The notes under the pieces: model-generated
What the model was told of the DNA's origin: nothing
Seen by the model: only the letters and a program-made list of their open reading frames with translations
Database searches by the model: none
IMG/VR virus record: IMGVR_UViG_3300025617_000909
Coordinates: 347-64,346 of that record
Origin: a virus
Lineage: Duplodnaviria > Caudoviricetes
Direction: 5' to 3' (one strand)
Length of the DNA stretch: 64,000 nt
Program-made: the position numbers and the translations under genes
Part shown: positions 1-64,000 of the stretch, piece after piece
Layout: each line of letters begins with the position of its first letter
How positions within the stretch are numbered: position 1 is the first letter of the stretch

Positions 1-438
1 AATAATTCCAATCAATCCAACAAATAAGAATCCGCCCAGGCCAGACAGATCTCGCTTAGTGGTGTAACCCACAAGGCTTGCTCCAGCAAAAGTTGCCGCA
101 GTAATAAAGAAAACTTGCGTAATGCTTGCGGCTGTGTATACGGCAAAAATTGTGCTTAGACTAACACCCAATACTGCCGCAAAAATATAATAAAAAGTTC
201 GAATGGATTCAAAACTCCAATTTTGACTTGCGAAACTGTAGTAAAGAATCATCCCCAGGGGTGCGAAAACAAACAACCACATCATGGATCCCATGGCGAA
301 CATCAATCCCGATGCGTATGTTAGGTATGCTACGACACCACTGATAACCAAACCAATTGCTGTTTGGTTATAAATTGCCAACATAAATTGGCGTAAATAT
401 TCATCATACTGTGTACGTGTTTGTGTAATTGCACTCAT
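1..438 (-). CDS. Bax inhibitor-1/YccA family membrane protein (runs off the window edge)
   Basis: Manual translation from ATG at 438: MSAITQTRTQYDEYLRQFMLAIYNQTAIGL...ITQVFFITAATFAGASLVGYTTKRDLSGLGGFL. It has multiple TM helices and the BI-1 'GYTTKRDLS' motif. Not in the ORF track because it is truncated. Confidence 0.85.
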   Translation of the reverse strand, partial: MSAITQTRTQYDEYLRQFMLAIYNQTAIGLVISGVVAYLTYASGLMFAMGSMMWLFVFAPLGMILYYSFASQNWSFESIRTFYYIFAAVLGVSLSTIFAVYTAASITQVFFITAATFAGASLVGYTTKRDLSGLGGFLFVGLIGII

Positions 439-439
439 A

Positions 440-799
440 TTAATCTCCTATAAACTGTGAAAGTTCTGGAGCCTTCCATCCTTCTGGCTTCAGTACCTTG
501 CCGTCTTCACGTTTAATAACTTTGCCCGTTTCTGGATTGATCTTAGCAAAGTTTGTATTCATTACTTCTTTCCATGCCGCTTCACCATCCCAGCCTGCGG
601 CACGAATAGCACCCATAGTAACAACAAGAATATCAACAAGTGCGTCTAGTTGTTCTACTTTATCGTTGTCTAGGATAGCTTCTTCTAGCTCGTCTGTTTC
701 CTCACGGATTAGATCGAGATACATTTTGTAGTTTGCTTCACTAGGCTCTTGATCACACGCTGTATGAAACGTGTCGATATCTTTAAACGGATTTGTCAT
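440..799 (-). CDS. MazG-like nucleoside-triphosphate pyrophosphohydrolase
   Basis: LIREETDELEEA...DALVDILVV acidic helical motif and C-terminal REDGKVLKPEGW. Confidence 0.8.
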   Translation of the reverse strand: MTNPFKDIDTFHTACDQEPSEANYKMYLDLIREETDELEEAILDNDKVEQLDALVDILVVTMGAIRAAGWDGEAAWKEVMNTNFAKINPETGKVIKREDGKVLKPEGWKAPELSQFIGD

Positions 800-1200
800 T
801 ATCTTGCTCCAAACTCTTCTGGACGAATCTCTGCTGGACCGTCACTAAACTCTTTACCGATATAAGTTGTGTTAGGTTTTTCATCAGAAATACAAAGCAT
901 TGCTTTTGTTTCGACCATTCTGATAATAGTTTTTACTTCTTCGCCGTCTGCTTCATCGATAAGTTCTATGCCACGTGTCCACCGCCCGTGTTCTACCAAA
1001 ACCCATTGACCTACTTCTACATCTTTTTGTTCTGGTCCGACAGCAAATACTTTACCCCAACGTGGTTTTACACCATGTGCTTTACCGTCATCGGAAGTAA
1101 TGATAAGACCACTTTTTGTTTTCATCTCACCAAATTCCATGTCTGATACAAGAACATTGTCTCTAATTGGTCTAATGTTTACGTTTTTTAGGGTAGGCAT
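799..1200 (-). CDS. groES: Co-chaperonin GroES (Cpn10)
   Basis: IRPIRDNVLV...KTKSGLII...GKVFAVGP...VEVGQWVL signature. Confidence 0.85.
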   Translation of the reverse strand: MPTLKNVNIRPIRDNVLVSDMEFGEMKTKSGLIITSDDGKAHGVKPRWGKVFAVGPEQKDVEVGQWVLVEHGRWTRGIELIDEADGEEVKTIIRMVETKAMLCISDEKPNTTYIGKEFSDGPAEIRPEEFGAR

Positions 1201-1202
1201 TT

Positions 1203-1442
1203 TTACTCCTCTGTATCGGTATTAACCATTTTATTGTCTGGTTCAACTGAGTTTTTATTTCTCTTGGTGTAAAAATCTTTCATGATTTCTTCACGGGTTT
1301 TAATAATTTGTCCACCAGGTCCTAATTGATCTCCTCGGGCATTCACTTTAGCATTGCCTACAGCAGGAGTCATTTCATTTGCTAACTGAAGTTTCTCCAT
1401 ATCAATTTCTTTACCTTGCATAGTTCTAACGGTCTTTGCCAT
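1203..1442 (-). CDS. Hypothetical phage protein
   Basis: Tightly packed in the operon, AGGAG SD upstream. Confidence 0.7.
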   Translation of the reverse strand: MAKTVRTMQGKEIDMEKLQLANEMTPAVGNAKVNARGDQLGPGGQIIKTREEIMKDFYTKRNKNSVEPDNKMVNTDTEE

Positions 1443-1443
1443 A

Positions 1444-1920
1444 TTATTCTCCTTTAAAGAATTCGTTTATTGGTAGCTCATATTTAATACTGTTTACTTT
1501 ATGTATCCCAATGAGGTATAGGCAATAGCAAGAAACGGAACTACCTCTGCCAACTCCCCAAACTACATTTTGACTACGAAGTGTATCAACGATGTATTTC
1601 ATTACAGACAAGACATCATAAAGATTGTGTTTTTTAAAAAGCTCAATCTCTTGTGTAACACGTTCAAGTTCTTGATCAGTAGCACATTGCTCAATCAACC
1701 ACTTTTCCATGTCCATATTTTTGTATTCATTAGGAATAAACCAATCTCTAGAAGTTGGTAGATCTACCATTGGCATGGGATAGTTAAGGTGTTCTTGAAC
1801 ACAACGATCCACATACTTTTGTATGTTTTCGCTGATACTGTCAGTATACGCTGTTTCCAGAATATCTGGACCGTGCGTTAAGATACCTTCTATTAAATCT
1901 TTGTCTTTATTTGTCAACAT
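1444..1920 (-). CDS. Small protein similar to a DNA polymerase III alpha (DnaE) palm segment
   Basis: VVWGVGRGSSVSCYCLYLIGIHKVNSIKYELPINEF matches DnaE GPGRGS...LGITxVDPxKYxLxFERF; only 158 aa. Confidence 0.7.
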   Translation of the reverse strand: MLTNKDKDLIEGILTHGPDILETAYTDSISENIQKYVDRCVQEHLNYPMPMVDLPTSRDWFIPNEYKNMDMEKWLIEQCATDQELERVTQEIELFKKHNLYDVLSVMKYIVDTLRSQNVVWGVGRGSSVSCYCLYLIGIHKVNSIKYELPINEFFKGE

Positions 1921-2155
1921 TAACTAATTGATCCAAGTCGCCTTTTTCCAATTCCTGAGATGAATTCATCATTGTTCTTCTATAACGATTACTCATTTCT
2001 TCTCTGTATATTGTAACAAAAGTTTGTACTTGTGTCAATAGTTCTTGATTGCCAATTCGTTGAGCTACTACCATTTTTTTGGTTAACTCATTGAGCTTTT
2101 CTTCAATTTCGTTATCCTTTAAATTGGATAGATTTTCTTGAAGAGGATGTATCAT
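1907..2155 (-). CDS. Hypothetical coiled-coil protein
   Basis: Overlaps both neighbours in operon fashion. Confidence 0.65.
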   Translation of the reverse strand: MIHPLQENLSNLKDNEIEEKLNELTKKMVVAQRIGNQELLTQVQTFVTIYREEMSNRYRRTMMNSSQELEKGDLDQLVNVDK

Positions 2156-2760
2156 ACAGAATATGACCCTTCATATTTTAGTAAGATTGTTGCTGGAAGA
2201 GGAAACGCTGTTCCGTCTTGTCTTTGTCTAAACTTTACTTTGATAATATGGATTGTATCTGTTTGCTGTACAGTTAGTGGTGATGGAAAGTTTGATTCAT
2301 ATAGCAAAGCATAATCGCCATCGGTGGAGAATGAAACAGTTCTTTGTGTACCGTCGCCTCTTAATTCGATTTCGAATTCTTGTAGGTTACCACCGTCTGG
2401 AAAATACGTTTCATTAAAACTAAAAGTTACGTTATTTTGTAATTGGAAAACTTGATAGTCTCCATTACGATAATCTAATTCAACAGTTGCTTGAGTTACG
2501 CCGCCTCCGTTAACAATTAGTCGACTGTTTTCTTTGAATACAGCATTACTAACAATTTGTCCATTAAAGTCGCCGCCATCTGTTACAGCACTAACTTTTA
2601 GACCTGCTGTATTAGTTTGAAGGGCTGTGATTTCACTAGCCGCTGTTACTAAACCGGTTTTGATATAGTTAAAATTGTCTCTAAAACCTTGTGTATCATT
2701 ATCCTGTCCTGCGATAGGATATGTTTCATCAATTGGTGTTGCGTTTATATTACTTGCCAT
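2152..2760 (-). CDS. Putative virion structural protein
   Basis: N-terminal YPIAGQDNDTQGFRDNF motif; lies in the structural operon. Confidence 0.6.
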   Translation of the reverse strand: MASNINATPIDETYPIAGQDNDTQGFRDNFNYIKTGLVTAASEITALQTNTAGLKVSAVTDGGDFNGQIVSNAVFKENSRLIVNGGGVTQATVELDYRNGDYQVFQLQNNVTFSFNETYFPDGGNLQEFEIELRGDGTQRTVSFSTDGDYALLYESNFPSPLTVQQTDTIHIIKVKFRQRQDGTAFPLPATILLKYEGSYSV

Positions 2761-5324
2761 TATACTTTTTCTCCACGTTGCGGAAATGCTAGGTATTTAT
2801 CGCCAGCAACTCCGTCTATATTATCAATGTGATATCTATCTACTACAAAGTCAATGGTTTTAAAATCAAATCCACTGTTTTTTATATTTAATATAATATC
2901 ATCAGCTTGCCCAGGTTTACAGTAACATATTGGCATAGCACTAACGAAACCTGGCTCTACAAAGTTATTTTCTTGAATACTACGCATCCAAAGAGGAAGG
3001 AATGTTCTGTCTCTTACTCCAATATCTTTAATCCTAGATCTCATATTTTTAATACTATTAGGCCAAATTCTCTGATGATCTCTATCGCTTACTAATGGTA
3101 TATTGCTATCAACATTAATTTTATCATAACTTACTAAGACAGGTGAATTAATCTTTTCTGGTAAATTAATTAGTTTGCTAATAGACTTTCCATTCTTTTC
3201 TAAACTGTCTACAATATTAACATAAACAACTTCATACTCTACTTCTTGTGTCGTAGTATTCTTTGCCAACGCTTTATTTACACTACCAAATTTTAATCTT
3301 TTATTGTAGTGATTTTGAGTCATAGCATTAACAAATGTATAAGCATCTTTTGATTCTATGCCTGCGAACATTAACATTTTAAGTTCGTTCTGTACTCCGA
3401 ACAACGGATCACCGTAGCGATATATTTTTGCTGGAGGAAATATATCTATATCGTTGATAAAGTTATTGTATTTTACACGTTTACTTTGTTTTTGTAATAC
3501 CTTAAACGATAAGTTACTATAACTGATGTCAGCTGCACTGTCAACTCTAATTTGGAAAGTTTTAGAACTTTCGGTGTAATTAAAGATATCTCTAGCCGCA
3601 ATAACGAATGTATATACTCTGTCAAATGTAGTTAGATTGCTATCGTAAGTTGTACTGCTGTAATCCAGAGCACTGCTACCATCGTTGTTGTAAAACCTTG
3701 TAATACCATCTAAACTACTAGTACCAATTTGATTTACCTTGCCAACAATTTCACCGCTTGTTAAAAGTGTTAGACCTGGAGGAAGTTCTCCTTGCTGAAG
3801 AATGAATACTGTAGTACCGCCTCTTAATTTGCTAACAGCATCAACATAAAGGTTACTGCTAATGTTCGGTGTAATGCTACCGAGGAAAATATCGCTAATC
3901 CATTCAATGCCACTTTCGATTTCGCCAATAATTTTAATGGTAAATGTTCTAGGTGTAGATGCTTTTACTTCGCCGTTGTATAATGCTTTGGCAGTTACCG
4001 TAAATTTATATTCTTCTGTAATTCTTGGTTGATATGGTATCTGTCCAAACACTTCGCCGTTAATAGTATCCACAGTCATACCAGGAGGCAATTCGCTAGT
4101 ATTACCAATAACTACTTCTACGTCTTTACTAATCTTTTCAACTAGTTGTGGATCTAAATGAATTCTAAATTGTCTTTTCGCTTCGTTAAGAGTTTCAACA
4201 TTATTAATGGTGTATGTGCCTAGTGTACTATCAACAAAATCATATACATCTCTAATAGCAAGTTTTTGATTTCTTACTGGAAAACTCCAATTGCCTTTAG
4301 CATCTGGAATAATTTCAATATCTAAGAATGTTCTATCAACTAAACTAATTGCGATAGTCTTTGCGTAAATTTCTGGATTTACAGTTTCAAATTGGTATGT
4401 GATTAATCCTTCAAGTGTAGGCGGATCGTATACGTCTAAGAACAAAGTAACATAATTGTTTGCTCTTTTAATACCTAAATCAGGATCAGTTATCCAAACA
4501 GGATTTCTATAATGAGTATTATCAGCACGGAATATACCAGTACCAACTTGCATTATTGTGTTGTCGGATTTTAAGAAAGTTTCGCTAACAACATATATTT
4601 GAAACGTTCTACGGATTTCGTGTATACCGTCAGAAGCGGCAATAGTAAATTGATAGTATCTCGTTAATCTTTTTGGAAAATTAGTTTCTTCAAAAAAGTC
4701 AAATGTTTCTGAGTCAAAATCAAATGTATCAAATCCGTTAGAAGGACGAATACCTAAGTCATATGGGTCAGTATCGTACAGGTTTAGATCAAAATTACCA
4801 CTGTATATTTTATACTCTAAACTAAAGATAGGATCAGTGAAGCCACTGATTCTTCCTGTCTTGGATAGTGATAATCCTGGAGGAAGTTGACCTCCGTTGA
4901 ATGGAATATAATATTCAATTGTGTCGCCTGCTGGAATATCTGGATCAAGCACTTGTAGCTGAAAATCAACTTTGTCATTATCTAAAACAAAGTATGTGTC
5001 GTTAGGACCAACTGGTAACAAGCCTTCTGGAGTAACCCAAGTTGGTTCGTCAGCACCGACTACAGTTATACTGAATGTTCTATCAGCAACGTCATTTGCG
5101 TCTGTGGCTCTAATTACAAATTTACTAGTTGTTTCTTTTGCAACTTCTAGAGGAGTACCTACTATATTCGAACCTTCGATTCTTAAGCCTCTTGGAATAC
5201 TGCCGGCAATTAATTCTAGATCGTAAGTTCCTGTATCAGAACTAACATCTAAAAGTATTTGCTGTTTTTCACGTTCGTTTATTGTTCCTAGCGAACCTGA
5301 AGATAAATTCCAAGTTAATGCCAT
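2760..5324 (-). CDS. Putative baseplate-associated protein with repeated Ig-like (LPPGL) domains
   Basis: Repeated GxLPPGLxL...G.I.G units; structural context. Confidence 0.6.
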   Translation of the reverse strand: MALTWNLSSGSLGTINEREKQQILLDVSSDTGTYDLELIAGSIPRGLRIEGSNIVGTPLEVAKETTSKFVIRATDANDVADRTFSITVVGADEPTWVTPEGLLPVGPNDTYFVLDNDKVDFQLQVLDPDIPAGDTIEYYIPFNGGQLPPGLSLSKTGRISGFTDPIFSLEYKIYSGNFDLNLYDTDPYDLGIRPSNGFDTFDFDSETFDFFEETNFPKRLTRYYQFTIAASDGIHEIRRTFQIYVVSETFLKSDNTIMQVGTGIFRADNTHYRNPVWITDPDLGIKRANNYVTLFLDVYDPPTLEGLITYQFETVNPEIYAKTIAISLVDRTFLDIEIIPDAKGNWSFPVRNQKLAIRDVYDFVDSTLGTYTINNVETLNEAKRQFRIHLDPQLVEKISKDVEVVIGNTSELPPGMTVDTINGEVFGQIPYQPRITEEYKFTVTAKALYNGEVKASTPRTFTIKIIGEIESGIEWISDIFLGSITPNISSNLYVDAVSKLRGGTTVFILQQGELPPGLTLLTSGEIVGKVNQIGTSSLDGITRFYNNDGSSALDYSSTTYDSNLTTFDRVYTFVIAARDIFNYTESSKTFQIRVDSAADISYSNLSFKVLQKQSKRVKYNNFINDIDIFPPAKIYRYGDPLFGVQNELKMLMFAGIESKDAYTFVNAMTQNHYNKRLKFGSVNKALAKNTTTQEVEYEVVYVNIVDSLEKNGKSISKLINLPEKINSPVLVSYDKINVDSNIPLVSDRDHQRIWPNSIKNMRSRIKDIGVRDRTFLPLWMRSIQENNFVEPGFVSAMPICYCKPGQADDIILNIKNSGFDFKTIDFVVDRYHIDNIDGVAGDKYLAFPQRGEKV

Positions 5325-5335
5325 TAATCAAATCC

Positions 5336-6757
5336 TTACCAAGACACATGAGCCGATCTAGTCCAAATCTCTGTAACACCGTCGTAATCACCTCTACATA
5401 CATAGATGTAACTACCATCAGCAAACATCAAACCGGCTGTATCACCTGGACGTCCAACACCTGTTGCTGGAGCAGAGTCTGTATAAATCGCATTAGGTCT
5501 TGGCGGATTATAAAACGATATTGTGTCTCCGTCAGTTCCGCCCGATGCTGTCCAAGATGTTGTAGTTGTTACAACTCCTGAGCTTACGTTATCGACCACT
5601 AGTTCTGATGTACCAGGTAATCTAACAATAGCACCTGCTTGAATATTTGTATCATTATTAACAGCGAATGTTGTTCTCGAAACACCAGTTTGTACATTAC
5701 CGTTTAATGTTGTTGTGACTGCTGGTCGAGCAACTGCTCCGCCTTTTACGCTAAATCTATCTAACCCAGTACCACCAATTTTCTCAGTTCTCAAGTTTAC
5801 ATTGTCATATTCGCCAATGTAAATTTTGCTTCTGATATGAGCATCTGAGAAACCATTTAGTGAACCGCCTAATTCAATACTGTTATCAGTATTTGGTCTA
5901 ATGTTGTTTTTAATAGTTCCGTCTAAATTAATTGATGATTCAGTTTGATCAACTAGTATAGTTGAATCGTCACCTGAGATTGATCCACGTACATCACCTG
6001 CGAATGTACCAAAGAATAATGTACTACCGCCTGCAGCAGGAGAATCAATTTCTACAACCTTAATGCCGTTGCCGTCATACATATCACCAGTTAAGTCGCC
6101 TGTTACATCGCCTGTAACATTACCAGTAACATTACCAGTTAAGTCGCCTGTAATATCACCTGTAACAGTAGCACCTGTTAAATCGACGTTACCTGTGAAT
6201 ACAGCATTTTGACTTGTTTGAATAGGACCTACAATTCTGCTAGCAATGGCATCGACTAACGGAGTAGAGTCTTCGCCGAATACAGAACCTTTAATGTCAC
6301 CATCTAGAGTACCTGCCAAGTTGTCCGCTGTAACAGATGTGGCCAAAACACTGTTAATATGGGCAACGTTCCATCTTTTTGTAGATGATCCTAAATTATA
6401 ATTGTCTGTTTGATCTGGAAGTAAGTTTGAAGTAAAGTCAGCATTAATAGTAATGCTGTCAGTGTTGGCATCACCAAGTGTTAAATTACCATCTGCTGTA
6501 ATGCTTCCTGTAGCATGAATATTTCCTGTAACATCAATGTTACCAGTTATATCAATATTACCAGTTCCTGTAATATCATTGCTGTTTAGTACAATATCAC
6601 TGATAATTGTGCTACCACTAGCAAGTAATTTTCCGCCTGCTGTTGAGCCGTCTCCGACATACAGAGCTTTTGTATCTGTTGTGTAAATGAGTTCGCCATT
6701 GCCAGGAGTAATCGTTAGTCTCTCAGCGTCGGTTCCTCTTCTAATTCTTAAGGCCAT
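5336..6757 (-). CDS. Tail fibre protein (Mtd_N-like N-terminus)
   Basis: MALRIRRGTDAER...GELIYTTDTKALYVGDG N-terminus; GNVTG/GDLTG repeats. Confidence 0.7.
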   Translation of the reverse strand: MALRIRRGTDAERLTITPGNGELIYTTDTKALYVGDGSTAGGKLLASGSTIISDIVLNSNDITGTGNIDITGNIDVTGNIHATGSITADGNLTLGDANTDSITINADFTSNLLPDQTDNYNLGSSTKRWNVAHINSVLATSVTADNLAGTLDGDIKGSVFGEDSTPLVDAIASRIVGPIQTSQNAVFTGNVDLTGATVTGDITGDLTGNVTGNVTGDVTGDLTGDMYDGNGIKVVEIDSPAAGGSTLFFGTFAGDVRGSISGDDSTILVDQTESSINLDGTIKNNIRPNTDNSIELGGSLNGFSDAHIRSKIYIGEYDNVNLRTEKIGGTGLDRFSVKGGAVARPAVTTTLNGNVQTGVSRTTFAVNNDTNIQAGAIVRLPGTSELVVDNVSSGVVTTTTSWTASGGTDGDTISFYNPPRPNAIYTDSAPATGVGRPGDTAGLMFADGSYIYVCRGDYDGVTEIWTRSAHVSW

Positions 6758-6778
6758 TTGTTTTTTATCTCCGTTTGT

Positions 6779-7459
6779 TTATACTATACTTCCAAGGTCG
6801 ACTTCGTTTTCAGATGGTGCTAGTACTGTTCCGAAATCGTAATCAGCGATCTGATAAAGTCCTTGTATGGCATTGTTTGTTTGGACTACAACACCCCCAA
6901 AGTCTTGTACAAATAATGCGTCAGTAATACTGGTTTGCGAGAACCCACCGTATGAACCAATGAAGTTACTAGCAGTAACATTACCTGTAATATTAATATT
7001 GCCTGATCCTGTAATGCTATATCCGTTTAAGTTTAACGGACCATTTAATTGAGCATTTACAATGTCAGCATCAATAGTAATTGTGTTTCCAGAGTTTTCA
7101 ACTCTTACATTGCTTCCGCCTAATATCTGTACTGTGTCTGTTGTGCTGGCCGCATTTACTGTTCCTGTGTCTGTTACAATAGTATTGAACAGATTTTGCA
7201 AGCTAGTACTGATATTAATATCTGTTGCGTTTTGTGTGACAGTAATATTATCGCCGCCAACTAATTTTCTAAACTGTAATTTAAACGCATCTTTTTGTAC
7301 AAATACATCAGCATCTCCAGTTCCAACGTTTTCGCCTGTGACTGCGAGCTCGTTATTGAGAGATGTAAAGTTTTCGTTTACTTTTTGAAATGCCGTGCGA
7401 AGATCATCGCCTGTGCCGTCATTTACTAAGTTCCCGATATTGATTTGTTGTATTGCCAT
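6779..7459 (-). CDS. Baseplate/tail-fibre connector with T4 gp9/gp10-like N-terminus
   Basis: INIGNLVNDGTGDDLRTAFQKVNENF motif. Confidence 0.7.
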   Translation of the reverse strand: MAIQQINIGNLVNDGTGDDLRTAFQKVNENFTSLNNELAVTGENVGTGDADVFVQKDAFKLQFRKLVGGDNITVTQNATDINISTSLQNLFNTIVTDTGTVNAASTTDTVQILGGSNVRVENSGNTITIDADIVNAQLNGPLNLNGYSITGSGNINITGNVTASNFIGSYGGFSQTSITDALFVQDFGGVVVQTNNAIQGLYQIADYDFGTVLAPSENEVDLGSIV

Positions 7460-7484
7460 TCGATGCTCCTACTAACTATTTATC

Positions 7485-10400
7485 CTAACGCCTGATCTGC
7501 GGTCTTGGGTATGTAACACCAGACGACGGTCTTGCTTTAAAATTCCGTTTGGGAAATGTATTTCCTTGTGCTTTTCTTTGTTGAATGTAACGCAACATTA
7601 AATTTGGTGCTCCTAACAGAGCTCCAATATCCTCATAATTTCCAGAATCAGTATCACTTAAAGAATCCTTTTCTGCTAAATTTACAATAAGAGCTCTTGC
7701 TTCTTCGCAAGTCATTTCAGGATAAGTTTCACACAGACAAGCAATAACTCCTGCTACTTGGGGACTAGCCATTGATGTTCCGGAAATCTTAGCCACTCTA
7801 TATGTGCCATTTCTAGGATCAGCGTAAGAACTCGCTGAAGTATAACCACTTTGAATATAAGTGCCCGGCGCCCAAATAGTTACACCCGGTCCTCTATCAC
7901 TATAGGAAGCAGGCGAATCACCTAATGTATCATAATCACCTACTGCTCCAACTACAATAGTTGGTAGATCAAATCCTCCAGTTGCTGTTGTATCGTATCG
8001 TCCTGGCGAGCTACCTCTCATGTAATAGTAAGGAAAATCTACCGAATCAGGATATCTGTTGCCCATTTCAAAAGTATTATCCCAATCTTGATCACCAGGC
8101 AGAGCATGATACCATTGTCCGTTACCTGCTGAACTTACGTTAATAATGCCTTCATCAATAGCATCTTCAATGTCTCCGTCTAGAGCATCTACAGGAACTG
8201 GAATTCTCTTGTTGGCAATAAAACCAAAGTCATTAAGTTCTGCCGTTGTAAAAGGTACAATCGATGTATGGATGTTATTATTCTGTTCAATAGTAACTCT
8301 AAAATCATCTAAGTTACTTTCATCAAACCTTACTTCCCATCGTATTCCCGGTGAACCTAGTGTGCCACTACTTGAAGCATCGCCTTCAAATACAATTCTA
8401 TAATAATCTGTAGTAGTATTTTCTCCTACTATTATCTGGCCGTTCATGCTTGAATGACTGCCGCATTGATAGTAATATGTTCCAGCCGCGGTAGGCGTCC
8501 AGCTAATTACTGTTCCCCCATACCCTCCTTGATTAGTAGCACCCGACACTTGGTTACTTGTTCCGTTGCCTTGAACTGTCTTTATATAAAGAGGATGAGC
8601 AAAGTTTGCGTTATTAGTAAATTGAATAGTATCACCGACAATACAATTAACTGTCGCGGAATCACCACTAACTGCTCCAGATCGGTCAGTACCATTTATT
8701 GCCCATGTTGTGTTACTGTTATTAATAGCAGTAAAACTATATGTGTTAACTGGAGTGCTGTATACTCCTGAAGATTCAGTTCCATAATAAATTCTTTGAC
8801 AACTTGTATCACTACTTGCTCCATTTGTGCTAGCATTACCACTAGCTATCATAATTTTAGGATACGGTATGTTAGAAGCAAAATATATAGGTTCATCAGT
8901 TGATCCCCCACCAAATGTTATATATCCGTTAGTTCCTACATATATTGTAGAGTAAGATTCGCTTAAAAAGTTTACATTAAATGGTAAATTTAAAGTCCAA
9001 TACCCGTCATCGTTAGTACCTGTAGTAGGAGATGTGCTAGCAGTTAAATCACTAACGCTGGCAATGCTGACATTGCTTTGCCCATTCGCAGTACGTGTAG
9101 CAGTTGCTGCCGGAGTAGTATCTTGTGTGACATTTAGAGTAACATCAATTAAACTATCAAAAGTACAATTAGGGTTAGGCTCAATGCTGTAATTGGTAGT
9201 AATAGTTACAGTATAGGTGCCATCTTTGTTTACTGTAAAACTTTCTTCAATTCGAGCATTCACTGAAACACCTGTATATATACCATCTGTGTAAGTTGCT
9301 ACAAGTATATTATCAGGATCTCTAATTTCGACTTTAATATCAAGAGATACTGTATCAGTTGGAGTAGCATATGAAATGTCTTGAATAATATCTACAGTAA
9401 AGTCTCCATATCTTGTACCACCTTGTGGCAGTGTTTGTACACGAACTATGTTAGTGGTTGCAACTTTGCGTGAATCGTTGAGATATGCTCTAGTCCCACC
9501 CGACACCGTCCAGCCAGACCCGCCATCCCAACCTCCTGATGGAAACGGGTTAAGTGTTCCTTCTCTATTGCCGGGGGTTTCAGTTCCTGAAGTTGAACAA
9601 TCAAAACTTACCCAATCAGCCTCGAGACCGTTGCCAGCATTATAGTTAAAGCCAGCTAACGAAGAATCACTAGACGAATCATATATTCCATTAAAACCTT
9701 TAAAACTACTAGCTCCTAGAGTACTTGTGTATCTTGTACCTCTGTATGTAACTGCGGTAATATCACTAAAACTCCATCGGTTTGGAAAAATACTCATACC
9801 CCAACTACTGTTAACTATTGTAGGATTTTTTACTCCTGTATCTGGATTGATATTTTTTTGTTTATGAAATTCTCTCACATAATCGTATACATACGGAAAA
9901 GTAGTGTCGCCAACATCGCCAGCGTAGTAAAACAAGTTATATAGGTTAGCATCTCTTGCCCATCCTTGGGTATTACCACCAACAGTTCCCATAACGTGTA
10001 TAGCATGATAGTTACCGCTGGTATATTGACCGTACACATAATTACTACCTGCTTGGCCTTGTACTACATCATTATATAAAGCATACCAATCAATTAAGTT
10101 AACTCTTGATCCCCCAGTACCATCAGTGTTCACAGCGAACTCTGGATGTCCGACTGCTTGCCCGTCTGAATCCATAATAATACAGTCTACATTTTTTCCG
10201 GTTTCTGTTAAGGTGATGGTTTGTGTGTTATCGCCAGACCACTCTCCTGCATTGCCGCCTTCGACACATCTTAGTAGACCCCAATTCTTATGATTTGAAT
10301 TCTGTGTTCTTGTTCTATTGAAGTTTGCTGTTTGTGACACAGCATGGCTTTCTGGTTGTATTCCCATATCTTTAGGAAGTGGTTGAACTGATCTTACATC

Positions 10401-10613
10401 TGGATGTTGTTTTAAAGATATTGCTTCTTTTCTAGTTAGATAATATATTGTTGATCTACTAGCAGGTCTTTTATCAAAAATCATTACTGATCGTTCTATT
10501 GAGGTGCCTTCGGGAATTGTTCCTGCTGTACCTAACTCATCATAAAGACGCTGAGTACCCTCGATGGTCTTAGCGGTTACGACATAACGTTTTTGTGTAA
10601 CATCTCTTCCCAT
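7485..10613 (-). CDS. Subtilisin-like (S8) serine protease with large insertion, probably virion-associated
   Basis: Catalytic motifs IIMDSDG, HAIHVMGTVGG, SSAGNG, ISGTSMASPQVAG. Confidence 0.85.
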   Translation of the reverse strand: MGRDVTQKRYVVTAKTIEGTQRLYDELGTAGTIPEGTSIERSVMIFDKRPASRSTIYYLTRKEAISLKQHPDVRSVQPLPKDMGIQPESHAVSQTANFNRTRTQNSNHKNWGLLRCVEGGNAGEWSGDNTQTITLTETGKNVDCIIMDSDGQAVGHPEFAVNTDGTGGSRVNLIDWYALYNDVVQGQAGSNYVYGQYTSGNYHAIHVMGTVGGNTQGWARDANLYNLFYYAGDVGDTTFPYVYDYVREFHKQKNINPDTGVKNPTIVNSSWGMSIFPNRWSFSDITAVTYRGTRYTSTLGASSFKGFNGIYDSSSDSSLAGFNYNAGNGLEADWVSFDCSTSGTETPGNREGTLNPFPSGGWDGGSGWTVSGGTRAYLNDSRKVATTNIVRVQTLPQGGTRYGDFTVDIIQDISYATPTDTVSLDIKVEIRDPDNILVATYTDGIYTGVSVNARIEESFTVNKDGTYTVTITTNYSIEPNPNCTFDSLIDVTLNVTQDTTPAATATRTANGQSNVSIASVSDLTASTSPTTGTNDDGYWTLNLPFNVNFLSESYSTIYVGTNGYITFGGGSTDEPIYFASNIPYPKIMIASGNASTNGASSDTSCQRIYYGTESSGVYSTPVNTYSFTAINNSNTTWAINGTDRSGAVSGDSATVNCIVGDTIQFTNNANFAHPLYIKTVQGNGTSNQVSGATNQGGYGGTVISWTPTAAGTYYYQCGSHSSMNGQIIVGENTTTDYYRIVFEGDASSSGTLGSPGIRWEVRFDESNLDDFRVTIEQNNNIHTSIVPFTTAELNDFGFIANKRIPVPVDALDGDIEDAIDEGIINVSSAGNGQWYHALPGDQDWDNTFEMGNRYPDSVDFPYYYMRGSSPGRYDTTATGGFDLPTIVVGAVGDYDTLGDSPASYSDRGPGVTIWAPGTYIQSGYTSASSYADPRNGTYRVAKISGTSMASPQVAGVIACLCETYPEMTCEEARALIVNLAEKDSLSDTDSGNYEDIGALLGAPNLMLRYIQQRKAQGNTFPKRNFKARPSSGVTYPRPQIRR

Positions 10614-10617
10614 GCTA

Positions 10618-11874
10618 CTACGCCTCCATTTGAATTAATGTAAGAGTAACAGTGATTGTTGTTGTGCTTCCTGATTTATTCTTTACTGCTATTGGTATAT
10701 CTGTTGTAACTGGACTTTCATTATTGAATCCCATAACTGCCGGACTGATCAATATTGTGTCTGCTCCTGTTGTAATAATTTCTGCCACAACACCTGCTCC
10801 TGGCGCAGGATCTGTTGTTTCTCCTCTAGAAGCATCTGCTGTTCTACTTGCTTGATCTGTATAAATTCTAACCCATGACGCAGTGTCTACTTGAATTTTT
10901 AATAACATGTAGGCACTAAATGCTCCTTGTACAGTTGTATTTCCAACAACACCATCAGCAATACTTGATGTAGATGCTGACTTGGTAGTTCTTGTTCCGA
11001 GTCCTGTACCAGACCCTCCGCCAGATACAACACCTGGTTCCCATTGTCCATTTGAATCGCTCCAAACAAGAGCCTCACCGTCTTGCGCACCAATTCGATC
11101 TAGTTTACTTGTGTTTAATACACCGTGTAATCCATCTACTAATACACCCGAGCTGTCGTCTGAATAAACACTACCTACTACATCGCCGTCTAAGTTACCA
11201 ATAACATTACCAGTTAAATCACCAGTTACATCGCCGTCAACATTACCTGTTACATTACCTGTTACATTACCTGTAAGTGTAGCATTAAGTGTTCCATTAA
11301 TTGTAGTAGTATTTCCTGCCTTGCCGATAGTAACATTACCGGTTGTGGCACCAGTGCCAATGTCTACGGTTCCGCCAACAGCGCCGTCTATATCTACACC
11401 CGCAGTTGAAGTTATATTGATCCCACTATCGTTTACAGTTACAGATCCTGACGAGTCATCACCTAACACTACACTGCCGCTTGTGCCTCTATAGATGTTT
11501 AGTGCTGTACTTGCTCTGCCTTGTACAGTAGTTGTAACAACTTCTGTGTTTTCAACATCTCCAACAATTTTACCTTCAGTTCCGTCAACCATCATTGCTG
11601 ATGTTTGAGCAAAAACAGAACCTGTGAGGTCTGTTTCAATTGCTCCGACTGACATGTTATTTGCGTAAATGTTATCCCATCTCTGTGTTGGAGTACCTAA
11701 GTCAAAAGTACCAACAATGTTAGGAGTAATATCTTGAGATATGTTTTGTAATACACCAGTTGTTGCCTGAGAACTAACAAAAGTAAAGTTATCATCAACT
11801 ACCTTCAATGTTTCGTTTACTTTATCCCAGGTTAGTGGGTGGTTAGTTGAATTGTAAAGTGTTGTTAATGCCAT
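10618..11874 (-). CDS. Tail fibre-like virion protein
   Basis: G/T/V-rich with GNVTG repeats; DLGTPTQRWDNIY motif resembles NLGSSTKRWNVAH in 5336-6757. Confidence 0.65.
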   Translation of the reverse strand: MALTTLYNSTNHPLTWDKVNETLKVVDDNFTFVSSQATTGVLQNISQDITPNIVGTFDLGTPTQRWDNIYANNMSVGAIETDLTGSVFAQTSAMMVDGTEGKIVGDVENTEVVTTTVQGRASTALNIYRGTSGSVVLGDDSSGSVTVNDSGINITSTAGVDIDGAVGGTVDIGTGATTGNVTIGKAGNTTTINGTLNATLTGNVTGNVTGNVDGDVTGDLTGNVIGNLDGDVVGSVYSDDSSGVLVDGLHGVLNTSKLDRIGAQDGEALVWSDSNGQWEPGVVSGGGSGTGLGTRTTKSASTSSIADGVVGNTTVQGAFSAYMLLKIQVDTASWVRIYTDQASRTADASRGETTDPAPGAGVVAEIITTGADTILISPAVMGFNNESPVTTDIPIAVKNKSGSTTTITVTLTLIQMEA

Positions 11875-14800
11875 TATAGTCTCCCCACCGCTACTTCAAT
11901 TAATCCTATCCTATCATCATTGTAAGGTTCAATAGCCTTACCGATGATTGTTCCAGGAGTTGCTGTGTCTTTCACACTCATAGCAACACCAGGTATTGAA
12001 CTTGACACAATCAAATCTCCCTTTTCAATTTTTCCTACAACTTTACATGGTACACGACCTTGTAATGCTATACAAACTTTTTCTCCAGGACAATCATTGT
12101 TCATAATGTATGCCGCTTGTTCACTAACTACGCCTGCTACTTTAGTAGTTGCTTCTGCGTTTGAAACAGTAACTTCTTTGTCACCACCAAACATCATTAC
12201 AGTACCTCTATCGTATTGCTTGTCACCTTCGTAGTATTCTGCTAAGTCAGCCCATGTTGCTTTAAATTGGCTAGAACCTCTCAAGCTCCATACACCTTGT
12301 ACTTCGCCTGAGTTTGTTTCTGAACCTGTTGTTAAAAGGCCGCCATCGCCTACGTCGATAATACCAGCACTACCACCAGCTGATCTAAATTCGTGTGTTC
12401 TCGCTAGATACTGTGTGAAGTTGTCTGCCGCTACATCGCTGTATTGCATTTTAATTGATACAGCACCGGATCCATCTTTAACAACAGTGTAATACGAATT
12501 ATCTGCCGCGGAGTTTTCGTGCTTGCTTATAACTGTAGTTGTGGAAGCACCGTAGGTCATTCTTAAACCTTCTTGTGGAGTTCCACTTAATACACCATCA
12601 CTAACATTAATAGTAATACTACCGTCTGCTGTAATATTTTCAAATCCTGATGTGCCAGCAAAAGACGCCGCACCATTAGTGTCTCTTCTCACAAATGTTT
12701 CTGCTGTATCAGCACTAGTAAACTCAATTGTGCCAAAAGCCGCCGCTGTGTTGCCAGCACTTTGTCTTACCATTACACCTACGGTTGGGAAGTCTGGGCG
12801 ACGACAGCCTAAGCCATCATCAACGATTGTACTAGCATCAATTGGAACTGGAGGTCCGTCAATTGATTGACCTGGAGTACCTGGAGTATCTCGTCTAGCA
12901 AGTACTCTAGTATTTGTTGTAGCCAGCGCCTGGTTGTCTGTTAGATCGATTGCTGTAACATCAATGTGTTTTAGTTTTTCAAATCCAATACCATCATAGT
13001 ACGCACCAGATCTCTTGTTATTGGTTGAACTCTTAAGATCTAAGTAACCGTTGTTTAATGTAAACACTAGATCATTTGCGCCGCCTAGTAATCCATAATG
13101 TCTCATGACAGCATTAACACTTAATGATCCGCCTCCGGAAGTGTCTGCTGGAATTCTAAATGTATTGTTTGTTACATTTGTTGCTTTCCAATCGCCATTG
13201 ATTGCTGTAACAACAGTTTCGCCTGAAATAACAACAGCATCGCCTTCGGTAATGCCATGATTAATATCTGTAGTGATTGTTGTATAATCGTCTCCGGCAC
13301 CAGGTGATGTTTCTGCTGTGTACACATAAGCAGTAATTGTAATTCCATCTGGTTCAATAGCTCTAGCATTGTTCATTTTTAATTTGTGTTGTTCAATGCC
13401 AGCATCATAGTTAACGTCTGCGTTAACAATAACATTATCGTTAATTGTAGCAACAATTTGCGGATCAGGATAGTTAGTTACTGTCGGAGTAATTGGATCT
13501 TGTACTCCAGCCGCATTTTGTTGGAATGTAAATGTCAATGCTCCGACAACAGTTGCGTTTGAAAACTCACTAGATCCATTAGATGTAAATGCTAAAATAT
13601 CAGCACTTTCGATATAACTGTAATCTGGTTGTCTTCTAAGAGTATCACTGTCTGGTCTTGCTTCATACATCCAGCCTTCTGGAGCATCTTGAAGATTACC
13701 CATCTTCATATATGCTTTTCTAACAGCATCAGCTTCTCCCTCGATACCTACTTCAGGATCAGGAAGGTTCTTGATGCGTTCATCCCTCATTGTGATAGGA
13801 CCTTTCATTTCCAAAGATCCATCAAGTGGTAAGTAGCCTGGGCCAATTAGTACAGTTTGTTCTCCACCTTCGTGTGTTAAACCTAATCGTCTATCAATAT
13901 ATCCTCTAATAGCCGCTTCGGTTGGAAGTGCTTGGTTACTTGCTTCACCAGCACCGCCCATTGTAACATCGCCGGTAAATTCACTTACTGTTTCACCAGC
14001 CGCAAGTCTTAAACTTGTAATACCTTGTAAGTCAATCTTAGCATCAAGTGTAACCTTACCAGTACCTTGGTCAACAGCAAAGAAGTTACCTACTCTGAAG
14101 TTACCTGACTGATCTGATGAAACCCAAAATACTCGTCCAGTTCCTTTTTCAACTGCTTCGTTTGATTGTAATGGAACATTATTTGGAGGTCCAAAGATGT
14201 TTGATGGATAGTTAGTATCTGCGTATGATCCAGTACCAATGTCTAAGAAATCATGTCCTGTTGCTCTCATAGTTGAGATATTAACAGTAACTTCACCTAC
14301 TGCTCCTGCTCTCAAACCTGCTTTGAGCTGTAGGAATTCTATACTATCTTCAAATGCTTGAGTAGATCCGCCAAACAATTCAACAGTACCACTTGTAGCG
14401 GCCGCACCAAACGCACTACCGTCTGCTTTAGTAGTTAATGACTCGTCAGTATATAATACAAATGTGTTTGATGTAACATCACCTGCGTAATACAAACCAT
14501 TAAAGTTTGAATTGTCAGCACTAGTAATTCTAATTTGTCTACCTGGACGCAAGTCAAGTGTGCCTGAAACAGTTACAGTGATTGTAGTTGCCGCAGTAGC
14601 ACCTGTTATTGTGTAGCTTCTGTTTACTAGTGTTTCATTTGAATCTGTTACGTTTCTAAATTTAACAACACCGTAACCTGAAACTCGTGTGCCGCCATCT
14701 AAAATATCAACTTCGTCGTAGCCTGTAATTTCATAAATGCTGTCTTTGTAACCAAAGATCATGCCGCCTGTGCTTACAGAACTACCGTCATAGATTACAT

Positions 14801-17800
14801 AGCCTGTAGATCTTTTTGTAAGTCTTGCCGCATCAACTGGATCAAGTGACTGAACTGTTATAGAATCATCACCTAAACCGTTAGCCCATGTTGGCGGAGT
14901 AAATCCTGACGTGTCTGCTAGTTTTAAGTTTAGGTTAACATACGGAAAACCGTCTTTGGTAGTAATTACTTGATCGTATTGTACAGCATCTGTTCCTGTA
15001 AAGCCATTGAATGACAATACACGAATAACTGCGTCATCAATACCAGCACTTTCATCAAATACTAGTGCTGTTGAAGGTCTTGTACTTACTACTTGAACTT
15101 TGTCAGCAATTACATATTCTTCAAATACTCGAACAACAACTTCTTTACCCGCAGGAATGTCAGCGGCTAGTCCGCCTTCATTAAAGTCTTGGTCGATATT
15201 ACATTCATACACACCGTCTGGTAATCCTGAATCTGAAACTGCTGAGATTTTGTAGAATCTATTACCAACAGTTGTGTTTGTACCGCCTGCTACTTTTGGA
15301 TCATTAGAGTGATCTACTTCAATGAAGCATCCTGGGAATGGAGGATAACTTACTGAATCGATGAATATTCTTGTACCGGCTTTATCGTTAACAAATTCAA
15401 TCGGACGATCTTCATATACTCTAGCAATCTGAATAGTTGGAAACTTTAGGCTTACTCTATCAGGTACTTCGTTTGGATCAGCACCTTCTGATCGTAAACC
15501 ATAAACACCATGTGCTGACGATCCGTTTAATGATCTAATCTGCGCACCATTGAGAGCATAATAAGCATTATAACAATAGTACGTAAACATTGATACTGAT
15601 TCTACCAAGCCGTTGTTTGTAGCAAATACACCGTAACCCATATCGTTTACCTGTGTAAAGTCATTGCCCAACATTGACTTGTTACCTGGAGTTGTTAATG
15701 TAATTTTTCCTCCTGGTAGTTCATTATACGGCGTATCGAGAACACACTCATACAACGGATAAATGTTTGGAATACCTGTTGAGTCTCCAAGTGCTTGATA
15801 TGATTGTCCTGCTTGTGCTTCGTCGCCTGCCACTAGTGATTTAATATAACCAGTTGCTGTGTTAATTGAAGCAGTAATACCAGCATTAGTGAGATCTTGT
15901 GATGTTAAACTTAAATCTTGTTCAATGTGATAATTTAATGTATGAGTTGATCCAGTACCGGTGTCAACACCAAAGTCAATTTCAAACTCACTGCCTGGAT
16001 CTCTTTCTTGTGCTCTAACAAGGTCTAATGTATCATAAAGTTTGAATCGATTTGCGTCTACAACAAAAGCATAATAGATTCCATCGTTGACTAATCTAGT
16101 ACCACCTGACAGTCCAATGGAAGTTCCACCGCCATTTGAATATTGTAATCTATTACCAGTTTTAAACCCGTGGTTTGTAATTGTAAATTCATTTGATACA
16201 AGATCAAGTACAGATGTTGGGTCAAAAGTCTGTCCAACAAACACACCACTTGGTGTTTGGTTGCTGATAATTTCAATTGCTCTAGATCTAATATGTTCGA
16301 TAGCATCAATAGTTGCCGGCAATTGATTCACTAACTGTGGATCGCCTTCTGATGGAATAAGTTTTTTACCTGCTCTGTAATAACTATAACCTGCTCTGAT
16401 TGAGTTGTTATAATACCCTTGTTCTAGATCACTAACGCCAGCATTAGGAGCGATACCAAACAAGTCGATACTCAATCCATCGATAATAAATCCTGAATCT
16501 CTAAAACAAGTGTCAACATTATAATCCAAATTAGGATAGTTTACGGCAAGATAACCTATAGTATCTGCTTGAATAAATTCTTTGTTGGCTTGTAGCAATG
16601 CTTTAGCAGTGTACATTTTTTCACCGTAGCGAATAATATTTGCTACGATATCAAACGCATTAATAACTACCTGCTCAGCACCGTTTAATTCGGCACCAGT
16701 AATTGATTGTATTTTTGTTTGAGCAACAGTACCTAATGCGTTCCATGTATTTTGTCTAACAACAGTGATAGCAATTTCTTTGGCTTTATCAATACTTGTA
16801 GCAGTTTCTGTTACTTGTCCTGCTACAACAGTTAATCCGCCTGAGAAGTATAATCTACCTGCTCTTGTTGATTCCTCATAACCGCCATATAACACATCAT
16901 GTACAACGGCGTCAACAATCAATCCAACATCACGTCTACATTTGTCTTCATCAAACTGTGTAAAGTTCTGTGTTGCGATCCATTGTAAAACTTCTTCTTG
17001 GATGAATGATCTGTTCTGTTCAAGAAGTACTTTAGCATCAAAGAATGCTGTTTCAATTCTGTTGGTTAATGTAATCCTGTAGATGTTTTCACCGATATTA
17101 AACGATGTTGGAAGCTGTGGTTCACGTTGTAAGCCACCAATAATAACTTTATTTGGATTACCGCCTTCTGGATTTCTTGTTAATGGATTAGTTTCTTCGT
17201 CTCTGTAAAGTAAGATACCGTCTAGGTTACCCACAAAGCCATCAACAAACTGTCCACCGTGGAATGCTTTTGCGTTAATACTCTTAGCAAAAGAAGAACC
17301 TGTTTGACAATAAGGCGATTTTGAATTAATTTGGTTGTTTGGATCTAACACCATCATAAAGCCGCCGTGTCCTTGAACACTGACGTTTCTCACAATAGTG
17401 GCATCGCCACACAAGAACACATCCATTTCGTCGTTGTTCTTAGGTTGACTTGAGAAGTCTAATGGGTCAGTTAGGTAATGATAACCGAAATCGTAAGGTG
17501 TAACTGTTAGACCATCAATAACTGTATCTCTACGGAAGAATACTCTTGACCAAATACTTTCTGATACGCCTTGTTTTGGACGTATAATAGAACGTCTAAA
17601 TTCATCACCACGTAATGAAACATTTGGTGCTAGCCTAATTGGAAAATGTTCGTAGTAGATACCAGTCTCTACCTGGATTGTTATCTGAACATCTTGCGCA
17701 GGATCGCCATACTGAATAACTTCTCCAGTTTGGAAAGTACCTTGTAATAGTTCTACTTCAAAAATCTCTCTACCTTGAGCATCTATATCAGCATCATGTG

Positions 17801-19226
17801 AAATAATCTTAGCAATAGCGTTAGAATCAAAACCTCTTAGTAGCTGACCTTCTCTTAAATCATCAGTAAAATCAGTTCCAAGCCCGCTAGTTTCTAACAA
17901 CATTCGTGGTAAGAAGATAGTAACGGTTGGAATACCGGTATATCCGGTGCCTTCTCTGAGAACATTAATTTCTTTAATCTCTCCAGCAATCTCAACAGTG
18001 CTTGCTTCTGCGCCAGCGCCACCACCACCAGCAAAAATAACTGATGCGCTACCATAATTACTACCACCAGCAGTTACAAGAACTCTGGCAACCGCATACT
18101 TTATATTAAATGTAGCAGTACCACTGCCGCTTGTTGAAACAATGTGTGCAACTTGTGTAATGTCTGCTGGAAGTGTGCTGTAAATACCTGGATTTACAAT
18201 AGCAACTTGTGTAATAGATCCAGCAAAGTCTTTAGCAACAACTCTGATAACTGCCGGTTCAACAGCAATACCACCAGTGAGTGTTAGTTCTGTGCCAATT
18301 TCATAAGCAGTACCGCCTGAAACAATTTCAATATCAATTGTTTCGTCAAGTTTCATCTCAACAGTACCAGTAGCACCTGATCCTGACAATGGTGATTGAA
18401 TTAATGCTTCGAGAGTACAATCTTGTGTACCATTGTTATAAGTTAAAGTTTTCTGATAAGGTCCTAGTTCTACAGGAGCAGAAGTTACAAGTTGTTCAGC
18501 AATGGCAGCCGCTTTAGCGATTGACCTAAATGCTGTAGATGGTGAACGTCCTTGTTGGCTTACTGGAATATCTGTTCGATCATCGGAACCATTTGTAGCA
18601 ACATATAAGTTATTGGCAGAGATAAACGTTTTACTGTCAACGTATGATTTTGTAGAAGCAATTAATCCGCCGTAGTTTACATCATCTGAGTCAATTGGGT
18701 TACGTGAAAGAATGAGTGGGCCACTCATTGTACCCCAATCTGGTTCAATATTACCGTTTTCGTCAAGTGCGTCAACACCTGCTAAGGAGATTTTACCATC
18801 AACGTAGCCTTTTGTTGCCGCATCATCATCTAATTGTGCTTCTGCTAGCGAAGTAATACGTTTATTGTTCGCATCCATATCGTTAGCAAGAGTTGGGTCT
18901 GGATCGTTAATAAGTGCTGATGCTAATGAACTGAATTTAATAACACCTGGGACACTTTGATCGATAATGATTGTTTCGTTACTATCAAGTTTAGCGAATT
19001 TAATCTGTTCGCTATCAGCATCAACAAACAGAATTTTGTTATCATCTTCAGTTCTGTATGAATTTTGCTCAACATCGTCGAGCCCGATAAAACTTAGGGC
19101 ACCGCCTAAGCCTAAAACTGCGTATAATTCACCAAAGTTATCATTAACTTTGGAAAACGAATCGCGTATGCTATCACCGGTGCCGTCGTTGCCCTCAACA
19201 CCGATATTAATCTCTTTTCTTGCCAT
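11874..19226 (-). CDS. Very large virion/tail protein (2450 aa): gp9/gp10-like N-terminus, C-terminal intramolecular chaperone-like domain
   Basis: INIGVEGNDGTGDSIRDSF N-terminus; C-terminal WADLAEYY...IALQGRVPCKVVG...GTIIGKA. Confidence 0.75.
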   Translation of the reverse strand: MARKEINIGVEGNDGTGDSIRDSFSKVNDNFGELYAVLGLGGALSFIGLDDVEQNSYRTEDDNKILFVDADSEQIKFAKLDSNETIIIDQSVPGVIKFSSLASALINDPDPTLANDMDANNKRITSLAEAQLDDDAATKGYVDGKISLAGVDALDENGNIEPDWGTMSGPLILSRNPIDSDDVNYGGLIASTKSYVDSKTFISANNLYVATNGSDDRTDIPVSQQGRSPSTAFRSIAKAAAIAEQLVTSAPVELGPYQKTLTYNNGTQDCTLEALIQSPLSGSGATGTVEMKLDETIDIEIVSGGTAYEIGTELTLTGGIAVEPAVIRVVAKDFAGSITQVAIVNPGIYSTLPADITQVAHIVSTSGSGTATFNIKYAVARVLVTAGGSNYGSASVIFAGGGGAGAEASTVEIAGEIKEINVLREGTGYTGIPTVTIFLPRMLLETSGLGTDFTDDLREGQLLRGFDSNAIAKIISHDADIDAQGREIFEVELLQGTFQTGEVIQYGDPAQDVQITIQVETGIYYEHFPIRLAPNVSLRGDEFRRSIIRPKQGVSESIWSRVFFRRDTVIDGLTVTPYDFGYHYLTDPLDFSSQPKNNDEMDVFLCGDATIVRNVSVQGHGGFMMVLDPNNQINSKSPYCQTGSSFAKSINAKAFHGGQFVDGFVGNLDGILLYRDEETNPLTRNPEGGNPNKVIIGGLQREPQLPTSFNIGENIYRITLTNRIETAFFDAKVLLEQNRSFIQEEVLQWIATQNFTQFDEDKCRRDVGLIVDAVVHDVLYGGYEESTRAGRLYFSGGLTVVAGQVTETATSIDKAKEIAITVVRQNTWNALGTVAQTKIQSITGAELNGAEQVVINAFDIVANIIRYGEKMYTAKALLQANKEFIQADTIGYLAVNYPNLDYNVDTCFRDSGFIIDGLSIDLFGIAPNAGVSDLEQGYYNNSIRAGYSYYRAGKKLIPSEGDPQLVNQLPATIDAIEHIRSRAIEIISNQTPSGVFVGQTFDPTSVLDLVSNEFTITNHGFKTGNRLQYSNGGGTSIGLSGGTRLVNDGIYYAFVVDANRFKLYDTLDLVRAQERDPGSEFEIDFGVDTGTGSTHTLNYHIEQDLSLTSQDLTNAGITASINTATGYIKSLVAGDEAQAGQSYQALGDSTGIPNIYPLYECVLDTPYNELPGGKITLTTPGNKSMLGNDFTQVNDMGYGVFATNNGLVESVSMFTYYCYNAYYALNGAQIRSLNGSSAHGVYGLRSEGADPNEVPDRVSLKFPTIQIARVYEDRPIEFVNDKAGTRIFIDSVSYPPFPGCFIEVDHSNDPKVAGGTNTTVGNRFYKISAVSDSGLPDGVYECNIDQDFNEGGLAADIPAGKEVVVRVFEEYVIADKVQVVSTRPSTALVFDESAGIDDAVIRVLSFNGFTGTDAVQYDQVITTKDGFPYVNLNLKLADTSGFTPPTWANGLGDDSITVQSLDPVDAARLTKRSTGYVIYDGSSVSTGGMIFGYKDSIYEITGYDEVDILDGGTRVSGYGVVKFRNVTDSNETLVNRSYTITGATAATTITVTVSGTLDLRPGRQIRITSADNSNFNGLYYAGDVTSNTFVLYTDESLTTKADGSAFGAAATSGTVELFGGSTQAFEDSIEFLQLKAGLRAGAVGEVTVNISTMRATGHDFLDIGTGSYADTNYPSNIFGPPNNVPLQSNEAVEKGTGRVFWVSSDQSGNFRVGNFFAVDQGTGKVTLDAKIDLQGITSLRLAAGETVSEFTGDVTMGGAGEASNQALPTEAAIRGYIDRRLGLTHEGGEQTVLIGPGYLPLDGSLEMKGPITMRDERIKNLPDPEVGIEGEADAVRKAYMKMGNLQDAPEGWMYEARPDSDTLRRQPDYSYIESADILAFTSNGSSEFSNATVVGALTFTFQQNAAGVQDPITPTVTNYPDPQIVATINDNVIVNADVNYDAGIEQHKLKMNNARAIEPDGITITAYVYTAETSPGAGDDYTTITTDINHGITEGDAVVISGETVVTAINGDWKATNVTNNTFRIPADTSGGGSLSVNAVMRHYGLLGGANDLVFTLNNGYLDLKSSTNNKRSGAYYDGIGFEKLKHIDVTAIDLTDNQALATTNTRVLARRDTPGTPGQSIDGPPVPIDASTIVDDGLGCRRPDFPTVGVMVRQSAGNTAAAFGTIEFTSADTAETFVRRDTNGAASFAGTSGFENITADGSITINVSDGVLSGTPQEGLRMTYGASTTTVISKHENSAADNSYYTVVKDGSGAVSIKMQYSDVAADNFTQYLARTHEFRSAGGSAGIIDVGDGGLLTTGSETNSGEVQGVWSLRGSSQFKATWADLAEYYEGDKQYDRGTVMMFGGDKEVTVSNAEATTKVAGVVSEQAAYIMNNDCPGEKVCIALQGRVPCKVVGKIEKGDLIVSSSIPGVAMSVKDTATPGTIIGKAIEPYNDDRIGLIEVAVGRL

Positions 19227-19307
19227 GTATAAACTCCAAATCTAGGATATAATGCTTCTTGTAATGATATTTATCAGAAAGTTTTATAAGCCGAATGTAA
19301 ATACTAT

Positions 19308-19595
19308 ATGTTCATTAAAGAATACATTCTAAAGAAGTTATACGAAAGACGCAGTAAACTTGGTAACATTCATCAATATTACCGTGATGTTACTATGGTT
19401 GTACTTCGATGCGATAATTGTGATCTAGAATTTGAAAGATCTAGAGGAAAAATGGATCATAGGAGGCTTAGTAACAACTATTTCCACGTGTGTAGTAACT
19501 GCGATGCTAAGAAATTTGCCCAGAGGAAAGGTGTAGAACAGAAAAAGATCTGGGATATGCCGGCTAGTTCGGATTTACCGGTGTCTAAGTACTAG
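19308..19595 (+). CDS. Hypothetical zinc-ribbon protein
   Basis: CDNC and CSNC pairs; TAAATA 4 nt before the ATG. Confidence 0.65.
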   Translation: MFIKEYILKKLYERRSKLGNIHQYYRDVTMVVLRCDNCDLEFERSRGKMDHRRLSNNYFHVCSNCDAKKFAQRKGVEQKKIWDMPASSDLPVSKY

Positions 19596-19942
19596 ACAAA
19601 TATTGAATCGTCGAAGTTAACGCTAACTCCACACCCGCAACTGCTCTTTGCATTAGGGTTATGAATGTCAAACATTGCTCCCATTATGTCTTTTTTGTAG
19701 TCGAGAACTGATCCGAACAAAAACATAATGCTTGCAGCACCAATAATTAATCTACCATTGCCACATTCAATGACTTCGTCGCCGCTTTCTACAAGGTCTT
19801 GGGTTTGAACTAGATTCCATTCGTATTCAAAACCAGCACAGCCGCCACCTTTGACATTTAATGAAACAGCAAATGCTTCATTTTCTTCACATAGTTTATT
19901 GATTTGATCCATACCGGATTCTGTGATATCACATACTGACAT
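19592..19942 (-). CDS. A-type Fe-S cluster carrier (IscA/HesB family)
   Basis: VKGGGCAGFEY and NPNAKSSCGCGVS motifs. Confidence 0.9.
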   Translation of the reverse strand: MSVCDITESGMDQINKLCEENEAFAVSLNVKGGGCAGFEYEWNLVQTQDLVESGDEVIECGNGRLIIGAASIMFLFGSVLDYKKDIMGAMFDIHNPNAKSSCGCGVSVNFDDSIFV

Positions 19943-20106
19943 TATGATTCCAATTTCTTTAGTTCGCTCATGGCATCGTTGAGTTCTTTCATTCTATCAA
20001 CGACCCATGAATCAGGAACTTTTTCCGCTTCTCCGCACTCAATTAGTTTTTCAAGATGTTCAATTCTTTCTTTGATATTCTTAACTTTTTCATCGAGGAC
20101 GGTCAT
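19942..20106 (-). CDS. Small hypothetical protein (54 aa)
   Basis: Manual translation MTVLDEKVKNIKERIEHLEKLIECG...; its stop overlaps the IscA start. Confidence 0.6.
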   Translation of the reverse strand: MTVLDEKVKNIKERIEHLEKLIECGEAEKVPDSWVVDRMKELNDAMSELKKLES

Positions 20107-20109
20107 AAC

Positions 20110-20274
20110 TTATTCGCCTTTCCAGAGTGTCCAGGCACCGTACGCAATAGCACCATAGGCTACTAAACTTGCGATAGGTTTAAAAATTAAAAACGCAATA
20201 CCAGCACCGATTAAAATAGCACCGTCTAGTGTAGTACGTTCTTTGATTCTAGCATTAATCCATTTTTGTAACAT
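20110..20274 (-). CDS. Small membrane protein (54 aa)
   Basis: MLQKWINARIKERTTLDGAILIGAGIAFLIFKPIASLVAYGAIAYGAWTLWKGE; GGAG SD. Confidence 0.65.
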   Translation of the reverse strand: MLQKWINARIKERTTLDGAILIGAGIAFLIFKPIASLVAYGAIAYGAWTLWKGE

Positions 20275-20339
20275 ATTATTCTCCAAAAAATTATCTTGCT
20301 GTAAGGATATTTAGTAAATAAAGCCACAGGAGGAAAATT

Positions 20340-20564
20340 ATGTTTAATTGGTTAAAAACACTTTTTGGTTTTGATACACCGGATACCCCGGTTATTGCGC
20401 AACCTACAGCAGAGCAACCCAAAGAGGAAGCAACGCCTAAGGCACAGGCTAAAAAGCCTGCGGCAAAGCGTACAACTACTAAAAAGAAAACAACAACACA
20501 GGCTAAGAAGCCAACGTCAACTGCTCCAAAGAAGCGTGGACGTCCTGCGAAGAAAGCCGAGTAA
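20340..20564 (+). CDS. Lys/Ala/Thr-rich basic protein with AT-hook-like KKRGRP
   Basis: AGGAGG SD; histone-H1-like composition. Confidence 0.65.
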   Translation: MFNWLKTLFGFDTPDTPVIAQPTAEQPKEEATPKAQAKKPAAKRTTTKKKTTTQAKKPTSTAPKKRGRPAKKAE

Positions 20565-21576
20565 GGTACTCTTTGTATAAACCTATGCTGGCTAGGTTTT
20601 TCGCTTTAGATTCAACCATAATGTCAGCACTTCCCAAGAAACTAAGAGCCCATTCGTTAACTGCTTCATTCCACATGAAGTCTGAATGAGCTCTTAGTTT
20701 CGCTTTTTTGTATCCTTGTCCAAGTAGCGTTTGGAAATCGGGTCGAACATTTCGTGGTAAGTGTCCGAGTAACTCTTCGCGACTGACGGAATAATGAATA
20801 ACAGGACGTACACCACGCCAACTGTCAATAATACGTCTAAAACGGTCATCATTTGCATTTATATATTCTCCTCCTGAGTGGCACCAATGGTGATGAATAT
20901 CTAGCACCAAAGCGAGATCGTTACATAATTCGAGACTGGCGTCGATGCCCCAGGCGTTTTCGTCGTTCTCGATAGTAATACAGTTTCTTGCCTCCGGTGA
21001 GAGACGCCTAAGTGCGTCTTTGATACCGGCTGGACCTTTGCGGCCTGAGATGTGTACGTTACACTTGAAGTCCTGGAACTGTCTACCGTACCCCATCCAC
21101 CTGATGCAATTAACATGATATTCAAACTCCTCTATACTTCTATTTACTATATCTGGGCTATCACTAGCAAGCACAGTAAACTGCCCAGGATGCATAGACA
21201 ACCTAACATCAAGCGACCGGGCAAGATCGCCGACCCTTGCGAAATGGCTTTCACAATATCGGACCACATCAGGACGTTGCCAAAAATAGCACCAGTCAGG
21301 CTGAGTGTATACAGGAAGGACATCACTGCCAAGTCTAACCATTCGTAATTCATGTGGTAAACTCCCAACATATTCTATAAGGTTGTAGTACGACTGAATA
21401 TTGTGTACCATGATGTCCCACAGTCGTTGTTCAGCAACATCACGTGTCTGCCTATTGAGCCAAGCAACCGTTGTGCTCTTTGTATTCAACGGTCGTTGAA
21501 TTTCTTCAAGCAGTTTCTTTTTTTGTGTTTGATCTGGGTACATGTACTTACATGCGAATCCTATACGTTTAGCCAT
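20503..21576 (-). CDS. uvsE: UV-damage endonuclease UvsE/UVDE
   Basis: RIGFAC, RLSMHPGQF, IENDE, LVLDIHHH, RAHSD, DIMVESKAK motifs. Confidence 0.92.
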   Translation of the reverse strand: MAKRIGFACKYMYPDQTQKKKLLEEIQRPLNTKSTTVAWLNRQTRDVAEQRLWDIMVHNIQSYYNLIEYVGSLPHELRMVRLGSDVLPVYTQPDWCYFWQRPDVVRYCESHFARVGDLARSLDVRLSMHPGQFTVLASDSPDIVNRSIEEFEYHVNCIRWMGYGRQFQDFKCNVHISGRKGPAGIKDALRRLSPEARNCITIENDENAWGIDASLELCNDLALVLDIHHHWCHSGGEYINANDDRFRRIIDSWRGVRPVIHYSVSREELLGHLPRNVRPDFQTLLGQGYKKAKLRAHSDFMWNEAVNEWALSFLGSADIMVESKAKNLASIGLYKEYLTRLSSQDVHASLEQLTLAS

Positions 21577-22273
21577 AATGTCTTAGTAAATCCCACGTTT
21601 CGTTATAATCCTTTACATTATAGCACATTCCTTTGTTGTTGTCAATAATAGCCTGCGCAAGCGACCAATCATTGCCCAAAGGATCAATCCTATCTCCAAA
21701 AAATACCAAATCATTTTCACCCTCAAACCATTTGAGAATTTGAGCTTTGTCTCTGCCCTTTTCAAAAATATCAATACCAGTTTCGCCGCCAACACTTGCT
21801 GTAATGTTTGGCCAATTTTTATTAATATATTCAGCAAGTTTGTCACGTTCTCGGTTAATCAAATCCCATTCGTAATAATCTTTACGTTGTTCGCCAATAG
21901 CCGCACGTCCAACAACACTAAAATTCAACATTCCTGTGCGTTGCTCAAAGTTTTTTCCGTATTTGTTTGGATACGAACTTTGATATAAGCGATCCTCTAA
22001 CCATAGCCAAAGGTCTTCTGGACATTCCCAGGGGTTTTTGTAAACAACACTTCCTAATTGATATACTTCGTTGCCACTACAGTTAAAACTATATTGTGCC
22101 TTGCGGAAAATATCTTCACCGACTTGTTCAATAGTTTTTTCAGCATCACTGCCTGTTACGAAATAGACATCGTTATGTCGCATGAAATCGTAAAACCATT
22201 TACTAAATGATTCGTCTATGATTCCTCTGCTAGGAGTAAGTGTGCCATCTACATCAAATATAAATTTTTTCAT
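21569..22273 (-). CDS. HAD-IIB phosphomannomutase (eukaryotic PMM-type)
   Basis: FDVDGTLT, GGETGIDIF, FFGD...GND motifs; start moved to MKKFIF. Confidence 0.85.
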   Translation of the reverse strand: MKKFIFDVDGTLTPSRGIIDESFSKWFYDFMRHNDVYFVTGSDAEKTIEQVGEDIFRKAQYSFNCSGNEVYQLGSVVYKNPWECPEDLWLWLEDRLYQSSYPNKYGKNFEQRTGMLNFSVVGRAAIGEQRKDYYEWDLINRERDKLAEYINKNWPNITASVGGETGIDIFEKGRDKAQILKWFEGENDLVFFGDRIDPLGNDWSLAQAIIDNNKGMCYNVKDYNETWDLLRHYG

Positions 22274-22422
22274 CGTAATGCCGGTTGATTCTCTAGTAGC
22301 CAAACACACTCAGCAATGTTCTCAGGACCTACATACATACGTTCACATTTTTCATAAGGATGTAAGTAAATTCCTAAAGCCCATCCTCCGATAAATGCTA
22401 TTGTTAGATAAACATATTTCAT
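22270..22422 (-). CDS. Small membrane/secreted hypothetical protein
   Basis: Hydrophobic N-terminus; sigma70 promoter upstream. Confidence 0.5.
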   Translation of the reverse strand: MKYVYLTIAFIGGWALGIYLHPYEKCERMYVGPENIAECVWLLENQPALR

Positions 22423-22452
22423 CTTGTGTTTCACTTTCTTTATTACTAACTC

Positions 22453-22481
22453 AGTATACACTCTCTTGCTCCAAAGATCAA
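22453..22481 (-). promoter_or_regulatory. sigma70-type early promoter
   Basis: TTGATC-N17-TATACT. Confidence 0.65.
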
Positions 22482-22493
22482 CATATATATTGT

Positions 22494-23339
22494 ATGATCT
22501 TTGATTTTTATAACCAATTTGGTGCTCTTAACAGCAAGAACGTTTTTAATAGTTTTGCCGCCGGATTGAAAACTCTAGGACACACTGTAGAATATCACTC
22601 AGGAAAAGGCGATGTTGCTGTAATCTGGAGTGTACTATGGCATGGACGAATGAGATCAAATCAAACTATTATGAATCGTTATCGAGAAAGAGGAAAATCT
22701 GTAATCGTTATAGAAATTGGATCATTAAGAAGAGACATTTCTCCTGCTGGTACAGATTTATTATCAACATGGAAGATAGGAATTAACGGAATTAATCTTC
22801 CTCACTTCTTTGTTAGTGGAAAGTCTTCTGAAAGATTTGAAAAATTAGGATTAAAATTAGATCCTTGGAAAAACAACGGTACTAATATTTTAATATGTTC
22901 ACAACACGAACGCAGTGAACAATGGGCAAACATGCCAAAAACTGATGTTTGGGTATTAGAAAAAATAAAGCAAATTAGAGAACATACAGACCGCCCAATT
23001 AGAATAAGAAGTCATCCAAGATTTCCTATAAGACGTAGTTTTAATGAATACAATGCTGTTCCTAGTACAGGAAACTTTAAAGCAGAGTTAAACAATGCTT
23101 GGGCAGTTGTAAATCATTGTAGTGGTCCTGGTATAGAAGCAATATTAGCAGGTGTACCAGCATTTGTAGGAAATGTTAGTTTAGCCGCACCAGTTGCCAA
23201 TCTCAGTATGACCACAATAAACAGTCCTTTGATGCCAGACAGAACCCAATGGGCTAACGACTTAGCATGGACAGAATGGACTCAACAAGAAATGGTTCAG
23301 GGAATTCCACAAAAACTAATTTGTGACAAATTAATGTAA
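22494..23339 (+). CDS. Glycosyltransferase/capsular polysaccharide-modification-like protein
   Basis: IRIRSHP and VVNHCSGPGIEAILAGVP motifs (KpsC/KpsS-like). Confidence 0.55.
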   Translation: MIFDFYNQFGALNSKNVFNSFAAGLKTLGHTVEYHSGKGDVAVIWSVLWHGRMRSNQTIMNRYRERGKSVIVIEIGSLRRDISPAGTDLLSTWKIGINGINLPHFFVSGKSSERFEKLGLKLDPWKNNGTNILICSQHERSEQWANMPKTDVWVLEKIKQIREHTDRPIRIRSHPRFPIRRSFNEYNAVPSTGNFKAELNNAWAVVNHCSGPGIEAILAGVPAFVGNVSLAAPVANLSMTTINSPLMPDRTQWANDLAWTEWTQQEMVQGIPQKLICDKLM

Positions 23340-23519
23340 ATCTGGATCTCTTCCGAACCCAGGTCTAACTGAACTCTGTTGATAAGATTCTATTTCGAAA
23401 CGACATTCGGGATATTGTAACTGATATATTTGTAGAGTTTCTTGTGCTTGTCTACCATCCATACCATTCGCTACTGTTTCGCCTGAGTCTATATCGTATA
23501 CTCTAAACAACGTTACCAT
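23331..23519 (-). CDS. Hypothetical protein
   Basis: ORF preceded by TAAATA-N7-ATG. Confidence 0.6.
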   Translation of the reverse strand: MVTLFRVYDIDSGETVANGMDGRQAQETLQIYQLQYPECRFEIESYQQSSVRPGFGRDPDLH

Positions 23520-23568
23520 AGTAGATTATTTAATACCTCAGTTTAGAAGTATTAAAACTGTATATTAA

Positions 23569-24270
23569 TTATTTCCAGTTTTCTACAATAACAGGATCGC
23601 GAACATCATGAATATCGGGATATCCGTGAAATGCTAGTACAGCGGTTTCTTCAGGAATTCGCGGATCCCTAATTTCTTTGAAGGTACTATTTTTTCCAAA
23701 ACCATTTAATTCGTTACGACTACGTATCTCCCATTTATAACTTCTAATCCATTCGTCTGGATAAAAATTAATATGTGGATTATTGATGTGCCATACCCAA
23801 TCTTGATCACCGTGAAACTTTTTAATCAATCCTGGATTCTTTTCAAACTCTGTCCAGATATTAGCGTATTCTCCGGCAGGCCATTTCATAACAGCACTGC
23901 CTAATTTTTTATATGTTGGCCTAAATACACGACCTACATCACGAAGTCCTACAAATTTTCCTGGAAGAAAGTTTACAAGTTTATCAATATTTTCTACAAT
24001 AACCATATCGAGATCCATGTAGAAATTAATGTCACCTTTTGGAAAATGATCTTCTTTGAAAATATAAGGTTTAAACCACCAACCTGTTAGATGAGGATTA
24101 TCTAAAGGAAGTGCTCTAATTTCAACATTGGGATTTATGCCTTCTGGATATTCTGTAAAACATACAAAACGATGAGGTACCGTTAGATGTCTTTGTACCA
24201 TGTTGTAAAGTTTGTTTACATACTCTGGAGAATATTTGGTACCTGATTTAAGGCATATAAAGTTGAGCAT
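23569..24270 (-). CDS. GT-A fold glycosyltransferase
   Basis: FYMDLDMVI DxD, GDQDW and AFHGYP motifs. Confidence 0.7.
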   Translation of the reverse strand: MLNFICLKSGTKYSPEYVNKLYNMVQRHLTVPHRFVCFTEYPEGINPNVEIRALPLDNPHLTGWWFKPYIFKEDHFPKGDINFYMDLDMVIVENIDKLVNFLPGKFVGLRDVGRVFRPTYKKLGSAVMKWPAGEYANIWTEFEKNPGLIKKFHGDQDWVWHINNPHINFYPDEWIRSYKWEIRSRNELNGFGKNSTFKEIRDPRIPEETAVLAFHGYPDIHDVRDPVIVENWK

Positions 24271-24284
24271 TACTACTGTTCTCG

Positions 24285-24869
24285 TTACTTCTCTAACCGT
24301 GCTATTAAGTCTTTAGGTGATTCCCAATCCCAGCGAGGTTTCTTAGGAAGAAGTTCGCCTGATGAATTTTTACGTTGGGCATCTGCTCTTGCTGTTTCTT
24401 CATCTACAGTACACATAGCATCGTTACGTTCGTGTTCATACACACGTACCTGCTCTACATAACAGCGTCCTTGCGTGGTTTGATAAACGTAATGATTAAC
24501 ATGTTCCCAGATAAACACTGAACTCATTTCCATTGATACACCGCTTGGCAGTACACGAAGTGTACCTAGTAATCCGCCAGTGTCTACCATGTGATCTGGA
24601 ATATCGCCAATGCGTGGATCATCCGCTGGTAGTACAGTCACATGATCGAAATAATATTCCAAGAAATCTTTTACAGGCTTTAGTTGTCCAAATGGAACAA
24701 TCCACCCATGTTCGTCTGGTTCGCCTGCGAATGTAAATTCTACTGAACGATCATAACCATGAACCTGTGCGCAGTGTCCTGGTGTACCGTCTGGATTTGT
24801 ATCAAACCATTGTGCGTGTCCACATGGTAAGTTTTTGTATACTTTTGTTGCTTTAATTTTTATAGCCAT
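24285..24869 (-). CDS. 6-pyruvoyl-tetrahydropterin synthase / QueD-like protein
   Basis: CGH...CAQVHGY, FDHVTV, VRVYEHE T-fold motifs; AGGAGG SD. Confidence 0.8.
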   Translation of the reverse strand: MAIKIKATKVYKNLPCGHAQWFDTNPDGTPGHCAQVHGYDRSVEFTFAGEPDEHGWIVPFGQLKPVKDFLEYYFDHVTVLPADDPRIGDIPDHMVDTGGLLGTLRVLPSGVSMEMSSVFIWEHVNHYVYQTTQGRCYVEQVRVYEHERNDAMCTVDEETARADAQRKNSSGELLPKKPRWDWESPKDLIARLEK

Positions 24870-24874
24870 CTCTT

Positions 24875-24945
24875 GCCTCCTATAATGCTCGAGTAAGTTT
24901 GATGCGCAGAGTGTTTATAGTGGGGTGAGCATATAAGACCACTTG
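24875..24945 (-). promoter_or_regulatory. Candidate pseudoknotted 5' leader RNA (riboswitch-like)
   Basis: P1 AGUGG/CCACU; loop AUGCUC complementary to GAGCAU just before the SD. Confidence 0.45.
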
Positions 24946-24958
24946 TAACATTATGTAT

Positions 24959-24987
24959 ATGTTACAGGATATTTATGAACTTGTCAA
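24959..24987 (-). promoter_or_regulatory. sigma70-type promoter with nested TAAATA
   Basis: TTGACA-N17-TAACAT; ATAAATA in the spacer. Confidence 0.55.
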
Positions 24988-25563
24988 GTCTAAAATGTTT
25001 TTTTTGAACACATTTGAAAAACACCATTCGTCTGGCAATTCCCAATCAATATTATTATAGATATAAAATTTTACACTTGGGTATAGCTCGAATATTTTGG
25101 CTACTTGTTTGATCCAATAACTAGGATCAATTGATCTGTGGTGTTTGTCAACATAGTTTTCTGTTCCTTTATAAACATTGTTGACCTTTTGTGTTTCACT
25201 GTAAAGATCGAAACCTATTATGTGACAGTTTTGTGGATTCATAGTAACGCTTAATAACAATGCGTAAGGACCACTACCCCAATGAAATGGATTGTCCCAT
25301 CTCTTATCTCCTTCGTATGGAAGATCGGGAACTGTTTGTACATCAGGCCCTGGAAAATACTTTTTCCAATCCTGTCGAGTGTAAATGTTTTGGACTTTGT
25401 GTGCTAGTGCTTCTTTGACCATTCGTCGGTCAACACACACAAGATGATCTATTTGAAAGTCACGACAGATAGCATTACAACCAAATGTTGTAAAGTTATT
25501 TTTTAGCAGGTTTAGATTTATTTTCTTCCTGCTCTCTCCGTTTCCTATTATTAGGTGATCCAT
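24973..25563 (-). CDS. Hypothetical Rossmann-like enzyme (DUF115/MptE-like)
   Basis: IIGNGESR, FGCNA, IIGFDL motifs. Confidence 0.5.
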   Translation of the reverse strand: MDHLIIGNGESRKKINLNLLKNNFTTFGCNAICRDFQIDHLVCVDRRMVKEALAHKVQNIYTRQDWKKYFPGPDVQTVPDLPYEGDKRWDNPFHWGSGPYALLLSVTMNPQNCHIIGFDLYSETQKVNNVYKGTENYVDKHHRSIDPSYWIKQVAKIFELYPSVKFYIYNNIDWELPDEWCFSNVFKKNILDLTSS

Positions 25564-25846
25564 CTTTAACTGCGGCATTTAAATCTTTTACAATGTTTAC
25601 CAATTCTAAAAATTGTTCTACATTTCTAGTTAGCGTATTATTGAGTTTGAGTATAGTAAAAAGAGTCCACCACCACCAAACGACAGCAGTAACTGAAAAC
25701 ACAGTTCCGGCAACAATCATCCATCTATCAAAATGAAAAAGTTCTAGGAAGTAAGACACTATGAAGCCCACCGCAAATACCAGCGGAGCATACGTGCCAT
25801 ACTTTATCCAAGTTTTGACCTGCTTTTCGACTTTGTTATGTGGCAA
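25496..25846 (-). CDS. Two-TM membrane protein with basic C-terminus (holin-like?)
   Basis: Two hydrophobic segments, charged tail. Confidence 0.5.
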   Translation of the reverse strand: MPHNKVEKQVKTWIKYGTYAPLVFAVGFIVSYFLELFHFDRWMIVAGTVFSVTAVVWWWWTLFTILKLNNTLTRNVEQFLELVNIVKDLNAAVKDGSPNNRKRREQEENKSKPAKK

Positions 25847-25850
25847 TTCA

Positions 25851-27293
25851 CTATCCTATAATACCAAATGGTCGCCATTCGCCAGGTGTTCCATTTACGA
25901 TACATACCCAACCAATTGGATGACCTGTTCTTGGTTCAACGTTCCAACAAATATCACCCTTGTTATAGGATCCTGCTGAAGGAGCACTTGTACCATGAGT
26001 CTGAAGTTTATTGTTAAATCTCACCGGACCGTTAACGTGTAGATCTACGTTTGGATCAGGGTTGTTAACACCAATAGCCATGCTACCATGTACATGAACT
26101 TTTGTAGGAGGACTATTCTTGTTACCAATTGTGATGCTTCCTGAAGCATCAACAGTGAGTCGTTCTGTATCGTCAGTAATTAAGGATAAAGAGTTGTAAC
26201 CATGCGTTCCGATTACTGATTTGCTGTCACGAGTGTCAACCTTGAATTCAACTTCACTATCATAAATGCTCAATTTACCATGAGGTTCATCGTGACCAAA
26301 TGCGAGTCTTTGTGACTCGTTAAAGAAAAATATCTGATTATCAAAATTTACATCGCCTAGTACTGTGAGATTTTTAAGATTGCCTACTTCTTTAAGCCTA
26401 CTTTTTACAACTGTTGCGCCAAGTGAATCAAAACTAATAACAGGAATGTTATCAATTTGATATGTTCTTTCTCTGTTTAGATTCATATGCTCTGTTGAGA
26501 ACAAAGCATCGTTTTCTCTTAAAATAAACTGTTTGGTGTATCCGCCATTGGTCCATAATAGTCCTTTTCCGATGTTAGGATTTCCAGCAGTTTGTACAAA
26601 TTCTAAAGGTGACGTTCTTTCAATTCTTATATCGGCAAATAGTTCATCAGTTCTAATTCGTTTAGCAGTAATTTCTCCAGCAACATTAATGTTTTCTGCA
26701 GTTACTGTATTCTCAAATGTTACTTCGCCTTTAACTTTTGAAACATATAAATCATCAACGTGAACACCATCTTCTTTTACTAGAAGTTTAGTTGACAATT
26801 CAGTAGATTCATCTTTAATACCTGGAGTAACAAAATTACGAATCACGCCGCCGTTGATCTTGTCTCCTGAGATACTTCTGTTTGGAATAGTTCTCAAAAG
26901 TTTTTGCGTATCAACCTCAACATTTGCCCTTAGTGTACCAGATACAGTTAAGTCTCCAGCAATAACAGCAGACCCTGCTGTAAGTTCATTTTCAACATTA
27001 ACACTTCCCTTGATTGTGTTGATATTAGCAAACCGTACGCTAATACCGTCATCACTAATAGTAAGCATAGTATTACCAGCATTGTCGCTAATGCCAGTGC
27101 TACTAAAATTAGTAATTTTTCCTCCACTAACTTGGTCACCTGTAAGGCCACCATATGGGATTTGCCTGATAATCTGGTTCATCTGCTTGGGTGTTAGGTC
27201 AACTTTACCAGCAGATTTTGCTTTTTCATCAAGTGTTTTGAGTGCTACGCTCAGTGATGCTGTTAATTGGTCAATATTGTCATGTGTGCTCAT
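25851..27293 (-). CDS. Putative virion/tail-fibre protein
   Basis: Internal repeat ISGDKINGG/TGDQVSGG; IGVNNPDP and C-terminal GWVC...GEWRPFG; start moved to MSTHDN. Confidence 0.6.
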   Translation of the reverse strand: MSTHDNIDQLTASLSVALKTLDEKAKSAGKVDLTPKQMNQIIRQIPYGGLTGDQVSGGKITNFSSTGISDNAGNTMLTISDDGISVRFANINTIKGSVNVENELTAGSAVIAGDLTVSGTLRANVEVDTQKLLRTIPNRSISGDKINGGVIRNFVTPGIKDESTELSTKLLVKEDGVHVDDLYVSKVKGEVTFENTVTAENINVAGEITAKRIRTDELFADIRIERTSPLEFVQTAGNPNIGKGLLWTNGGYTKQFILRENDALFSTEHMNLNRERTYQIDNIPVISFDSLGATVVKSRLKEVGNLKNLTVLGDVNFDNQIFFFNESQRLAFGHDEPHGKLSIYDSEVEFKVDTRDSKSVIGTHGYNSLSLITDDTERLTVDASGSITIGNKNSPPTKVHVHGSMAIGVNNPDPNVDLHVNGPVRFNNKLQTHGTSAPSAGSYNKGDICWNVEPRTGHPIGWVCIVNGTPGEWRPFGIIG

Positions 27294-27354
27294 ACTCATA
27301 TTTATACAAATTGGAAAAACAATAAATACATCGTATAAGGAACGAATAGAAAAT

Positions 27355-30300
27355 ATGCCACTAATTAAATCATTTGACCCGTCAACGGACGTCAATACCA
27401 ATACAGATACAATTAATATTCCTAGTCATGGATTTGGATCTTTAGACGGAGTAATTTATCGTAATGGTGGTGGCTCGAGTGTAGGCGGACTAGTACATAA
27501 CACAAAATATTATGTGATTGTTATCGATAACAACAATATCAAACTAGGAACAACAGAAGTTCTTGCTAGGAACAGTACTGCGGTTAACCTCATAAGCACA
27601 GGCGCAGGAACTGTACATACATTAGAATTTACAACTATTTTTCCTAAGGAAACATCAGTACATAATATATTCCAAAAAGTTAGACTTACTGGCGGCGGCC
27701 TATCTGCTGATGGTGAAACTATTACTGCTGAAACTGTCGACGACACACTTAATATTGTAGGCGGCGCTGGTGTTAGTTTTACTAGTATAAATGACGACAG
27801 CAAGAGCTTTACACTACAGGCAACACAGTATGACTTTGAAGTACCTGTAGGAACAACCAATTTAAGACTGTTTAGTGATAGTGGCGATGACCAGAGTATT
27901 ATTCTAACGCCAGCACGTGGCATTGCTATTACTAGAATAGGATCACAGGAAGTTGAATTTGAGAGTTTTGGTGTAACGGAAACAGACACATTACAAAGCA
28001 TTTCAGAGCGTGGTAATATAACCAACAACAAACTTATTATGGATAACTTGTTGGTTGCTAAAATTGAATCAACACCAGGCATTGACGGTGTTGTAAATTA
28101 CACAACAACAGGCACCACAGGAACAGCGATTGCTCTCACTGGTAATGGTACACTTGACAATGAATTATTGTTTTCACCTGATTATGCTACCAGCACAGAA
28201 ACAGCAAAGGATGTTTATGTTAATTTTCAAAGTCCTGCGGCACAAGGTACACTGAGTTACACAGCAGTTTACACTTCAGAATCAACACTCACAACAGGCA
28301 GTGTTATCCTACAGAGAAATGACGGCGGTGGCTGGGTAACCATTGATAATGTTAGCGGAACAACAGTTGACCAATCCTATGAAATCAATGGTAACTATGC
28401 TGAAATACTAAGCAGTACTGTTGATTACAGAATTATATTTTCTTGGACAGGAAGTTCAGATATTGTAACCTATAGAATTAGGGTAAATTTTGAAGTTGAA
28501 AATGTTCCAGGCACAGAAATTATTCTAACTGACACAGATGCCGAAGTACTTACGTTGGGTACACTTGGCGGCTCTGTTGTTATTCGCGGCAACGTAACAC
28601 TTGCTGATGATATTAGCACCGACGGTATAAGAATATTCAACAACAATATTACTAGCATCAATAGTGACGACAATATTGTTTTAGAACCAAGTGGTGTGGG
28701 CGGCATTGAGTTACGCACAGAAACCATGTACAACACGGAAACAACATTTAACTTGTTTCCTGATACAGTTACAGAACTAAACATTGGCTGGAGAGATTAT
28801 CCAGGCGATTCAACTATTCCTGATGCTAATTTAAACAATACAAATATTAGAACAAATTTACACGTTGATGGTTATTTGGACATTAAGAATAACGGTAACG
28901 AAGTAGCAGAAATCACAACCAGCACAATGGAAACGGTACATGTCTTTACAGGTGCGTCAACTATTGTAATTGGTAACGGTACCACAGATATTAATCTTGG
29001 TAATATTGACGTCAATGGAAATATAATCGACACCAATGATAGCACAGGTATCACTGTAACACCGATACTAACAACACAAAGCGATTTAGTTGTAGAAAAT
29101 GATCTAAATGTAGCACACAAAATTACTGCTACAGATTTAGAATTATCAGCAAATGCTCTTATCACACAAAACTTAACAGTTTCTGGTAATACAGCAATTA
29201 CGGGTAACACAACAATTACGGGTGATCTACTAGCCGGCACTTCATCTTTTAATTTACTACAAAATGCTACAACAATTAACATTGGAGCAACTACCGGTAC
29301 TACTACACTAGGACATAATTTAGTTACAGTAGGCGATATTCAAATTCAAGGAGGTGATTTAACTACAGATCAAACCACCTTTAATTTGCTGAATACCACA
29401 GCAACAACCGTAAATGCTTTTGGTGACGCAACTACTATTAACTTTGGTAGTTTAATTTTTACAGGTAACACACTAACAACTGATGATTCGAGTGGTATTA
29501 CATTTACACCAGCCGTAACTTTTGAAAGTGATATTACAGTTGGAAATGACATCACGGTTCCGACGGTTGTTGTTACATCAGGATTATCATCACCCAAGGC
29601 AACAATTACAGAGTTAACAACTAGTTCTATAACAAACAGCGGAACATTTGGTACAGGTAGTTTGGGTGTTACAAATAACGCTACAATTGGAAACGATTTA
29701 AATGTCGGTGGAGATGCTGTAATTACAGGCAACCTTACTGTACAAGGTACACAAACTATTCTTAATACTTCAACACTAGATGTTGAAGATCTTAACATTA
29801 CTGTGGCAAAAGGAGCCGCTGATGCTACAGCCGCTAATGGAGCAGGCCTAACCATAGACGGTGCTAATGCTACATTAACTTATGATAATACCACTGATAG
29901 ATTTATCACAAATAAAGGCTTAACGGTAACTGCTCTAACAGCGTCAAACGGTATTGATAGTACAGCAATTGGTGATAATACTCGTTCATCAGGTAAATTT
30001 ACAACACTTGATGCTGATAATACAGTTACACTGAGTCCGGCAAATACCTCAGTTACTATTTCACCAAGCGGAACTGGTACTGTTGTTATAAATCCAAATA
30101 CTGCAAGTAGTATAGATAATGTTGTTATTGGTGGAACAACAGCGGTGGCCGGAACATTTACTGATCTAGCATCCACTGGTTGGTTAACCACTGCAGGCGT
30201 TACAGAACAAATTGACACCAAGACATCAGCAACAGGAACAGTCGCACACGATTTAGATGTTGCCACAGTATTTTATCATAGCTCTATTAGCGGTGATTTT

Positions 30301-30546
30301 GTGACCAACTTTACAAACGTACCCACAACGAACAATAGAACCGTATCCGTTGCCCTAGTGCTTGAACAAGGAGCAATAGGTCGAGACGTCACTGGTGTTG
30401 AAGTTAATGGTAGCAGTGTTACTGTCAAATGGTTGGGAGGCATTACACATACAGGAACTGCCAACGAAGTTGAAATACTATCTTTCACTATTGTGAGGGT
30501 TAACAGCACATATCAAGTGCTGGGTTCGATTAGTATATTTGGATAA
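27355..30546 (+). CDS. Long tail fibre-like protein
   Basis: True start MPLIKSF after ATAAATA and AAGGA; T/G/N-rich beta repeats. Confidence 0.7.
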   Translation: MPLIKSFDPSTDVNTNTDTINIPSHGFGSLDGVIYRNGGGSSVGGLVHNTKYYVIVIDNNNIKLGTTEVLARNSTAVNLISTGAGTVHTLEFTTIFPKETSVHNIFQKVRLTGGGLSADGETITAETVDDTLNIVGGAGVSFTSINDDSKSFTLQATQYDFEVPVGTTNLRLFSDSGDDQSIILTPARGIAITRIGSQEVEFESFGVTETDTLQSISERGNITNNKLIMDNLLVAKIESTPGIDGVVNYTTTGTTGTAIALTGNGTLDNELLFSPDYATSTETAKDVYVNFQSPAAQGTLSYTAVYTSESTLTTGSVILQRNDGGGWVTIDNVSGTTVDQSYEINGNYAEILSSTVDYRIIFSWTGSSDIVTYRIRVNFEVENVPGTEIILTDTDAEVLTLGTLGGSVVIRGNVTLADDISTDGIRIFNNNITSINSDDNIVLEPSGVGGIELRTETMYNTETTFNLFPDTVTELNIGWRDYPGDSTIPDANLNNTNIRTNLHVDGYLDIKNNGNEVAEITTSTMETVHVFTGASTIVIGNGTTDINLGNIDVNGNIIDTNDSTGITVTPILTTQSDLVVENDLNVAHKITATDLELSANALITQNLTVSGNTAITGNTTITGDLLAGTSSFNLLQNATTINIGATTGTTTLGHNLVTVGDIQIQGGDLTTDQTTFNLLNTTATTVNAFGDATTINFGSLIFTGNTLTTDDSSGITFTPAVTFESDITVGNDITVPTVVVTSGLSSPKATITELTTSSITNSGTFGTGSLGVTNNATIGNDLNVGGDAVITGNLTVQGTQTILNTSTLDVEDLNITVAKGAADATAANGAGLTIDGANATLTYDNTTDRFITNKGLTVTALTASNGIDSTAIGDNTRSSGKFTTLDADNTVTLSPANTSVTISPSGTGTVVINPNTASSIDNVVIGGTTAVAGTFTDLASTGWLTTAGVTEQIDTKTSATGTVAHDLDVATVFYHSSISGDFVTNFTNVPTTNNRTVSVALVLEQGAIGRDVTGVEVNGSSVTVKWLGGITHTGTANEVEILSFTIVRVNSTYQVLGSISIFG

Positions 30547-30551
30547 TATAG

Positions 30552-32003
30552 ATGCCGTTTATCAATAGAGCTTCAAAAGATCTACTTACTACAGGACAAA
30601 AAGTCAACTACTTTGTGGATTGGACCTTGGGCAATCCCGGCGGGCTCAATGGCAGATTACAAAGAATTGCCGTTAAGGGAGACGGTACAACTGTGTATGC
30701 TGGAAATCCTACACGTGGAATTGGCTCTACTTTTCAATCTGGAGCAGTGTACGCAATAACAAATAGTTCTTCTGAAACGATCGCAAATGGCACAAGTGAC
30801 TATCAACGAGTAGGAGAGAGTGTAGCGGTGCTGGATGACGGACAAAGCACAGGTGGTTGGTATTATGTGGCTAACGGTCGACCTGGCGCCGGCACAAATG
30901 CGTCAGGCCAAGTCCGGGTAAACAATTTTTATGGCGGTTTTGATAATTTCTCAACAATTGATAACCCAGATACTTCGGGAACATCAGGATATGATTATGA
31001 TACTGATACAGCCGGTGTACCAGACGGATTCGGCACATACATCATGATGTTTGATGGCTCGGGCGATGTTGGTGGACAATTAGAATTATTCATTGCCGCG
31101 CCCTTTTACGGAAATGCCACAACAGGTGCTGTCGGTAGAATCTATCACTATAGAAGAACAGCGAACTCGTTTTCCGCCAATTGGACTTTATTAGCCACCA
31201 TTGATGGCCCAGCCAATCCCAGTTACATTACCGGAACCAAAAGATTAGGCGTTGGAAGTTTTGGTCACAGTATGGCCATACAATGGAATTTTGATATTGT
31301 GCTTGGCTTCATATATCAATTAGCAGTTGGAGATCCCTATCAAGGCAATAACGATAATCGAGGAAGAATTAGTTTACATAGATTTGACGTTTCGGCTAGT
31401 TCTTGGGCCCAAGGTCTCGTACAAGAAGGCACACAGTCTAATGGTTACTGGGGATGGGACATGGATCTAAAAAATGGCATATTTGCTGTTTCTAGCCCTG
31501 CTATCACAGGCACCGGAAGAACTGAATTTGTCAGGGTCTGGGATAACTTTGATAATTTGTACACTAACTTAAACCCAACAGCGTACATTCAATTTGAAAA
31601 AAGCGATCTAGGTGTATCACCAACAAAGGACGATCAAGGATGGTTTGGACATTCACTGGCTATTGATAGTCGGGATTCATCAGTTCTCTATATTGGATCA
31701 CCTACATATGACCCGCCGTTTAATCCAAACACTATTGTTACTGAAGGTCAAGGAAGAGTGTATGTAGTAAACCCTCTGACCGGAGAGCTCAGGTCAATTA
31801 TAGAAGCACCCGATCCTGTTTCGGGAGGTGGTATGAATGATAGATTTGGTTTTGCTATTGCTGTTCCTAATAGAAATGAATTTTTATCCTACAGCAATGA
31901 TAATCCGCCCCAACTAGTAGTACTTGCTGAAAAAGGTGATAAAGGAACCGGACCGATTTTTAGTTCAGTAGGAAGAATTTACAATTTATATGTTCGCTAT
32001 TGA
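30552..32003 (+). CDS. FG-GAP-like beta-propeller protein
   Basis: Repeated FGxSxA...xGxP...GRVY units. Confidence 0.65.
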   Translation: MPFINRASKDLLTTGQKVNYFVDWTLGNPGGLNGRLQRIAVKGDGTTVYAGNPTRGIGSTFQSGAVYAITNSSSETIANGTSDYQRVGESVAVLDDGQSTGGWYYVANGRPGAGTNASGQVRVNNFYGGFDNFSTIDNPDTSGTSGYDYDTDTAGVPDGFGTYIMMFDGSGDVGGQLELFIAAPFYGNATTGAVGRIYHYRRTANSFSANWTLLATIDGPANPSYITGTKRLGVGSFGHSMAIQWNFDIVLGFIYQLAVGDPYQGNNDNRGRISLHRFDVSASSWAQGLVQEGTQSNGYWGWDMDLKNGIFAVSSPAITGTGRTEFVRVWDNFDNLYTNLNPTAYIQFEKSDLGVSPTKDDQGWFGHSLAIDSRDSSVLYIGSPTYDPPFNPNTIVTEGQGRVYVVNPLTGELRSIIEAPDPVSGGGMNDRFGFAIAVPNRNEFLSYSNDNPPQLVVLAEKGDKGTGPIFSSVGRIYNLYVRY

Positions 32004-33292
32004 ATCTTAAGCAATACAGTATCCAGGTTAATACGACCGTTGAGCTTGATATCTGTAGTCTTAATTTCATCTAGATACTTACGAAGTTTTACCTTGCCAC
32101 AAGCATAGAATTCAGCAAGTTGTTCTTTAGGTTTACGCAGTGTCTTTTGAATACTTTCTTCTTCGTTAAATCCAATAACCGTAGTACCTTTAACATTTAA
32201 CCCACTACCAGGGCGGCCAGCGCCTGTTGGATCAATGTTGGCTGCCACATATTTGCCAATTTTACGTGTTTTAATATTGTAAACCCAAAGCTCATTAGCA
32301 CCAATAATATCTACTGGATCAATCGAAACCATTTTTAAATCTTCATCTGTACGTTTGTACTTCATTTTAGCAACAAGTTTTTCTTTATTGATTGCTTTAG
32401 GTTTGCGCGGCTTGCGGGTTACTTTGCCTTCCTGCATAATCATGTCACAAGCACCAATAGCATCCTGTAAGAATGTCATGATATTTTTGATGCTCTTCTT
32501 GCTGAGATGTGCGTAACCTTCTTTTAGCTGATTCCACAAATCTTGCTCTAAGTCACTCATTTTATCTAACTTTGCTTTTGTTGGAAAGTTAGTGAGTTCT
32601 GTGTATTCTTTATAAATTGGTTCTAGATGATTCTTGATGATGCGAGCATGTGCTGGCTTTACTTGATTTGTACGAAAATCTTTAAGTACGTCTAATGCTT
32701 TAGGATCAAATTTTTCATGATCTTCAACAAATAATTCAATCTGATCATCAATAGGACCCATCAGACTCATTGCGGCTTCACGAAGTCTTTCTTGGATAGT
32801 AGGAACATAAACGTTCTCATTGGCTTTTTCTTCTTTTTTCTTTACTTCAACAACTTTCGAGCCTGCTAAAATTGCTTCTTCAACCCGCTTTTTAATAAAG
32901 TCTGTTAGTGGCTTTTTACTACCCATTGTGCCAGTAAGACTTTCCCAATACTCGTTTTCTTTTTCGTTGTAATTTGGAGCACCGTCCATTAATTGCTTAC
33001 AACTGATACCAGCACTAATGCTTAAAATATAACTTGGAGCGGCTTTTGCTTGCTTAATCTGTTCTTTAGTATATTCCTTTGATTCAGTCATCCATTGGAA
33101 AATAAATTCGTAAAGGTCAGTAGATTTAAAATTTTCGTAATAGAAACTACGACATACTTCTCTATGTCGATGGATTTCTTGTCCAGTCCATTCTTCCCAA
33201 CCGTCCCAACTTGGGCCACTTAGTTTGCCGCCTCTCTTTACTCGAGGTGCCGCACGAACCTTCTTCTTACGGGTAGTCTTTGGTAATGCCAT
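31997..33292 (-). CDS. Conserved hypothetical phage protein
   Basis: 431 aa, AGGAG SD, own sigma70 promoter. Confidence 0.7.
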   Translation of the reverse strand: MALPKTTRKKKVRAAPRVKRGGKLSGPSWDGWEEWTGQEIHRHREVCRSFYYENFKSTDLYEFIFQWMTESKEYTKEQIKQAKAAPSYILSISAGISCKQLMDGAPNYNEKENEYWESLTGTMGSKKPLTDFIKKRVEEAILAGSKVVEVKKKEEKANENVYVPTIQERLREAAMSLMGPIDDQIELFVEDHEKFDPKALDVLKDFRTNQVKPAHARIIKNHLEPIYKEYTELTNFPTKAKLDKMSDLEQDLWNQLKEGYAHLSKKSIKNIMTFLQDAIGACDMIMQEGKVTRKPRKPKAINKEKLVAKMKYKRTDEDLKMVSIDPVDIIGANELWVYNIKTRKIGKYVAANIDPTGAGRPGSGLNVKGTTVIGFNEEESIQKTLRKPKEQLAEFYACGKVKLRKYLDEIKTTDIKLNGRINLDTVLLKIQ

Positions 33293-33326
33293 GATTTAGG
33301 GCTCCTAAAAAATCTAACTATGAATA

Positions 33327-33355
33327 ATTGTACGATATTTTTATATATATGTCAA
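33327..33355 (-). promoter_or_regulatory. sigma70-type early promoter
   Basis: TTGACA-N17-TACAAT. Confidence 0.75.
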
Positions 33356-33376
33356 GAGCTAACTATAAATATTTTT

Positions 33377-34942
33377 ATGAATAAATCACTCAAAATAGTA
33401 ATCGTCGGCGGAGGATCCGCAGGATGGTTAACTGCCGGATGGTTAAGCGTCTTTCAAAAAGATTGTGAAATCGAAGTAATAGAATCTGATACAATATCCA
33501 CAATAGGTGTAGGTGAAAGTGTTACACCTCACGTTGATTTATTTTTATCAGACATGGGAATTGATAGACATCATTGGATGAGAACCACAAATAGTGTTTA
33601 TAAATTAGCAAATAAATTTACTAATTGGGTTAGTAATTCGGGAGAAACTGAATATTTTAGTTTTAATTACACGTTACCTGCTGACAGTTTATATCAAGAT
33701 ATTACAAAATATTTTAATAAGACTCAATTATCTGAAAGTATTGATTTAAGAAATACAGATATTTTGTATTCTCTAATTAAAAATAATAAATTAGAAAAAT
33801 TTGACAAGTATTTTAATCCGCAGTACTGTTATATGGAAAACAATACTTGTCATATAAAAGATCAAATTAATTGTTTAAATCAATTAGGTTCAATTAGTCA
33901 ACATATCAACGCCGAACAATTAGGAACATATATCAAAGATCACATTGCTATTCCTAACGGTGTAAAGTCTACCATAGCAACAATTAAAAAAGTAATAAGA
34001 GTTCCAGGAAACATACAATTAGTTAATCATTTAGTAACTGAAAAGGATGAGTTGATTGCTGGAGATCTTTTTATAGATTGTTCAGGATTCAAAAGAGTTT
34101 TAATGAACTCTTATCCTTTAGAAGTACACAAATACAAAGATCATCCTATCAACAGTAGTATAGTTGCGCAAACTGAATATCAAGATCCTACCAACGAATT
34201 AGTTAACTATACACAAAGTATTGCTAGAGAGAATGGGTGGCAGTTTAAAATTGGACTTTACAACAGAATGGGCAACGGCTATTGTTTCAGCGATGCTCAC
34301 GAAACTCAAGCAGATAAAAAATTTAGTTCGTTTGTAACTAATTTAAAAAACGAACCTAGACTGATAAAATGGACTCCAGAAAGACTTGTAGCACCTGGAA
34401 AAGAAAATGTAGCCGCTATTGGTTTGAGTTCTGGATTTGTAGAACCCTTAGAAGCCAATGCTCTTTATACAATTATTACTGGTATTAAATTGCTTGATAC
34501 AACTATTAACAAATACAAAATTACCAGCAGGTTTGATTGGTCTGATTACAATAAAAAACTTACACATACTATAGATGATATTGCTGATTTTCTAATAGTT
34601 CATTATACTCTTAGTCAAAGACAAGATACTGAATTTTGGAAAGATATGCGAGAGATTGGCAAGACCGACAATCACGAACAATTGATTAAAGACAAGTATT
34701 ATGATATACGAAACACAATGGGTTATGCGAGTCATAACCATACTATGTTTCCTGACTATATGTGGATACAATTAGCAACTCATTATAACATAGACATGGA
34801 TATTCAAGTTGATAATGAGTTGCTAGAGCTAGGACTACTAGAATTTAAACACAATTATAAAAAGCATTCACTAATTAGTAAAAGTACTTTAAATAATTAT
34901 GAATGGATTAACAAAGTAATTTTCGGATCTTCCGGTTCGTGA
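33377..34942 (+). CDS. Flavin-dependent tryptophan halogenase (PrnA-like)
   Basis: IVIVGGGSAGW, IGVGES, FIDCSGF, GWQFKIGL (WxWxIP variant), GFVEPLEA. Confidence 0.88.
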   Translation: MNKSLKIVIVGGGSAGWLTAGWLSVFQKDCEIEVIESDTISTIGVGESVTPHVDLFLSDMGIDRHHWMRTTNSVYKLANKFTNWVSNSGETEYFSFNYTLPADSLYQDITKYFNKTQLSESIDLRNTDILYSLIKNNKLEKFDKYFNPQYCYMENNTCHIKDQINCLNQLGSISQHINAEQLGTYIKDHIAIPNGVKSTIATIKKVIRVPGNIQLVNHLVTEKDELIAGDLFIDCSGFKRVLMNSYPLEVHKYKDHPINSSIVAQTEYQDPTNELVNYTQSIARENGWQFKIGLYNRMGNGYCFSDAHETQADKKFSSFVTNLKNEPRLIKWTPERLVAPGKENVAAIGLSSGFVEPLEANALYTIITGIKLLDTTINKYKITSRFDWSDYNKKLTHTIDDIADFLIVHYTLSQRQDTEFWKDMREIGKTDNHEQLIKDKYYDIRNTMGYASHNHTMFPDYMWIQLATHYNIDMDIQVDNELLELGLLEFKHNYKKHSLISKSTLNNYEWINKVIFGSSGS

Positions 34943-35220
34943 TATTGTACTGTCGCTTTAAAGTTTTCTAGATCAGGTATCCCTGCTAATTCTAGTTCTA
35001 TAGTTAAGTTATCGCTCATATACGGATCATCTTCACCCGAACCGTCGATCACAAATACAATTTCTACATCACTAAAATCGTTAAACTTAGCAGGATCAAC
35101 AATATCTCCTACAAGATACATTCCTAATAGATTTTCTCCTATTAGCGTATCCTCTGCTACGTGTTTAATATCTTTTCTACGAGCAACGAATCGCTCGATC
35201 ATAACTTCTCTATAATCCAT
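34897..35220 (-). CDS. Degenerate minimal nucleotidyltransferase-like protein
   Basis: GMYLVGD...FSDVEIVFV resembles hhFGS...SDhDh. Confidence 0.4.
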   Translation of the reverse strand: MDYREVMIERFVARRKDIKHVAEDTLIGENLLGMYLVGDIVDPAKFNDFSDVEIVFVIDGSGEDDPYMSDNLTIELELAGIPDLENFKATVQYHEPEDPKITLLIHS

Positions 35221-35221
35221 A

Positions 35222-35836
35222 TTACATTCTATATTTTTGAAAATATTCTTTGGTAAACTTAATTTCAGCTTCTCTGTTTTCCCAAATAATATTGTTAGTA
35301 TTCCTATGATTACGCCTAGCCTCCCAACTGCATAATCCCATCTCGCCGAAGTCTTGTTCTTTACCGAAGTCTTCTCCGCCATAATTTTTTGCTATAAATC
35401 CGATTGGTGCCCTAACACCGTATCTATGATGAATAGCATCTCTAACAGACCAGTCAAGTATGTAATCTTTAGTTACTACAACACAATGACTATCAACTAC
35501 ACCATTGTGTGTAACGTTCATTGGTTCTCCAATGATTTGTTTCCAACCTTTTTCAAGATGGGTGTAGTAAGAGATTACTTGTTTACAATGAGCTTCAATG
35601 CCATGTAGTCTTAAAACTCTTCGTAAAAAATAACTAGTAAAGAAACACTTATCGCCGTTAGCATGAAGATGTCCATTGCTCCAGAAACGATAATATATTT
35701 CTAATATTTTGTGATTCATTGTAGAAAAATCAAGTTCTGTTGATAATGCTAGTCCAAGATCTAATGGATCATAAAGTACCCGATGAGAAAATTCTTCTCT
35801 ATCAAAGTAAGGTGGTGATTTTGAGTTTTCATCCAT
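35222..35836 (-). CDS. Hypothetical protein, possible transglutaminase-like Cys-His-Asp fold
   Basis: DKCFFTS...LRLHG...SHCVV...ILDWS. Confidence 0.45.
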   Translation of the reverse strand: MDENSKSPPYFDREEFSHRVLYDPLDLGLALSTELDFSTMNHKILEIYYRFWSNGHLHANGDKCFFTSYFLRRVLRLHGIEAHCKQVISYYTHLEKGWKQIIGEPMNVTHNGVVDSHCVVVTKDYILDWSVRDAIHHRYGVRAPIGFIAKNYGGEDFGKEQDFGEMGLCSWEARRNHRNTNNIIWENREAEIKFTKEYFQKYRM

Positions 35837-35839
35837 ATA

Positions 35840-36553
35840 TTAACTATTTTCCCATAAATGAATAGAGTATCCTTTGCCGTTGCCGTCACCACCATTGTTA
35901 TCGATTTCTACTCCATCGTAGTGTAATTCAGTAACAATGTCCTCACCGTTAGGATATTCTGTTGTAAAAATTTTTAATTTAGCAGGGTCAAACTCTCCGT
36001 GAGTTTCAATCATGCCATCGAAGAATGTGCCTTTTTCTGAACTATAAAACTGTAATACATATTTGTCGCCGTAGTTATCAACACAACCCATCTCAACAAT
36101 GTCGAGATAATCTTCTCGACCTTCGTTTAAAGTTTCAATCCATTCACTGATGTCTTTGGCGTCAACAACAGATTTGATAACGCCACTGCTCCATTCAGCA
36201 TTTTTTACTTCGTCTATACTTAGGTTACCGTGATCGTATGAAACACCGTATTGATGTTCAAACTCATCATGATGTTCGTACCAAGGCCGAGCATCGCCCT
36301 CTTCATCGTACATAAAGTGAGCTTCGTCAGGAATATTAGTCCATTCAGACTTTTCTTTTTCTTCTGCTTCTAGCATATATTCCATGATATTTTCTTCGCC
36401 GTTTTCATCCATTTCGGCTTTCCAGTAATCGTACTGTGCTTTATTCAAATTGATGTAAGCTGATTCTCCACCATAACCCCAAAGGGTCACACTGTAAAAT
36501 CGAGGATCTTTTAGATGATCAATCAGCTCTTGTTTTTCTTGCGGCGATGCCAT
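35840..36553 (-). CDS. Acidic hypothetical protein
   Basis: AAGGAG SD; operon packing. Confidence 0.7.
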   Translation of the reverse strand: MASPQEKQELIDHLKDPRFYSVTLWGYGGESAYINLNKAQYDYWKAEMDENGEENIMEYMLEAEEKEKSEWTNIPDEAHFMYDEEGDARPWYEHHDEFEHQYGVSYDHGNLSIDEVKNAEWSSGVIKSVVDAKDISEWIETLNEGREDYLDIVEMGCVDNYGDKYVLQFYSSEKGTFFDGMIETHGEFDPAKLKIFTTEYPNGEDIVTELHYDGVEIDNNGGDGNGKGYSIHLWENS

Positions 36554-36740
36554 GGTCTTTCTCCTTAAACAGTTTTTTCAAGTACCATTTATTTTTACGA
36601 ATATACTGTTCCAATGTTAATTCGTTGTCTTTCCAAAAATAACGTTCTTCTTGGTTCTTATAAAACATTTCATTACAAAACCATCTAAACGTGTTTGGAT
36701 CAGGTAATCTAAATATCGGTTCAATGTTTTCATCGTTCAT
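36519..36740 (-). CDS. Hypothetical protein
   Basis: Starts 6 nt after a sigma70 -10 box (leaderless). Confidence 0.6.
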   Translation of the reverse strand: MNDENIEPIFRLPDPNTFRWFCNEMFYKNQEERYFWKDNELTLEQYIRKNKWYLKKLFKEKDHGIAARKTRAD

Positions 36741-37171
36741 GTTACAATTATGCTATCATTGTTGAATAAAGTCAAGTCTTTATCTTCAGTCCAGAACACA
36801 TTTTTTATTCCAAAATCATCAATAACACATTGACAACCGGCACAGGGTTTAGCAAGCCCGTGTATCCACTTCTTAGACTTAATATAAGGGCGTTTAACAC
36901 GCACTACGTATAAGTCGCACTCTTTGAGCTGTTGCTTGTCAATTAACCGCAGAGCGTTGCGTATAGCGTCTACTTCAGCATGCATATACAACTGGTCGTG
37001 GCGATACCCTTGACCCATCATCATAGGATGTGTTTTCTGTTGATTAACACCAGTAGCTATCAAGTTTTTTCGATAAATGATACCTGCGGCCATAGGTACT
37101 CTTCGGTTATCTACATAGCCGCCTGTTTCGATCGCAAGGCGTGTAAGTACTTTAGTAATCTTGCTGTTCAT
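36737..37171 (-). CDS. Zinc-dependent cytidine/nucleotide deaminase family protein
   Basis: HAEVDAI and KPCAGC. Confidence 0.8.
   Translation of the reverse strand: MNSKITKVLTRLAIETGGYVDNRRVPMAAGIIYRKNLIATGVNQQKTHPMMMGQGYRHDQLYMHAEVDAIRNALRLIDKQQLKECDLYVVRVKRPYIKSKKWIHGLAKPCAGCQCVIDDFGIKNVFWTEDKDLTLFNNDSIIVT
36747..36775 (-). promoter_or_regulatory. sigma70-type promoter
   Basis: TTGACT-N17-CATAAT-N6-ATG. Confidence 0.55.
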
Positions 37172-37172
37172 G

Positions 37173-37736
37173 CTAAACGTAGATATCGTAGTTGACTATA
37201 CATCGCGGCCCTTTTTTCGGTATGCCGCCACCGTGTTTTATAGACCCGTCAAAAAGAACTGCTCTGCCTTTTTTAGGTTCTACAGATTCTATAATGTTTC
37301 CAAAGTCATCAAAAAAGACAGTTGGTCCATCAGCATCGTTTACATAATAAATTACAACCATGTGCTTGCCTTGTAGGTCGACATGGGGAGCATAGTGATC
37401 TAAATCAGTTTCGTGAGGAACTGTGATATAGATTCTTCCAACTAAAATTTCTTTTAATTCTAAATTATGTGTGTTACAAACTGCCTGCGGAACCATGGCA
37501 AAGTTTTCTAAATGTTCGCTTAATGCTGTATGCGATTTAAGAACATGTACAAAACTAAGCGGCGACTGTCCTTGTTCTTGTGCTGTAGTTTCATACTTAC
37601 ATTTAAAAGGAACTGTAGGATAAATGAACTCCTCTCCTTTTAAACCCAAGGTGGCTAGTTCATAATAGTCTTGTAGGTAAGATGGGATAAGATCATCATA
37701 AACTTTAATTAGCGGTTTTGTCGTCTTCAACATCAT
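37173..37736 (-). CDS. 2OG-Fe(II) oxygenase
   Basis: PHVD...IYYVN...HGG...R facial-triad pattern. Confidence 0.8.
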   Translation of the reverse strand: MMLKTTKPLIKVYDDLIPSYLQDYYELATLGLKGEEFIYPTVPFKCKYETTAQEQGQSPLSFVHVLKSHTALSEHLENFAMVPQAVCNTHNLELKEILVGRIYITVPHETDLDHYAPHVDLQGKHMVVIYYVNDADGPTVFFDDFGNIIESVEPKKGRAVLFDGSIKHGGGIPKKGPRCIVNYDIYV

Positions 37737-38118
37737 CGTGGCACAATGCTTCTACTGTTTTATAATGTTCGTATGCTTTACGAAGGGCTTCAAATTTTTC
37801 TAGTTTATCTGGATCTGGTTGTAGAATAGCCAAACGCTTTTCCATTGTGTCCATGAATGTTTTTAAACTACGATTTCCAATCTTAACATCGCCCTTGTCA
37901 TTGATATTAAGATCACCTTCGGCAATGGTAATACCGCTATCAAAGTCATTAATAGTATCGAAGGTAAATGATGTAGGATATGTATCCGTTGTAGTATATG
38001 TAGTGGCATAACTGCCAGTGGAATCAATAGTTCCACCGACAGTCAATCCATCGATGCTACCAGCTACATGATAGTCTGGTATGTTAATCGTGTAAGTCTT
38101 GGTATCATCGTTTTCCAT
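37705..38118 (-). CDS. Hypothetical phage protein
   Basis: RLAILQPD...LRKAYEHYK C-terminus; operon packing. Confidence 0.65.
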   Translation of the reverse strand: MENDDTKTYTINIPDYHVAGSIDGLTVGGTIDSTGSYATTYTTTDTYPTSFTFDTINDFDSGITIAEGDLNINDKGDVKIGNRSLKTFMDTMEKRLAILQPDPDKLEKFEALRKAYEHYKTVEALCHDDVEDDKTAN

Positions 38119-38120
38119 AA

Positions 38121-38312
38121 TTAGGCCTTGGCTTCTTTACGTGAGTTTTTTTCTTCGGTAATCTCTGCTCTGCGTGTTTTTGCGAGCTTGGTTACTTCTT
38201 GAAGAGCCTTACGAGCTCTTGTACCAGCGGCTGCATTACCGCTGTCGAACTTTTCGTTTTCAGCTAAGAATGCTTCAAACTGTTCTCTGATTTGTTCTAC
38301 TGTCTGTGACAT
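38121..38312 (-). CDS. Histone H1-like (Hc1-type) small basic protein
   Basis: GNAAAGTRARKALQEVTKLAKTRRAEI. Confidence 0.7.
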   Translation of the reverse strand: MSQTVEQIREQFEAFLAENEKFDSGNAAAGTRARKALQEVTKLAKTRRAEITEEKNSRKEAKA

Positions 38313-38356
38313 GTTTTTTCCTCTTTATTAAAGTTATAATACTTATGACTGTATTA

Positions 38357-38471
38357 TGGTGCGGCTGGTAGGATTCGAACCTACAAAGGACAATCTGACT
38401 ACGTCATATCCCCATCCCCTTTCTAGCCTATGGGACTAGCGGGAGGTCTGCCATGTTCCACTCACAGCCAC
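38357..38471 (-). ncRNA. Oversized (115 nt) tRNA-like RNA with encoded CCA
   Basis: Acceptor GUGGCUG/CAGCCGC-A-CCA; T arm GUAGG-UUCGAAU-CCUAC; Leu-like D region; extended anticodon and variable arms. Confidence 0.7.
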
Positions 38472-38477
38472 TTTCAT

Positions 38478-38506
38478 AGTATAGCACAAGTTATATTTAA
38501 GATCAA
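38478..38506 (-). promoter_or_regulatory. sigma70 promoter of the tRNA-like RNA
   Basis: TTGATC-N17-TATACT with extended TG; RNA 5' end 6 nt downstream. Confidence 0.7.
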
Positions 38507-38522
38507 GTCTTTTTTATCCATT

Positions 38523-38957
38523 CTAATTCCGACGCATATTAGCAATTTCTTTGGCTTGATCTGTCCCTCGCATTACAGGAACTGCGTTACTTTTGTGCAT
38601 AGTAGCAATTCCTACAATTAGATCACCTGTGTATTTTACAGGTTCTTTCTTAGTCGCGACACCACCGACACCATTACCTAGACTTGGAATATTCGGTGTT
38701 TCTCTTCGATACCCATAGTCTGGAACAAACGGCTTTGTATCTACTGTTTTTTTACGTGGCTTGTATTCCCCGCGAATATAAGAAATGTAATCTTCAAAAT
38801 TTTTAAATTGTAAATCATGTAAATGTTTACGTCGCATACTTTTATTATGCTGTCTCCATTGTACTTCTAATTCTTGGAGACGTTTTTGTGTTAGTTTTTT
38901 ATGCTTAGGTTTTTTGGTATTAATTGTAGATAAACCCTGGGCCAAGTGCATAGTCAT
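38523..38957 (-). CDS. Conserved phage hypothetical protein
   Basis: C-terminal GIATMHKSNAVPV motif; AGGAG SD. Confidence 0.7.
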   Translation of the reverse strand: MTMHLAQGLSTINTKKPKHKKLTQKRLQELEVQWRQHNKSMRRKHLHDLQFKNFEDYISYIRGEYKPRKKTVDTKPFVPDYGYRRETPNIPSLGNGVGGVATKKEPVKYTGDLIVGIATMHKSNAVPVMRGTDQAKEIANMRRN

Positions 38958-38989
38958 AAAAATACTCCTGAGTAGTTACTAACATAATA

Positions 38990-39018
38990 ACTATACAGGA
39001 GTATTAGTGGTTTGTCAA
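38990..39018 (-). promoter_or_regulatory. sigma70 promoter with an inverted repeat complementary to the SD
   Basis: TTGACA-N17-TATAGT; AATACTCCTG/CAGGAGTATT 10-bp inverted repeat. Confidence 0.7.
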
Positions 39019-39034
39019 CGTTTAATTTGCCAAA

Positions 39035-39643
39035 TTAGGCGTCAGCAAGTTCCTTGATAAATTCAAAAGTTTCTTGCTTGGTATCATTATCTATTAGACA
39101 ACTGATACAATTTTCCGGTGATGTTTCACCGTAAGGATCGCTGTCTTTGCCTTCATCATTAATGCCAGGCTCTTCAAACCAATTTTCAATAACACCGTCA
39201 TTGACGATCATAGCATAACGCCACGAACGCATACCAAACCCTAAATGCGACTTGTCAATCAACATCCCCATTCTGCGGGTAAAGTTACCAGAACCGTCTG
39301 GAATAAATTTAATATTTTTAATCTCTTGATCGATCATCCACTTGCGCATAACAAAGGTGTCGTTAACAGAAATAACATAAACTTCATCAATGCCAAGCTC
39401 TTTGATCTTTTCATAGTTTTCTTCGAAACCCGGAACTTGATAAGTCGAGCAAGTTGGTGTAAATGCTCCTGGTAGGGAGAATACTAAAACTCGCTTGCCT
39501 TTAAAAATGTCATCAGTTGTAACATCTTTCCATTCAAATGGATTTTCGCTACCGTTTGTTTTGTCAACATAGGTAATAGGTTGTCCGTCAGTACGAACAC
39601 GATATTTAAAGGTAACCGATGGTACCTTAGCGCCTTTAATCAT
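39035..39643 (-). CDS. Peroxiredoxin (Prx5/redoxin family)
   Basis: LPGAFTPTCS, SVNDTFVM, GMRSWRYAMIV. Confidence 0.92.
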   Translation of the reverse strand: MIKGAKVPSVTFKYRVRTDGQPITYVDKTNGSENPFEWKDVTTDDIFKGKRVLVFSLPGAFTPTCSTYQVPGFEENYEKIKELGIDEVYVISVNDTFVMRKWMIDQEIKNIKFIPDGSGNFTRRMGMLIDKSHLGFGMRSWRYAMIVNDGVIENWFEEPGINDEGKDSDPYGETSPENCISCLIDNDTKQETFEFIKELADA

Positions 39644-39847
39644 AAACTTTCTCCGATTGTGTAAAATAGAACTGAATGTTCTCTGCGTTGTAGTTAGTAT
39701 TTACAATATAAAATTACTATAAAACCGACTTTTTCCATTTTATTTTTCTATGATAAACATAGAAAATTTAAATTAAGTGGGCCGTCTATCTTTTACAGGC
39801 GGACGACCCAAACGCTCTGTTGTAGTATCTTTCGCGATACTACGGTT

Positions 39848-39924
39848 TGGCCTGCCCTAGAGGATTCGAACCTCTGACCCACAGCTTAGAAGGCTGTTGC
39901 TCTATCCGGCTGAGCTAAGGGCAG
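39848..39924 (-). tRNA. tRNA-Arg(UCU)
   Basis: Cloverleaf, anticodon loop CUUCUAA, CCA end. Confidence 0.93.
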
Positions 39925-39929
39925 ATGCT

Positions 39930-40139
39930 TTACTGTAGAGTTATTACACCCTCCACAGTTTGTTTTTTAGCAGTAATAAAATCAAATATATAATCCATTG
40001 CTGCACTAATTTCTTCTAACGTCATCCAGTCTTGGTTATCTAAGATACCCTGAATAATATCTTGAATTTCTTCTTCACTTAGTTCTTGTCGTAACGGGTG
40101 TATGCCTTCTTTAAAAGGATCAATGTATTGTAGTGTCAT
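39930..40139 (-). CDS. Hypothetical protein
   Basis: Operon packing. Confidence 0.55.
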   Translation of the reverse strand: MTLQYIDPFKEGIHPLRQELSEEEIQDIIQGILDNQDWMTLEEISAAMDYIFDFITAKKQTVEGVITLQ

Positions 40140-40142
40140 GAT

Positions 40143-40496
40143 TTAAACCAGCTCTAAAAGTCCAACTATATAAATTATTGTAAGGCCTAAGTTCAAAACA
40201 AGCAAGCTCTTTTCTTTCCAAAGGAAGCCTACTGCTACCCAAATTCCATTAGCAACAGTAAACGCATAATGGTGTAGGTTACCAGGAAGGCCGAAAAACA
40301 TTTTTACTTCAGGAACAAAACTAGCCATCATAGCGGCAATAATGAGAATAACTGTTCCGGCCCATGCTAATCGTTGATACGGTTTTGTATCAGCATCGAC
40401 TGCTTCATCTTTTAGTTCGTATTCATACACACTATTGTAACCTTCTGCTGAACGCATACGATCGATGATGTCTAGTTCTTTCTCTGTAGTTGCCAT
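40143..40496 (-). CDS. Hypothetical membrane protein (3 TM)
   Basis: Hydrophobic C-terminal helices. Confidence 0.65.
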   Translation of the reverse strand: MATTEKELDIIDRMRSAEGYNSVYEYELKDEAVDADTKPYQRLAWAGTVILIIAAMMASFVPEVKMFFGLPGNLHHYAFTVANGIWVAVGFLWKEKSLLVLNLGLTIIYIVGLLELV

Positions 40497-41077
40497 TATA
40501 GGATGCCTGCCTCTGTTAGGATTTTAACAACTTCTTCGCTGAGAGGAATTTCAGTTTTAACATTTAATTCAAGAATTTCGTCAGCATACTTTTGCTTTTG
40601 CTTTTGAATTGAACGAACTTCATCTTTAAAACTTTTAATTTCTGCTCGACTTACAACACCAGTAGTAACTTCGTCCTCTGAGTATCGACCGAAGCCGTCA
40701 GACTTGGATTCTTGATTTTTAATTTTATTAAGTTTGCCCTCTAGAATCTTTAGATCTACAGTCTCTTTAGCTCGGGTTAGATCTCCAAGTTGCTGTAGGC
40801 GTTTTTCTGCTAGAGCTGATTGCGTTAGCAACAAGTCAATACCAGAGTTATGATTCGCGGCCGAAACTAGTCCGCGAATATTATACAGAGCAGTTAACAA
40901 GATTGCTCGTTTACGGTCATTATTCAAAAGCTCTACATTAGCATTTTTAATTTCGATTTCAGGATCCTGAAATTCGTTAATGCTGATAGTGGTCTTCATC
41001 TCAACTTCTTTGATTGCTTCGATGATAGAATTTTGAATTGCGTTTGCTTTGCGTAAATTAATATTCATTTTCTTCAT
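40496..41077 (-). CDS. Hypothetical coiled-coil protein
   Basis: 193 aa helical ORF overlapping rpoZ. Confidence 0.7.
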   Translation of the reverse strand: MKKMNINLRKANAIQNSIIEAIKEVEMKTTISINEFQDPEIEIKNANVELLNNDRKRAILLTALYNIRGLVSAANHNSGIDLLLTQSALAEKRLQQLGDLTRAKETVDLKILEGKLNKIKNQESKSDGFGRYSEDEVTTGVVSRAEIKSFKDEVRSIQKQKQKYADEILELNVKTEIPLSEEVVKILTEAGIL

Positions 41078-41312
41078 TGCCTTCTAAAAAATCTTTAGTA
41101 ATACCGTTGATATCATTGTAATAATCTTCTTCGGTGTACTTGCCTTCTTCAATTTCTCTAATTGCTATCACACCTGGTTTATTATCTTTTGGATCAACTC
41201 GAGGTGTCGCACCATGTGATAATTGTCTAGCTCTGTACGATGCTACTTTGATGAGCAAGAATTGATTGCCCCCTAATGCTTCTATTGCTTTTTGAGATGT
41301 AATTCTTGCCAT
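41058..41312 (-). CDS. rpoZ: RNA polymerase omega subunit
   Basis: MARITSQKA...NQFLLIKVASYRARQL...KPGVIAIREIEEG. Confidence 0.85.
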   Translation of the reverse strand: MARITSQKAIEALGGNQFLLIKVASYRARQLSHGATPRVDPKDNKPGVIAIREIEEGKYTEEDYYNDINGITKDFLEGNEENEY

Positions 41313-41418
41313 AATAATCCTTCCTGTTAACGGTTCCACAAAAGGTCAAGTAATAAGCCAAACAAATGACACTATACAAACTTCAAATCACAACGGACAA
41401 AAAGTTTGCTTTTACCCG

Positions 41419-41555
41419 ACCAGCAAAGAACAAAGTTTCTAAAGCCGGATCACGCAACCATTTCATGAGCTTTTCAAGAGCTTATGTACTGGAGTTATTC
41501 GACATAAAGTCTGAACAACGATTGCCTATCCTCGTCTACCTTCTGCTTCGCCGGT
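41419..41555 (-). ncRNA. Candidate rod-shaped structured RNA upstream of rpoZ
   Basis: Closing stem ACCGGCGAAG/CUUUGCUGGU; inner stems GGAU/AUCC and GCAAUCGUU/AAUGGUUGC. Confidence 0.45.
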
Positions 41556-41588
41556 TAAGTTAAACACAATGTCTAACTCAACAAACTA

Positions 41589-41616
41589 ATAATAACATCT
41601 TACAGCGTTTTGTCAA
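41589..41616 (-). promoter_or_regulatory. sigma70-type promoter
   Basis: TTGACA-N16-TATTAT with extended TG. Confidence 0.6.
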
Positions 41617-41974
41617 CACCTTCTTTATCCAAAATAGAAACTTTTTCTACTCTGTCGTAACGGAAACTGCGGAAACCTTTGCTTTCTAATGCCCAGACTG
41701 CTACCACCTTATCAGAGAGTTCGCGAACTTTCTTTTGGGTGATTGGTTCATCCTTTTTAGCAGGTGGTAGATACTCTGGAACAAGTGTACAAGGCATTAC
41801 ACGCTTCTCACCGTTTAGTTTGGTAAAGGTTACTTCAACTACGTTTTCCTTGAGCATTGTCATTAGGTTTTCCTTTGTTGGAATCCCCTTCATCTCTGCG
41901 ATTTTTGTTTCCAAAGATTCTGTCCCATCCGTCTTCGTATGCTTTTGTGTCTGATTGTTTTCTTGATTTGTCAC
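41600..41974 (-). CDS. SH3-like beta-barrel (WYL_2/DUF2693-like) protein
   Basis: VTFTKLNGEKRVMPCTL...VWALESKGFRSFR; GGAGG SD, GTG start. Confidence 0.7.
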   Translation of the reverse strand: MTNQENNQTQKHTKTDGTESLETKIAEMKGIPTKENLMTMLKENVVEVTFTKLNGEKRVMPCTLVPEYLPPAKKDEPITQKKVRELSDKVVAVWALESKGFRSFRYDRVEKVSILDKEGVDKTL

Positions 41975-42010
41975 CTTTACCTCCGTGCCATTGGTTGCTC
42001 ATAAAATTCC

Positions 42011-43126
42011 TTATAAAACTTTAAAAGTTTTTATTACATTTTCCATTTCGTCGTCAGTGATATCATAAAACGGCAAATGCCAAAGATAGTCCCAACTGTG
42101 AAACATATTGTTATATTGTAAATGATTTCTTATGGTTTTGTCAAGATCTTTTGAGTATAAAAGTGTACCAATTGCAGTAGCTCTATGTCCTTTTTGAGAA
42201 AGTATAGTTCTAAGCTGGCGCACATATGGTATGATCTTTTCGTTGATTCTATTTAATGACTGTTGTTCTTTGATTAGATCAATAGTGGCACATGCCGCTA
42301 CTGCTCCTAGTGTATTTGTACTTCTAGAATTTCCCAAAGGTAACCATTCATCTTTTATCACATTGTTTACTTTGCTGTCTATCAGCGTAACAGAAAGATT
42401 CTCATGACCGGATGTTAGTGCTTTGCCTAGCGTTATCATATTAGGCTTTAGTCCAAGACTATGACTGTGTAGCCAATGGCCCATTCTTCCTAGTCCTGTT
42501 AATATCTCATCAACAATTAACAGCAATTGGTATTTGTCTACTGTGTGTTGTAATGCTTGCCAATATTCATTAGTGTCGTTGTGTAATCCATTGACCCACG
42601 GAACTGTGTCTACAAGAACAGCCGCAATGTTATCACACCCTAGTTGATGGATTGTTGTTTCGAGATCATCGAAAAATTCTACAAACTCTATTTGCGGAAA
42701 AATAGATTTATCAAAATGATGATTCATTTGCCAGCCGGTAATGCTTCCGCTATGAAAACTTTTCTTACGGACAAGAATATATTTTTTATCCTTTCCGTGA
42801 TACATCCATGCTAGTTTAATTGCGTTGTCAACACTATCGCTACCACTCAACGCTCCTATATAACTGGAATATTTGTTGTCTGTAATTTCGTCAAGTTTGT
42901 TTCCAAGCTCATCCCAAACATTGTTGTTTAGTCGCCAGAACCCTGTATTTGATGTTAGAGCCGCTTGAGATATTTTTTGTGTGATAATAGGATTAGCATA
43001 ACCAAAGATATTTGTGCCAGCACTAGCATGAAGATCAAACATTCCATCAATGTAATGACCTTTACATTCTGTGAAGGTGTAGGAGTTGTCTGATTTATTT
43101 GTATCGAAGGAGTTTAGACGCTTCAT
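42011..43126 (-). CDS. Class III PLP-dependent aminotransferase
   Basis: SGSDSVDNAIK, SFHSG, LLIVDEILTGLGRMG, LGKALTSG. Confidence 0.88.
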   Translation of the reverse strand: MKRLNSFDTNKSDNSYTFTECKGHYIDGMFDLHASAGTNIFGYANPIITQKISQAALTSNTGFWRLNNNVWDELGNKLDEITDNKYSSYIGALSGSDSVDNAIKLAWMYHGKDKKYILVRKKSFHSGSITGWQMNHHFDKSIFPQIEFVEFFDDLETTIHQLGCDNIAAVLVDTVPWVNGLHNDTNEYWQALQHTVDKYQLLLIVDEILTGLGRMGHWLHSHSLGLKPNMITLGKALTSGHENLSVTLIDSKVNNVIKDEWLPLGNSRSTNTLGAVAACATIDLIKEQQSLNRINEKIIPYVRQLRTILSQKGHRATAIGTLLYSKDLDKTIRNHLQYNNMFHSWDYLWHLPFYDITDDEMENVIKTFKVL

Positions 43127-44130
43127 ACAACACTTCGTATCTTTCCTTCACGCTTGGTATCAAGTGTGAAACAGTGTGCTCCGCTTTCCCATAATAGTCC
43201 GTGTCTAGTAGTTGTTGATAACACTTCAATGTTATTTTGTTCAAGTACTCTTTGTACTCCAGAATGTGGATTTGTTAATAATACCTTTCTCGGTGCTAGT
43301 ACTAGCACGTTAGTATCAAAACATTCATCAATGCTATGGCTTCTCCATCCGCCGAACCATTTGGATAACATTCCGTCTGTGTAAATTCCGCCAGTGTCGC
43401 TGATGTCTTTACTCCATTGTTTGAAATCAATTAATTTCATGTGTTCATAAAGTTCTATAATTTTTTTATTTTGTAGTTGTTGAGGAACAAAATCTTTTTG
43501 GTATGCTACTACAGTATCATCATCAACCATAAACCACAACATATCAATATGTCCAAACCCGTCGACTGGTAGTAACTTTGTACCTATAGGAATGTTTCTT
43601 TTCATCCAATCGTAACCAAGTTTTGATCCAGGACCTCTGCTGTTGTACAAAAGTGAATTTCCGACCTTTGTCATACTAGCCATATGGGTTAGTATTTTAT
43701 CTTTGTATATGTCTGCATAAATAGTTTCGCCTTTGCCGTACCATGTTTCATTCTGATCTAATCTGTTAAGTTTAGCAGAAGGTTGCTCATACCAGTTGTA
43801 ACCTTGTTCGAACATACTACGGAAAATATCATAGTAAGCAAGATGCTCTGTTTCTCTTCCGGGAACACTCATCTTACCTGTGTAAATGTTGTCCATGTAT
43901 ACAAGAAGATTGTCTCTTGGACGTATAGGTTGAGCCTTATATCCATCAACTTGAGATGCGTCAGGACGTAAAACTTTAATACCTTGTTGTTTGAGAATGT
44001 CTGCTAGTTTGTCTAAGTCTTCTTTTGTTTCCTCAAAGACTTGTTGTAGCATAGAACTATTCTTTTCGACGGCTGGATCACAATCGCCTACAATTATTTC
44101 TTCTAATGGATCCCACTCAGTACATATCAT
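43123..44130 (-). CDS. Amidinotransferase (glycine/inosamine amidinotransferase family)
   Basis: EWDPLEEIIVG, RPRD, GHID, GAHCFTLD. Confidence 0.85.
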   Translation of the reverse strand: MICTEWDPLEEIIVGDCDPAVEKNSSMLQQVFEETKEDLDKLADILKQQGIKVLRPDASQVDGYKAQPIRPRDNLLVYMDNIYTGKMSVPGRETEHLAYYDIFRSMFEQGYNWYEQPSAKLNRLDQNETWYGKGETIYADIYKDKILTHMASMTKVGNSLLYNSRGPGSKLGYDWMKRNIPIGTKLLPVDGFGHIDMLWFMVDDDTVVAYQKDFVPQQLQNKKIIELYEHMKLIDFKQWSKDISDTGGIYTDGMLSKWFGGWRSHSIDECFDTNVLVLAPRKVLLTNPHSGVQRVLEQNNIEVLSTTTRHGLLWESGAHCFTLDTKREGKIRSVV

Positions 44131-44150
44131 ACTGTTATTTATTTGTAAAA

Positions 44151-44223
44151 TGGAGCGGCATCCCGGATTCGAACCGAGTTCATTTGCTTGGAAGGCAAAG
44201 TCCTCTCCCAGGAGAAATGCCGC
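44151..44223 (-). tRNA. tRNA-Gly(UCC), short D arm
   Basis: Anticodon loop CUUCCAA, U73, CCA. Confidence 0.85.
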
Positions 44224-44336
44224 TTAAAAAAATGTACTAACACAAAGAGTAGGTAAATTCCAATGTGTCGACCAAGCAAACACAGCTATGCTTGTGCTTC
44301 CTTCTTATCGCCGTCCCTTTCAGGCTAGTACTAACT

Positions 44337-44428
44337 TGGCGGTGAGACTGGGATTCGAACCCAGGGTACCCATTTCTAGGTACGACAAGTTAGCAACCTG
44401 CTGCCTTAAGCCACTCGGCCACCTCACC
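44337..44428 (-). tRNA. tRNA-Ser(GCU)
   Basis: Anticodon loop UUGCUAA, long variable arm, G73-CCA. Confidence 0.93.
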
Positions 44429-44437
44429 AAAAAATAG

Positions 44438-44929
44438 TTACTTGTTAAATTTTAATGTGTATTCTTTGTTGTTGTTCCAAAATGTTACAGTACTATGACT
44501 GTATACTTCTTTGGTTTTTTCTTTATAACGTGTTTCTTTTGAACACACTGTTTCTGTAGTGTAACCTTGTGGACCTTTGTCTTTGTTTCCACCGATGATA
44601 GCACCGGTCAAAGCACCAACACCTGTTGTCGCTTCTTTGCCACTGCCTTTACCAAATTGGTTGCCAATAACACCGCCGATGATACCGCCGATGATAGCTC
44701 CCTCTTGATCAAACTCTTTCTTTTGTCCGTAAGGTACTTTTACGTCTTTACATACTTCTACAATATATGGTTCCTGCTTGATCACAATTTTGTAATGATC
44801 TTCTACAACTCCCATAACATTGTTGTTAACTTGAACTTTATCAGCATGTGCTACACCTGAGAACGCAACTAGAAAACTTGCGCCGCAAGCGATTGTTAGT
44901 GTATGAAAATATAGTTCTTTAAAGGTCAT
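44438..44929 (-). CDS. Glycine-zipper 2TM domain secreted protein
   Basis: Signal peptide; GAIIGGIIGGVIGNQFGKGSGKEATTGVGALTGAIIG. Confidence 0.8.
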   Translation of the reverse strand: MTFKELYFHTLTIACGASFLVAFSGVAHADKVQVNNNVMGVVEDHYKIVIKQEPYIVEVCKDVKVPYGQKKEFDQEGAIIGGIIGGVIGNQFGKGSGKEATTGVGALTGAIIGGNKDKGPQGYTTETVCSKETRYKEKTKEVYSHSTVTFWNNNKEYTLKFNK

Positions 44930-44958
44930 TGCCTTTTTTCCTTTTCTGTTTCTGTTTC

Positions 44959-45034
44959 TGGTGCCGGCACCAAGAATCGAACTCGGGACCTTTGCATTAC
45001 AAGTGCACTGCTCTACCTGCTGAGCTATGCCGGC
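44959..45034 (-). tRNA. tRNA-Thr(UGU)
   Basis: Anticodon loop CUUGUAA, CCA. Confidence 0.93.
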
Positions 45035-45059
45035 ATAATTTTATTTACATTGTCTGTTT

Positions 45060-45088
45060 ATATTACAACATAAAACAGAGTATGTCAA
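45060..45088 (-). promoter_or_regulatory. Internal sigma70 promoter upstream of tRNA-Thr
   Basis: TTGACA-N17-TAATAT. Confidence 0.6.
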
Positions 45089-45097
45089 CCTAAAAAA

Positions 45098-45173
45098 TGG
45101 TGCGCCCGGTAGGATTCGAACCTACGATCTGCCCATTATGAGTGGGTAGCTTTAACCTCTAAGCTACAGGCGC
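45098..45173 (-). tRNA. tRNA with CAU anticodon, probably Ile2 (lysidine-modified, reads AUA)
   Basis: Loop CUCAUAA; paired 1-72 and no GGG/CCC anticodon stem, so not an initiator. Ile2 versus elongator Met is an inference. Confidence 0.8.
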
Positions 45174-45179
45174 TATGTT

Positions 45180-45256
45180 TGGAGTGGATGATGGGAGTCG
45201 AACCCACATGAAACGGATTTGCAATCCGCGGCCTAACCATTCGGCGACACATCCAC
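45180..45256 (-). tRNA. tRNA-Cys(GCA)
   Basis: Loop UUGCAAA, U73, CCA. Confidence 0.9.
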
Positions 45257-45261
45257 ATAAC

Positions 45262-45339
45262 TGGTCGGGGATGTAGGATTCGAACCTACGGCTTTTCCGC
45301 CCCAAACGGAACACTCTGACCAGACTGAGCTAATCCCCG
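45262..45339 (-). tRNA. tRNA-Pro(UGG)
   Basis: Loop UUUGGGG, C1-G72, A73, CCA. Confidence 0.93.
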
Positions 45340-45343
45340 TAAT

Positions 45344-45419
45344 TGGCACCGGTGGAAGGAATCGAACCTCCGCTGTCGTGGTTTTGGAGACCACCGCTCT
45401 ACCCCTGAGCTACACCGGC
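45344..45419 (-). tRNA. tRNA-Trp(CCA)
   Basis: Loop CUCCAAA, G73, CCA. Confidence 0.92.
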
Positions 45420-45429
45420 AAAACTAAAT

Positions 45430-45441
45430 TGTCAAAGAGCA
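45430..45441 (-). promoter_or_regulatory. boxA Nus-factor antitermination element
   Basis: TGCTCTTTGACA versus rrn boxA TGCTCTTTAACA; 10 nt before tRNA-Trp. Confidence 0.7.
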
Positions 45442-45473
45442 ATAAAAAACCCCGGAGTGTTTAGTTCCGGGGT
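45441..45473 (-). terminator. Intrinsic terminator of the tRNA-operon attenuator
   Basis: ACCCCGGA-ACUAAACAC-UCCGGGGU followed by UUUUUAUU. Confidence 0.88.
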
Positions 45474-45515
45474 CTTTCGTAAAATTTGTAAATAATTACA
45501 ACATCACGTAGACCC
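45470..45515 (-). promoter_or_regulatory. Antiterminator hairpin
   Basis: GGGUCU/AGACCC, CGUGA/UUACG, UUGUAA/UUACAA; shares ACCC with the terminator 5' arm. Confidence 0.75.
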
Positions 45516-45584
45516 GCAGAAACATCCACACCATCTTGGTGTACTTGGTATTACTATAAATGTGTTTGCGTTTCTATTCATCAT
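45504..45584 (-). CDS. Leaderless attenuator leader peptide MMNRNANTFIVIPSTPRWCGCFCGST (26 aa)
   Basis: ATG 6 nt after the -10 box; codons match the downstream tRNA anticodons; stop codon lies inside the antiterminator 5' arm. Confidence 0.75.
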   Translation of the reverse strand: MMNRNANTFIVIPSTPRWCGCFCGST

Positions 45585-45590
45585 GTTGTT

Positions 45591-45619
45591 AGTATATGTT
45601 CGTTGTTATCTATTGTCAA
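45591..45619 (-). promoter_or_regulatory. Strong sigma70 promoter of the tRNA operon
   Basis: TTGACA-N17-TATACT. Confidence 0.85.
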
Positions 45620-46065
45620 CCGTTATTTTCTTCCAAACTGTCAAAAACTTCTTGACGTCTTGAAGGTCTAACCATATTTAAGGAAGCACGGGTAACTTCT
45701 GTTATCTTATTGGCGTCTCTAGTATCAACGGCTGTACCTCCGTGTGAGATATTAAATGTCCAGCCTTTATCAGCTAGAATTGCTTGTAATTCAATTGCGG
45801 CCCAATTTGTTGTATATGCTTCATTCATGTACTTCATATCTTCAGCTGTTTCATGATAGAACACGTATCTGTGAGTCTTACTAATGTTATCAAAAGCAGT
45901 ATAAGACTTGGCTGAAGCATGACCATCAAGTATCATGTCCATCCTTAAATAGTCAAGTTCTTTGATAACATCGTCTGGTACAACGGTTGCAAAGAATTGT
46001 TCATATCCAGAAGTATCATGGATGTCTGTATCTGGATTACGAATTGTAATTATTGTAGTAAACAT
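45616..46065 (-). CDS. Hypothetical protein
   Basis: ATAAATA and GAGG SD upstream. Confidence 0.65.
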   Translation of the reverse strand: MFTTIITIRNPDTDIHDTSGYEQFFATVVPDDVIKELDYLRMDMILDGHASAKSYTAFDNISKTHRYVFYHETAEDMKYMNEAYTTNWAAIELQAILADKGWTFNISHGGTAVDTRDANKITEVTRASLNMVRPSRRQEVFDSLEENNG

Positions 46066-46080
46066 AGTATTCCTCTCAAA

Positions 46081-46650
46081 TTATTTATCTAAGATATATT
46101 CGAACTCTTTCATAGGCTTCATTATTGAATCAAAAACATCTACGTTTAGTTTCCAAAAATGTTGTTCATGGCCTCTGTATGTAGCAATAGTTTCTAATTG
46201 TATTGTATTGTTACTTACTAGCGCAGGCGCCCATACATTATGAACAGCTCTTTGAGTTCCGACTTCACTAGGGTGTGTACTTATATAGAAATTTTTATCT
46301 CGTCCATAATGATCAATCGTTACCGGTATAAAAATCTGTCCTGTGATATGGTGCTGATCAGCAATTTCTTTTCTTGTCCTAATGCTAGTTAATGGCATGA
46401 GATCTGTAAAAGCGCAAATTCTAGTACATATTCTGTATCCAGGTAAAAAGTCTAATTTGTGTGCGGCAAAACTAGCCACTGGAAGATTGTTATAGTAAAC
46501 AATCCATACCATCATTTCTTCTTCATTACTAAGACTTTGAACTAACATTTTTTCAGTAGCATTGTTTACAAATCCTCTCTTTTTAGATTCTTCATAAAAG
46601 AAAGTTAAATCTAATTCAGGTGTCCAAGGTTTAACTATAAATTTTGCCAT
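46081..46650 (-). CDS. Hypothetical protein, possible GNAT-like fold
   Basis: WIVYYNNLPVASFAAH...YRICTRIC beta pattern. Confidence 0.45.
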   Translation of the reverse strand: MAKFIVKPWTPELDLTFFYEESKKRGFVNNATEKMLVQSLSNEEEMMVWIVYYNNLPVASFAAHKLDFLPGYRICTRICAFTDLMPLTSIRTRKEIADQHHITGQIFIPVTIDHYGRDKNFYISTHPSEVGTQRAVHNVWAPALVSNNTIQLETIATYRGHEQHFWKLNVDVFDSIMKPMKEFEYILDK

Positions 46651-47344
46651 TTAAATCTTCTTTAAATTTTCCTTCGATTTTTATAGTAAGCGAAGTATGT
46701 GTACTAGGATGTAGATTACCGTGCCAATCATAATGATTAAAGTAAACAGCATGGCCGTCAACAGGGTATGTTGCTAGTATGTTGCCGCTATCGGATATAT
46801 CGTAAACGTAAAAAGGCCTAGTTTTTCTAAACCTAAACCATATTAGATTTTTATCCTCGGCTGGTGGCTCTGGGTGATCACCTTGCTCAATTGGCCAATA
46901 GTTATAATCTCTATGATAACCTTGAGGCATATATTTTTCATTGTAAAATAAACTCACAGTATCTGTATACTCAAATGGAAGACTGTCAAACACGTCTTTT
47001 ATGTGTTGCGGAACAAAATCTTTGTATCCATTTGTGTCTTTGAGATGTAAAATTCTATAAGGATCGAAACTATCATACTTTAATTTCAAGTATGTTGCTA
47101 ATTTTGACGGGTCGTCTTGTGGATAATCATATTCCATTCTGTGCTTATGATAATACAATGTTCTATGATCTCTAAGATATTGCCAATTTGTATCCATTGG
47201 TATACTACCACTAGTCCATGTTGAGTTGGACAAGTGTTGATTATCAGCATATAGTTTATACAATTCGCTTTCTGCGTCTAGCAGTGTTGAAATGTCTAAA
47301 TAACTATCTAAGTTAATGAATGGATTATTGTTTATTCCCAGCAT
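46631..47344 (-). CDS. 2OG-Fe(II)/cupin-type oxygenase-like protein
   Basis: YHRD...DWHG...IKIEG; paralog of 55060-55866. Confidence 0.6.
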   Translation of the reverse strand: MLGINNNPFINLDSYLDISTLLDAESELYKLYADNQHLSNSTWTSGSIPMDTNWQYLRDHRTLYYHKHRMEYDYPQDDPSKLATYLKLKYDSFDPYRILHLKDTNGYKDFVPQHIKDVFDSLPFEYTDTVSLFYNEKYMPQGYHRDYNYWPIEQGDHPEPPAEDKNLIWFRFRKTRPFYVYDISDSGNILATYPVDGHAVYFNHYDWHGNLHPSTHTSLTIKIEGKFKEDLNGKIYS

Positions 47345-47357
47345 CAAGGATATTTAT

Positions 47358-48071
47358 ATGTCATTGGTAACACCAAGTAAGATAAGTGAAAATTTTTTTA
47401 CAAGCGGGTTCCCTCCAATTTATAAAATTGCCAAACATCATCCTCCAAATAAAGTTACTAACAAGTGGTTAAGTATTGATGATACTGGAGAAATTGATTA
47501 TTATTTTAATAGTTTAGGATACAGGGACTATGAATTTAACGGTAGAGAAAATAATTCAATATGGTGTTTGGGTCATAGCGATACAGCAGGAGTTGGCGTT
47601 TCTGTAAAAAGTATATGGCCATCGGTATTAAAAGAATTGTCAGGTATAGACTGTTTAAATCTTGGAGTAGCAGGAGCAGGTTGGGATACTATAACTAGAA
47701 TTGCTATTTCGGGTCTTAGAAAATATACTCCAAAAGCAATAGTAGTTATTGAACCGCCAGAAGCAAGAAGAGAATATGTACATCAACACAACTCTCAATT
47801 TGTGTTACCAAGTTTGCCTAACTCAATGATGCCTTATAAAGATTTTTACAAAGTTCGGGACCACATGAGCGATATGTACAATGTTGAAAGAAATTATTAT
47901 TCGTTAAAAAATGCTTGCGATGCTAAGTCAGTTGCGTTATATGTACTTGACTTTCCCGAAAGAAATAATTTAAAAAAGATAGACAAGTCAGCAGAAGGTA
48001 CGCATATCGGACCTAACACTCATCGTCAATTAGCAGAGGATATTTTTAATTGTTTAGATTTGAAGAATTAA
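47358..48071 (+). CDS. SGNH/GDSL-like hydrolase
   Basis: LGHSDTAGVG, NLGVAGAG, GTHIGP. Confidence 0.6.
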   Translation: MSLVTPSKISENFFTSGFPPIYKIAKHHPPNKVTNKWLSIDDTGEIDYYFNSLGYRDYEFNGRENNSIWCLGHSDTAGVGVSVKSIWPSVLKELSGIDCLNLGVAGAGWDTITRIAISGLRKYTPKAIVVIEPPEARREYVHQHNSQFVLPSLPNSMMPYKDFYKVRDHMSDMYNVERNYYSLKNACDAKSVALYVLDFPERNNLKKIDKSAEGTHIGPNTHRQLAEDIFNCLDLKN

Positions 48072-49153
48072 AACAGTTACATTTAGAAATCAGTAACAAC
48101 TGCCAGGCCTCCTGTCCTATGTGCGATCGCAACATAAGAGGCGGATTACCTAACGAACTATTGAAAGTGCGTGACTGGACTATTGATGATTACAAAACTA
48201 TTGTATCTCCTGAGGTAATAGAACAAATTGATAACTTGTATATGTGTGGTAATTATGGCGATCCTGGTATGAACAACGACTTACCAGAAATGCTTGCCTA
48301 CACTAGACAACTATCTGATATGCCTATTGGGATACACACTAATGGCGGAATGAGGAAACCAGAGTGGTGGGCTAATCTAGCACAATATTTAAATTCTGGA
48401 GAAAGTAAAATTGTGTTCGCTATTGATGGATTAGAAGATACGCACCATTTATATAGAATAGGAACAACATATCAAAAAGTAATCGATAATGCCAAAGCAT
48501 TTATTGATGCTGGAGGAAATGCCCAATGGGTGTTTATACGATTTAGACACAATGAACATCAAGTAGATGAAGCAAGACGTCGAGCAACAGAGTTAGGCTT
48601 TCAAGCATTTGTTGTAAAGGATAGTATTAGATTCCATGGCGGCAACGATTACGAAGTATGGGATAAAAATGGAAATGTAACTCACACACTACAACCGTCA
48701 TCGACTAGCGAGATGAAATTTGTTCCCAAGGAAATGCTATCATACGATAACGCAAAACAGTTTGTTGACAGTGTAGAGATTAAGTGTAAAGTAAAAGAAA
48801 TGAAGGAAGTATATATTGATGCTTTCGGACATCTTTATCCTTGTTGTTTTGTTGGCCACGCACCAACAAGCACACTAGATCCTGGTAATCCTGTAAGCAA
48901 TCTAAAACCAATAGTAGCAGAGCAAGTATCAAATGCTGTTGAGTTAATGGGCGGTACGTCAGCTATAGACACACGACAGCGATCTATTAGAGATATTGTC
49001 AACAGCAACGAGTATCAAACAGTTTGGAGTGATCTTTGGGAACAAAGAAAACTTTGGATTTGTAGTAAAACTTGTGGTGTTACTAAAAAGATTTCAACTT
49101 GGGAAGATCAATTTAAAGAATATAACTTTATTGCTTCAGACAAGAAATCCTAA
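48050..49153 (+). CDS. Radical SAM protein with SPASM/twitch-like C-terminus
   Basis: CQASCPMC, GNYGDP, YPCC, CSKTC. Confidence 0.9.
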   Translation: MFRFEELKQLHLEISNNCQASCPMCDRNIRGGLPNELLKVRDWTIDDYKTIVSPEVIEQIDNLYMCGNYGDPGMNNDLPEMLAYTRQLSDMPIGIHTNGGMRKPEWWANLAQYLNSGESKIVFAIDGLEDTHHLYRIGTTYQKVIDNAKAFIDAGGNAQWVFIRFRHNEHQVDEARRRATELGFQAFVVKDSIRFHGGNDYEVWDKNGNVTHTLQPSSTSEMKFVPKEMLSYDNAKQFVDSVEIKCKVKEMKEVYIDAFGHLYPCCFVGHAPTSTLDPGNPVSNLKPIVAEQVSNAVELMGGTSAIDTRQRSIRDIVNSNEYQTVWSDLWEQRKLWICSKTCGVTKKISTWEDQFKEYNFIASDKKS

Positions 49154-49805
49154 AGTTTCTTTTCTCAACTAATTCTTCAAGATCAGCAATTACACGAATA
49201 GGACAATCAATTAATAGTTCTCTATCATTGATCTTTTCAATTCCTCTTATCAGTCCTGCTTTGTTTGCTTTATTAAGATAGGACATAGTATCTATGTATA
49301 GTTGCTGTTTCCAGTCAATATCGCCACCTTCTATTTTTATTAGATATCCACCACCTACATAGTTTGGCAATTTTGCTCTAACATTTAAGTGTATTCTAGG
49401 TGTGCCGCCGTAGTTACCTGCTAGATGTTTTCTACTAGTATCCATTTGCCAAACTTTACCATCAGTGGGCAAGTTATACATTTTTTCATCATCTAGATCT
49501 ATAATATATGCGTAAGGATTAGTTGTGATTGCTAGATGTATTCTATCATCAGGATCTGTATGCGCAGTATAACTATCTCCTGATTCAAGTAGTAATAGAC
49601 GTGCTTCGCCTATTTCTCCTAGTTCTTCTAAAAGTAAACCTAATGGTGTGTTCTGAAATTGCGGAAGTGTTTTGTAATTTCCTGAAAACAAACCTCCGTC
49701 TGATTCGTTCAAGGTTATTCTTTTTACAGACATGTCCCAAACTAGTCTCGAAACTTGATACTGTATTTCTTCCAAATAGTCTATAGTAAACAGCTCTTTG
49801 AACAT
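49128..49805 (-). CDS. Asp/Asn beta-hydroxylase-like 2OG oxygenase
   Basis: AHTDPDDRIH...HLAGNYGGTPRIHL; start moved to MFKELF. Confidence 0.7.
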   Translation of the reverse strand: MFKELFTIDYLEEIQYQVSRLVWDMSVKRITLNESDGGLFSGNYKTLPQFQNTPLGLLLEELGEIGEARLLLLESGDSYTAHTDPDDRIHLAITTNPYAYIIDLDDEKMYNLPTDGKVWQMDTSRKHLAGNYGGTPRIHLNVRAKLPNYVGGGYLIKIEGGDIDWKQQLYIDTMSYLNKANKAGLIRGIEKINDRELLIDCPIRVIADLEELVEKRNFRISCLKQ

Positions 49806-49848
49806 AAAAATATTTAGCTCCGCCGCCGGTCGCCATAAATATTTCCGT

Positions 49849-50595
49849 ATGTTAAAACAAATAGATATCGACGGTGTAAACATTCCATTTGATCCAGAAT
49901 GGAAGAAAATAGCAATAAGTGTGAGTGGTGGAGCAGATAGTGCTTTATTAGCTAGCATCCTTTGTGACATTATTAGGTACGAAGGCAATCCTGCTTGTGA
50001 AGTACATGTTATACAACACGCACGATGTTGGAAAACAAAACCATGGCAACAATATGACAGCATAAAAGTTTTAGAATGGTTACTACAAAATTATCCAGAT
50101 ATTACTTTTCAAAGACACACTAACTTTATTCCTCCTGAATTCGAATGGGGAGATAAGGGTAGACAGTTTGTTGATGAGTATGGCAAACAAGTAAGTGGGG
50201 ATAATATTGAGTTAAGATCCTTTGCTGAATTTATTTGTAATGGTTATGATATTCCAGTCTACTTTAATGCTGTTACACGCAATCCAAAGAATGTGGACTT
50301 TCAAGGTATGCCTACTAGAGACATTGATCCAACAGATGATAACCAACACCTATTGATGATGGAACATATGGGCGGACTTGCTTGTCATCCTTTTAGATTT
50401 GTACAGAAGGATTGGATCGTTAAGCAGTATCAAGAACAAAACAAAACAGAACTTTTTAATATCACAAGAAGTTGTGAAGGTGAGTTTGATGATTTAGATT
50501 ATACAAATTATCAACCCAATCAAGAAGTTCCTGTTTGTGGTGAGTGTTTTTGGTGTAAAGAAAGAGAGTGGGCAATTGAGCAAAATCAAAAGTAA
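49849..50595 (+). CDS. PP-loop ATPase, QueC-like
   Basis: SVSGGADS; TRSC...CGECFWCKER zinc motif. Confidence 0.75.
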   Translation: MLKQIDIDGVNIPFDPEWKKIAISVSGGADSALLASILCDIIRYEGNPACEVHVIQHARCWKTKPWQQYDSIKVLEWLLQNYPDITFQRHTNFIPPEFEWGDKGRQFVDEYGKQVSGDNIELRSFAEFICNGYDIPVYFNAVTRNPKNVDFQGMPTRDIDPTDDNQHLLMMEHMGGLACHPFRFVQKDWIVKQYQEQNKTELFNITRSCEGEFDDLDYTNYQPNQEVPVCGECFWCKEREWAIEQNQK

Positions 50596-51844
50596 GACAT
50601 TCTGTTTACACCCGTTTACGGGACTAGCAACAAGAGAAGATGGCGCAGTTAAAGTCTGTTGCCGTAGTGCTCCTGTTGGCAATATTAACGACAATACACT
50701 AGAAGAAATTTGGAACAATGAAACTATGTGTAAGGTACGCCAACAGGTTCTTAATGGAGAGCGTCCTGATGTGTGTAAACCTTGCTTTGATTTAGAGGAT
50801 CAGGGTGTTATGAGTTTGCGTCAGCGACACATAACTGATCACAGTCCAGAATCCAGAATTAATTTATATCCAGATGCTTTGGATAATCTAAACGATGATT
50901 ATACGATGCCGTTTGAATTTCCCACGATGGAAATTAAATTAAACAATCTTTGTAATCTAAAGTGTCGCATGTGTAATCCGTTAGATAGTACACAATGGAA
51001 AGATTGGGATCAAGTAACAGAATTTTATAAGAAAGAAAACAATTATCTTATACCGGTTGTAGAAAGTCTAGTGGCGACCCCTGGACAATACATAGGTGCG
51101 TTTGATAATACAGACAACTGGTGGAAGAGCTTTGAAAAACTTCTACCATACTTTCGTCGAGTAGAGTTTGCCGGAGGAGAGCCTTTGATGGATCCTCAGC
51201 ATTATCGCATACTTGACATGCTCGCACCTTACGGTGAAAACATACAGATTAAGTATGCTACAAATGGAACAACTTTAGGTATAAAAAATCGCAGTATTCA
51301 TGACTATTGGCCCAAGTTCAAGAGTGTTGCTGTTAACGTAAGTATTGATGGTATACACGATGTTTACAATTATATCAGAGGCAACGGTGATTTCAAACAG
51401 ATTGAAGAAAACATCAAAGTGTTTCAATCATTTCCAAATGTCAGTAGAGTAGTCGGTGCGTTTACAGCACAGGCAGGAAACATATTACAAGCCGCTGAGT
51501 GTATTGACTATTTCCTTGATACTATGGGTATTGTGTTTTACAGTCATAGAGTGAGCTATCCTAATTGTTTGTCAGCACAGGTGTTACCACAAGAACTAAA
51601 AGAACTTGCTATACAACGGTTAGGTGAAGTAGCACTAAAAGTACCCAATTATGATATTGTCAAGAAGCATCCTGTGTTAAAGGATATCACACTTCAACAA
51701 ATCAAGGACAACGTAAACTATCTTAGAGCAAAGGATCAAAATCATTTGTGGAACGACTTTGTACAGTTTAACACACGATTAGATATTACACGCAATCAAG
51801 GTCCTCTTGAAACTGTGGTCAAGGAGTTTGCTCCGTATGTATAA
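50576..51844 (+). CDS. Radical SAM protein with N-terminal twitch/SPASM domain
   Basis: FCLHPF...VCC...CKPC; CNLKCRMC; GGEP. Confidence 0.9.
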   Translation: MSKIKSKTFCLHPFTGLATREDGAVKVCCRSAPVGNINDNTLEEIWNNETMCKVRQQVLNGERPDVCKPCFDLEDQGVMSLRQRHITDHSPESRINLYPDALDNLNDDYTMPFEFPTMEIKLNNLCNLKCRMCNPLDSTQWKDWDQVTEFYKKENNYLIPVVESLVATPGQYIGAFDNTDNWWKSFEKLLPYFRRVEFAGGEPLMDPQHYRILDMLAPYGENIQIKYATNGTTLGIKNRSIHDYWPKFKSVAVNVSIDGIHDVYNYIRGNGDFKQIEENIKVFQSFPNVSRVVGAFTAQAGNILQAAECIDYFLDTMGIVFYSHRVSYPNCLSAQVLPQELKELAIQRLGEVALKVPNYDIVKKHPVLKDITLQQIKDNVNYLRAKDQNHLWNDFVQFNTRLDITRNQGPLETVVKEFAPYV

Positions 51845-52727
51845 AGTTACCAGTCGCTGGCCTCATCAAGACAGCATTAAAGTGGAGTGGAATATTGGCA
51901 AGCGTTGTAACTATGACTGTAGTTACTGTCCTAGCATAATACACGATAATCATAGTCCTCACACTCCGATAGATCTTCTCGAAAAAACTGTTAATAAATT
52001 AGTGTCATTGGGCAAGCCAATACGTCTTAGTCTTACGGGCGGAGAACCACTAGTACATCCTGATATCGAACAGTTCTTAGATTACATTCAGTACAAAGGA
52101 ATACAATGGTTAAATGTTACAACCAATGGAACACGCAGTCCTAGTTGGTTTAGAATTAATAGCATCTACTTTAACCATGTTGTGTTTAGTTTACACTTTG
52201 AACACGATTGGCAAAGAGTAGTGAATCATATTACTGAAATAAAATTAACAACCGAAGTTCCGTTCTTTGTTAATATAATGGCTCATCACGAATACATGAA
52301 CGAAGTTCGAGAAGTTGTTGAAAACTTTAAAGCACGTGATATCAAGTATGCCGTTAGAAGGATACGCTGGACTGAAGGCGATCACAATGTGTTTGACGAT
52401 ATGAGATATGATGGTAAGGATCTATCTTGGTTATTAGAACAAGACGCAACTGCTGATGCCAACTGCCTAGTAGATGACCAAGAACTAATACATGCCAACG
52501 ATATAATCAAAACAAAAAGAAACGGCTTTAAGGGTTGGAACTGTCACGCAGGATTAGAAAGCCTAATGATCAACTGGGATGGTGATGTACATCGTGCTAC
52601 TTGTAGGGTGGGTGGTAGTCTAGGAAACATATACAATGATACATTTATGCCTCCTGAAGATACAGTATCTTGTACACGTGATTGGTGTACATGCGCCGCA
52701 GATATTCCTTTAACTAAGACTCTTTGA
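51837..52727 (+). CDS. Radical SAM protein
   Basis: CNYDCSYC, TGGEP, C-terminal Cys cluster. Confidence 0.9.
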   Translation: MYKVTSRWPHQDSIKVEWNIGKRCNYDCSYCPSIIHDNHSPHTPIDLLEKTVNKLVSLGKPIRLSLTGGEPLVHPDIEQFLDYIQYKGIQWLNVTTNGTRSPSWFRINSIYFNHVVFSLHFEHDWQRVVNHITEIKLTTEVPFFVNIMAHHEYMNEVREVVENFKARDIKYAVRRIRWTEGDHNVFDDMRYDGKDLSWLLEQDATADANCLVDDQELIHANDIIKTKRNGFKGWNCHAGLESLMINWDGDVHRATCRVGGSLGNIYNDTFMPPEDTVSCTRDWCTCAADIPLTKTL

Positions 52728-53678
52728 AATGTGTGTCTCTGGTTGACACCAACAACAATCTCTTTGACAAGTTAGAGTTTTAACAACTGGATTAAATTCT
52801 TTTATAAAGTTAGTATCGTAAATGTTATAGGGTTTATCAAATAAGCCTTGTCCACAACTTCCTTGTAATACTCCATCCCAATGAATGTAGATATTTTCTT
52901 TTTCAATATCGCACTTCCAGCCCTTGAATGTATTGTAGTTTAAATTGTGATAGGTATAGTTTACTTTTTTAGTTTTGCCATTTTCAAATTCAACTACACT
53001 CCCATAGGGTTTTAGATTCTTCCAATTTTTTAAAAACCATCCTATACCTGGCAGGGCTTTTAAATCATTTTTCATATACTTCTTTTGTTCTTCTGTATAC
53101 GTTACTGGAAATGTTTCGATTGGAAATACAGGACGTGATTCTATAAACCATTTGCGCTTTCTATTCTTCTTCATATAGTTTATACTATCTACGCACTTGT
53201 CAAACTCATTTGGATCCATTAGAACCAAGCAGTGTACATCAACACCCTTGGATACTACTAAATCCACTACATTTATAAAATGATCAATGTCTGCTTGTTT
53301 GTGATGAAAACTAAAAACTACTTTGCTGAACTGTTTGGCGTACTTATTCCACCAACGAAGTGTTCTACTGCCATTGGTGATCAGTTTCATATCAATGTCG
53401 TATAACTTGTTTATTGTTGTTACAAACATACCAAGTTCTGGCCATAGAGTCGGTTCGCCGCCACTTAGTTCTAGTTCAAAACGTTTTTTGCCTTGCTTAC
53501 TATAAGTCTCTAATAGTTTATAAAAGTTATTATGAATCATGCCTACATTCTTAGGATAAGCATAATCTCCTTTATTAGACTCGCAGTACGCACACTTAAA
53601 GTTACAGACGTTGCCTACACACCATCTTATTTTAAGTAAGTCGTCTGAATCTAGTGATGTTATCTTTATTGGTTTCAT
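52710..53678 (-). CDS. Radical SAM protein
   Basis: CNFKCAYC, SGGEPT, CQRDCCWC. Confidence 0.9.
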   Translation of the reverse strand: MKPIKITSLDSDDLLKIRWCVGNVCNFKCAYCESNKGDYAYPKNVGMIHNNFYKLLETYSKQGKKRFELELSGGEPTLWPELGMFVTTINKLYDIDMKLITNGSRTLRWWNKYAKQFSKVVFSFHHKQADIDHFINVVDLVVSKGVDVHCLVLMDPNEFDKCVDSINYMKKNRKRKWFIESRPVFPIETFPVTYTEEQKKYMKNDLKALPGIGWFLKNWKNLKPYGSVVEFENGKTKKVNYTYHNLNYNTFKGWKCDIEKENIYIHWDGVLQGSCGQGLFDKPYNIYDTNFIKEFNPVVKTLTCQRDCCWCQPETHISKSLS

Positions 53679-55060
53679 AACAAATGTGCTAGTTCAGGAA
53701 ACACTGCTTTGAAGTCCAAGCCTCGAACTTTATCCATTCGTTGAATATATTCTTTAAACGCTGGAAGTAGTTTGGTATGATCGTCACCGTCCATGAAGTC
53801 TAGCACTGCTTGCCAACGTTTCCAACCATAAGGATTGTGTTTCCAGAAGTCTTCGTCTTGTCTATAGTTCTCATGTAACCAGTTAGCAAGTTTGGCAAAG
53901 TTTTCTCGTACTTCTTGCTTGTCCTTTTCTGGTAAACACTTAATGCTTAAATAGGTTGGAATATACAGCAAGTGCATATTAACTATGCCACCTCCGGCTT
54001 GAACTCCACCGATGTTATTCTCGAAGTTAATCTTCTTGAATCCTTGCTGTATCTTCCATTTGGCAAGTTCAGGCAAGTGTTTGATGTTTAGTATTTGAAT
54101 TGCTGTTGCTAGACTAACTTGAATATTCGAAGGAGTGTTGTCTAATAAATGTAGATTGGAAACTAAAAGATCCCAATCAGTAGGATAACGAATGTAATGA
54201 TTACGTTCGCCAACAGCATCAATACTAACAGCAAATTTAACTCGCCTAAACTTTTTCCAAAGCTCAATAATTTCTTCATCAACTAATAAACCATTAGAAT
54301 TATATCTAACTAGAATTTTATCAGCATATCCTTGCCGGATAATTTCCTCTAGAAATAACTTGTGTTCTTTGATCATTAGAGGCTCGCCTCCAGCAAAGTA
54401 CACTTGTTTTAAATTAGGTATCTGTGCGTATATGTCTTTCCAGAATTCTGGATTTTCATGCCAGAAGTTATTAAACTCCTTGCGTCCCCAATTCATTTGA
54501 TTTTTTAGTTCTTGGTGTTGGAACTGAGGATATACTTTTTTGTGATCTGCGACCCATTGACTACTATCATGCGGGCTACACATAATACATTTCAAATTAC
54601 ATGTATGTCCTAACCGCAAGTCTAGGTAGTATAAGTTTTCAGGAACGGTTCCATCTTCAGCAGTTTGTTCCAGCAATTCTTTAAAGTCGATATCTTCTTC
54701 ATTCCAAGTACCAGCTTCCCATAGTCGCTTACTTACAACACCCTTTGATTCCTCATCAAAGCATTTTTGACAACTAGCAGGAATGTTACCTTCAAGAATT
54801 GTTTTTCTAACAGATCGCATGTATTCGTTGTTCCATGCCTCCATCGGAGTTTCCTTGCCAAAGTTAGCCGGCCTACCTGTTTCGTTTTTTACTAATCCTA
54901 TTTCATGATCAGTACCTGCGCCGCTAGAGTTAGCATTACAGCATAGACGCATATCACCGTTGGGTCTTGTGGCTAAATGTATCCATGGCAAAACACAGAA
55001 GGTGGGTGTTCCTGTTGCTTCTGTTAATTGCTTTTGATATTCTTTTATCTTATCGCTCAT
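53675..55060 (-). CDS. Radical SAM protein with N-terminal twitch/SPASM domain
   Basis: FCVLPW...LCC...CQKC; CNLKCIMC; AGGEP. Confidence 0.9.
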   Translation of the reverse strand: MSDKIKEYQKQLTEATGTPTFCVLPWIHLATRPNGDMRLCCNANSSGAGTDHEIGLVKNETGRPANFGKETPMEAWNNEYMRSVRKTILEGNIPASCQKCFDEESKGVVSKRLWEAGTWNEEDIDFKELLEQTAEDGTVPENLYYLDLRLGHTCNLKCIMCSPHDSSQWVADHKKVYPQFQHQELKNQMNWGRKEFNNFWHENPEFWKDIYAQIPNLKQVYFAGGEPLMIKEHKLFLEEIIRQGYADKILVRYNSNGLLVDEEIIELWKKFRRVKFAVSIDAVGERNHYIRYPTDWDLLVSNLHLLDNTPSNIQVSLATAIQILNIKHLPELAKWKIQQGFKKINFENNIGGVQAGGGIVNMHLLYIPTYLSIKCLPEKDKQEVRENFAKLANWLHENYRQDEDFWKHNPYGWKRWQAVLDFMDGDDHTKLLPAFKEYIQRMDKVRGLDFKAVFPELAHLL

Positions 55061-55866
55061 TAATAATGTCTCAGATGACTGATGCCTATTAGTGTTTTAA
55101 AATATTCCGTAAATTTACAATCAATTCTAAGTCCGTATTCTTGTTCCATACTATGTTCACCGCCATGCCAATCCTCATCATTAAAGAAACAAGCATGATG
55201 ATTAACATAGTGTTTACGTTTAGTTTCTGGATCCCATAGATAAAACCCTCGTTTGATACAAGGTCTAATATGTATAAATTCAACGTTATGATCTGTGTAA
55301 CTAGGATCTTCTGGATCAAGATCTCTGTGTTCAAATGGTTGCGAACTACTAGAACTTACAAAGAAAATCACACGTCCAATGTGTTCAATAATATTTTGTT
55401 CTTTAAGATTTTCAACCCACTTAACAACACCAGGAAAATGTTCCTGTTCAGGAGTTGGTTTGCGTTCTACCTCTCCACGGTCTTTCATGTTATGACCTTC
55501 TTCCCACAATACATAATAAATGTAAGGGTCGTGAGCACCCATGGCCGATACAAGATATCTCACAAATACATTTCTTTCTTTGTAGTCTCTCATATCTTGC
55601 GGAAAAATTTTCATACCCTCAATCTTGATTGGATCGTCGTCTGGTAATGCTTGAAACTCCTCGTATGCTTTGTATATGGGCTTCCAGTTAGCGATGTAAC
55701 TCGACTCTCTCATATCAAAGCCTGGTTTCATCCAGGTGCCCTCTTTGGCATGCTCTCTAGCCAAAGCGAAGCCTTTACAAATTTCAGGGTGAAGTTTTTT
55801 AAATCCTTCAATATCTAAAAACGGGTCCAGATTTATAAAAGGATTCTTGCCTATTCCTCTAATCAT
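55060..55866 (-). CDS. 2OG-Fe(II)/cupin-type oxygenase-like protein
   Basis: EHRD...DWHGG...LRID. Confidence 0.6.
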   Translation of the reverse strand: MIRGIGKNPFINLDPFLDIEGFKKLHPEICKGFALAREHAKEGTWMKPGFDMRESSYIANWKPIYKAYEEFQALPDDDPIKIEGMKIFPQDMRDYKERNVFVRYLVSAMGAHDPYIYYVLWEEGHNMKDRGEVERKPTPEQEHFPGVVKWVENLKEQNIIEHIGRVIFFVSSSSSQPFEHRDLDPEDPSYTDHNVEFIHIRPCIKRGFYLWDPETKRKHYVNHHACFFNDEDWHGGEHSMEQEYGLRIDCKFTEYFKTLIGISHLRHY

Positions 55867-55922
55867 TTATTTCTCCTTCCAGATATTTATAGGAGCATGG
55901 GACTAAGATATTAAATACTGGC

Positions 55923-56624
55923 ATGCGCAACAACACATGGGATTTTTATTACAATAAGAATAGTGATGGAAATATACGAGCAAACCTTGTATATACTCCA
56001 TACATAAACAAAGATCGTACAATACTGTGTATGAGCTTTAATAGAGATACACGTTATCATTTTGATGAAGAACAAAATAAACTTTGGACAGAAAACGACC
56101 TAATTGATAGGTTTAATAAAGAACTGACGTTTCATGAGAAAGTAAGATCCGTTATCCCTACATTAAAAATTCTAGAAGTTGATTACGATAACAGAGAAAT
56201 ATACATCGAGTGGCCGGGCGATGATTTTTACATGCTAGGTTTAGATACTCCGTATGATGAATTGTTACCGAGTTGGAAAGAACAATGGTTACACATTATA
56301 CAAACATTAAAACACATAGGCGTCAGTAAATTTAGTTTACACCCAAACAGTTTTGTAATTAAGGATCATAAACTAGTTCCATTCAATTGGTTCTTCTGCT
56401 ATGATAGGAATGAAACTGGTATTACTATTGCCAATGTATTGAAACAAATAAGCACACAACGATTAGATAAATTACTTCATATACTAGCAAGTCAAAATAT
56501 CTATGTAGATAAGGGTTATACAGCCCAAGAATTGGAAGATGTTTGTTTCAATAGTTTTAGATCAAACTATCCACAAGAGTTAATAGAGAAAGTTTTAAAT
56601 GACAATAGCATACGTTCCAATTGA
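55923..56624 (+). CDS. Hypothetical protein, possibly a degenerate kinase-like fold
   Basis: FNKE...IYIEW...SLHPNSF...FNWF resembles a kinase catalytic loop lacking the Asp. Confidence 0.4.
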   Translation: MRNNTWDFYYNKNSDGNIRANLVYTPYINKDRTILCMSFNRDTRYHFDEEQNKLWTENDLIDRFNKELTFHEKVRSVIPTLKILEVDYDNREIYIEWPGDDFYMLGLDTPYDELLPSWKEQWLHIIQTLKHIGVSKFSLHPNSFVIKDHKLVPFNWFFCYDRNETGITIANVLKQISTQRLDKLLHILASQNIYVDKGYTAQELEDVCFNSFRSNYPQELIEKVLNDNSIRSN

Positions 56625-57282
56625 TATTGATGTACAGTTACCCGACGAACAATCTTTGATTGACTTCTGTCAACAAACAAAAATACCAGACATCACAGAC
56701 AGCAATGTTAACCAAATCAAATTCTGGGATAAAGTTCCTGTTATTGGCAGACTTGAAAAAAATGAAGATTGGTACGATTTAGATAAAATGCGTCATGCTT
56801 TGTTTAATAGATATACACCAGGTCTCGGTGAGTGTAGATACGCTAATAATATTGATAAAATATTTCCAGAGATTCCATATATGTTAGAACAACTTCCTTT
56901 TAAAGAACTGAGTATGGTAACAATGTTGGTTCAAAGAGAACCTGTTGATACACACATTGATAGTCAGGTTTATGATAACATTGTAGATCCATCAGAGATT
57001 GCTATAGAAATGGAACCAAGACGTTATAACATATTAATGACCAAACACAATTATAGAAGTTTCTATGTAAGAGAACAACAAGACAGCGAAAAGATTTATC
57101 CAGAGTTTACACCCGAGTTACCTTGTCATGCTATTTGCGAAAGTCATCACTGGCATGGCGCAGATTGGGACGGACCTGATAAAATTATGCTATGTGTATT
57201 TGGAATTTTAGATAGGCCCAAGCATCTTCAAATGATCAAGGATAATTTAGAAAAACATAGAGATAAAGCTATTGTGTTTTAG
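56599..57282 (+). CDS. 2OG-Fe(II) oxygenase-like protein
   Basis: THID...WHGAD...KI. Confidence 0.55.
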   Translation: MTIAYVPIDIDVQLPDEQSLIDFCQQTKIPDITDSNVNQIKFWDKVPVIGRLEKNEDWYDLDKMRHALFNRYTPGLGECRYANNIDKIFPEIPYMLEQLPFKELSMVTMLVQREPVDTHIDSQVYDNIVDPSEIAIEMEPRRYNILMTKHNYRSFYVREQQDSEKIYPEFTPELPCHAICESHHWHGADWDGPDKIMLCVFGILDRPKHLQMIKDNLEKHRDKAIVF

Positions 57283-58264
57283 GAATCTTATTATCTGCTG
57301 AACTTATACAAGTATCAGTAATACACTTAGATGGTGTCTTAAACAGCGTAAAACCGTCATACAGCGTGCCTAAAGGTTCTTCCTTACAACTGTATGCCCT
57401 CTTAACTTCGTTACCTCGTATAACACAACTTTGATAGCCTGCGTTACAGTTCCAATTTTTAAAACGGTTAAACCCTAATGAATTTAACCGTTCTGCCTGA
57501 TCAATATAATACTTCTTGCCTTCATAATCTTCAAGTTCTACTTGAAGTAGCGGTACTACTTCTTGGTACTCTTTCGGGATGGTTTGCGGGAAACCTTCTT
57601 GTAAGATTTTGATTTGCTCATCTGTGTAGCCTCCAACCACTGCTGTGGCGGTATCATTGGACTGGGGCTTGAGAGTGACATTAATACCTCTGGCGGCAAA
57701 TCGTTCAAGACGTTGATATAGTTCGTCAAACATTTCCGGCACCATGACTTGATTAATTGTAACATAGACGCCTCCTTTCATTAACTGCAAACATTTATCC
57801 CCAAACTCCTGTTCGTGAGCAAATTCAGCATGAAAACTAGCGGTTATGCTACGCCTATCGATATTAGCTGTTGCCTCTATCCATCTACCCCACCATATAC
57901 TACCGGGTGACAAGTTAGTTGTCATATGTAGGCTTTGATACTCTGCTTCACTATCATTGGCATAGTGTTCAATTACTTCGCCGAACTGTTTGTAAGCAGT
58001 CGGCTCTCCACCACTAAAACTAAAATGAAAGCGATTAAATCCGTTAGCTCTTGCTTGTCTTTTTATTTCATCAATGCCATTTGTGTACACTTCCAAGTTT
58101 AAATGATCTGGCTTATCGCTATGAGCATAAGGCCAACAGTAACTACAACTGTAATTGCAGAAACGTCCAAGTATCCAACTGACATTGAATACTCCTTCGT
58201 CTAACATCGTTCGTTGTCCGATTTTTGTTATATCTTCAAATGGTATTTTGTTAAAATTAAGCAT
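57269..58264 (-). CDS. Radical SAM protein
   Basis: CNYSCSYC, SGGEPT, C-terminal Cys cluster. Confidence 0.9.
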   Translation of the reverse strand: MLNFNKIPFEDITKIGQRTMLDEGVFNVSWILGRFCNYSCSYCWPYAHSDKPDHLNLEVYTNGIDEIKRQARANGFNRFHFSFSGGEPTAYKQFGEVIEHYANDSEAEYQSLHMTTNLSPGSIWWGRWIEATANIDRRSITASFHAEFAHEQEFGDKCLQLMKGGVYVTINQVMVPEMFDELYQRLERFAARGINVTLKPQSNDTATAVVGGYTDEQIKILQEGFPQTIPKEYQEVVPLLQVELEDYEGKKYYIDQAERLNSLGFNRFKNWNCNAGYQSCVIRGNEVKRAYSCKEEPLGTLYDGFTLFKTPSKCITDTCISSADNKIPKTQ

Positions 58265-58931
58265 TAAGATTCGTTCGATGGCATACTGAACCTTGCTGTA
58301 TTGCCAACACGTTTAGGTAGATCATTTTTAATAATTTGTTTAGGATTTTTTTATTGTTGAAAATAAGACAGTAGTCACTGAAGTAAGGATCCATGTCGAT
58401 GATGCTTTTGTAATCCGAGAGATGTAGCAATAAGTCATCGCCATATGTTCTATACAAATTATGTGCTATATTAACACTATAAGCAAATAATTCATCAGGA
58501 TCACTATAATACTTTTCTTGTTCATCAACTGAAAAACCTTCAAAATAATCCTCGTATAGTCTTACCTTATGTTGATATCTATGTATACTTTCGTGACATA
58601 AAGTATCTGCTACATCATATATAAATCTGTTATAATAAGATTCGTTCAGTTGAAATTTCTTTTCATATGCTTCGTTGAATATTTCTAGATGTATGCTTGT
58701 TTTTGTTTCGGTATCATATACACCCGAAACAGCAAAGCATCCTTTTACTGTAGGAGCTTTTCTAAATGTAATCTTCACATCGTCGAGGTGCGTTAGCATT
58801 TTTTTAACAATGCGCATAACCTCCTTACTGGAAACTCTTCCAGGCGACATGTGATTTAGAAGATACCTAATTACCCAATTTGGATCAATTATACTATCTT
58901 CTGAAAACAATTCTTCCTTTAGATAAGTCAT
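58257..58931 (-). CDS. HExxH zinc-metallopeptidase-like protein
   Basis: [10 protein letters not shown]...[11 protein letters not shown]. Confidence 0.6.
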
Positions 58932-59112
58932 ACACAGTAACCTCTACGTCAACATCGTCACCAACAATACATCGTATTTTATTTTTACGCATTCTGCCAC
59001 TCAAGTGTGCCAAAATAACATGTTCATATTCATCAACTTTAACACGATAAGTTGTATTTGGTAACACCTCTACTACTTTCCCTGATACTTCTAATAAATC
59101 TTCTTTAGCCAT
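58894..59112 (-). CDS. infA: Translation initiation factor IF-1
   Basis: [19 protein letters not shown]...[13 protein letters not shown]...[11 protein letters not shown]. Confidence 0.95.
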
Positions 59113-59690
59113 TAAAGTCCTTCAAGAACATAATCTGCCGCATTATAGCCGATCATGTCTTCTGCTGTCATGTAAACATCACTAGCAGGTAATAATTTTT
59201 GTTTAATAATTTTATCTTCTAAATCTGTTGCTTCTTTTAATACATCAAACATTGCTTTGTTCAATCTATCTGTTTCTTTCCTAGTAGCCTTGATATCATG
59301 ATATTTTCCTACATCTTCTGTAGAACTAAATTGATGACACATTATGCCGGCGTTCTTGGAAATCCATCGCTCGCCTTTGGAGCCTGAAGCAAATATCATA
59401 AAGGCCGCACTCATGATACTACCATAGCCAATTGTACGAATAGTTAAGTTACTACACTTCATGACATCAATTAAACCCAATGCTTCGTATAAATCTCCGC
59501 CTTGCGAATTGATATAAATTGTTAATATCTTATCATTTTTTGATGTAAGATTTTCTGATACAATCCACTTTACACAATTATTGATATTTTCTTCAGCAAT
59601 TTCTCCCACAAGAAAATGTGTGGATTCGTCAAGAAGTTTGACACCAATGCGATCGTCTGCTCCAAAATATTCAAGTTTTTTAGTGGTCAT
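59112..59690 (-). CDS. clpP: ClpP-family protease subunit
   Basis: [28 protein letters not shown]. Confidence 0.85.
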
Positions 59691-59698
59691 ATATTTAC

Positions 59699-60460
59699 TT
59701 AGTCAGTTCTAATTGTTTTATTATACTGCCTTATTGACTCTAAGTAAACATTAGAATTGTCCAATTTGGCTAGAGCGTTGCTGTCTTTTGGAAAACATTT
59801 TCCGCCAAATCCTCTTTTTCCATCTGGACCAGGAACTGCTGTGTGAGCTCGCCCAATTCGTTCATCACTAGTGATTGCCCAACGAACTGATTCCCAGTCG
59901 CAATCGTGTTTTTCACAAATATCATATAAACTGTTAAACATAGATACTTTAGCTGAGAGAGCTGTGTTAATACCTAATTTAATTAATCCAGCACTTTTAA
60001 TATCAGTAACATGCCATGTCATATTTTGAGCATGGTCATAATCTAATAGCAACCTTCCGATATGATCCATTAAAGATTTATCCTCAGTTCCAAAAACAAC
60101 CAGTCTTGGTTTTAGCGCATCGTTGATAGAATTTGCTTCTGTTAAAAACTCTGGCCAGAAAATTGTTCGTTGATACACTTCAGAAATTTTCTTTAAGAAT
60201 ATTGGATCGCAAGTTGATCGAATTAGAACAATGCCATTGAATCCGCCTCGAAGTAATTTCTCGTAGCAGTGTTCAACATCTGTATAATCTAAACCTTCTT
60301 CAATACCATTTGTTGGTACTGAAATGATGGCGTAACAGTAATTTGAAAAATCTTCAATTATCAAACCCTTAGGCGGATCATAGTAATCCACATCATTATT
60401 AAAGATGGCGGCTGTTGCTGTGCCGCACACTCCTTGCCCAAATATTACAATTGAATTCAT
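59699..60460 (-). CDS. UDP-glucose/GDP-mannose dehydrogenase family protein
   Basis: GQGVCG, PEFL, GFGGKCFPKD. Confidence 0.85.
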   Translation of the reverse strand: MNSIVIFGQGVCGTATAAIFNNDVDYYDPPKGLIIEDFSNYCYAIISVPTNGIEEGLDYTDVEHCYEKLLRGGFNGIVLIRSTCDPIFLKKISEVYQRTIFWPEFLTEANSINDALKPRLVVFGTEDKSLMDHIGRLLLDYDHAQNMTWHVTDIKSAGLIKLGINTALSAKVSMFNSLYDICEKHDCDWESVRWAITSDERIGRAHTAVPGPDGKRGFGGKCFPKDSNALAKLDNSNVYLESIRQYNKTIRTD

Positions 60461-60904
60461 TTATACCTTCTCGACGTTAGTGCCGGACCTTGTTAGAAAA
60501 TCTATACCGTCTGTGCTACGATAATCGTTCTTGTAGTATACATTCTTTATACCGCTTTGATAGATTAGTTTAGCACAATCAATACAGGGAGAGTGTGTGA
60601 TGAAAATACTAGCACTGTCCCCACTCTCATTGGAACGTGCTAGTTTAGCAATAGCATTGCTTTCTGCGTGAAGTACTTCCGGTTTAGTTTTTAGTTCTCG
60701 ATAACCAAGTTCTCTAGCATTTACTTCAAACTCGCAACAGTTATCCCATCCACTGGGCATACCATTATACCCAATAGAGATAATGCGATCATCCTTTACA
60801 ACAATAGCACCTACATTCAAACGTTTTGCTGAACTTAGTTGCGCAAAGCGTTCCGCAACATCCATGTACGCTTCTATAAACTTTTGTTTCATTGTCTTTC
60901 CCAT
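60461..60904 (-). CDS. dCMP deaminase
   Basis: IGYNG, HAESNAI, SPCIDC. Confidence 0.9.
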   Translation of the reverse strand: MGKTMKQKFIEAYMDVAERFAQLSSAKRLNVGAIVVKDDRIISIGYNGMPSGWDNCCEFEVNARELGYRELKTKPEVLHAESNAIAKLARSNESGDSASIFITHSPCIDCAKLIYQSGIKNVYYKNDYRSTDGIDFLTRSGTNVEKV

Positions 60905-61275
60905 GTATTGTCGTAGGTATATCTAAAACTTCCTTTAGACTCCCAATTTGCTCTTTCTGGTTCAATGAGGCTTAAAAATAATTTTCCAGTTGGGCTAATA
61001 TATAGATGATATACTTTTCCGACAACAGGAATAAAATTATATTCTGCGTTATACACTAAACTAGTATCTTCTGCTAGTTGTACTAATTTAAAATAATCTT
61101 TTTTAAGTTCTTCAAATCTAGTTTCTAGTGCGTGTGTAGCATTTACACCTCGTTCATTTTTATGCTTTATTACGTCTGGTACAGTAAAGGCAGGTGCTCC
61201 TACATTAGTAGGATAAGGCATTGCGTTTGGGTAATCAACTACGTTGTCTGGTTTCTTTTTAATAGCCTGCTCCAT
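60889..61275 (-). CDS. DUF2452-like hypothetical protein
   Basis: PYPTNVGAP...FIPVVGKVYHLY...LSLIEP. Confidence 0.6.
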   Translation of the reverse strand: MEQAIKKKPDNVVDYPNAMPYPTNVGAPAFTVPDVIKHKNERGVNATHALETRFEELKKDYFKLVQLAEDTSLVYNAEYNFIPVVGKVYHLYISPTGKLFLSLIEPERANWESKGSFRYTYDNTWERQ

Positions 61276-61308
61276 GTCTTCTTAATCCAATATACGCACT
61301 TAAAGGCT

Positions 61309-61554
61309 TCACTTTTTACCTAACAATTTTAAATTCAATACAAAGTTTTCAACCAGTAACTTTGTAATGATAGCCTTGTCAATCATAGGGTCATGTTCCA
61401 TCTCTAGTACATGTGCCGCCATCATTACATAGGCTTCTTTTTCTGTGATGTTTAGTTCGCCCCAATCAATAGGATCGACCACTTCAGTTTCCATAGCAAT
61501 ATCTACAAGTAGTTTTACTTCTGGATTATCAATATCAAACATGTTCTCTGTCAT
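61309..61554 (-). CDS. Hypothetical protein
   Basis: Operon packing. Confidence 0.6.
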   Translation of the reverse strand: MTENMFDIDNPEVKLLVDIAMETEVVDPIDWGELNITEKEAYVMMAAHVLEMEHDPMIDKAIITKLLVENFVLNLKLLGKK

Positions 61555-61994
61555 ATACTCACCATTTGTGTTACTAAATTCATTGCGACCGCAGTACCAC
61601 TAATACTCGATCCAATCATAATTGCTCGGTCACCCCAAGCCATGCCTACATATACCCATCCCATGCTACTTAAAATATATGCTACCTGTCCATAGGTAAC
61701 AAGATTAGCACTGATCATGAATACACCGATAACTGCTAGTATCATTGCTGTCCACTTTACATACCAATCAGGTGTGCCAGTTGGTGTAGTAGGAGTTAGA
61801 TCTTCTACTTCATTTTGTAGTTCAGCAAGTTCTTGCTTGAGTCGCTTGCGTTCCTTAGACAATTCCATCGCAAGATTACGAGCCCTTGTCTGTGAGGAAA
61901 TCTCTTTGTATTCTTCTTGCGTAGTTGTATCGTCTATGTCCAAATCATCAATCCCAGAGCGATTCGTAGTACTTGCCAAAGAGTCTAAACCCAT
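61551..61994 (-). CDS. Hypothetical membrane protein
   Basis: Coiled coil followed by 3 hydrophobic helices. Confidence 0.65.
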   Translation of the reverse strand: MGLDSLASTTNRSGIDDLDIDDTTTQEEYKEISSQTRARNLAMELSKERKRLKQELAELQNEVEDLTPTTPTGTPDWYVKWTAMILAVIGVFMISANLVTYGQVAYILSSMGWVYVGMAWGDRAIMIGSSISGTAVAMNLVTQMVSI

Positions 61995-62667
61995 TGCTTA
62001 TTCTTTCTTGATATTTTTTACGACCTTCCCAGTCGTACTCTCTAGTATCGTTAGGTCCGCGAATCATTTCGCTGTTACCGTTCTCAAGTTTCTTCCACTG
62101 AATGTCGCTAGTACCAGTTTCAAACTGTTCTTCCCAACGTCCGTCGTCTACCTTAGTTTCAAACGCAAAGATCATTTCGTCAAGAACCCAATCCCAGCGT
62201 TCAAAATGTTTGTCATCTACTTCGCCGTTGTCTTTCTGCTTCTTAGTAAGTTTCTTACCGTGTAGCTCTTTGGGCACATCCTTTAGATCCACATAAGGAG
62301 CACCGTGTTTGGTAGCCTTCAGTTGCTTGAGCATAGGAAGGACAATGTATGCTAGGGTATGATCCATACTCCAAGTATCCCAGCGATCGATATGTACCCT
62401 AAGAGTACGCTTCTGCTTGCTGTGAATCCAACTTAGCAAACGATACAACCAAGTATGATGACGCTCACGATCCCACGATGTAACTTCGCCTACTTCTGGT
62501 TCTGGCTCAATGCTACCGTGAGCAAGCCATTCACCAAAACGATGTACACGTTCTGCTGTATGCGGGAAGCCAAACTCGTCTTTTTCTTTTGGCACCCAAA
62601 ACATAATTTTTTCAGCTAACTGATAAGGGCCAAACCAATCTGTGTAAGGTCCTATTTTGATTTTCAT
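61948..62667 (-). CDS. Conserved phage hypothetical protein
   Basis: WDTWSMDHTLA...HGAP...RWDWVLDEMIFAF...LFGKYYESLWD. Confidence 0.7.
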   Translation of the reverse strand: MKIKIGPYTDWFGPYQLAEKIMFWVPKEKDEFGFPHTAERVHRFGEWLAHGSIEPEPEVGEVTSWDRERHHTWLYRLLSWIHSKQKRTLRVHIDRWDTWSMDHTLAYIVLPMLKQLKATKHGAPYVDLKDVPKELHGKKLTKKQKDNGEVDDKHFERWDWVLDEMIFAFETKVDDGRWEEQFETGTSDIQWKKLENGNSEMIRGPNDTREYDWEGRKKYQERISNGFRLFGKYYESLWD

Positions 62668-62831
62668 TTCTTGTTCCTCGTTGTACACTTACCGCTCATA
62701 CACATAGGGCAGTAGTGCTTTCTATCCTCATGCTCGGTGCCATATGCTATTATAACACTACATCCGTCGCAGAGCAAGGCTCCTCGGCCGCCATTAAACT
62801 TAACTTGTGCGACCTTATATTTGCTTGTCAT
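62664..62831 (-). CDS. Small zinc-finger protein (55 aa)
   Basis: Manual translation ...KFNGGRGALLCDGC...HYCPMC...; ATGA overlap with the next gene. Confidence 0.6.
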   Translation of the reverse strand: MTSKYKVAQVKFNGGRGALLCDGCSVIIAYGTEHEDRKHYCPMCMSGKCTTRNKK

Positions 62832-62841
62832 AAATCTTCTT

Positions 62842-63981
62842 TCACTTTAATATCTCTACGATACGTTCTGCTAATTGTTTAAACCATTCAGCATCATGCC
62901 CTCGAGTAGTCTCTGCGGCTGTGCCAATACGGATACCACTTGTTTCTACAAAAGAACGTGGATCATTTGGTACACCGTTCTTGTTTACTGTGATGCCATT
63001 CTCTTCCAATAAGTCTGCGGCTTCACGACCCGAATACTTGCTTTCACTCAAGTCCAACAACAGTATATGACTATCTGTGCCACCTGTCAAGAGTTTAAAG
63101 CCGTTATCTACGAATACTCTTGCCATTTCGTTTGCGTTAACCACTACTTGTTTTGCGTATTCCTTGAATTCGTATGTATTGGCTTCTACAAAGCATTGTG
63201 CCTTTGCCGCAATAATGTGCATTAACGGTCCGCCCTGTGTACCCGGAAAGATAGCTGAGTTAATCTTACGAGTGTAATCCGGATTGTTCCATAGGATAAT
63301 ACCGCCGCGTGGACCACGTAATGTTTTGTGTGTAGTACTTGTAACAAAGTCAGCATATTGTACAGGCGACGGATAAATTCTTCCTGCGATCAGGCCTGAA
63401 TAGTGTGCCATGTCTACAAGCAGGTATGCTCCTACACTGTCAGCAATCTCTCTAAACATATTAAAGTCAATTGAACGTGGATAAGCACTGGCACCAGCCA
63501 CAATCATTTTTGGCATAACTTCTTTTGCTTGTGCTTGTATTGCCGCATAATCTAACCAACCGTTAGCATCTACACCATAGTGATGTGCTTGGTAAATCTT
63601 ACCTGAGATGTTTACGGGAGCACCATGGCTCAAGTGTCCACCACTTGCCAGATCCATCCCCATTATCTTATCACCGGGTTTTAGAAACGCTTGGTATACT
63701 GCTGTGTTGGCATTAGCACCCGAGTGTGGTTGTACGTTGGCAAACTCACATCCATAAAGTTCTTTGAGTTGTTCAATAGCAAGTGTCTCAATCTCGTCCA
63801 TGTGTTCACAACCGTTGTAGTAACGCTTGCCAGGATAGCCTTCCGCATACTTGTTAGTAAACACTGAGCCTGCTAGATCCATAACCGCATCACTGGCAAA
63901 GTTTTCACTTGCAATTAGTTCTACTGTTGTAGCCTGTCTTTTAGTTTCTCTTTTGAGAATTCCTTGAATTCTTTCATCCAT
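62842..63981 (-). CDS. glyA: Serine hydroxymethyltransferase
   Basis: LIASEN, NKYAEGYPGKRYY, TTHKTLRGPRGG. Confidence 0.96.
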   Translation of the reverse strand: MDERIQGILKRETKRQATTVELIASENFASDAVMDLAGSVFTNKYAEGYPGKRYYNGCEHMDEIETLAIEQLKELYGCEFANVQPHSGANANTAVYQAFLKPGDKIMGMDLASGGHLSHGAPVNISGKIYQAHHYGVDANGWLDYAAIQAQAKEVMPKMIVAGASAYPRSIDFNMFREIADSVGAYLLVDMAHYSGLIAGRIYPSPVQYADFVTSTTHKTLRGPRGGIILWNNPDYTRKINSAIFPGTQGGPLMHIIAAKAQCFVEANTYEFKEYAKQVVVNANEMARVFVDNGFKLLTGGTDSHILLLDLSESKYSGREAADLLEENGITVNKNGVPNDPRSFVETSGIRIGTAAETTRGHDAEWFKQLAERIVEILK

Positions 63982-64000
63982 AATATTATGTTACCTTTAT

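Follow-up and report, generated by a model that had tools for sequence, protein, structure and literature searches.

A predicted leader-peptide transcription attenuator ahead of viral tRNA genes, with leader codons that vary with the tRNA array

In the stretch of DNA from a marine phage analysed here (64,000 nucleotides, hereafter the window), a group of tRNA genes on the minus strand is preceded by a short ORF and two mutually exclusive RNA hairpins. Taken together with a family of related viral loci, this arrangement is best explained by a ribosome-mediated (leader-peptide) transcription attenuator that would place phage tRNA genes under feedback by tRNA supply, a reading to which we give a probability of a little under 80%. 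According to this reading, the leader ORF would be translated from a promoter-driven transcript while RNA polymerase moves ahead, and the first structure to form in the nascent RNA would be an antiterminator, the 5' arm of which is provided by the end of the leader and the 3' arm of which holds the 5' half of an intrinsic terminator. A ribosome that translates the whole leader without delay would come to lie on the 5' arm, so that the terminator would form and transcription would stop before the tRNA-Trp gene. If a charged tRNA is scarce, the ribosome would wait at UGG or at an earlier cognate codon, the antiterminator would stay and the array would be transcribed; the same outcome is expected if no ribosome is loaded. 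Once enough phage tRNA has built up, reading of the leader would become faster and the array would shut itself down. Regulated read-through, its polarity and translation of the leader are inferred; read-through is the predicted default without a ribosome, since we have established no conserved protector helix in region 1. A preliminary description, made from the sequence of the window, had already proposed attenuation of the trp/his type, and this proposal is now supported by conservation in the family, by codon co-variation and by folding of the RNA with a masked ribosome.

The predicted transcript starts from a sigma-70-type promoter (45591–45619, minus strand), composed of TTGACA (45619–45614), a 17-nt spacer and TATACT (45596–45591). 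This promoter, already given in the preliminary description, matches the consensus at 11 of 12 positions and is the top site of a 5-kb scan (43000–48000). Its −35 box overlaps the stop codon of an upstream 149-aa ORF (45616–46065). The leader ORF (45504–45584, minus strand), likewise present as described, begins with an ATG at 45584, 6 nt past the −10 box, and ends with a TGA at 45506–45504, its 26 codons specifying MMNRNANTFIVIPSTPRWCGCFCGST. The window thus has a short ORF directly behind a promoter, this ORF being devoid of a Shine–Dalgarno sequence (SD). Its translation is possibly leaderless, and the position of the promoter would set the transcription start near the leader ATG. Pieces identical to the window (44376–44986, 45132–45301, 45512–46092 and 45598–45855) are present in two marine metatranscriptome runs, which consist of contigs only and bear no starts, ends or levels. 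The RNA contig at 45132–45301 spans three tRNA genes and gives weak evidence of transcription. Another, covering 46092 to 45512, joins part of the upstream gene to part of the leader, so some transcripts may enter the leader from upstream; on these, the SD-less ATG might go unused.

The end of the leader is shared by the reading frame and the first of the two hairpins. The antiterminator hairpin (45466–45520, minus strand) is predicted to fold with −22.2 kcal/mol (z = −6.0), and none of 200 shuffled sequences folded equally well. Its 5' arm (45520–45504) is formed by the last six leader codons and the stop, it contains an inner hairpin (45501–45486), and its 3' arm (45482–45466) sequesters the 5' arm of the terminator, taking AGACCCCGGA from it; the borrowing had been pointed out before. 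The intrinsic terminator (45441–45477, minus strand), GC-rich and equipped with a U tract as first described, has the stem GACCCCGGA / TCCGGGGTT (45474–45448), with 9–12 pairs around a 9-nt loop; it is extendable by A:U pairs, the minimum free energy (MFE) structure having a 12-pair stem. A simple scanner missed this terminator because of the nine bases of its loop. Note that the MFE structure of the window also pairs leader codons 3–8 with codons 21–25, a candidate for the upstream helix (regions 1:2) of the trp model. Between the terminator and the tRNA-Trp gene, where the preliminary description had placed a boxA, we find the boxA-like motif GCTCTTTGACAA (45429–45440, minus strand), which has a single exact occurrence in the whole window and differs at one position from the E. 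coli rrn boxA. By analogy with rrn boxA, this 12-mer may act as an antitermination site. Two other matches among 394 loci, in L186 and L226, are inside coding sequence and were discarded.

The array that we propose to be regulated (45098–45419, minus strand) follows, with its four genes in the order previously given: tRNA-Trp(CCA), the first gene (45344–45419), tRNA-Pro(UGG) (45262–45339), tRNA-Cys(GCA) (45180–45256) and tRNA(CAU) (45098–45173), all on the minus strand and all recognized by the Rfam tRNA model. Four more tRNAs are found further on in the window, for Thr, Ser(GCU), Gly(UCC) and Arg(UCU). The CAU tRNA is probably Ile2: among the annotated T5 tRNAs it is nearest to tRNA-Ile2 (58 of 78 positions identical, against 50 of 76 for Met and 52 of 78 for fMet), a resemblance that is suggestive only.

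The leader is rich in codons tied to the presumed regulated product. Tallying the codons verified that the leader contains a cognate codon for each of the eight tRNAs of the window, and that codons 12–21 are ten cognate codons in a row, provided that the CAT anticodon reads AUA. Cognate codons account for 16 of the 25 codons of the leader body, compared with 19.5% in 50 long ORFs (binomial, 1.5 × 10−6). By simulation, the probability of all eight cognate sets being represented in one leader is 5.6 × 10−4; among 17,106 real 25-codon windows, one holds all eight sets and none reaches 16 cognate codons.

Related loci were collected from viral sequences. One pattern was fitted by 109 viral stretches and a second pattern, without the G/C helix, added 33, the family totalling 138 uncultured viral loci, from which 70 unique leader/array pairs were obtained in which the array is not truncated. 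The family layout comprises a promoter, an SD, an ORF of 17–24 codons, an antiterminator whose 5' arm is throughout made of the last leader codons, a terminator and an array that begins with tRNA-Trp. Of the unique upstream regions, 56 of 62 have the promoter and 42 of 47 the SD; UGG occurs in all 62 unique leaders. The tRNA calls begin with Trp in 60 of 62 cases, the two exceptions being due to a truncation in one case and to a tRNA missed by ARAGORN in the other. The preliminary description had staked its interpretation on the conservation of the ORF and of the alternative pairing in relatives, and the 138-locus family has both. The window leader is probably a diverged homologue of this family and not an independent case. 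As for compensatory changes in the stems, which the preliminary description had suggested looking for, RNAalifold on the family alignment retrieved the terminator and one covarying pair only (CG in 31 sequences, UA in 21, broken in 5), and no double compensatory change is seen in the outer antiterminator helix among the family sequences, where only a G·U is tolerated (L412/L419). The invariance of the antiterminator helix is otherwise partly a consequence of the search patterns, which selected for it.

Two features of the family leaders point to constraint at the RNA level: the codon preceding GGT is of the form NGG (Gly, Arg or Trp), and the frameshifted leader of L355 has kept its nucleotides and not its peptide. 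Both run counter to the idea that the small ORF, equipped with a promoter and a terminator for itself, encodes a functional peptide, for instance a Cys/Trp-rich modified peptide or a small toxin, the tRNAs being produced by constitutive partial read-through or from elsewhere. Such a gene would account for the good start signals of the family ORF and for the Cys-rich peptide of the window, which also encodes tryptophan-halogenase-like and radical-SAM-like proteins, though 8–10 kb off. However, the peptide is not conserved, the gap of 8–31 nt between terminator and tRNA in most members leaves no space for a second promoter, and a peptide function does not predict a composition that follows the anticodons of the array, including synonymous choice (see below). 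We therefore regard a peptide gene as very unlikely.

Attenuation makes a definite prediction as to where a stalled ribosome should matter. When the RNA was folded with the ribosome footprint masked, a stall at or before UGG kept the antiterminator and a ribosome further on removed it, as the preliminary description had envisaged. More specifically, in the nascent RNA of the window, all nine positions of the terminator 5' arm are paired upstream when the A site is at or before codon 18, five of nine when it is at codon 19, and 0–2 of nine from codon 21 to the stop. UGG (45533–45531) would thus be the last window codon at which a stalled ribosome leaves the antiterminator intact, and masked folding delimits a putative sensor zone made of codons 12–18 (ATA, CCA, AGT, ACA, CCA, AGA and TGG; 45531–45551, minus strand). 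In all 58 unique family segments the antiterminator folds and excludes the terminator, the inner hairpin persisting in both states. Out of 61 family sequences, 59 retain an intact antiterminator when the A site is placed at UGG, 31 when it is at UGG+1, one at UGG+3 and four at the stop. L031, an unrelated contig whose 25-codon leader contains UGG three times and is followed by a terminator and a solitary tRNA-Trp gene, has the same UGG boundary in masked folding. As modelled, the element therefore has the anatomy of an attenuator, with an intrinsic terminator before the tRNAs and a terminator-exclusive antiterminator inside the ribosome footprint, and the predicted boundary at UGG in the window, the family and L031 gives it the codon placement of one.

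When the complete transcript is folded, the MFE structure always contains the terminator; antitermination must therefore be kinetic. The stability of the terminator could also be taken to favour the other polarity, in which the terminator mainly insulates against upstream transcription and active translation opens the structure to allow read-through. The RNA contig that enters the leader from upstream fits this scheme, and so do L031 and a second unrelated contig, L098, where the antiterminator arm is no longer covered once the ribosome has come to the stop, so that the simple ribosome-at-stop picture is not transferable unchanged to these two loci. In contrast, the window and 57 of 61 family sequences lose the antiterminator when the ribosome has reached the stop, the 5' arm of the terminator then being free, and UGG is exactly at the boundary, which is what stall-dependent antitermination leads one to expect. 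The other polarity thus seems improbable to us.

If the leader senses the tRNAs encoded behind it, its codons should change with the array. They do so in the relatives, where the preliminary description had proposed to look, down to the choice among synonymous codons. We compared, over the 70 unique pairs, the mean number of cognate leader codons in loci with a given tRNA in the array and in loci without it. The mean for Cys codons is 1.33 with tRNA-Cys versus 0.70 without; all 33 leaders with tRNA-Cys contain a Cys codon, as do 23 of 37 without (Fisher, 3 × 10−5). ATA codons average 3.20 with an Ile(UAU) tRNA versus 0.52 without (MWU, 1 × 10−7), and 2.44 versus 0.67 for a CAU tRNA. The same holds for the cognate codons of Ser(UGA) (2.42 versus 0.91), for Gln codons (2.86 versus 0.84) and for Tyr codons (2.0 versus 0.54) with their respective tRNAs, and His and Arg(ACG) codons likewise track the tRNAs of the array. 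With an Ile(UAU) or CAU tRNA, 49 of 55 Ile codons are ATA, versus 14 of 71 without. The matching of leader codons is not a matter of genome-wide codon usage, because the long ORFs show no such shift: the cognate share is 26.8% in leaders versus 7.0% in the long ORFs that lie with them at a locus, being higher in the leader in 63 of 63 loci, and the ATA share with and without a matching tRNA is 21.1% versus 3.5% in leaders and 2.1% versus 1.9% in ORFs.

When the arrays were shuffled among the leaders, the observed match of 220 was reached in none of 20,000 trials (mean 128.4, sd 8.7). This result, the codon statistics of the window, the contrast with the long ORFs, the masked folds and the conservation of the element over 138 loci make it hardly credible that the arrangement is due to chance, a spurious short ORF and an everyday terminator having come to lie ahead of tRNAs, even though short ORFs and hairpins are frequent in AT-rich DNA and a terminator is found within 80 nt of only 39 of the 584 tRNAs with free upstream sequence.

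Individual comparisons illustrate the co-variation. In a pair of sister loci, L349 has ..IIGWPS.. with Gly(UCC) and no Cys tRNA, and L386 has ..IICWPS.. with Cys and no Gly. The L406 leader reads CWRR (CGC CGC) before a Trp-Arg(ACG)-Cys array that lacks tRNA-Pro, and between L403 and L405 a Tyr codon is replaced by a His codon where tRNA-His follows. Since the loci are related, independent pairs were also drawn with a tree: they go in the expected direction and almost never in the opposite one, each tRNA offering fewer than six informative pairs and none being significant alone. The co-variation is not absolute. The cognate codon of the Arg(GCG) tRNA is present in none of four family leaders, leaders of Gly(UCC) arrays use GGT, codons for Thr, Ile, Pro and Cys still abound in the leaders of Trp-only arrays, and Pro codons do not track tRNA-Pro in the family (1.71 versus 1.51). 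Thr and Asn codons are frequent in the leaders.

The indifference of the Pro codons to tRNA-Pro would be in keeping with nascent-peptide arrest of the TnaC kind, in which Trp and Pro-Pro would stall the ribosome in response to free tryptophan or to the state of EF-P, and not to tRNA supply. Pro-Pro stalling affects attenuators, W-P-P is common in the family, and Trp is invariant there at a fixed distance from the stop. Nevertheless, W is the only invariant residue of the family peptides; its neighbours vary freely (WPP, WCP, WYP, WPL, WPS, WRR), the variable positions follow the tRNA array, and the peptides of the window, L031 and L098 have W alone in common. Besides, the terminator is intrinsic and not Rho-dependent. 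The element thus does not have the marks of a TnaC-type arrest peptide, and we consider such arrest unlikely.

Returning to attenuation by tRNA supply, the codon set is rewritten as tRNAs enter or leave the array; the leader would therefore be a sensor of several tRNAs, with UGG as the fixed key codon. L098, an independent analogue like L031, offers a further case: its 38-codon leader contains all 20 amino acids, precedes 24 tRNAs and covers 21 of the 23 anticodons of its own array (P = 8 × 10−4; 0 of 2,291 real windows). A 1:2-like helix is present, and a terminator followed by the same boxA-like 12-mer, at the same position as in the window, separates leader and array. A bolder proposal, which we put forward as a tentative one, is that of a programmable multi-channel sensor, in which each gained tRNA would be written into the leader as a cognate codon and the loss of any tRNA would switch on the replacement set, the device being both a counter-defence trigger and a homeostat and having arisen more than once (in a marine T4-like group, L031 and L098). 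The losses in question might stem from codon-usage mismatch, host shut-off or host anticodon-nuclease defences.

Outside the family, the searches returned little. Megablast and blastn against phages gave no close relative of the window leader, nor did the upstream 149-aa protein lead to one (tblastn, viral-contig scan). The exact terminator pattern of the window matched 50 stretches, none of them followed by tRNA-Trp, and two window-leader patterns gave no match in metagenomes. The family leader matched cultured phages at tRNA-Trp only; in bacterial genomes, the four matches to the family pattern come without a tRNA and are attributed to chance. The phage Melnitz (Kyanoviridae) shares a 163-aa neighbour at 36.6% identity, with tRNA-Arg alone at that place. 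Eight further loci with a terminator ahead of a tRNA were set aside for want of a clear codon match or as plain gene-end terminators (L041, L044, L099, L134, L105, L043, L045 and L116).

The general view is that control of tRNA genes takes place at the promoter, and little is known of the way in which phages set the timing and dosage of the tRNAs they encode. No such element before phage or bacterial tRNA genes is described in the literature covered (full texts, with few subscription journals or older T5/T4 papers), which does not prove its absence from print; a passage on a tRNA operon in PMC3082878 is unrelated. If our reading is true, a textbook mechanism would have been put to a new use, tRNA supply being read through the ribosome and fed back on tRNA genes, and the codon content of the leader would evolve in step with the tRNA array. 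There would also be a direct link between the carriage of tRNAs by phages and the translational stress of the infected cell, including that caused by tRNA-targeting defences. Nature would moreover have supplied, in compact form, a design by which several tRNAs can be sensed simultaneously.

Several known systems resemble the element in part. In phage T5, a promoter and a short ORF also precede tRNA genes, T5.070 (five Cys in 42 aa) being directly before tRNA-Cys, but these ORFs (27–66 aa) look like ordinary small proteins and are followed by the tRNA after a gap of 5–20 nt, with no terminator or alternative hairpin, so that we do not count them as the same element. As in rrn operons, a boxA-like 12-mer stands just ahead of untranslated genes, namely the tRNA arrays of the window and of L098; here, however, the putative motif is downstream of the terminator and missing from most family members. 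T-box riboswitches, for which positions 38000–48000 gave no Rfam match at E values up to 1, also use transcription attenuation to report a specific tRNA by codon–anticodon recognition, but they bind the uncharged tRNA without a ribosome and control synthetase or amino-acid genes, whereas a translated ORF would do the reading here. The leader-peptide attenuators known from amino-acid operons such as trp, his, thr, leu, ilv and pheA likewise have a short promoter-proximal ORF enriched in regulatory codons, a mutually exclusive antiterminator and intrinsic terminator, and a codon placement that frees the antiterminator upon stalling. The Rfam family Thr_leader gives a full-length match below threshold (30.4 bits versus a cut-off of 55, E = 0.017); no other leader family is listed for this region of the window, and the score lies under every Rfam cut-off. 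These attenuators control biosynthetic enzymes, whereas the phage-borne element precedes tRNA genes and its codon set mixes amino acids and follows the anticodons of isoacceptors (ATA versus ATT/ATC). The predicted default of read-through in the absence of a ribosome is a further difference. Finally, the pheST (pheM) leader attenuator controls phenylalanyl-tRNA synthetase and senses the tRNA of one amino acid. Like the element proposed here, it links a component of the translation apparatus to the availability of charged tRNA by leader-peptide attenuation; in the viral loci, the product would be the sensed tRNA itself, hence direct feedback, and several tRNAs would be sensed.

All the elements that the preliminary description had listed (promoter, ORF, hairpins, boxA-like motif and tRNAs) could be located on the minus strand. 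The promoter TTGACA-N17-TATACT (45619–45591), which has 11/12 matches and ranks first among the promoter-like sites over 5 kb, is followed by a leader ORF of 26 codons (45584–45504), starting 6 bases past the −10 and lacking a Shine-Dalgarno (SD) sequence. Folded without the terminator 3′ arm, the stretch 45520–45455 forms an antiterminator hairpin (−22.2 kcal/mol, z = −6.0; equally good folds in 0/200 shuffles), the 5′ arm of which comprises the last six codons and the stop, and the 3′ arm of which takes in the terminator 5′ half, AGACCCCGGA. When the leader is folded in full, the terminator (45474–45448, plus a U tract) prevails. Downstream lie a boxA-like 12-mer, GCTCTTTGACAA (45440–45429), then the called tRNA-Trp, Pro, Cys and CAU tRNA, in that order. 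For this element we propose a transcription start, leader translation, regulated read-through and a role for the boxA-like motif.

Of the 25 post-start codons, 16 are cognate to one of the eight tRNAs of the window when the CAU tRNA is taken as Ile2, versus 19.5% of codons in 50 long ORFs (binomial P = 1.5e-6). The Ile2 assignment is suggested by the closest T5 tRNA being annotated Ile2 (58/78 identical) and by the CAU tRNAs of the family described below accompanying ATA codons. Each of the eight tRNAs does have a codon in the leader, as initially noticed (P = 5.6e-4, simulation); among 17,106 real 25-codon windows, a single one contains all eight sets, and cognate codons number fewer than 16 in every case.

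The gene content, the relatives of a neighboring protein and marine metatranscriptome matches point to a large uncultured marine phage as the source. The window covers nearly all of the 64.3-kb record (CheckV completeness 17%), has a G+C content of about 38% and encodes baseplate/tail-fibre-like proteins, a tryptophan-halogenase-like protein (33320–34942, plus strand; PHROG E 2.5e-92) and a radical-SAM-like protein (53675–55060, minus strand); no tie between the latter two ORFs and the Trp-codon leader was found on this phage fragment. Among cultured phages, only a Roseobacter phage and Methylophilales phage Melnitz (Kyanoviridae; 36.6% identity) encode relatives of the neighboring protein, and pieces identical to the region occur in two marine metatranscriptome runs. 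One such contig (45132–45301) covers three neighboring tRNA genes in part, together with the spacers; another (45512–46092) links the upstream 149-aa gene to the leader and ends 6 nt short of the stop codon, contig ends not necessarily being true ends. Transcripts from upstream could thus possibly enter the leader. Note that a second consensus-like promoter, TTGACA-N17-TAATAT (45060–45088, minus strand), immediately follows the CAU tRNA and precedes tRNA-Thr (44959–45034); transcription of Thr and the subsequent tRNAs may therefore have a separate entry point, yet their codons are also in the leader.

Sequence and pattern searches of phages, viral contigs and metagenomes returned no close relative of the window leader itself. 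The downstream 163-aa protein (44438–44929) led, however, to viral contigs in which a Trp-Pro-Cys array lies behind an element of this type that differs in sequence. A pattern anchored on the ORF end and the terminator 5′ arm matched 109 stretches, and one anchored on the inner hairpin only gave at least 33 members outside the first set (among at least 120 stretches listed). Altogether, the family amounts to at least 138 loci, in which the ORF and the alternative pairing are kept, and the matches listed provide 70 unique leader/array pairs with untruncated arrays. A TTGACN-N16–18-TANNNT promoter is present in 56/62 unique upstream regions and an SD-like motif in 42/47 regions; the leader ORF has 17–24 codons, starts with ATG or GTG and contains UGG in 62/62 unique leaders. 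The first called tRNA is tRNA-Trp in 60/62 cases, the exceptions being a truncated locus and one where only the second tRNA is called (ARAGORN). No family leader was found in cultured phages, and none of four pattern matches in a bacterial genome set is accompanied by a tRNA, so the family is absent there.

If the leader reports on the tRNAs downstream, its codons should follow the array, and co-variation is indeed observed: the 70 unique pairs contain 220 matched codons versus 128.4 ± 8.7 when the arrays are shuffled among the leaders (0/20,000 shuffles reach 220). The mean number of cognate codons in the leader body, with versus without the tRNA in the array, is 1.33/0.70 for Cys (any Cys codon in 33/33 versus 23/37 leaders, Fisher 3e-5), 3.20/0.52 for Ile(UAU) with ATA codons (MWU 1e-7), 2.44/0.67 for the CAU tRNA with ATA codons (MWU 3e-5), 2.42/0.91 for Ser(UGA) (MWU 8e-4), 2.86/0.84 for Gln(UUG) (MWU 7e-5), 2.0/0.54 for Tyr (n = 5), 1.0/0.13 for Arg(ACG) (n = 3) and 1/0.06 for His (n = 1). 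Among the same pairs, Pro codons do not shift with tRNA-Pro (1.71/1.51), the Arg(GCG) codon is found in 0/4 leaders, and Lys, Ala and Ser(GCU) show no tracking; against the trend, leaders before Gly(UCC) arrays carry GGT.

Genome-wide codon usage might produce such matching; it is ruled out by the long ORFs of the same loci, which are not shifted. ATA makes up 21.1% (with the tRNA) versus 3.5% (without) of leader codons and 2.1% versus 1.9% in these ORFs, and the array-cognate share is 26.8% in leaders versus 7.0% in ORFs, the leader being higher in 63/63 loci. Synonymous choice tracks the anticodon of the array: Ile codons are ATA in 49/55 cases where Ile(UAU) or the CAU tRNA follows and in 14/71 elsewhere. 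Moreover, near-identical leaders differ exactly where their arrays differ: (i) L349/L386 read ..IIGWPS.. with a Gly and no Cys tRNA versus ..IICWPS.. with a Cys and no Gly tRNA; (ii) L406, whose array is Trp-Arg(ACG)-Cys, has CWRR (CGC CGC) in place of CWPP; (iii) L403 and L405 differ by a Tyr-to-His codon change in the one followed by tRNA-His; (iv) UGG is flanked by two Tyr codons in L199, L321, L375 and L412, which have tRNA-Tyr. Shared descent was addressed by counting independent pairs on a tree built by a quick method from the non-leader parts (57 rows). On average, the pairs going the same way/the other way are 2.6/0.0 for Cys, 3.9/0.0 for Ile(UAU), 0.9/0.0 for Ser(UGA), 2.1/0.0 for Gln, 2.6/0.0 for CAU with ATA, 1.0/0.0 for Gly and 2.2/0.9 for Pro; for Tyr, the visible pairings are (3,0,0) or (2,0,1). 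With fewer than six informative pairs each, no single tRNA is significant; pooling across tRNAs is a choice of ours, and branches may be common to several pairs. As to composition, Thr (15.6%), Ile, Pro, Ser and Asn are abundant in leader bodies, which are nearly devoid of Ala, Glu, Asp, Met, His and Val (0.2–0.9% each). Since some contigs (e.g. L002) carry tRNAs for Thr and Asn in other arrays, the leader may also report tRNAs encoded elsewhere.

Judged from the sequences, the conserved part of the family ORF end is the RNA, not the peptide. The codon preceding GGT is GGG, AGG, TGG or CGG, so that the G run is fixed and the amino acid is not; in L355, the frame is shifted and the peptide changed, with the nucleotides kept. 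Without the terminator 3′ arm, 58/58 unique segments fold as an outer helix (R)GGGGU/AGCCCC(U) around an inner hairpin, a conservation that is partly a product of the search pattern, and with this arm 58/58 fold into the terminator; a terminator-only pattern already finds the G run in 19/19 tRNA-Trp-linked matches. The compensatory changes expected in the stems are thin: one terminator pair alternates between C–G (31) and U–A (21), while the antiterminator helix shows only tolerated G·U. In L412/L419, the shared strand is CCTC, its terminator partner is now GAGG and its antiterminator partner accommodates as G·U. Note that 19/109 family loci (13 unique sequences, at loci including L361, L317, L339, L342, L353, L360, L370, L392, L394, L311, L160 and L216) carry a structured insert of about 75–95 nt between the terminator and tRNA-Trp, cloverleaf-like in appearance, with a closing stem of 9–12 bp around two or three hairpins; one of the 13 (L341) looks like an uncalled tRNA-Trp itself. 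In four insert-bearing loci scanned with Rfam at the gathering threshold, nothing but tRNAs was reported.

The effect of a ribosome was modeled on nascent RNA reaching up to the terminator 3′ arm, with a masked footprint that extends from 15 nt upstream to 12 nt downstream of the A-site codon's first base. In the window, the antiterminator pairs with 9/9 positions of the terminator 5′ arm when no ribosome is present and for every A-site codon through UGG (codon 18); at codon 19, half of the arm is still paired, and with the A site anywhere between codon 21 and the stop it is free. In the family, the antiterminator stays intact in 61/61 cases at UGG−1, 59/61 at UGG, 31/61 at UGG+1, 18/61 at UGG+2, 1/61 at UGG+3, 4/61 with the ribosome at the stop and 55/61 without a ribosome. 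According to these folds, the invariant Trp codon is the last waiting place that spares the antiterminator, and the polarity is the one originally proposed, in both the window and the family. The placement of UGG would thus be as expected if stalling led to read-through and smooth translation to termination. In the complete transcript, no fold is ever more stable than the terminator, so the choice must be kinetic, made during transcription, as in classical attenuators. Supply-and-demand feedback would fit as a trigger equally well as host anticodon-nuclease attack.

Similar arrangements exist on other contigs. Among 584 tRNAs from a sample of further phage tRNA loci, each with 90 nt or more of free sequence upstream, 39 have a terminator within 80 nt; about half of the 39 belong to the family, and L031 and L098 stand out among the others. 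L031 combines a promoter-like region, a 25-codon ORF with three UGG (MKNLSSYSSSWSWSSKRDESGTVLW), a terminator and a single tRNA-Trp (locus 215–288); masked folding preserves its predicted antiterminator through the second UGG (codon 13) and abolishes it from codon 15. Its upstream region lacks an SD and resembles a Bacteroidota-type promoter, so L031 may have arisen independently, perhaps with another group of hosts. In L098, the element lies some 300 nt upstream of tRNA-Gln (locus 9366–9439, minus strand) and has a consensus promoter and a 38-codon ORF containing all 20 amino acids (P = 0.004) and covering 21/23 distinct anticodons of the downstream 24-tRNA array (simulated mean 15.2, P = 8e-4; 0/2,291 real windows), followed by a terminator and a 12-mer identical to GCTCTTTGACAA of the window. 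Its predicted fold suggests a four-region layout (1:2, 2:3, 3:4). In masked folding, a ribosome at the stop leaves the antiterminator arm uncovered in both loci, so timing details must differ there.

As predicted from sequence and folding, the anatomy of the window element would correspond to the structural definition of a ribosome-mediated attenuator. The Rfam Thr leader, i.e. the threonine-operon leader, aligns over its full length with 45441–45563 (minus strand) at 30.4 bits, below the cut-off of 55 (E 0.017), and there is no Rfam T-box match in the leader region. Full-text searches, which did not extend to older subscription papers, brought up no description of leader-peptide attenuation acting on tRNA genes of phages or bacteria; a candidate passage turned out to be unrelated. 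In phage T5, too, short ORFs separate promoters from tRNA genes but, unlike here, no terminator comes between ORF and tRNA gene. One of them, T5.070 (34627–34755; 42 aa, five Cys), lies downstream of promoter P14b and ends 5 nt before tRNA-Cys; it was rejected as the same kind of element, as it has no terminator and looks like a small zinc-ribbon protein. Compared to known leader families, the element described here is phage-borne, mixes codons of several amino acids and tracks isoacceptors rather than amino acids; furthermore, the genes that it would control are tRNA genes, so that the sensed molecule would be the product.
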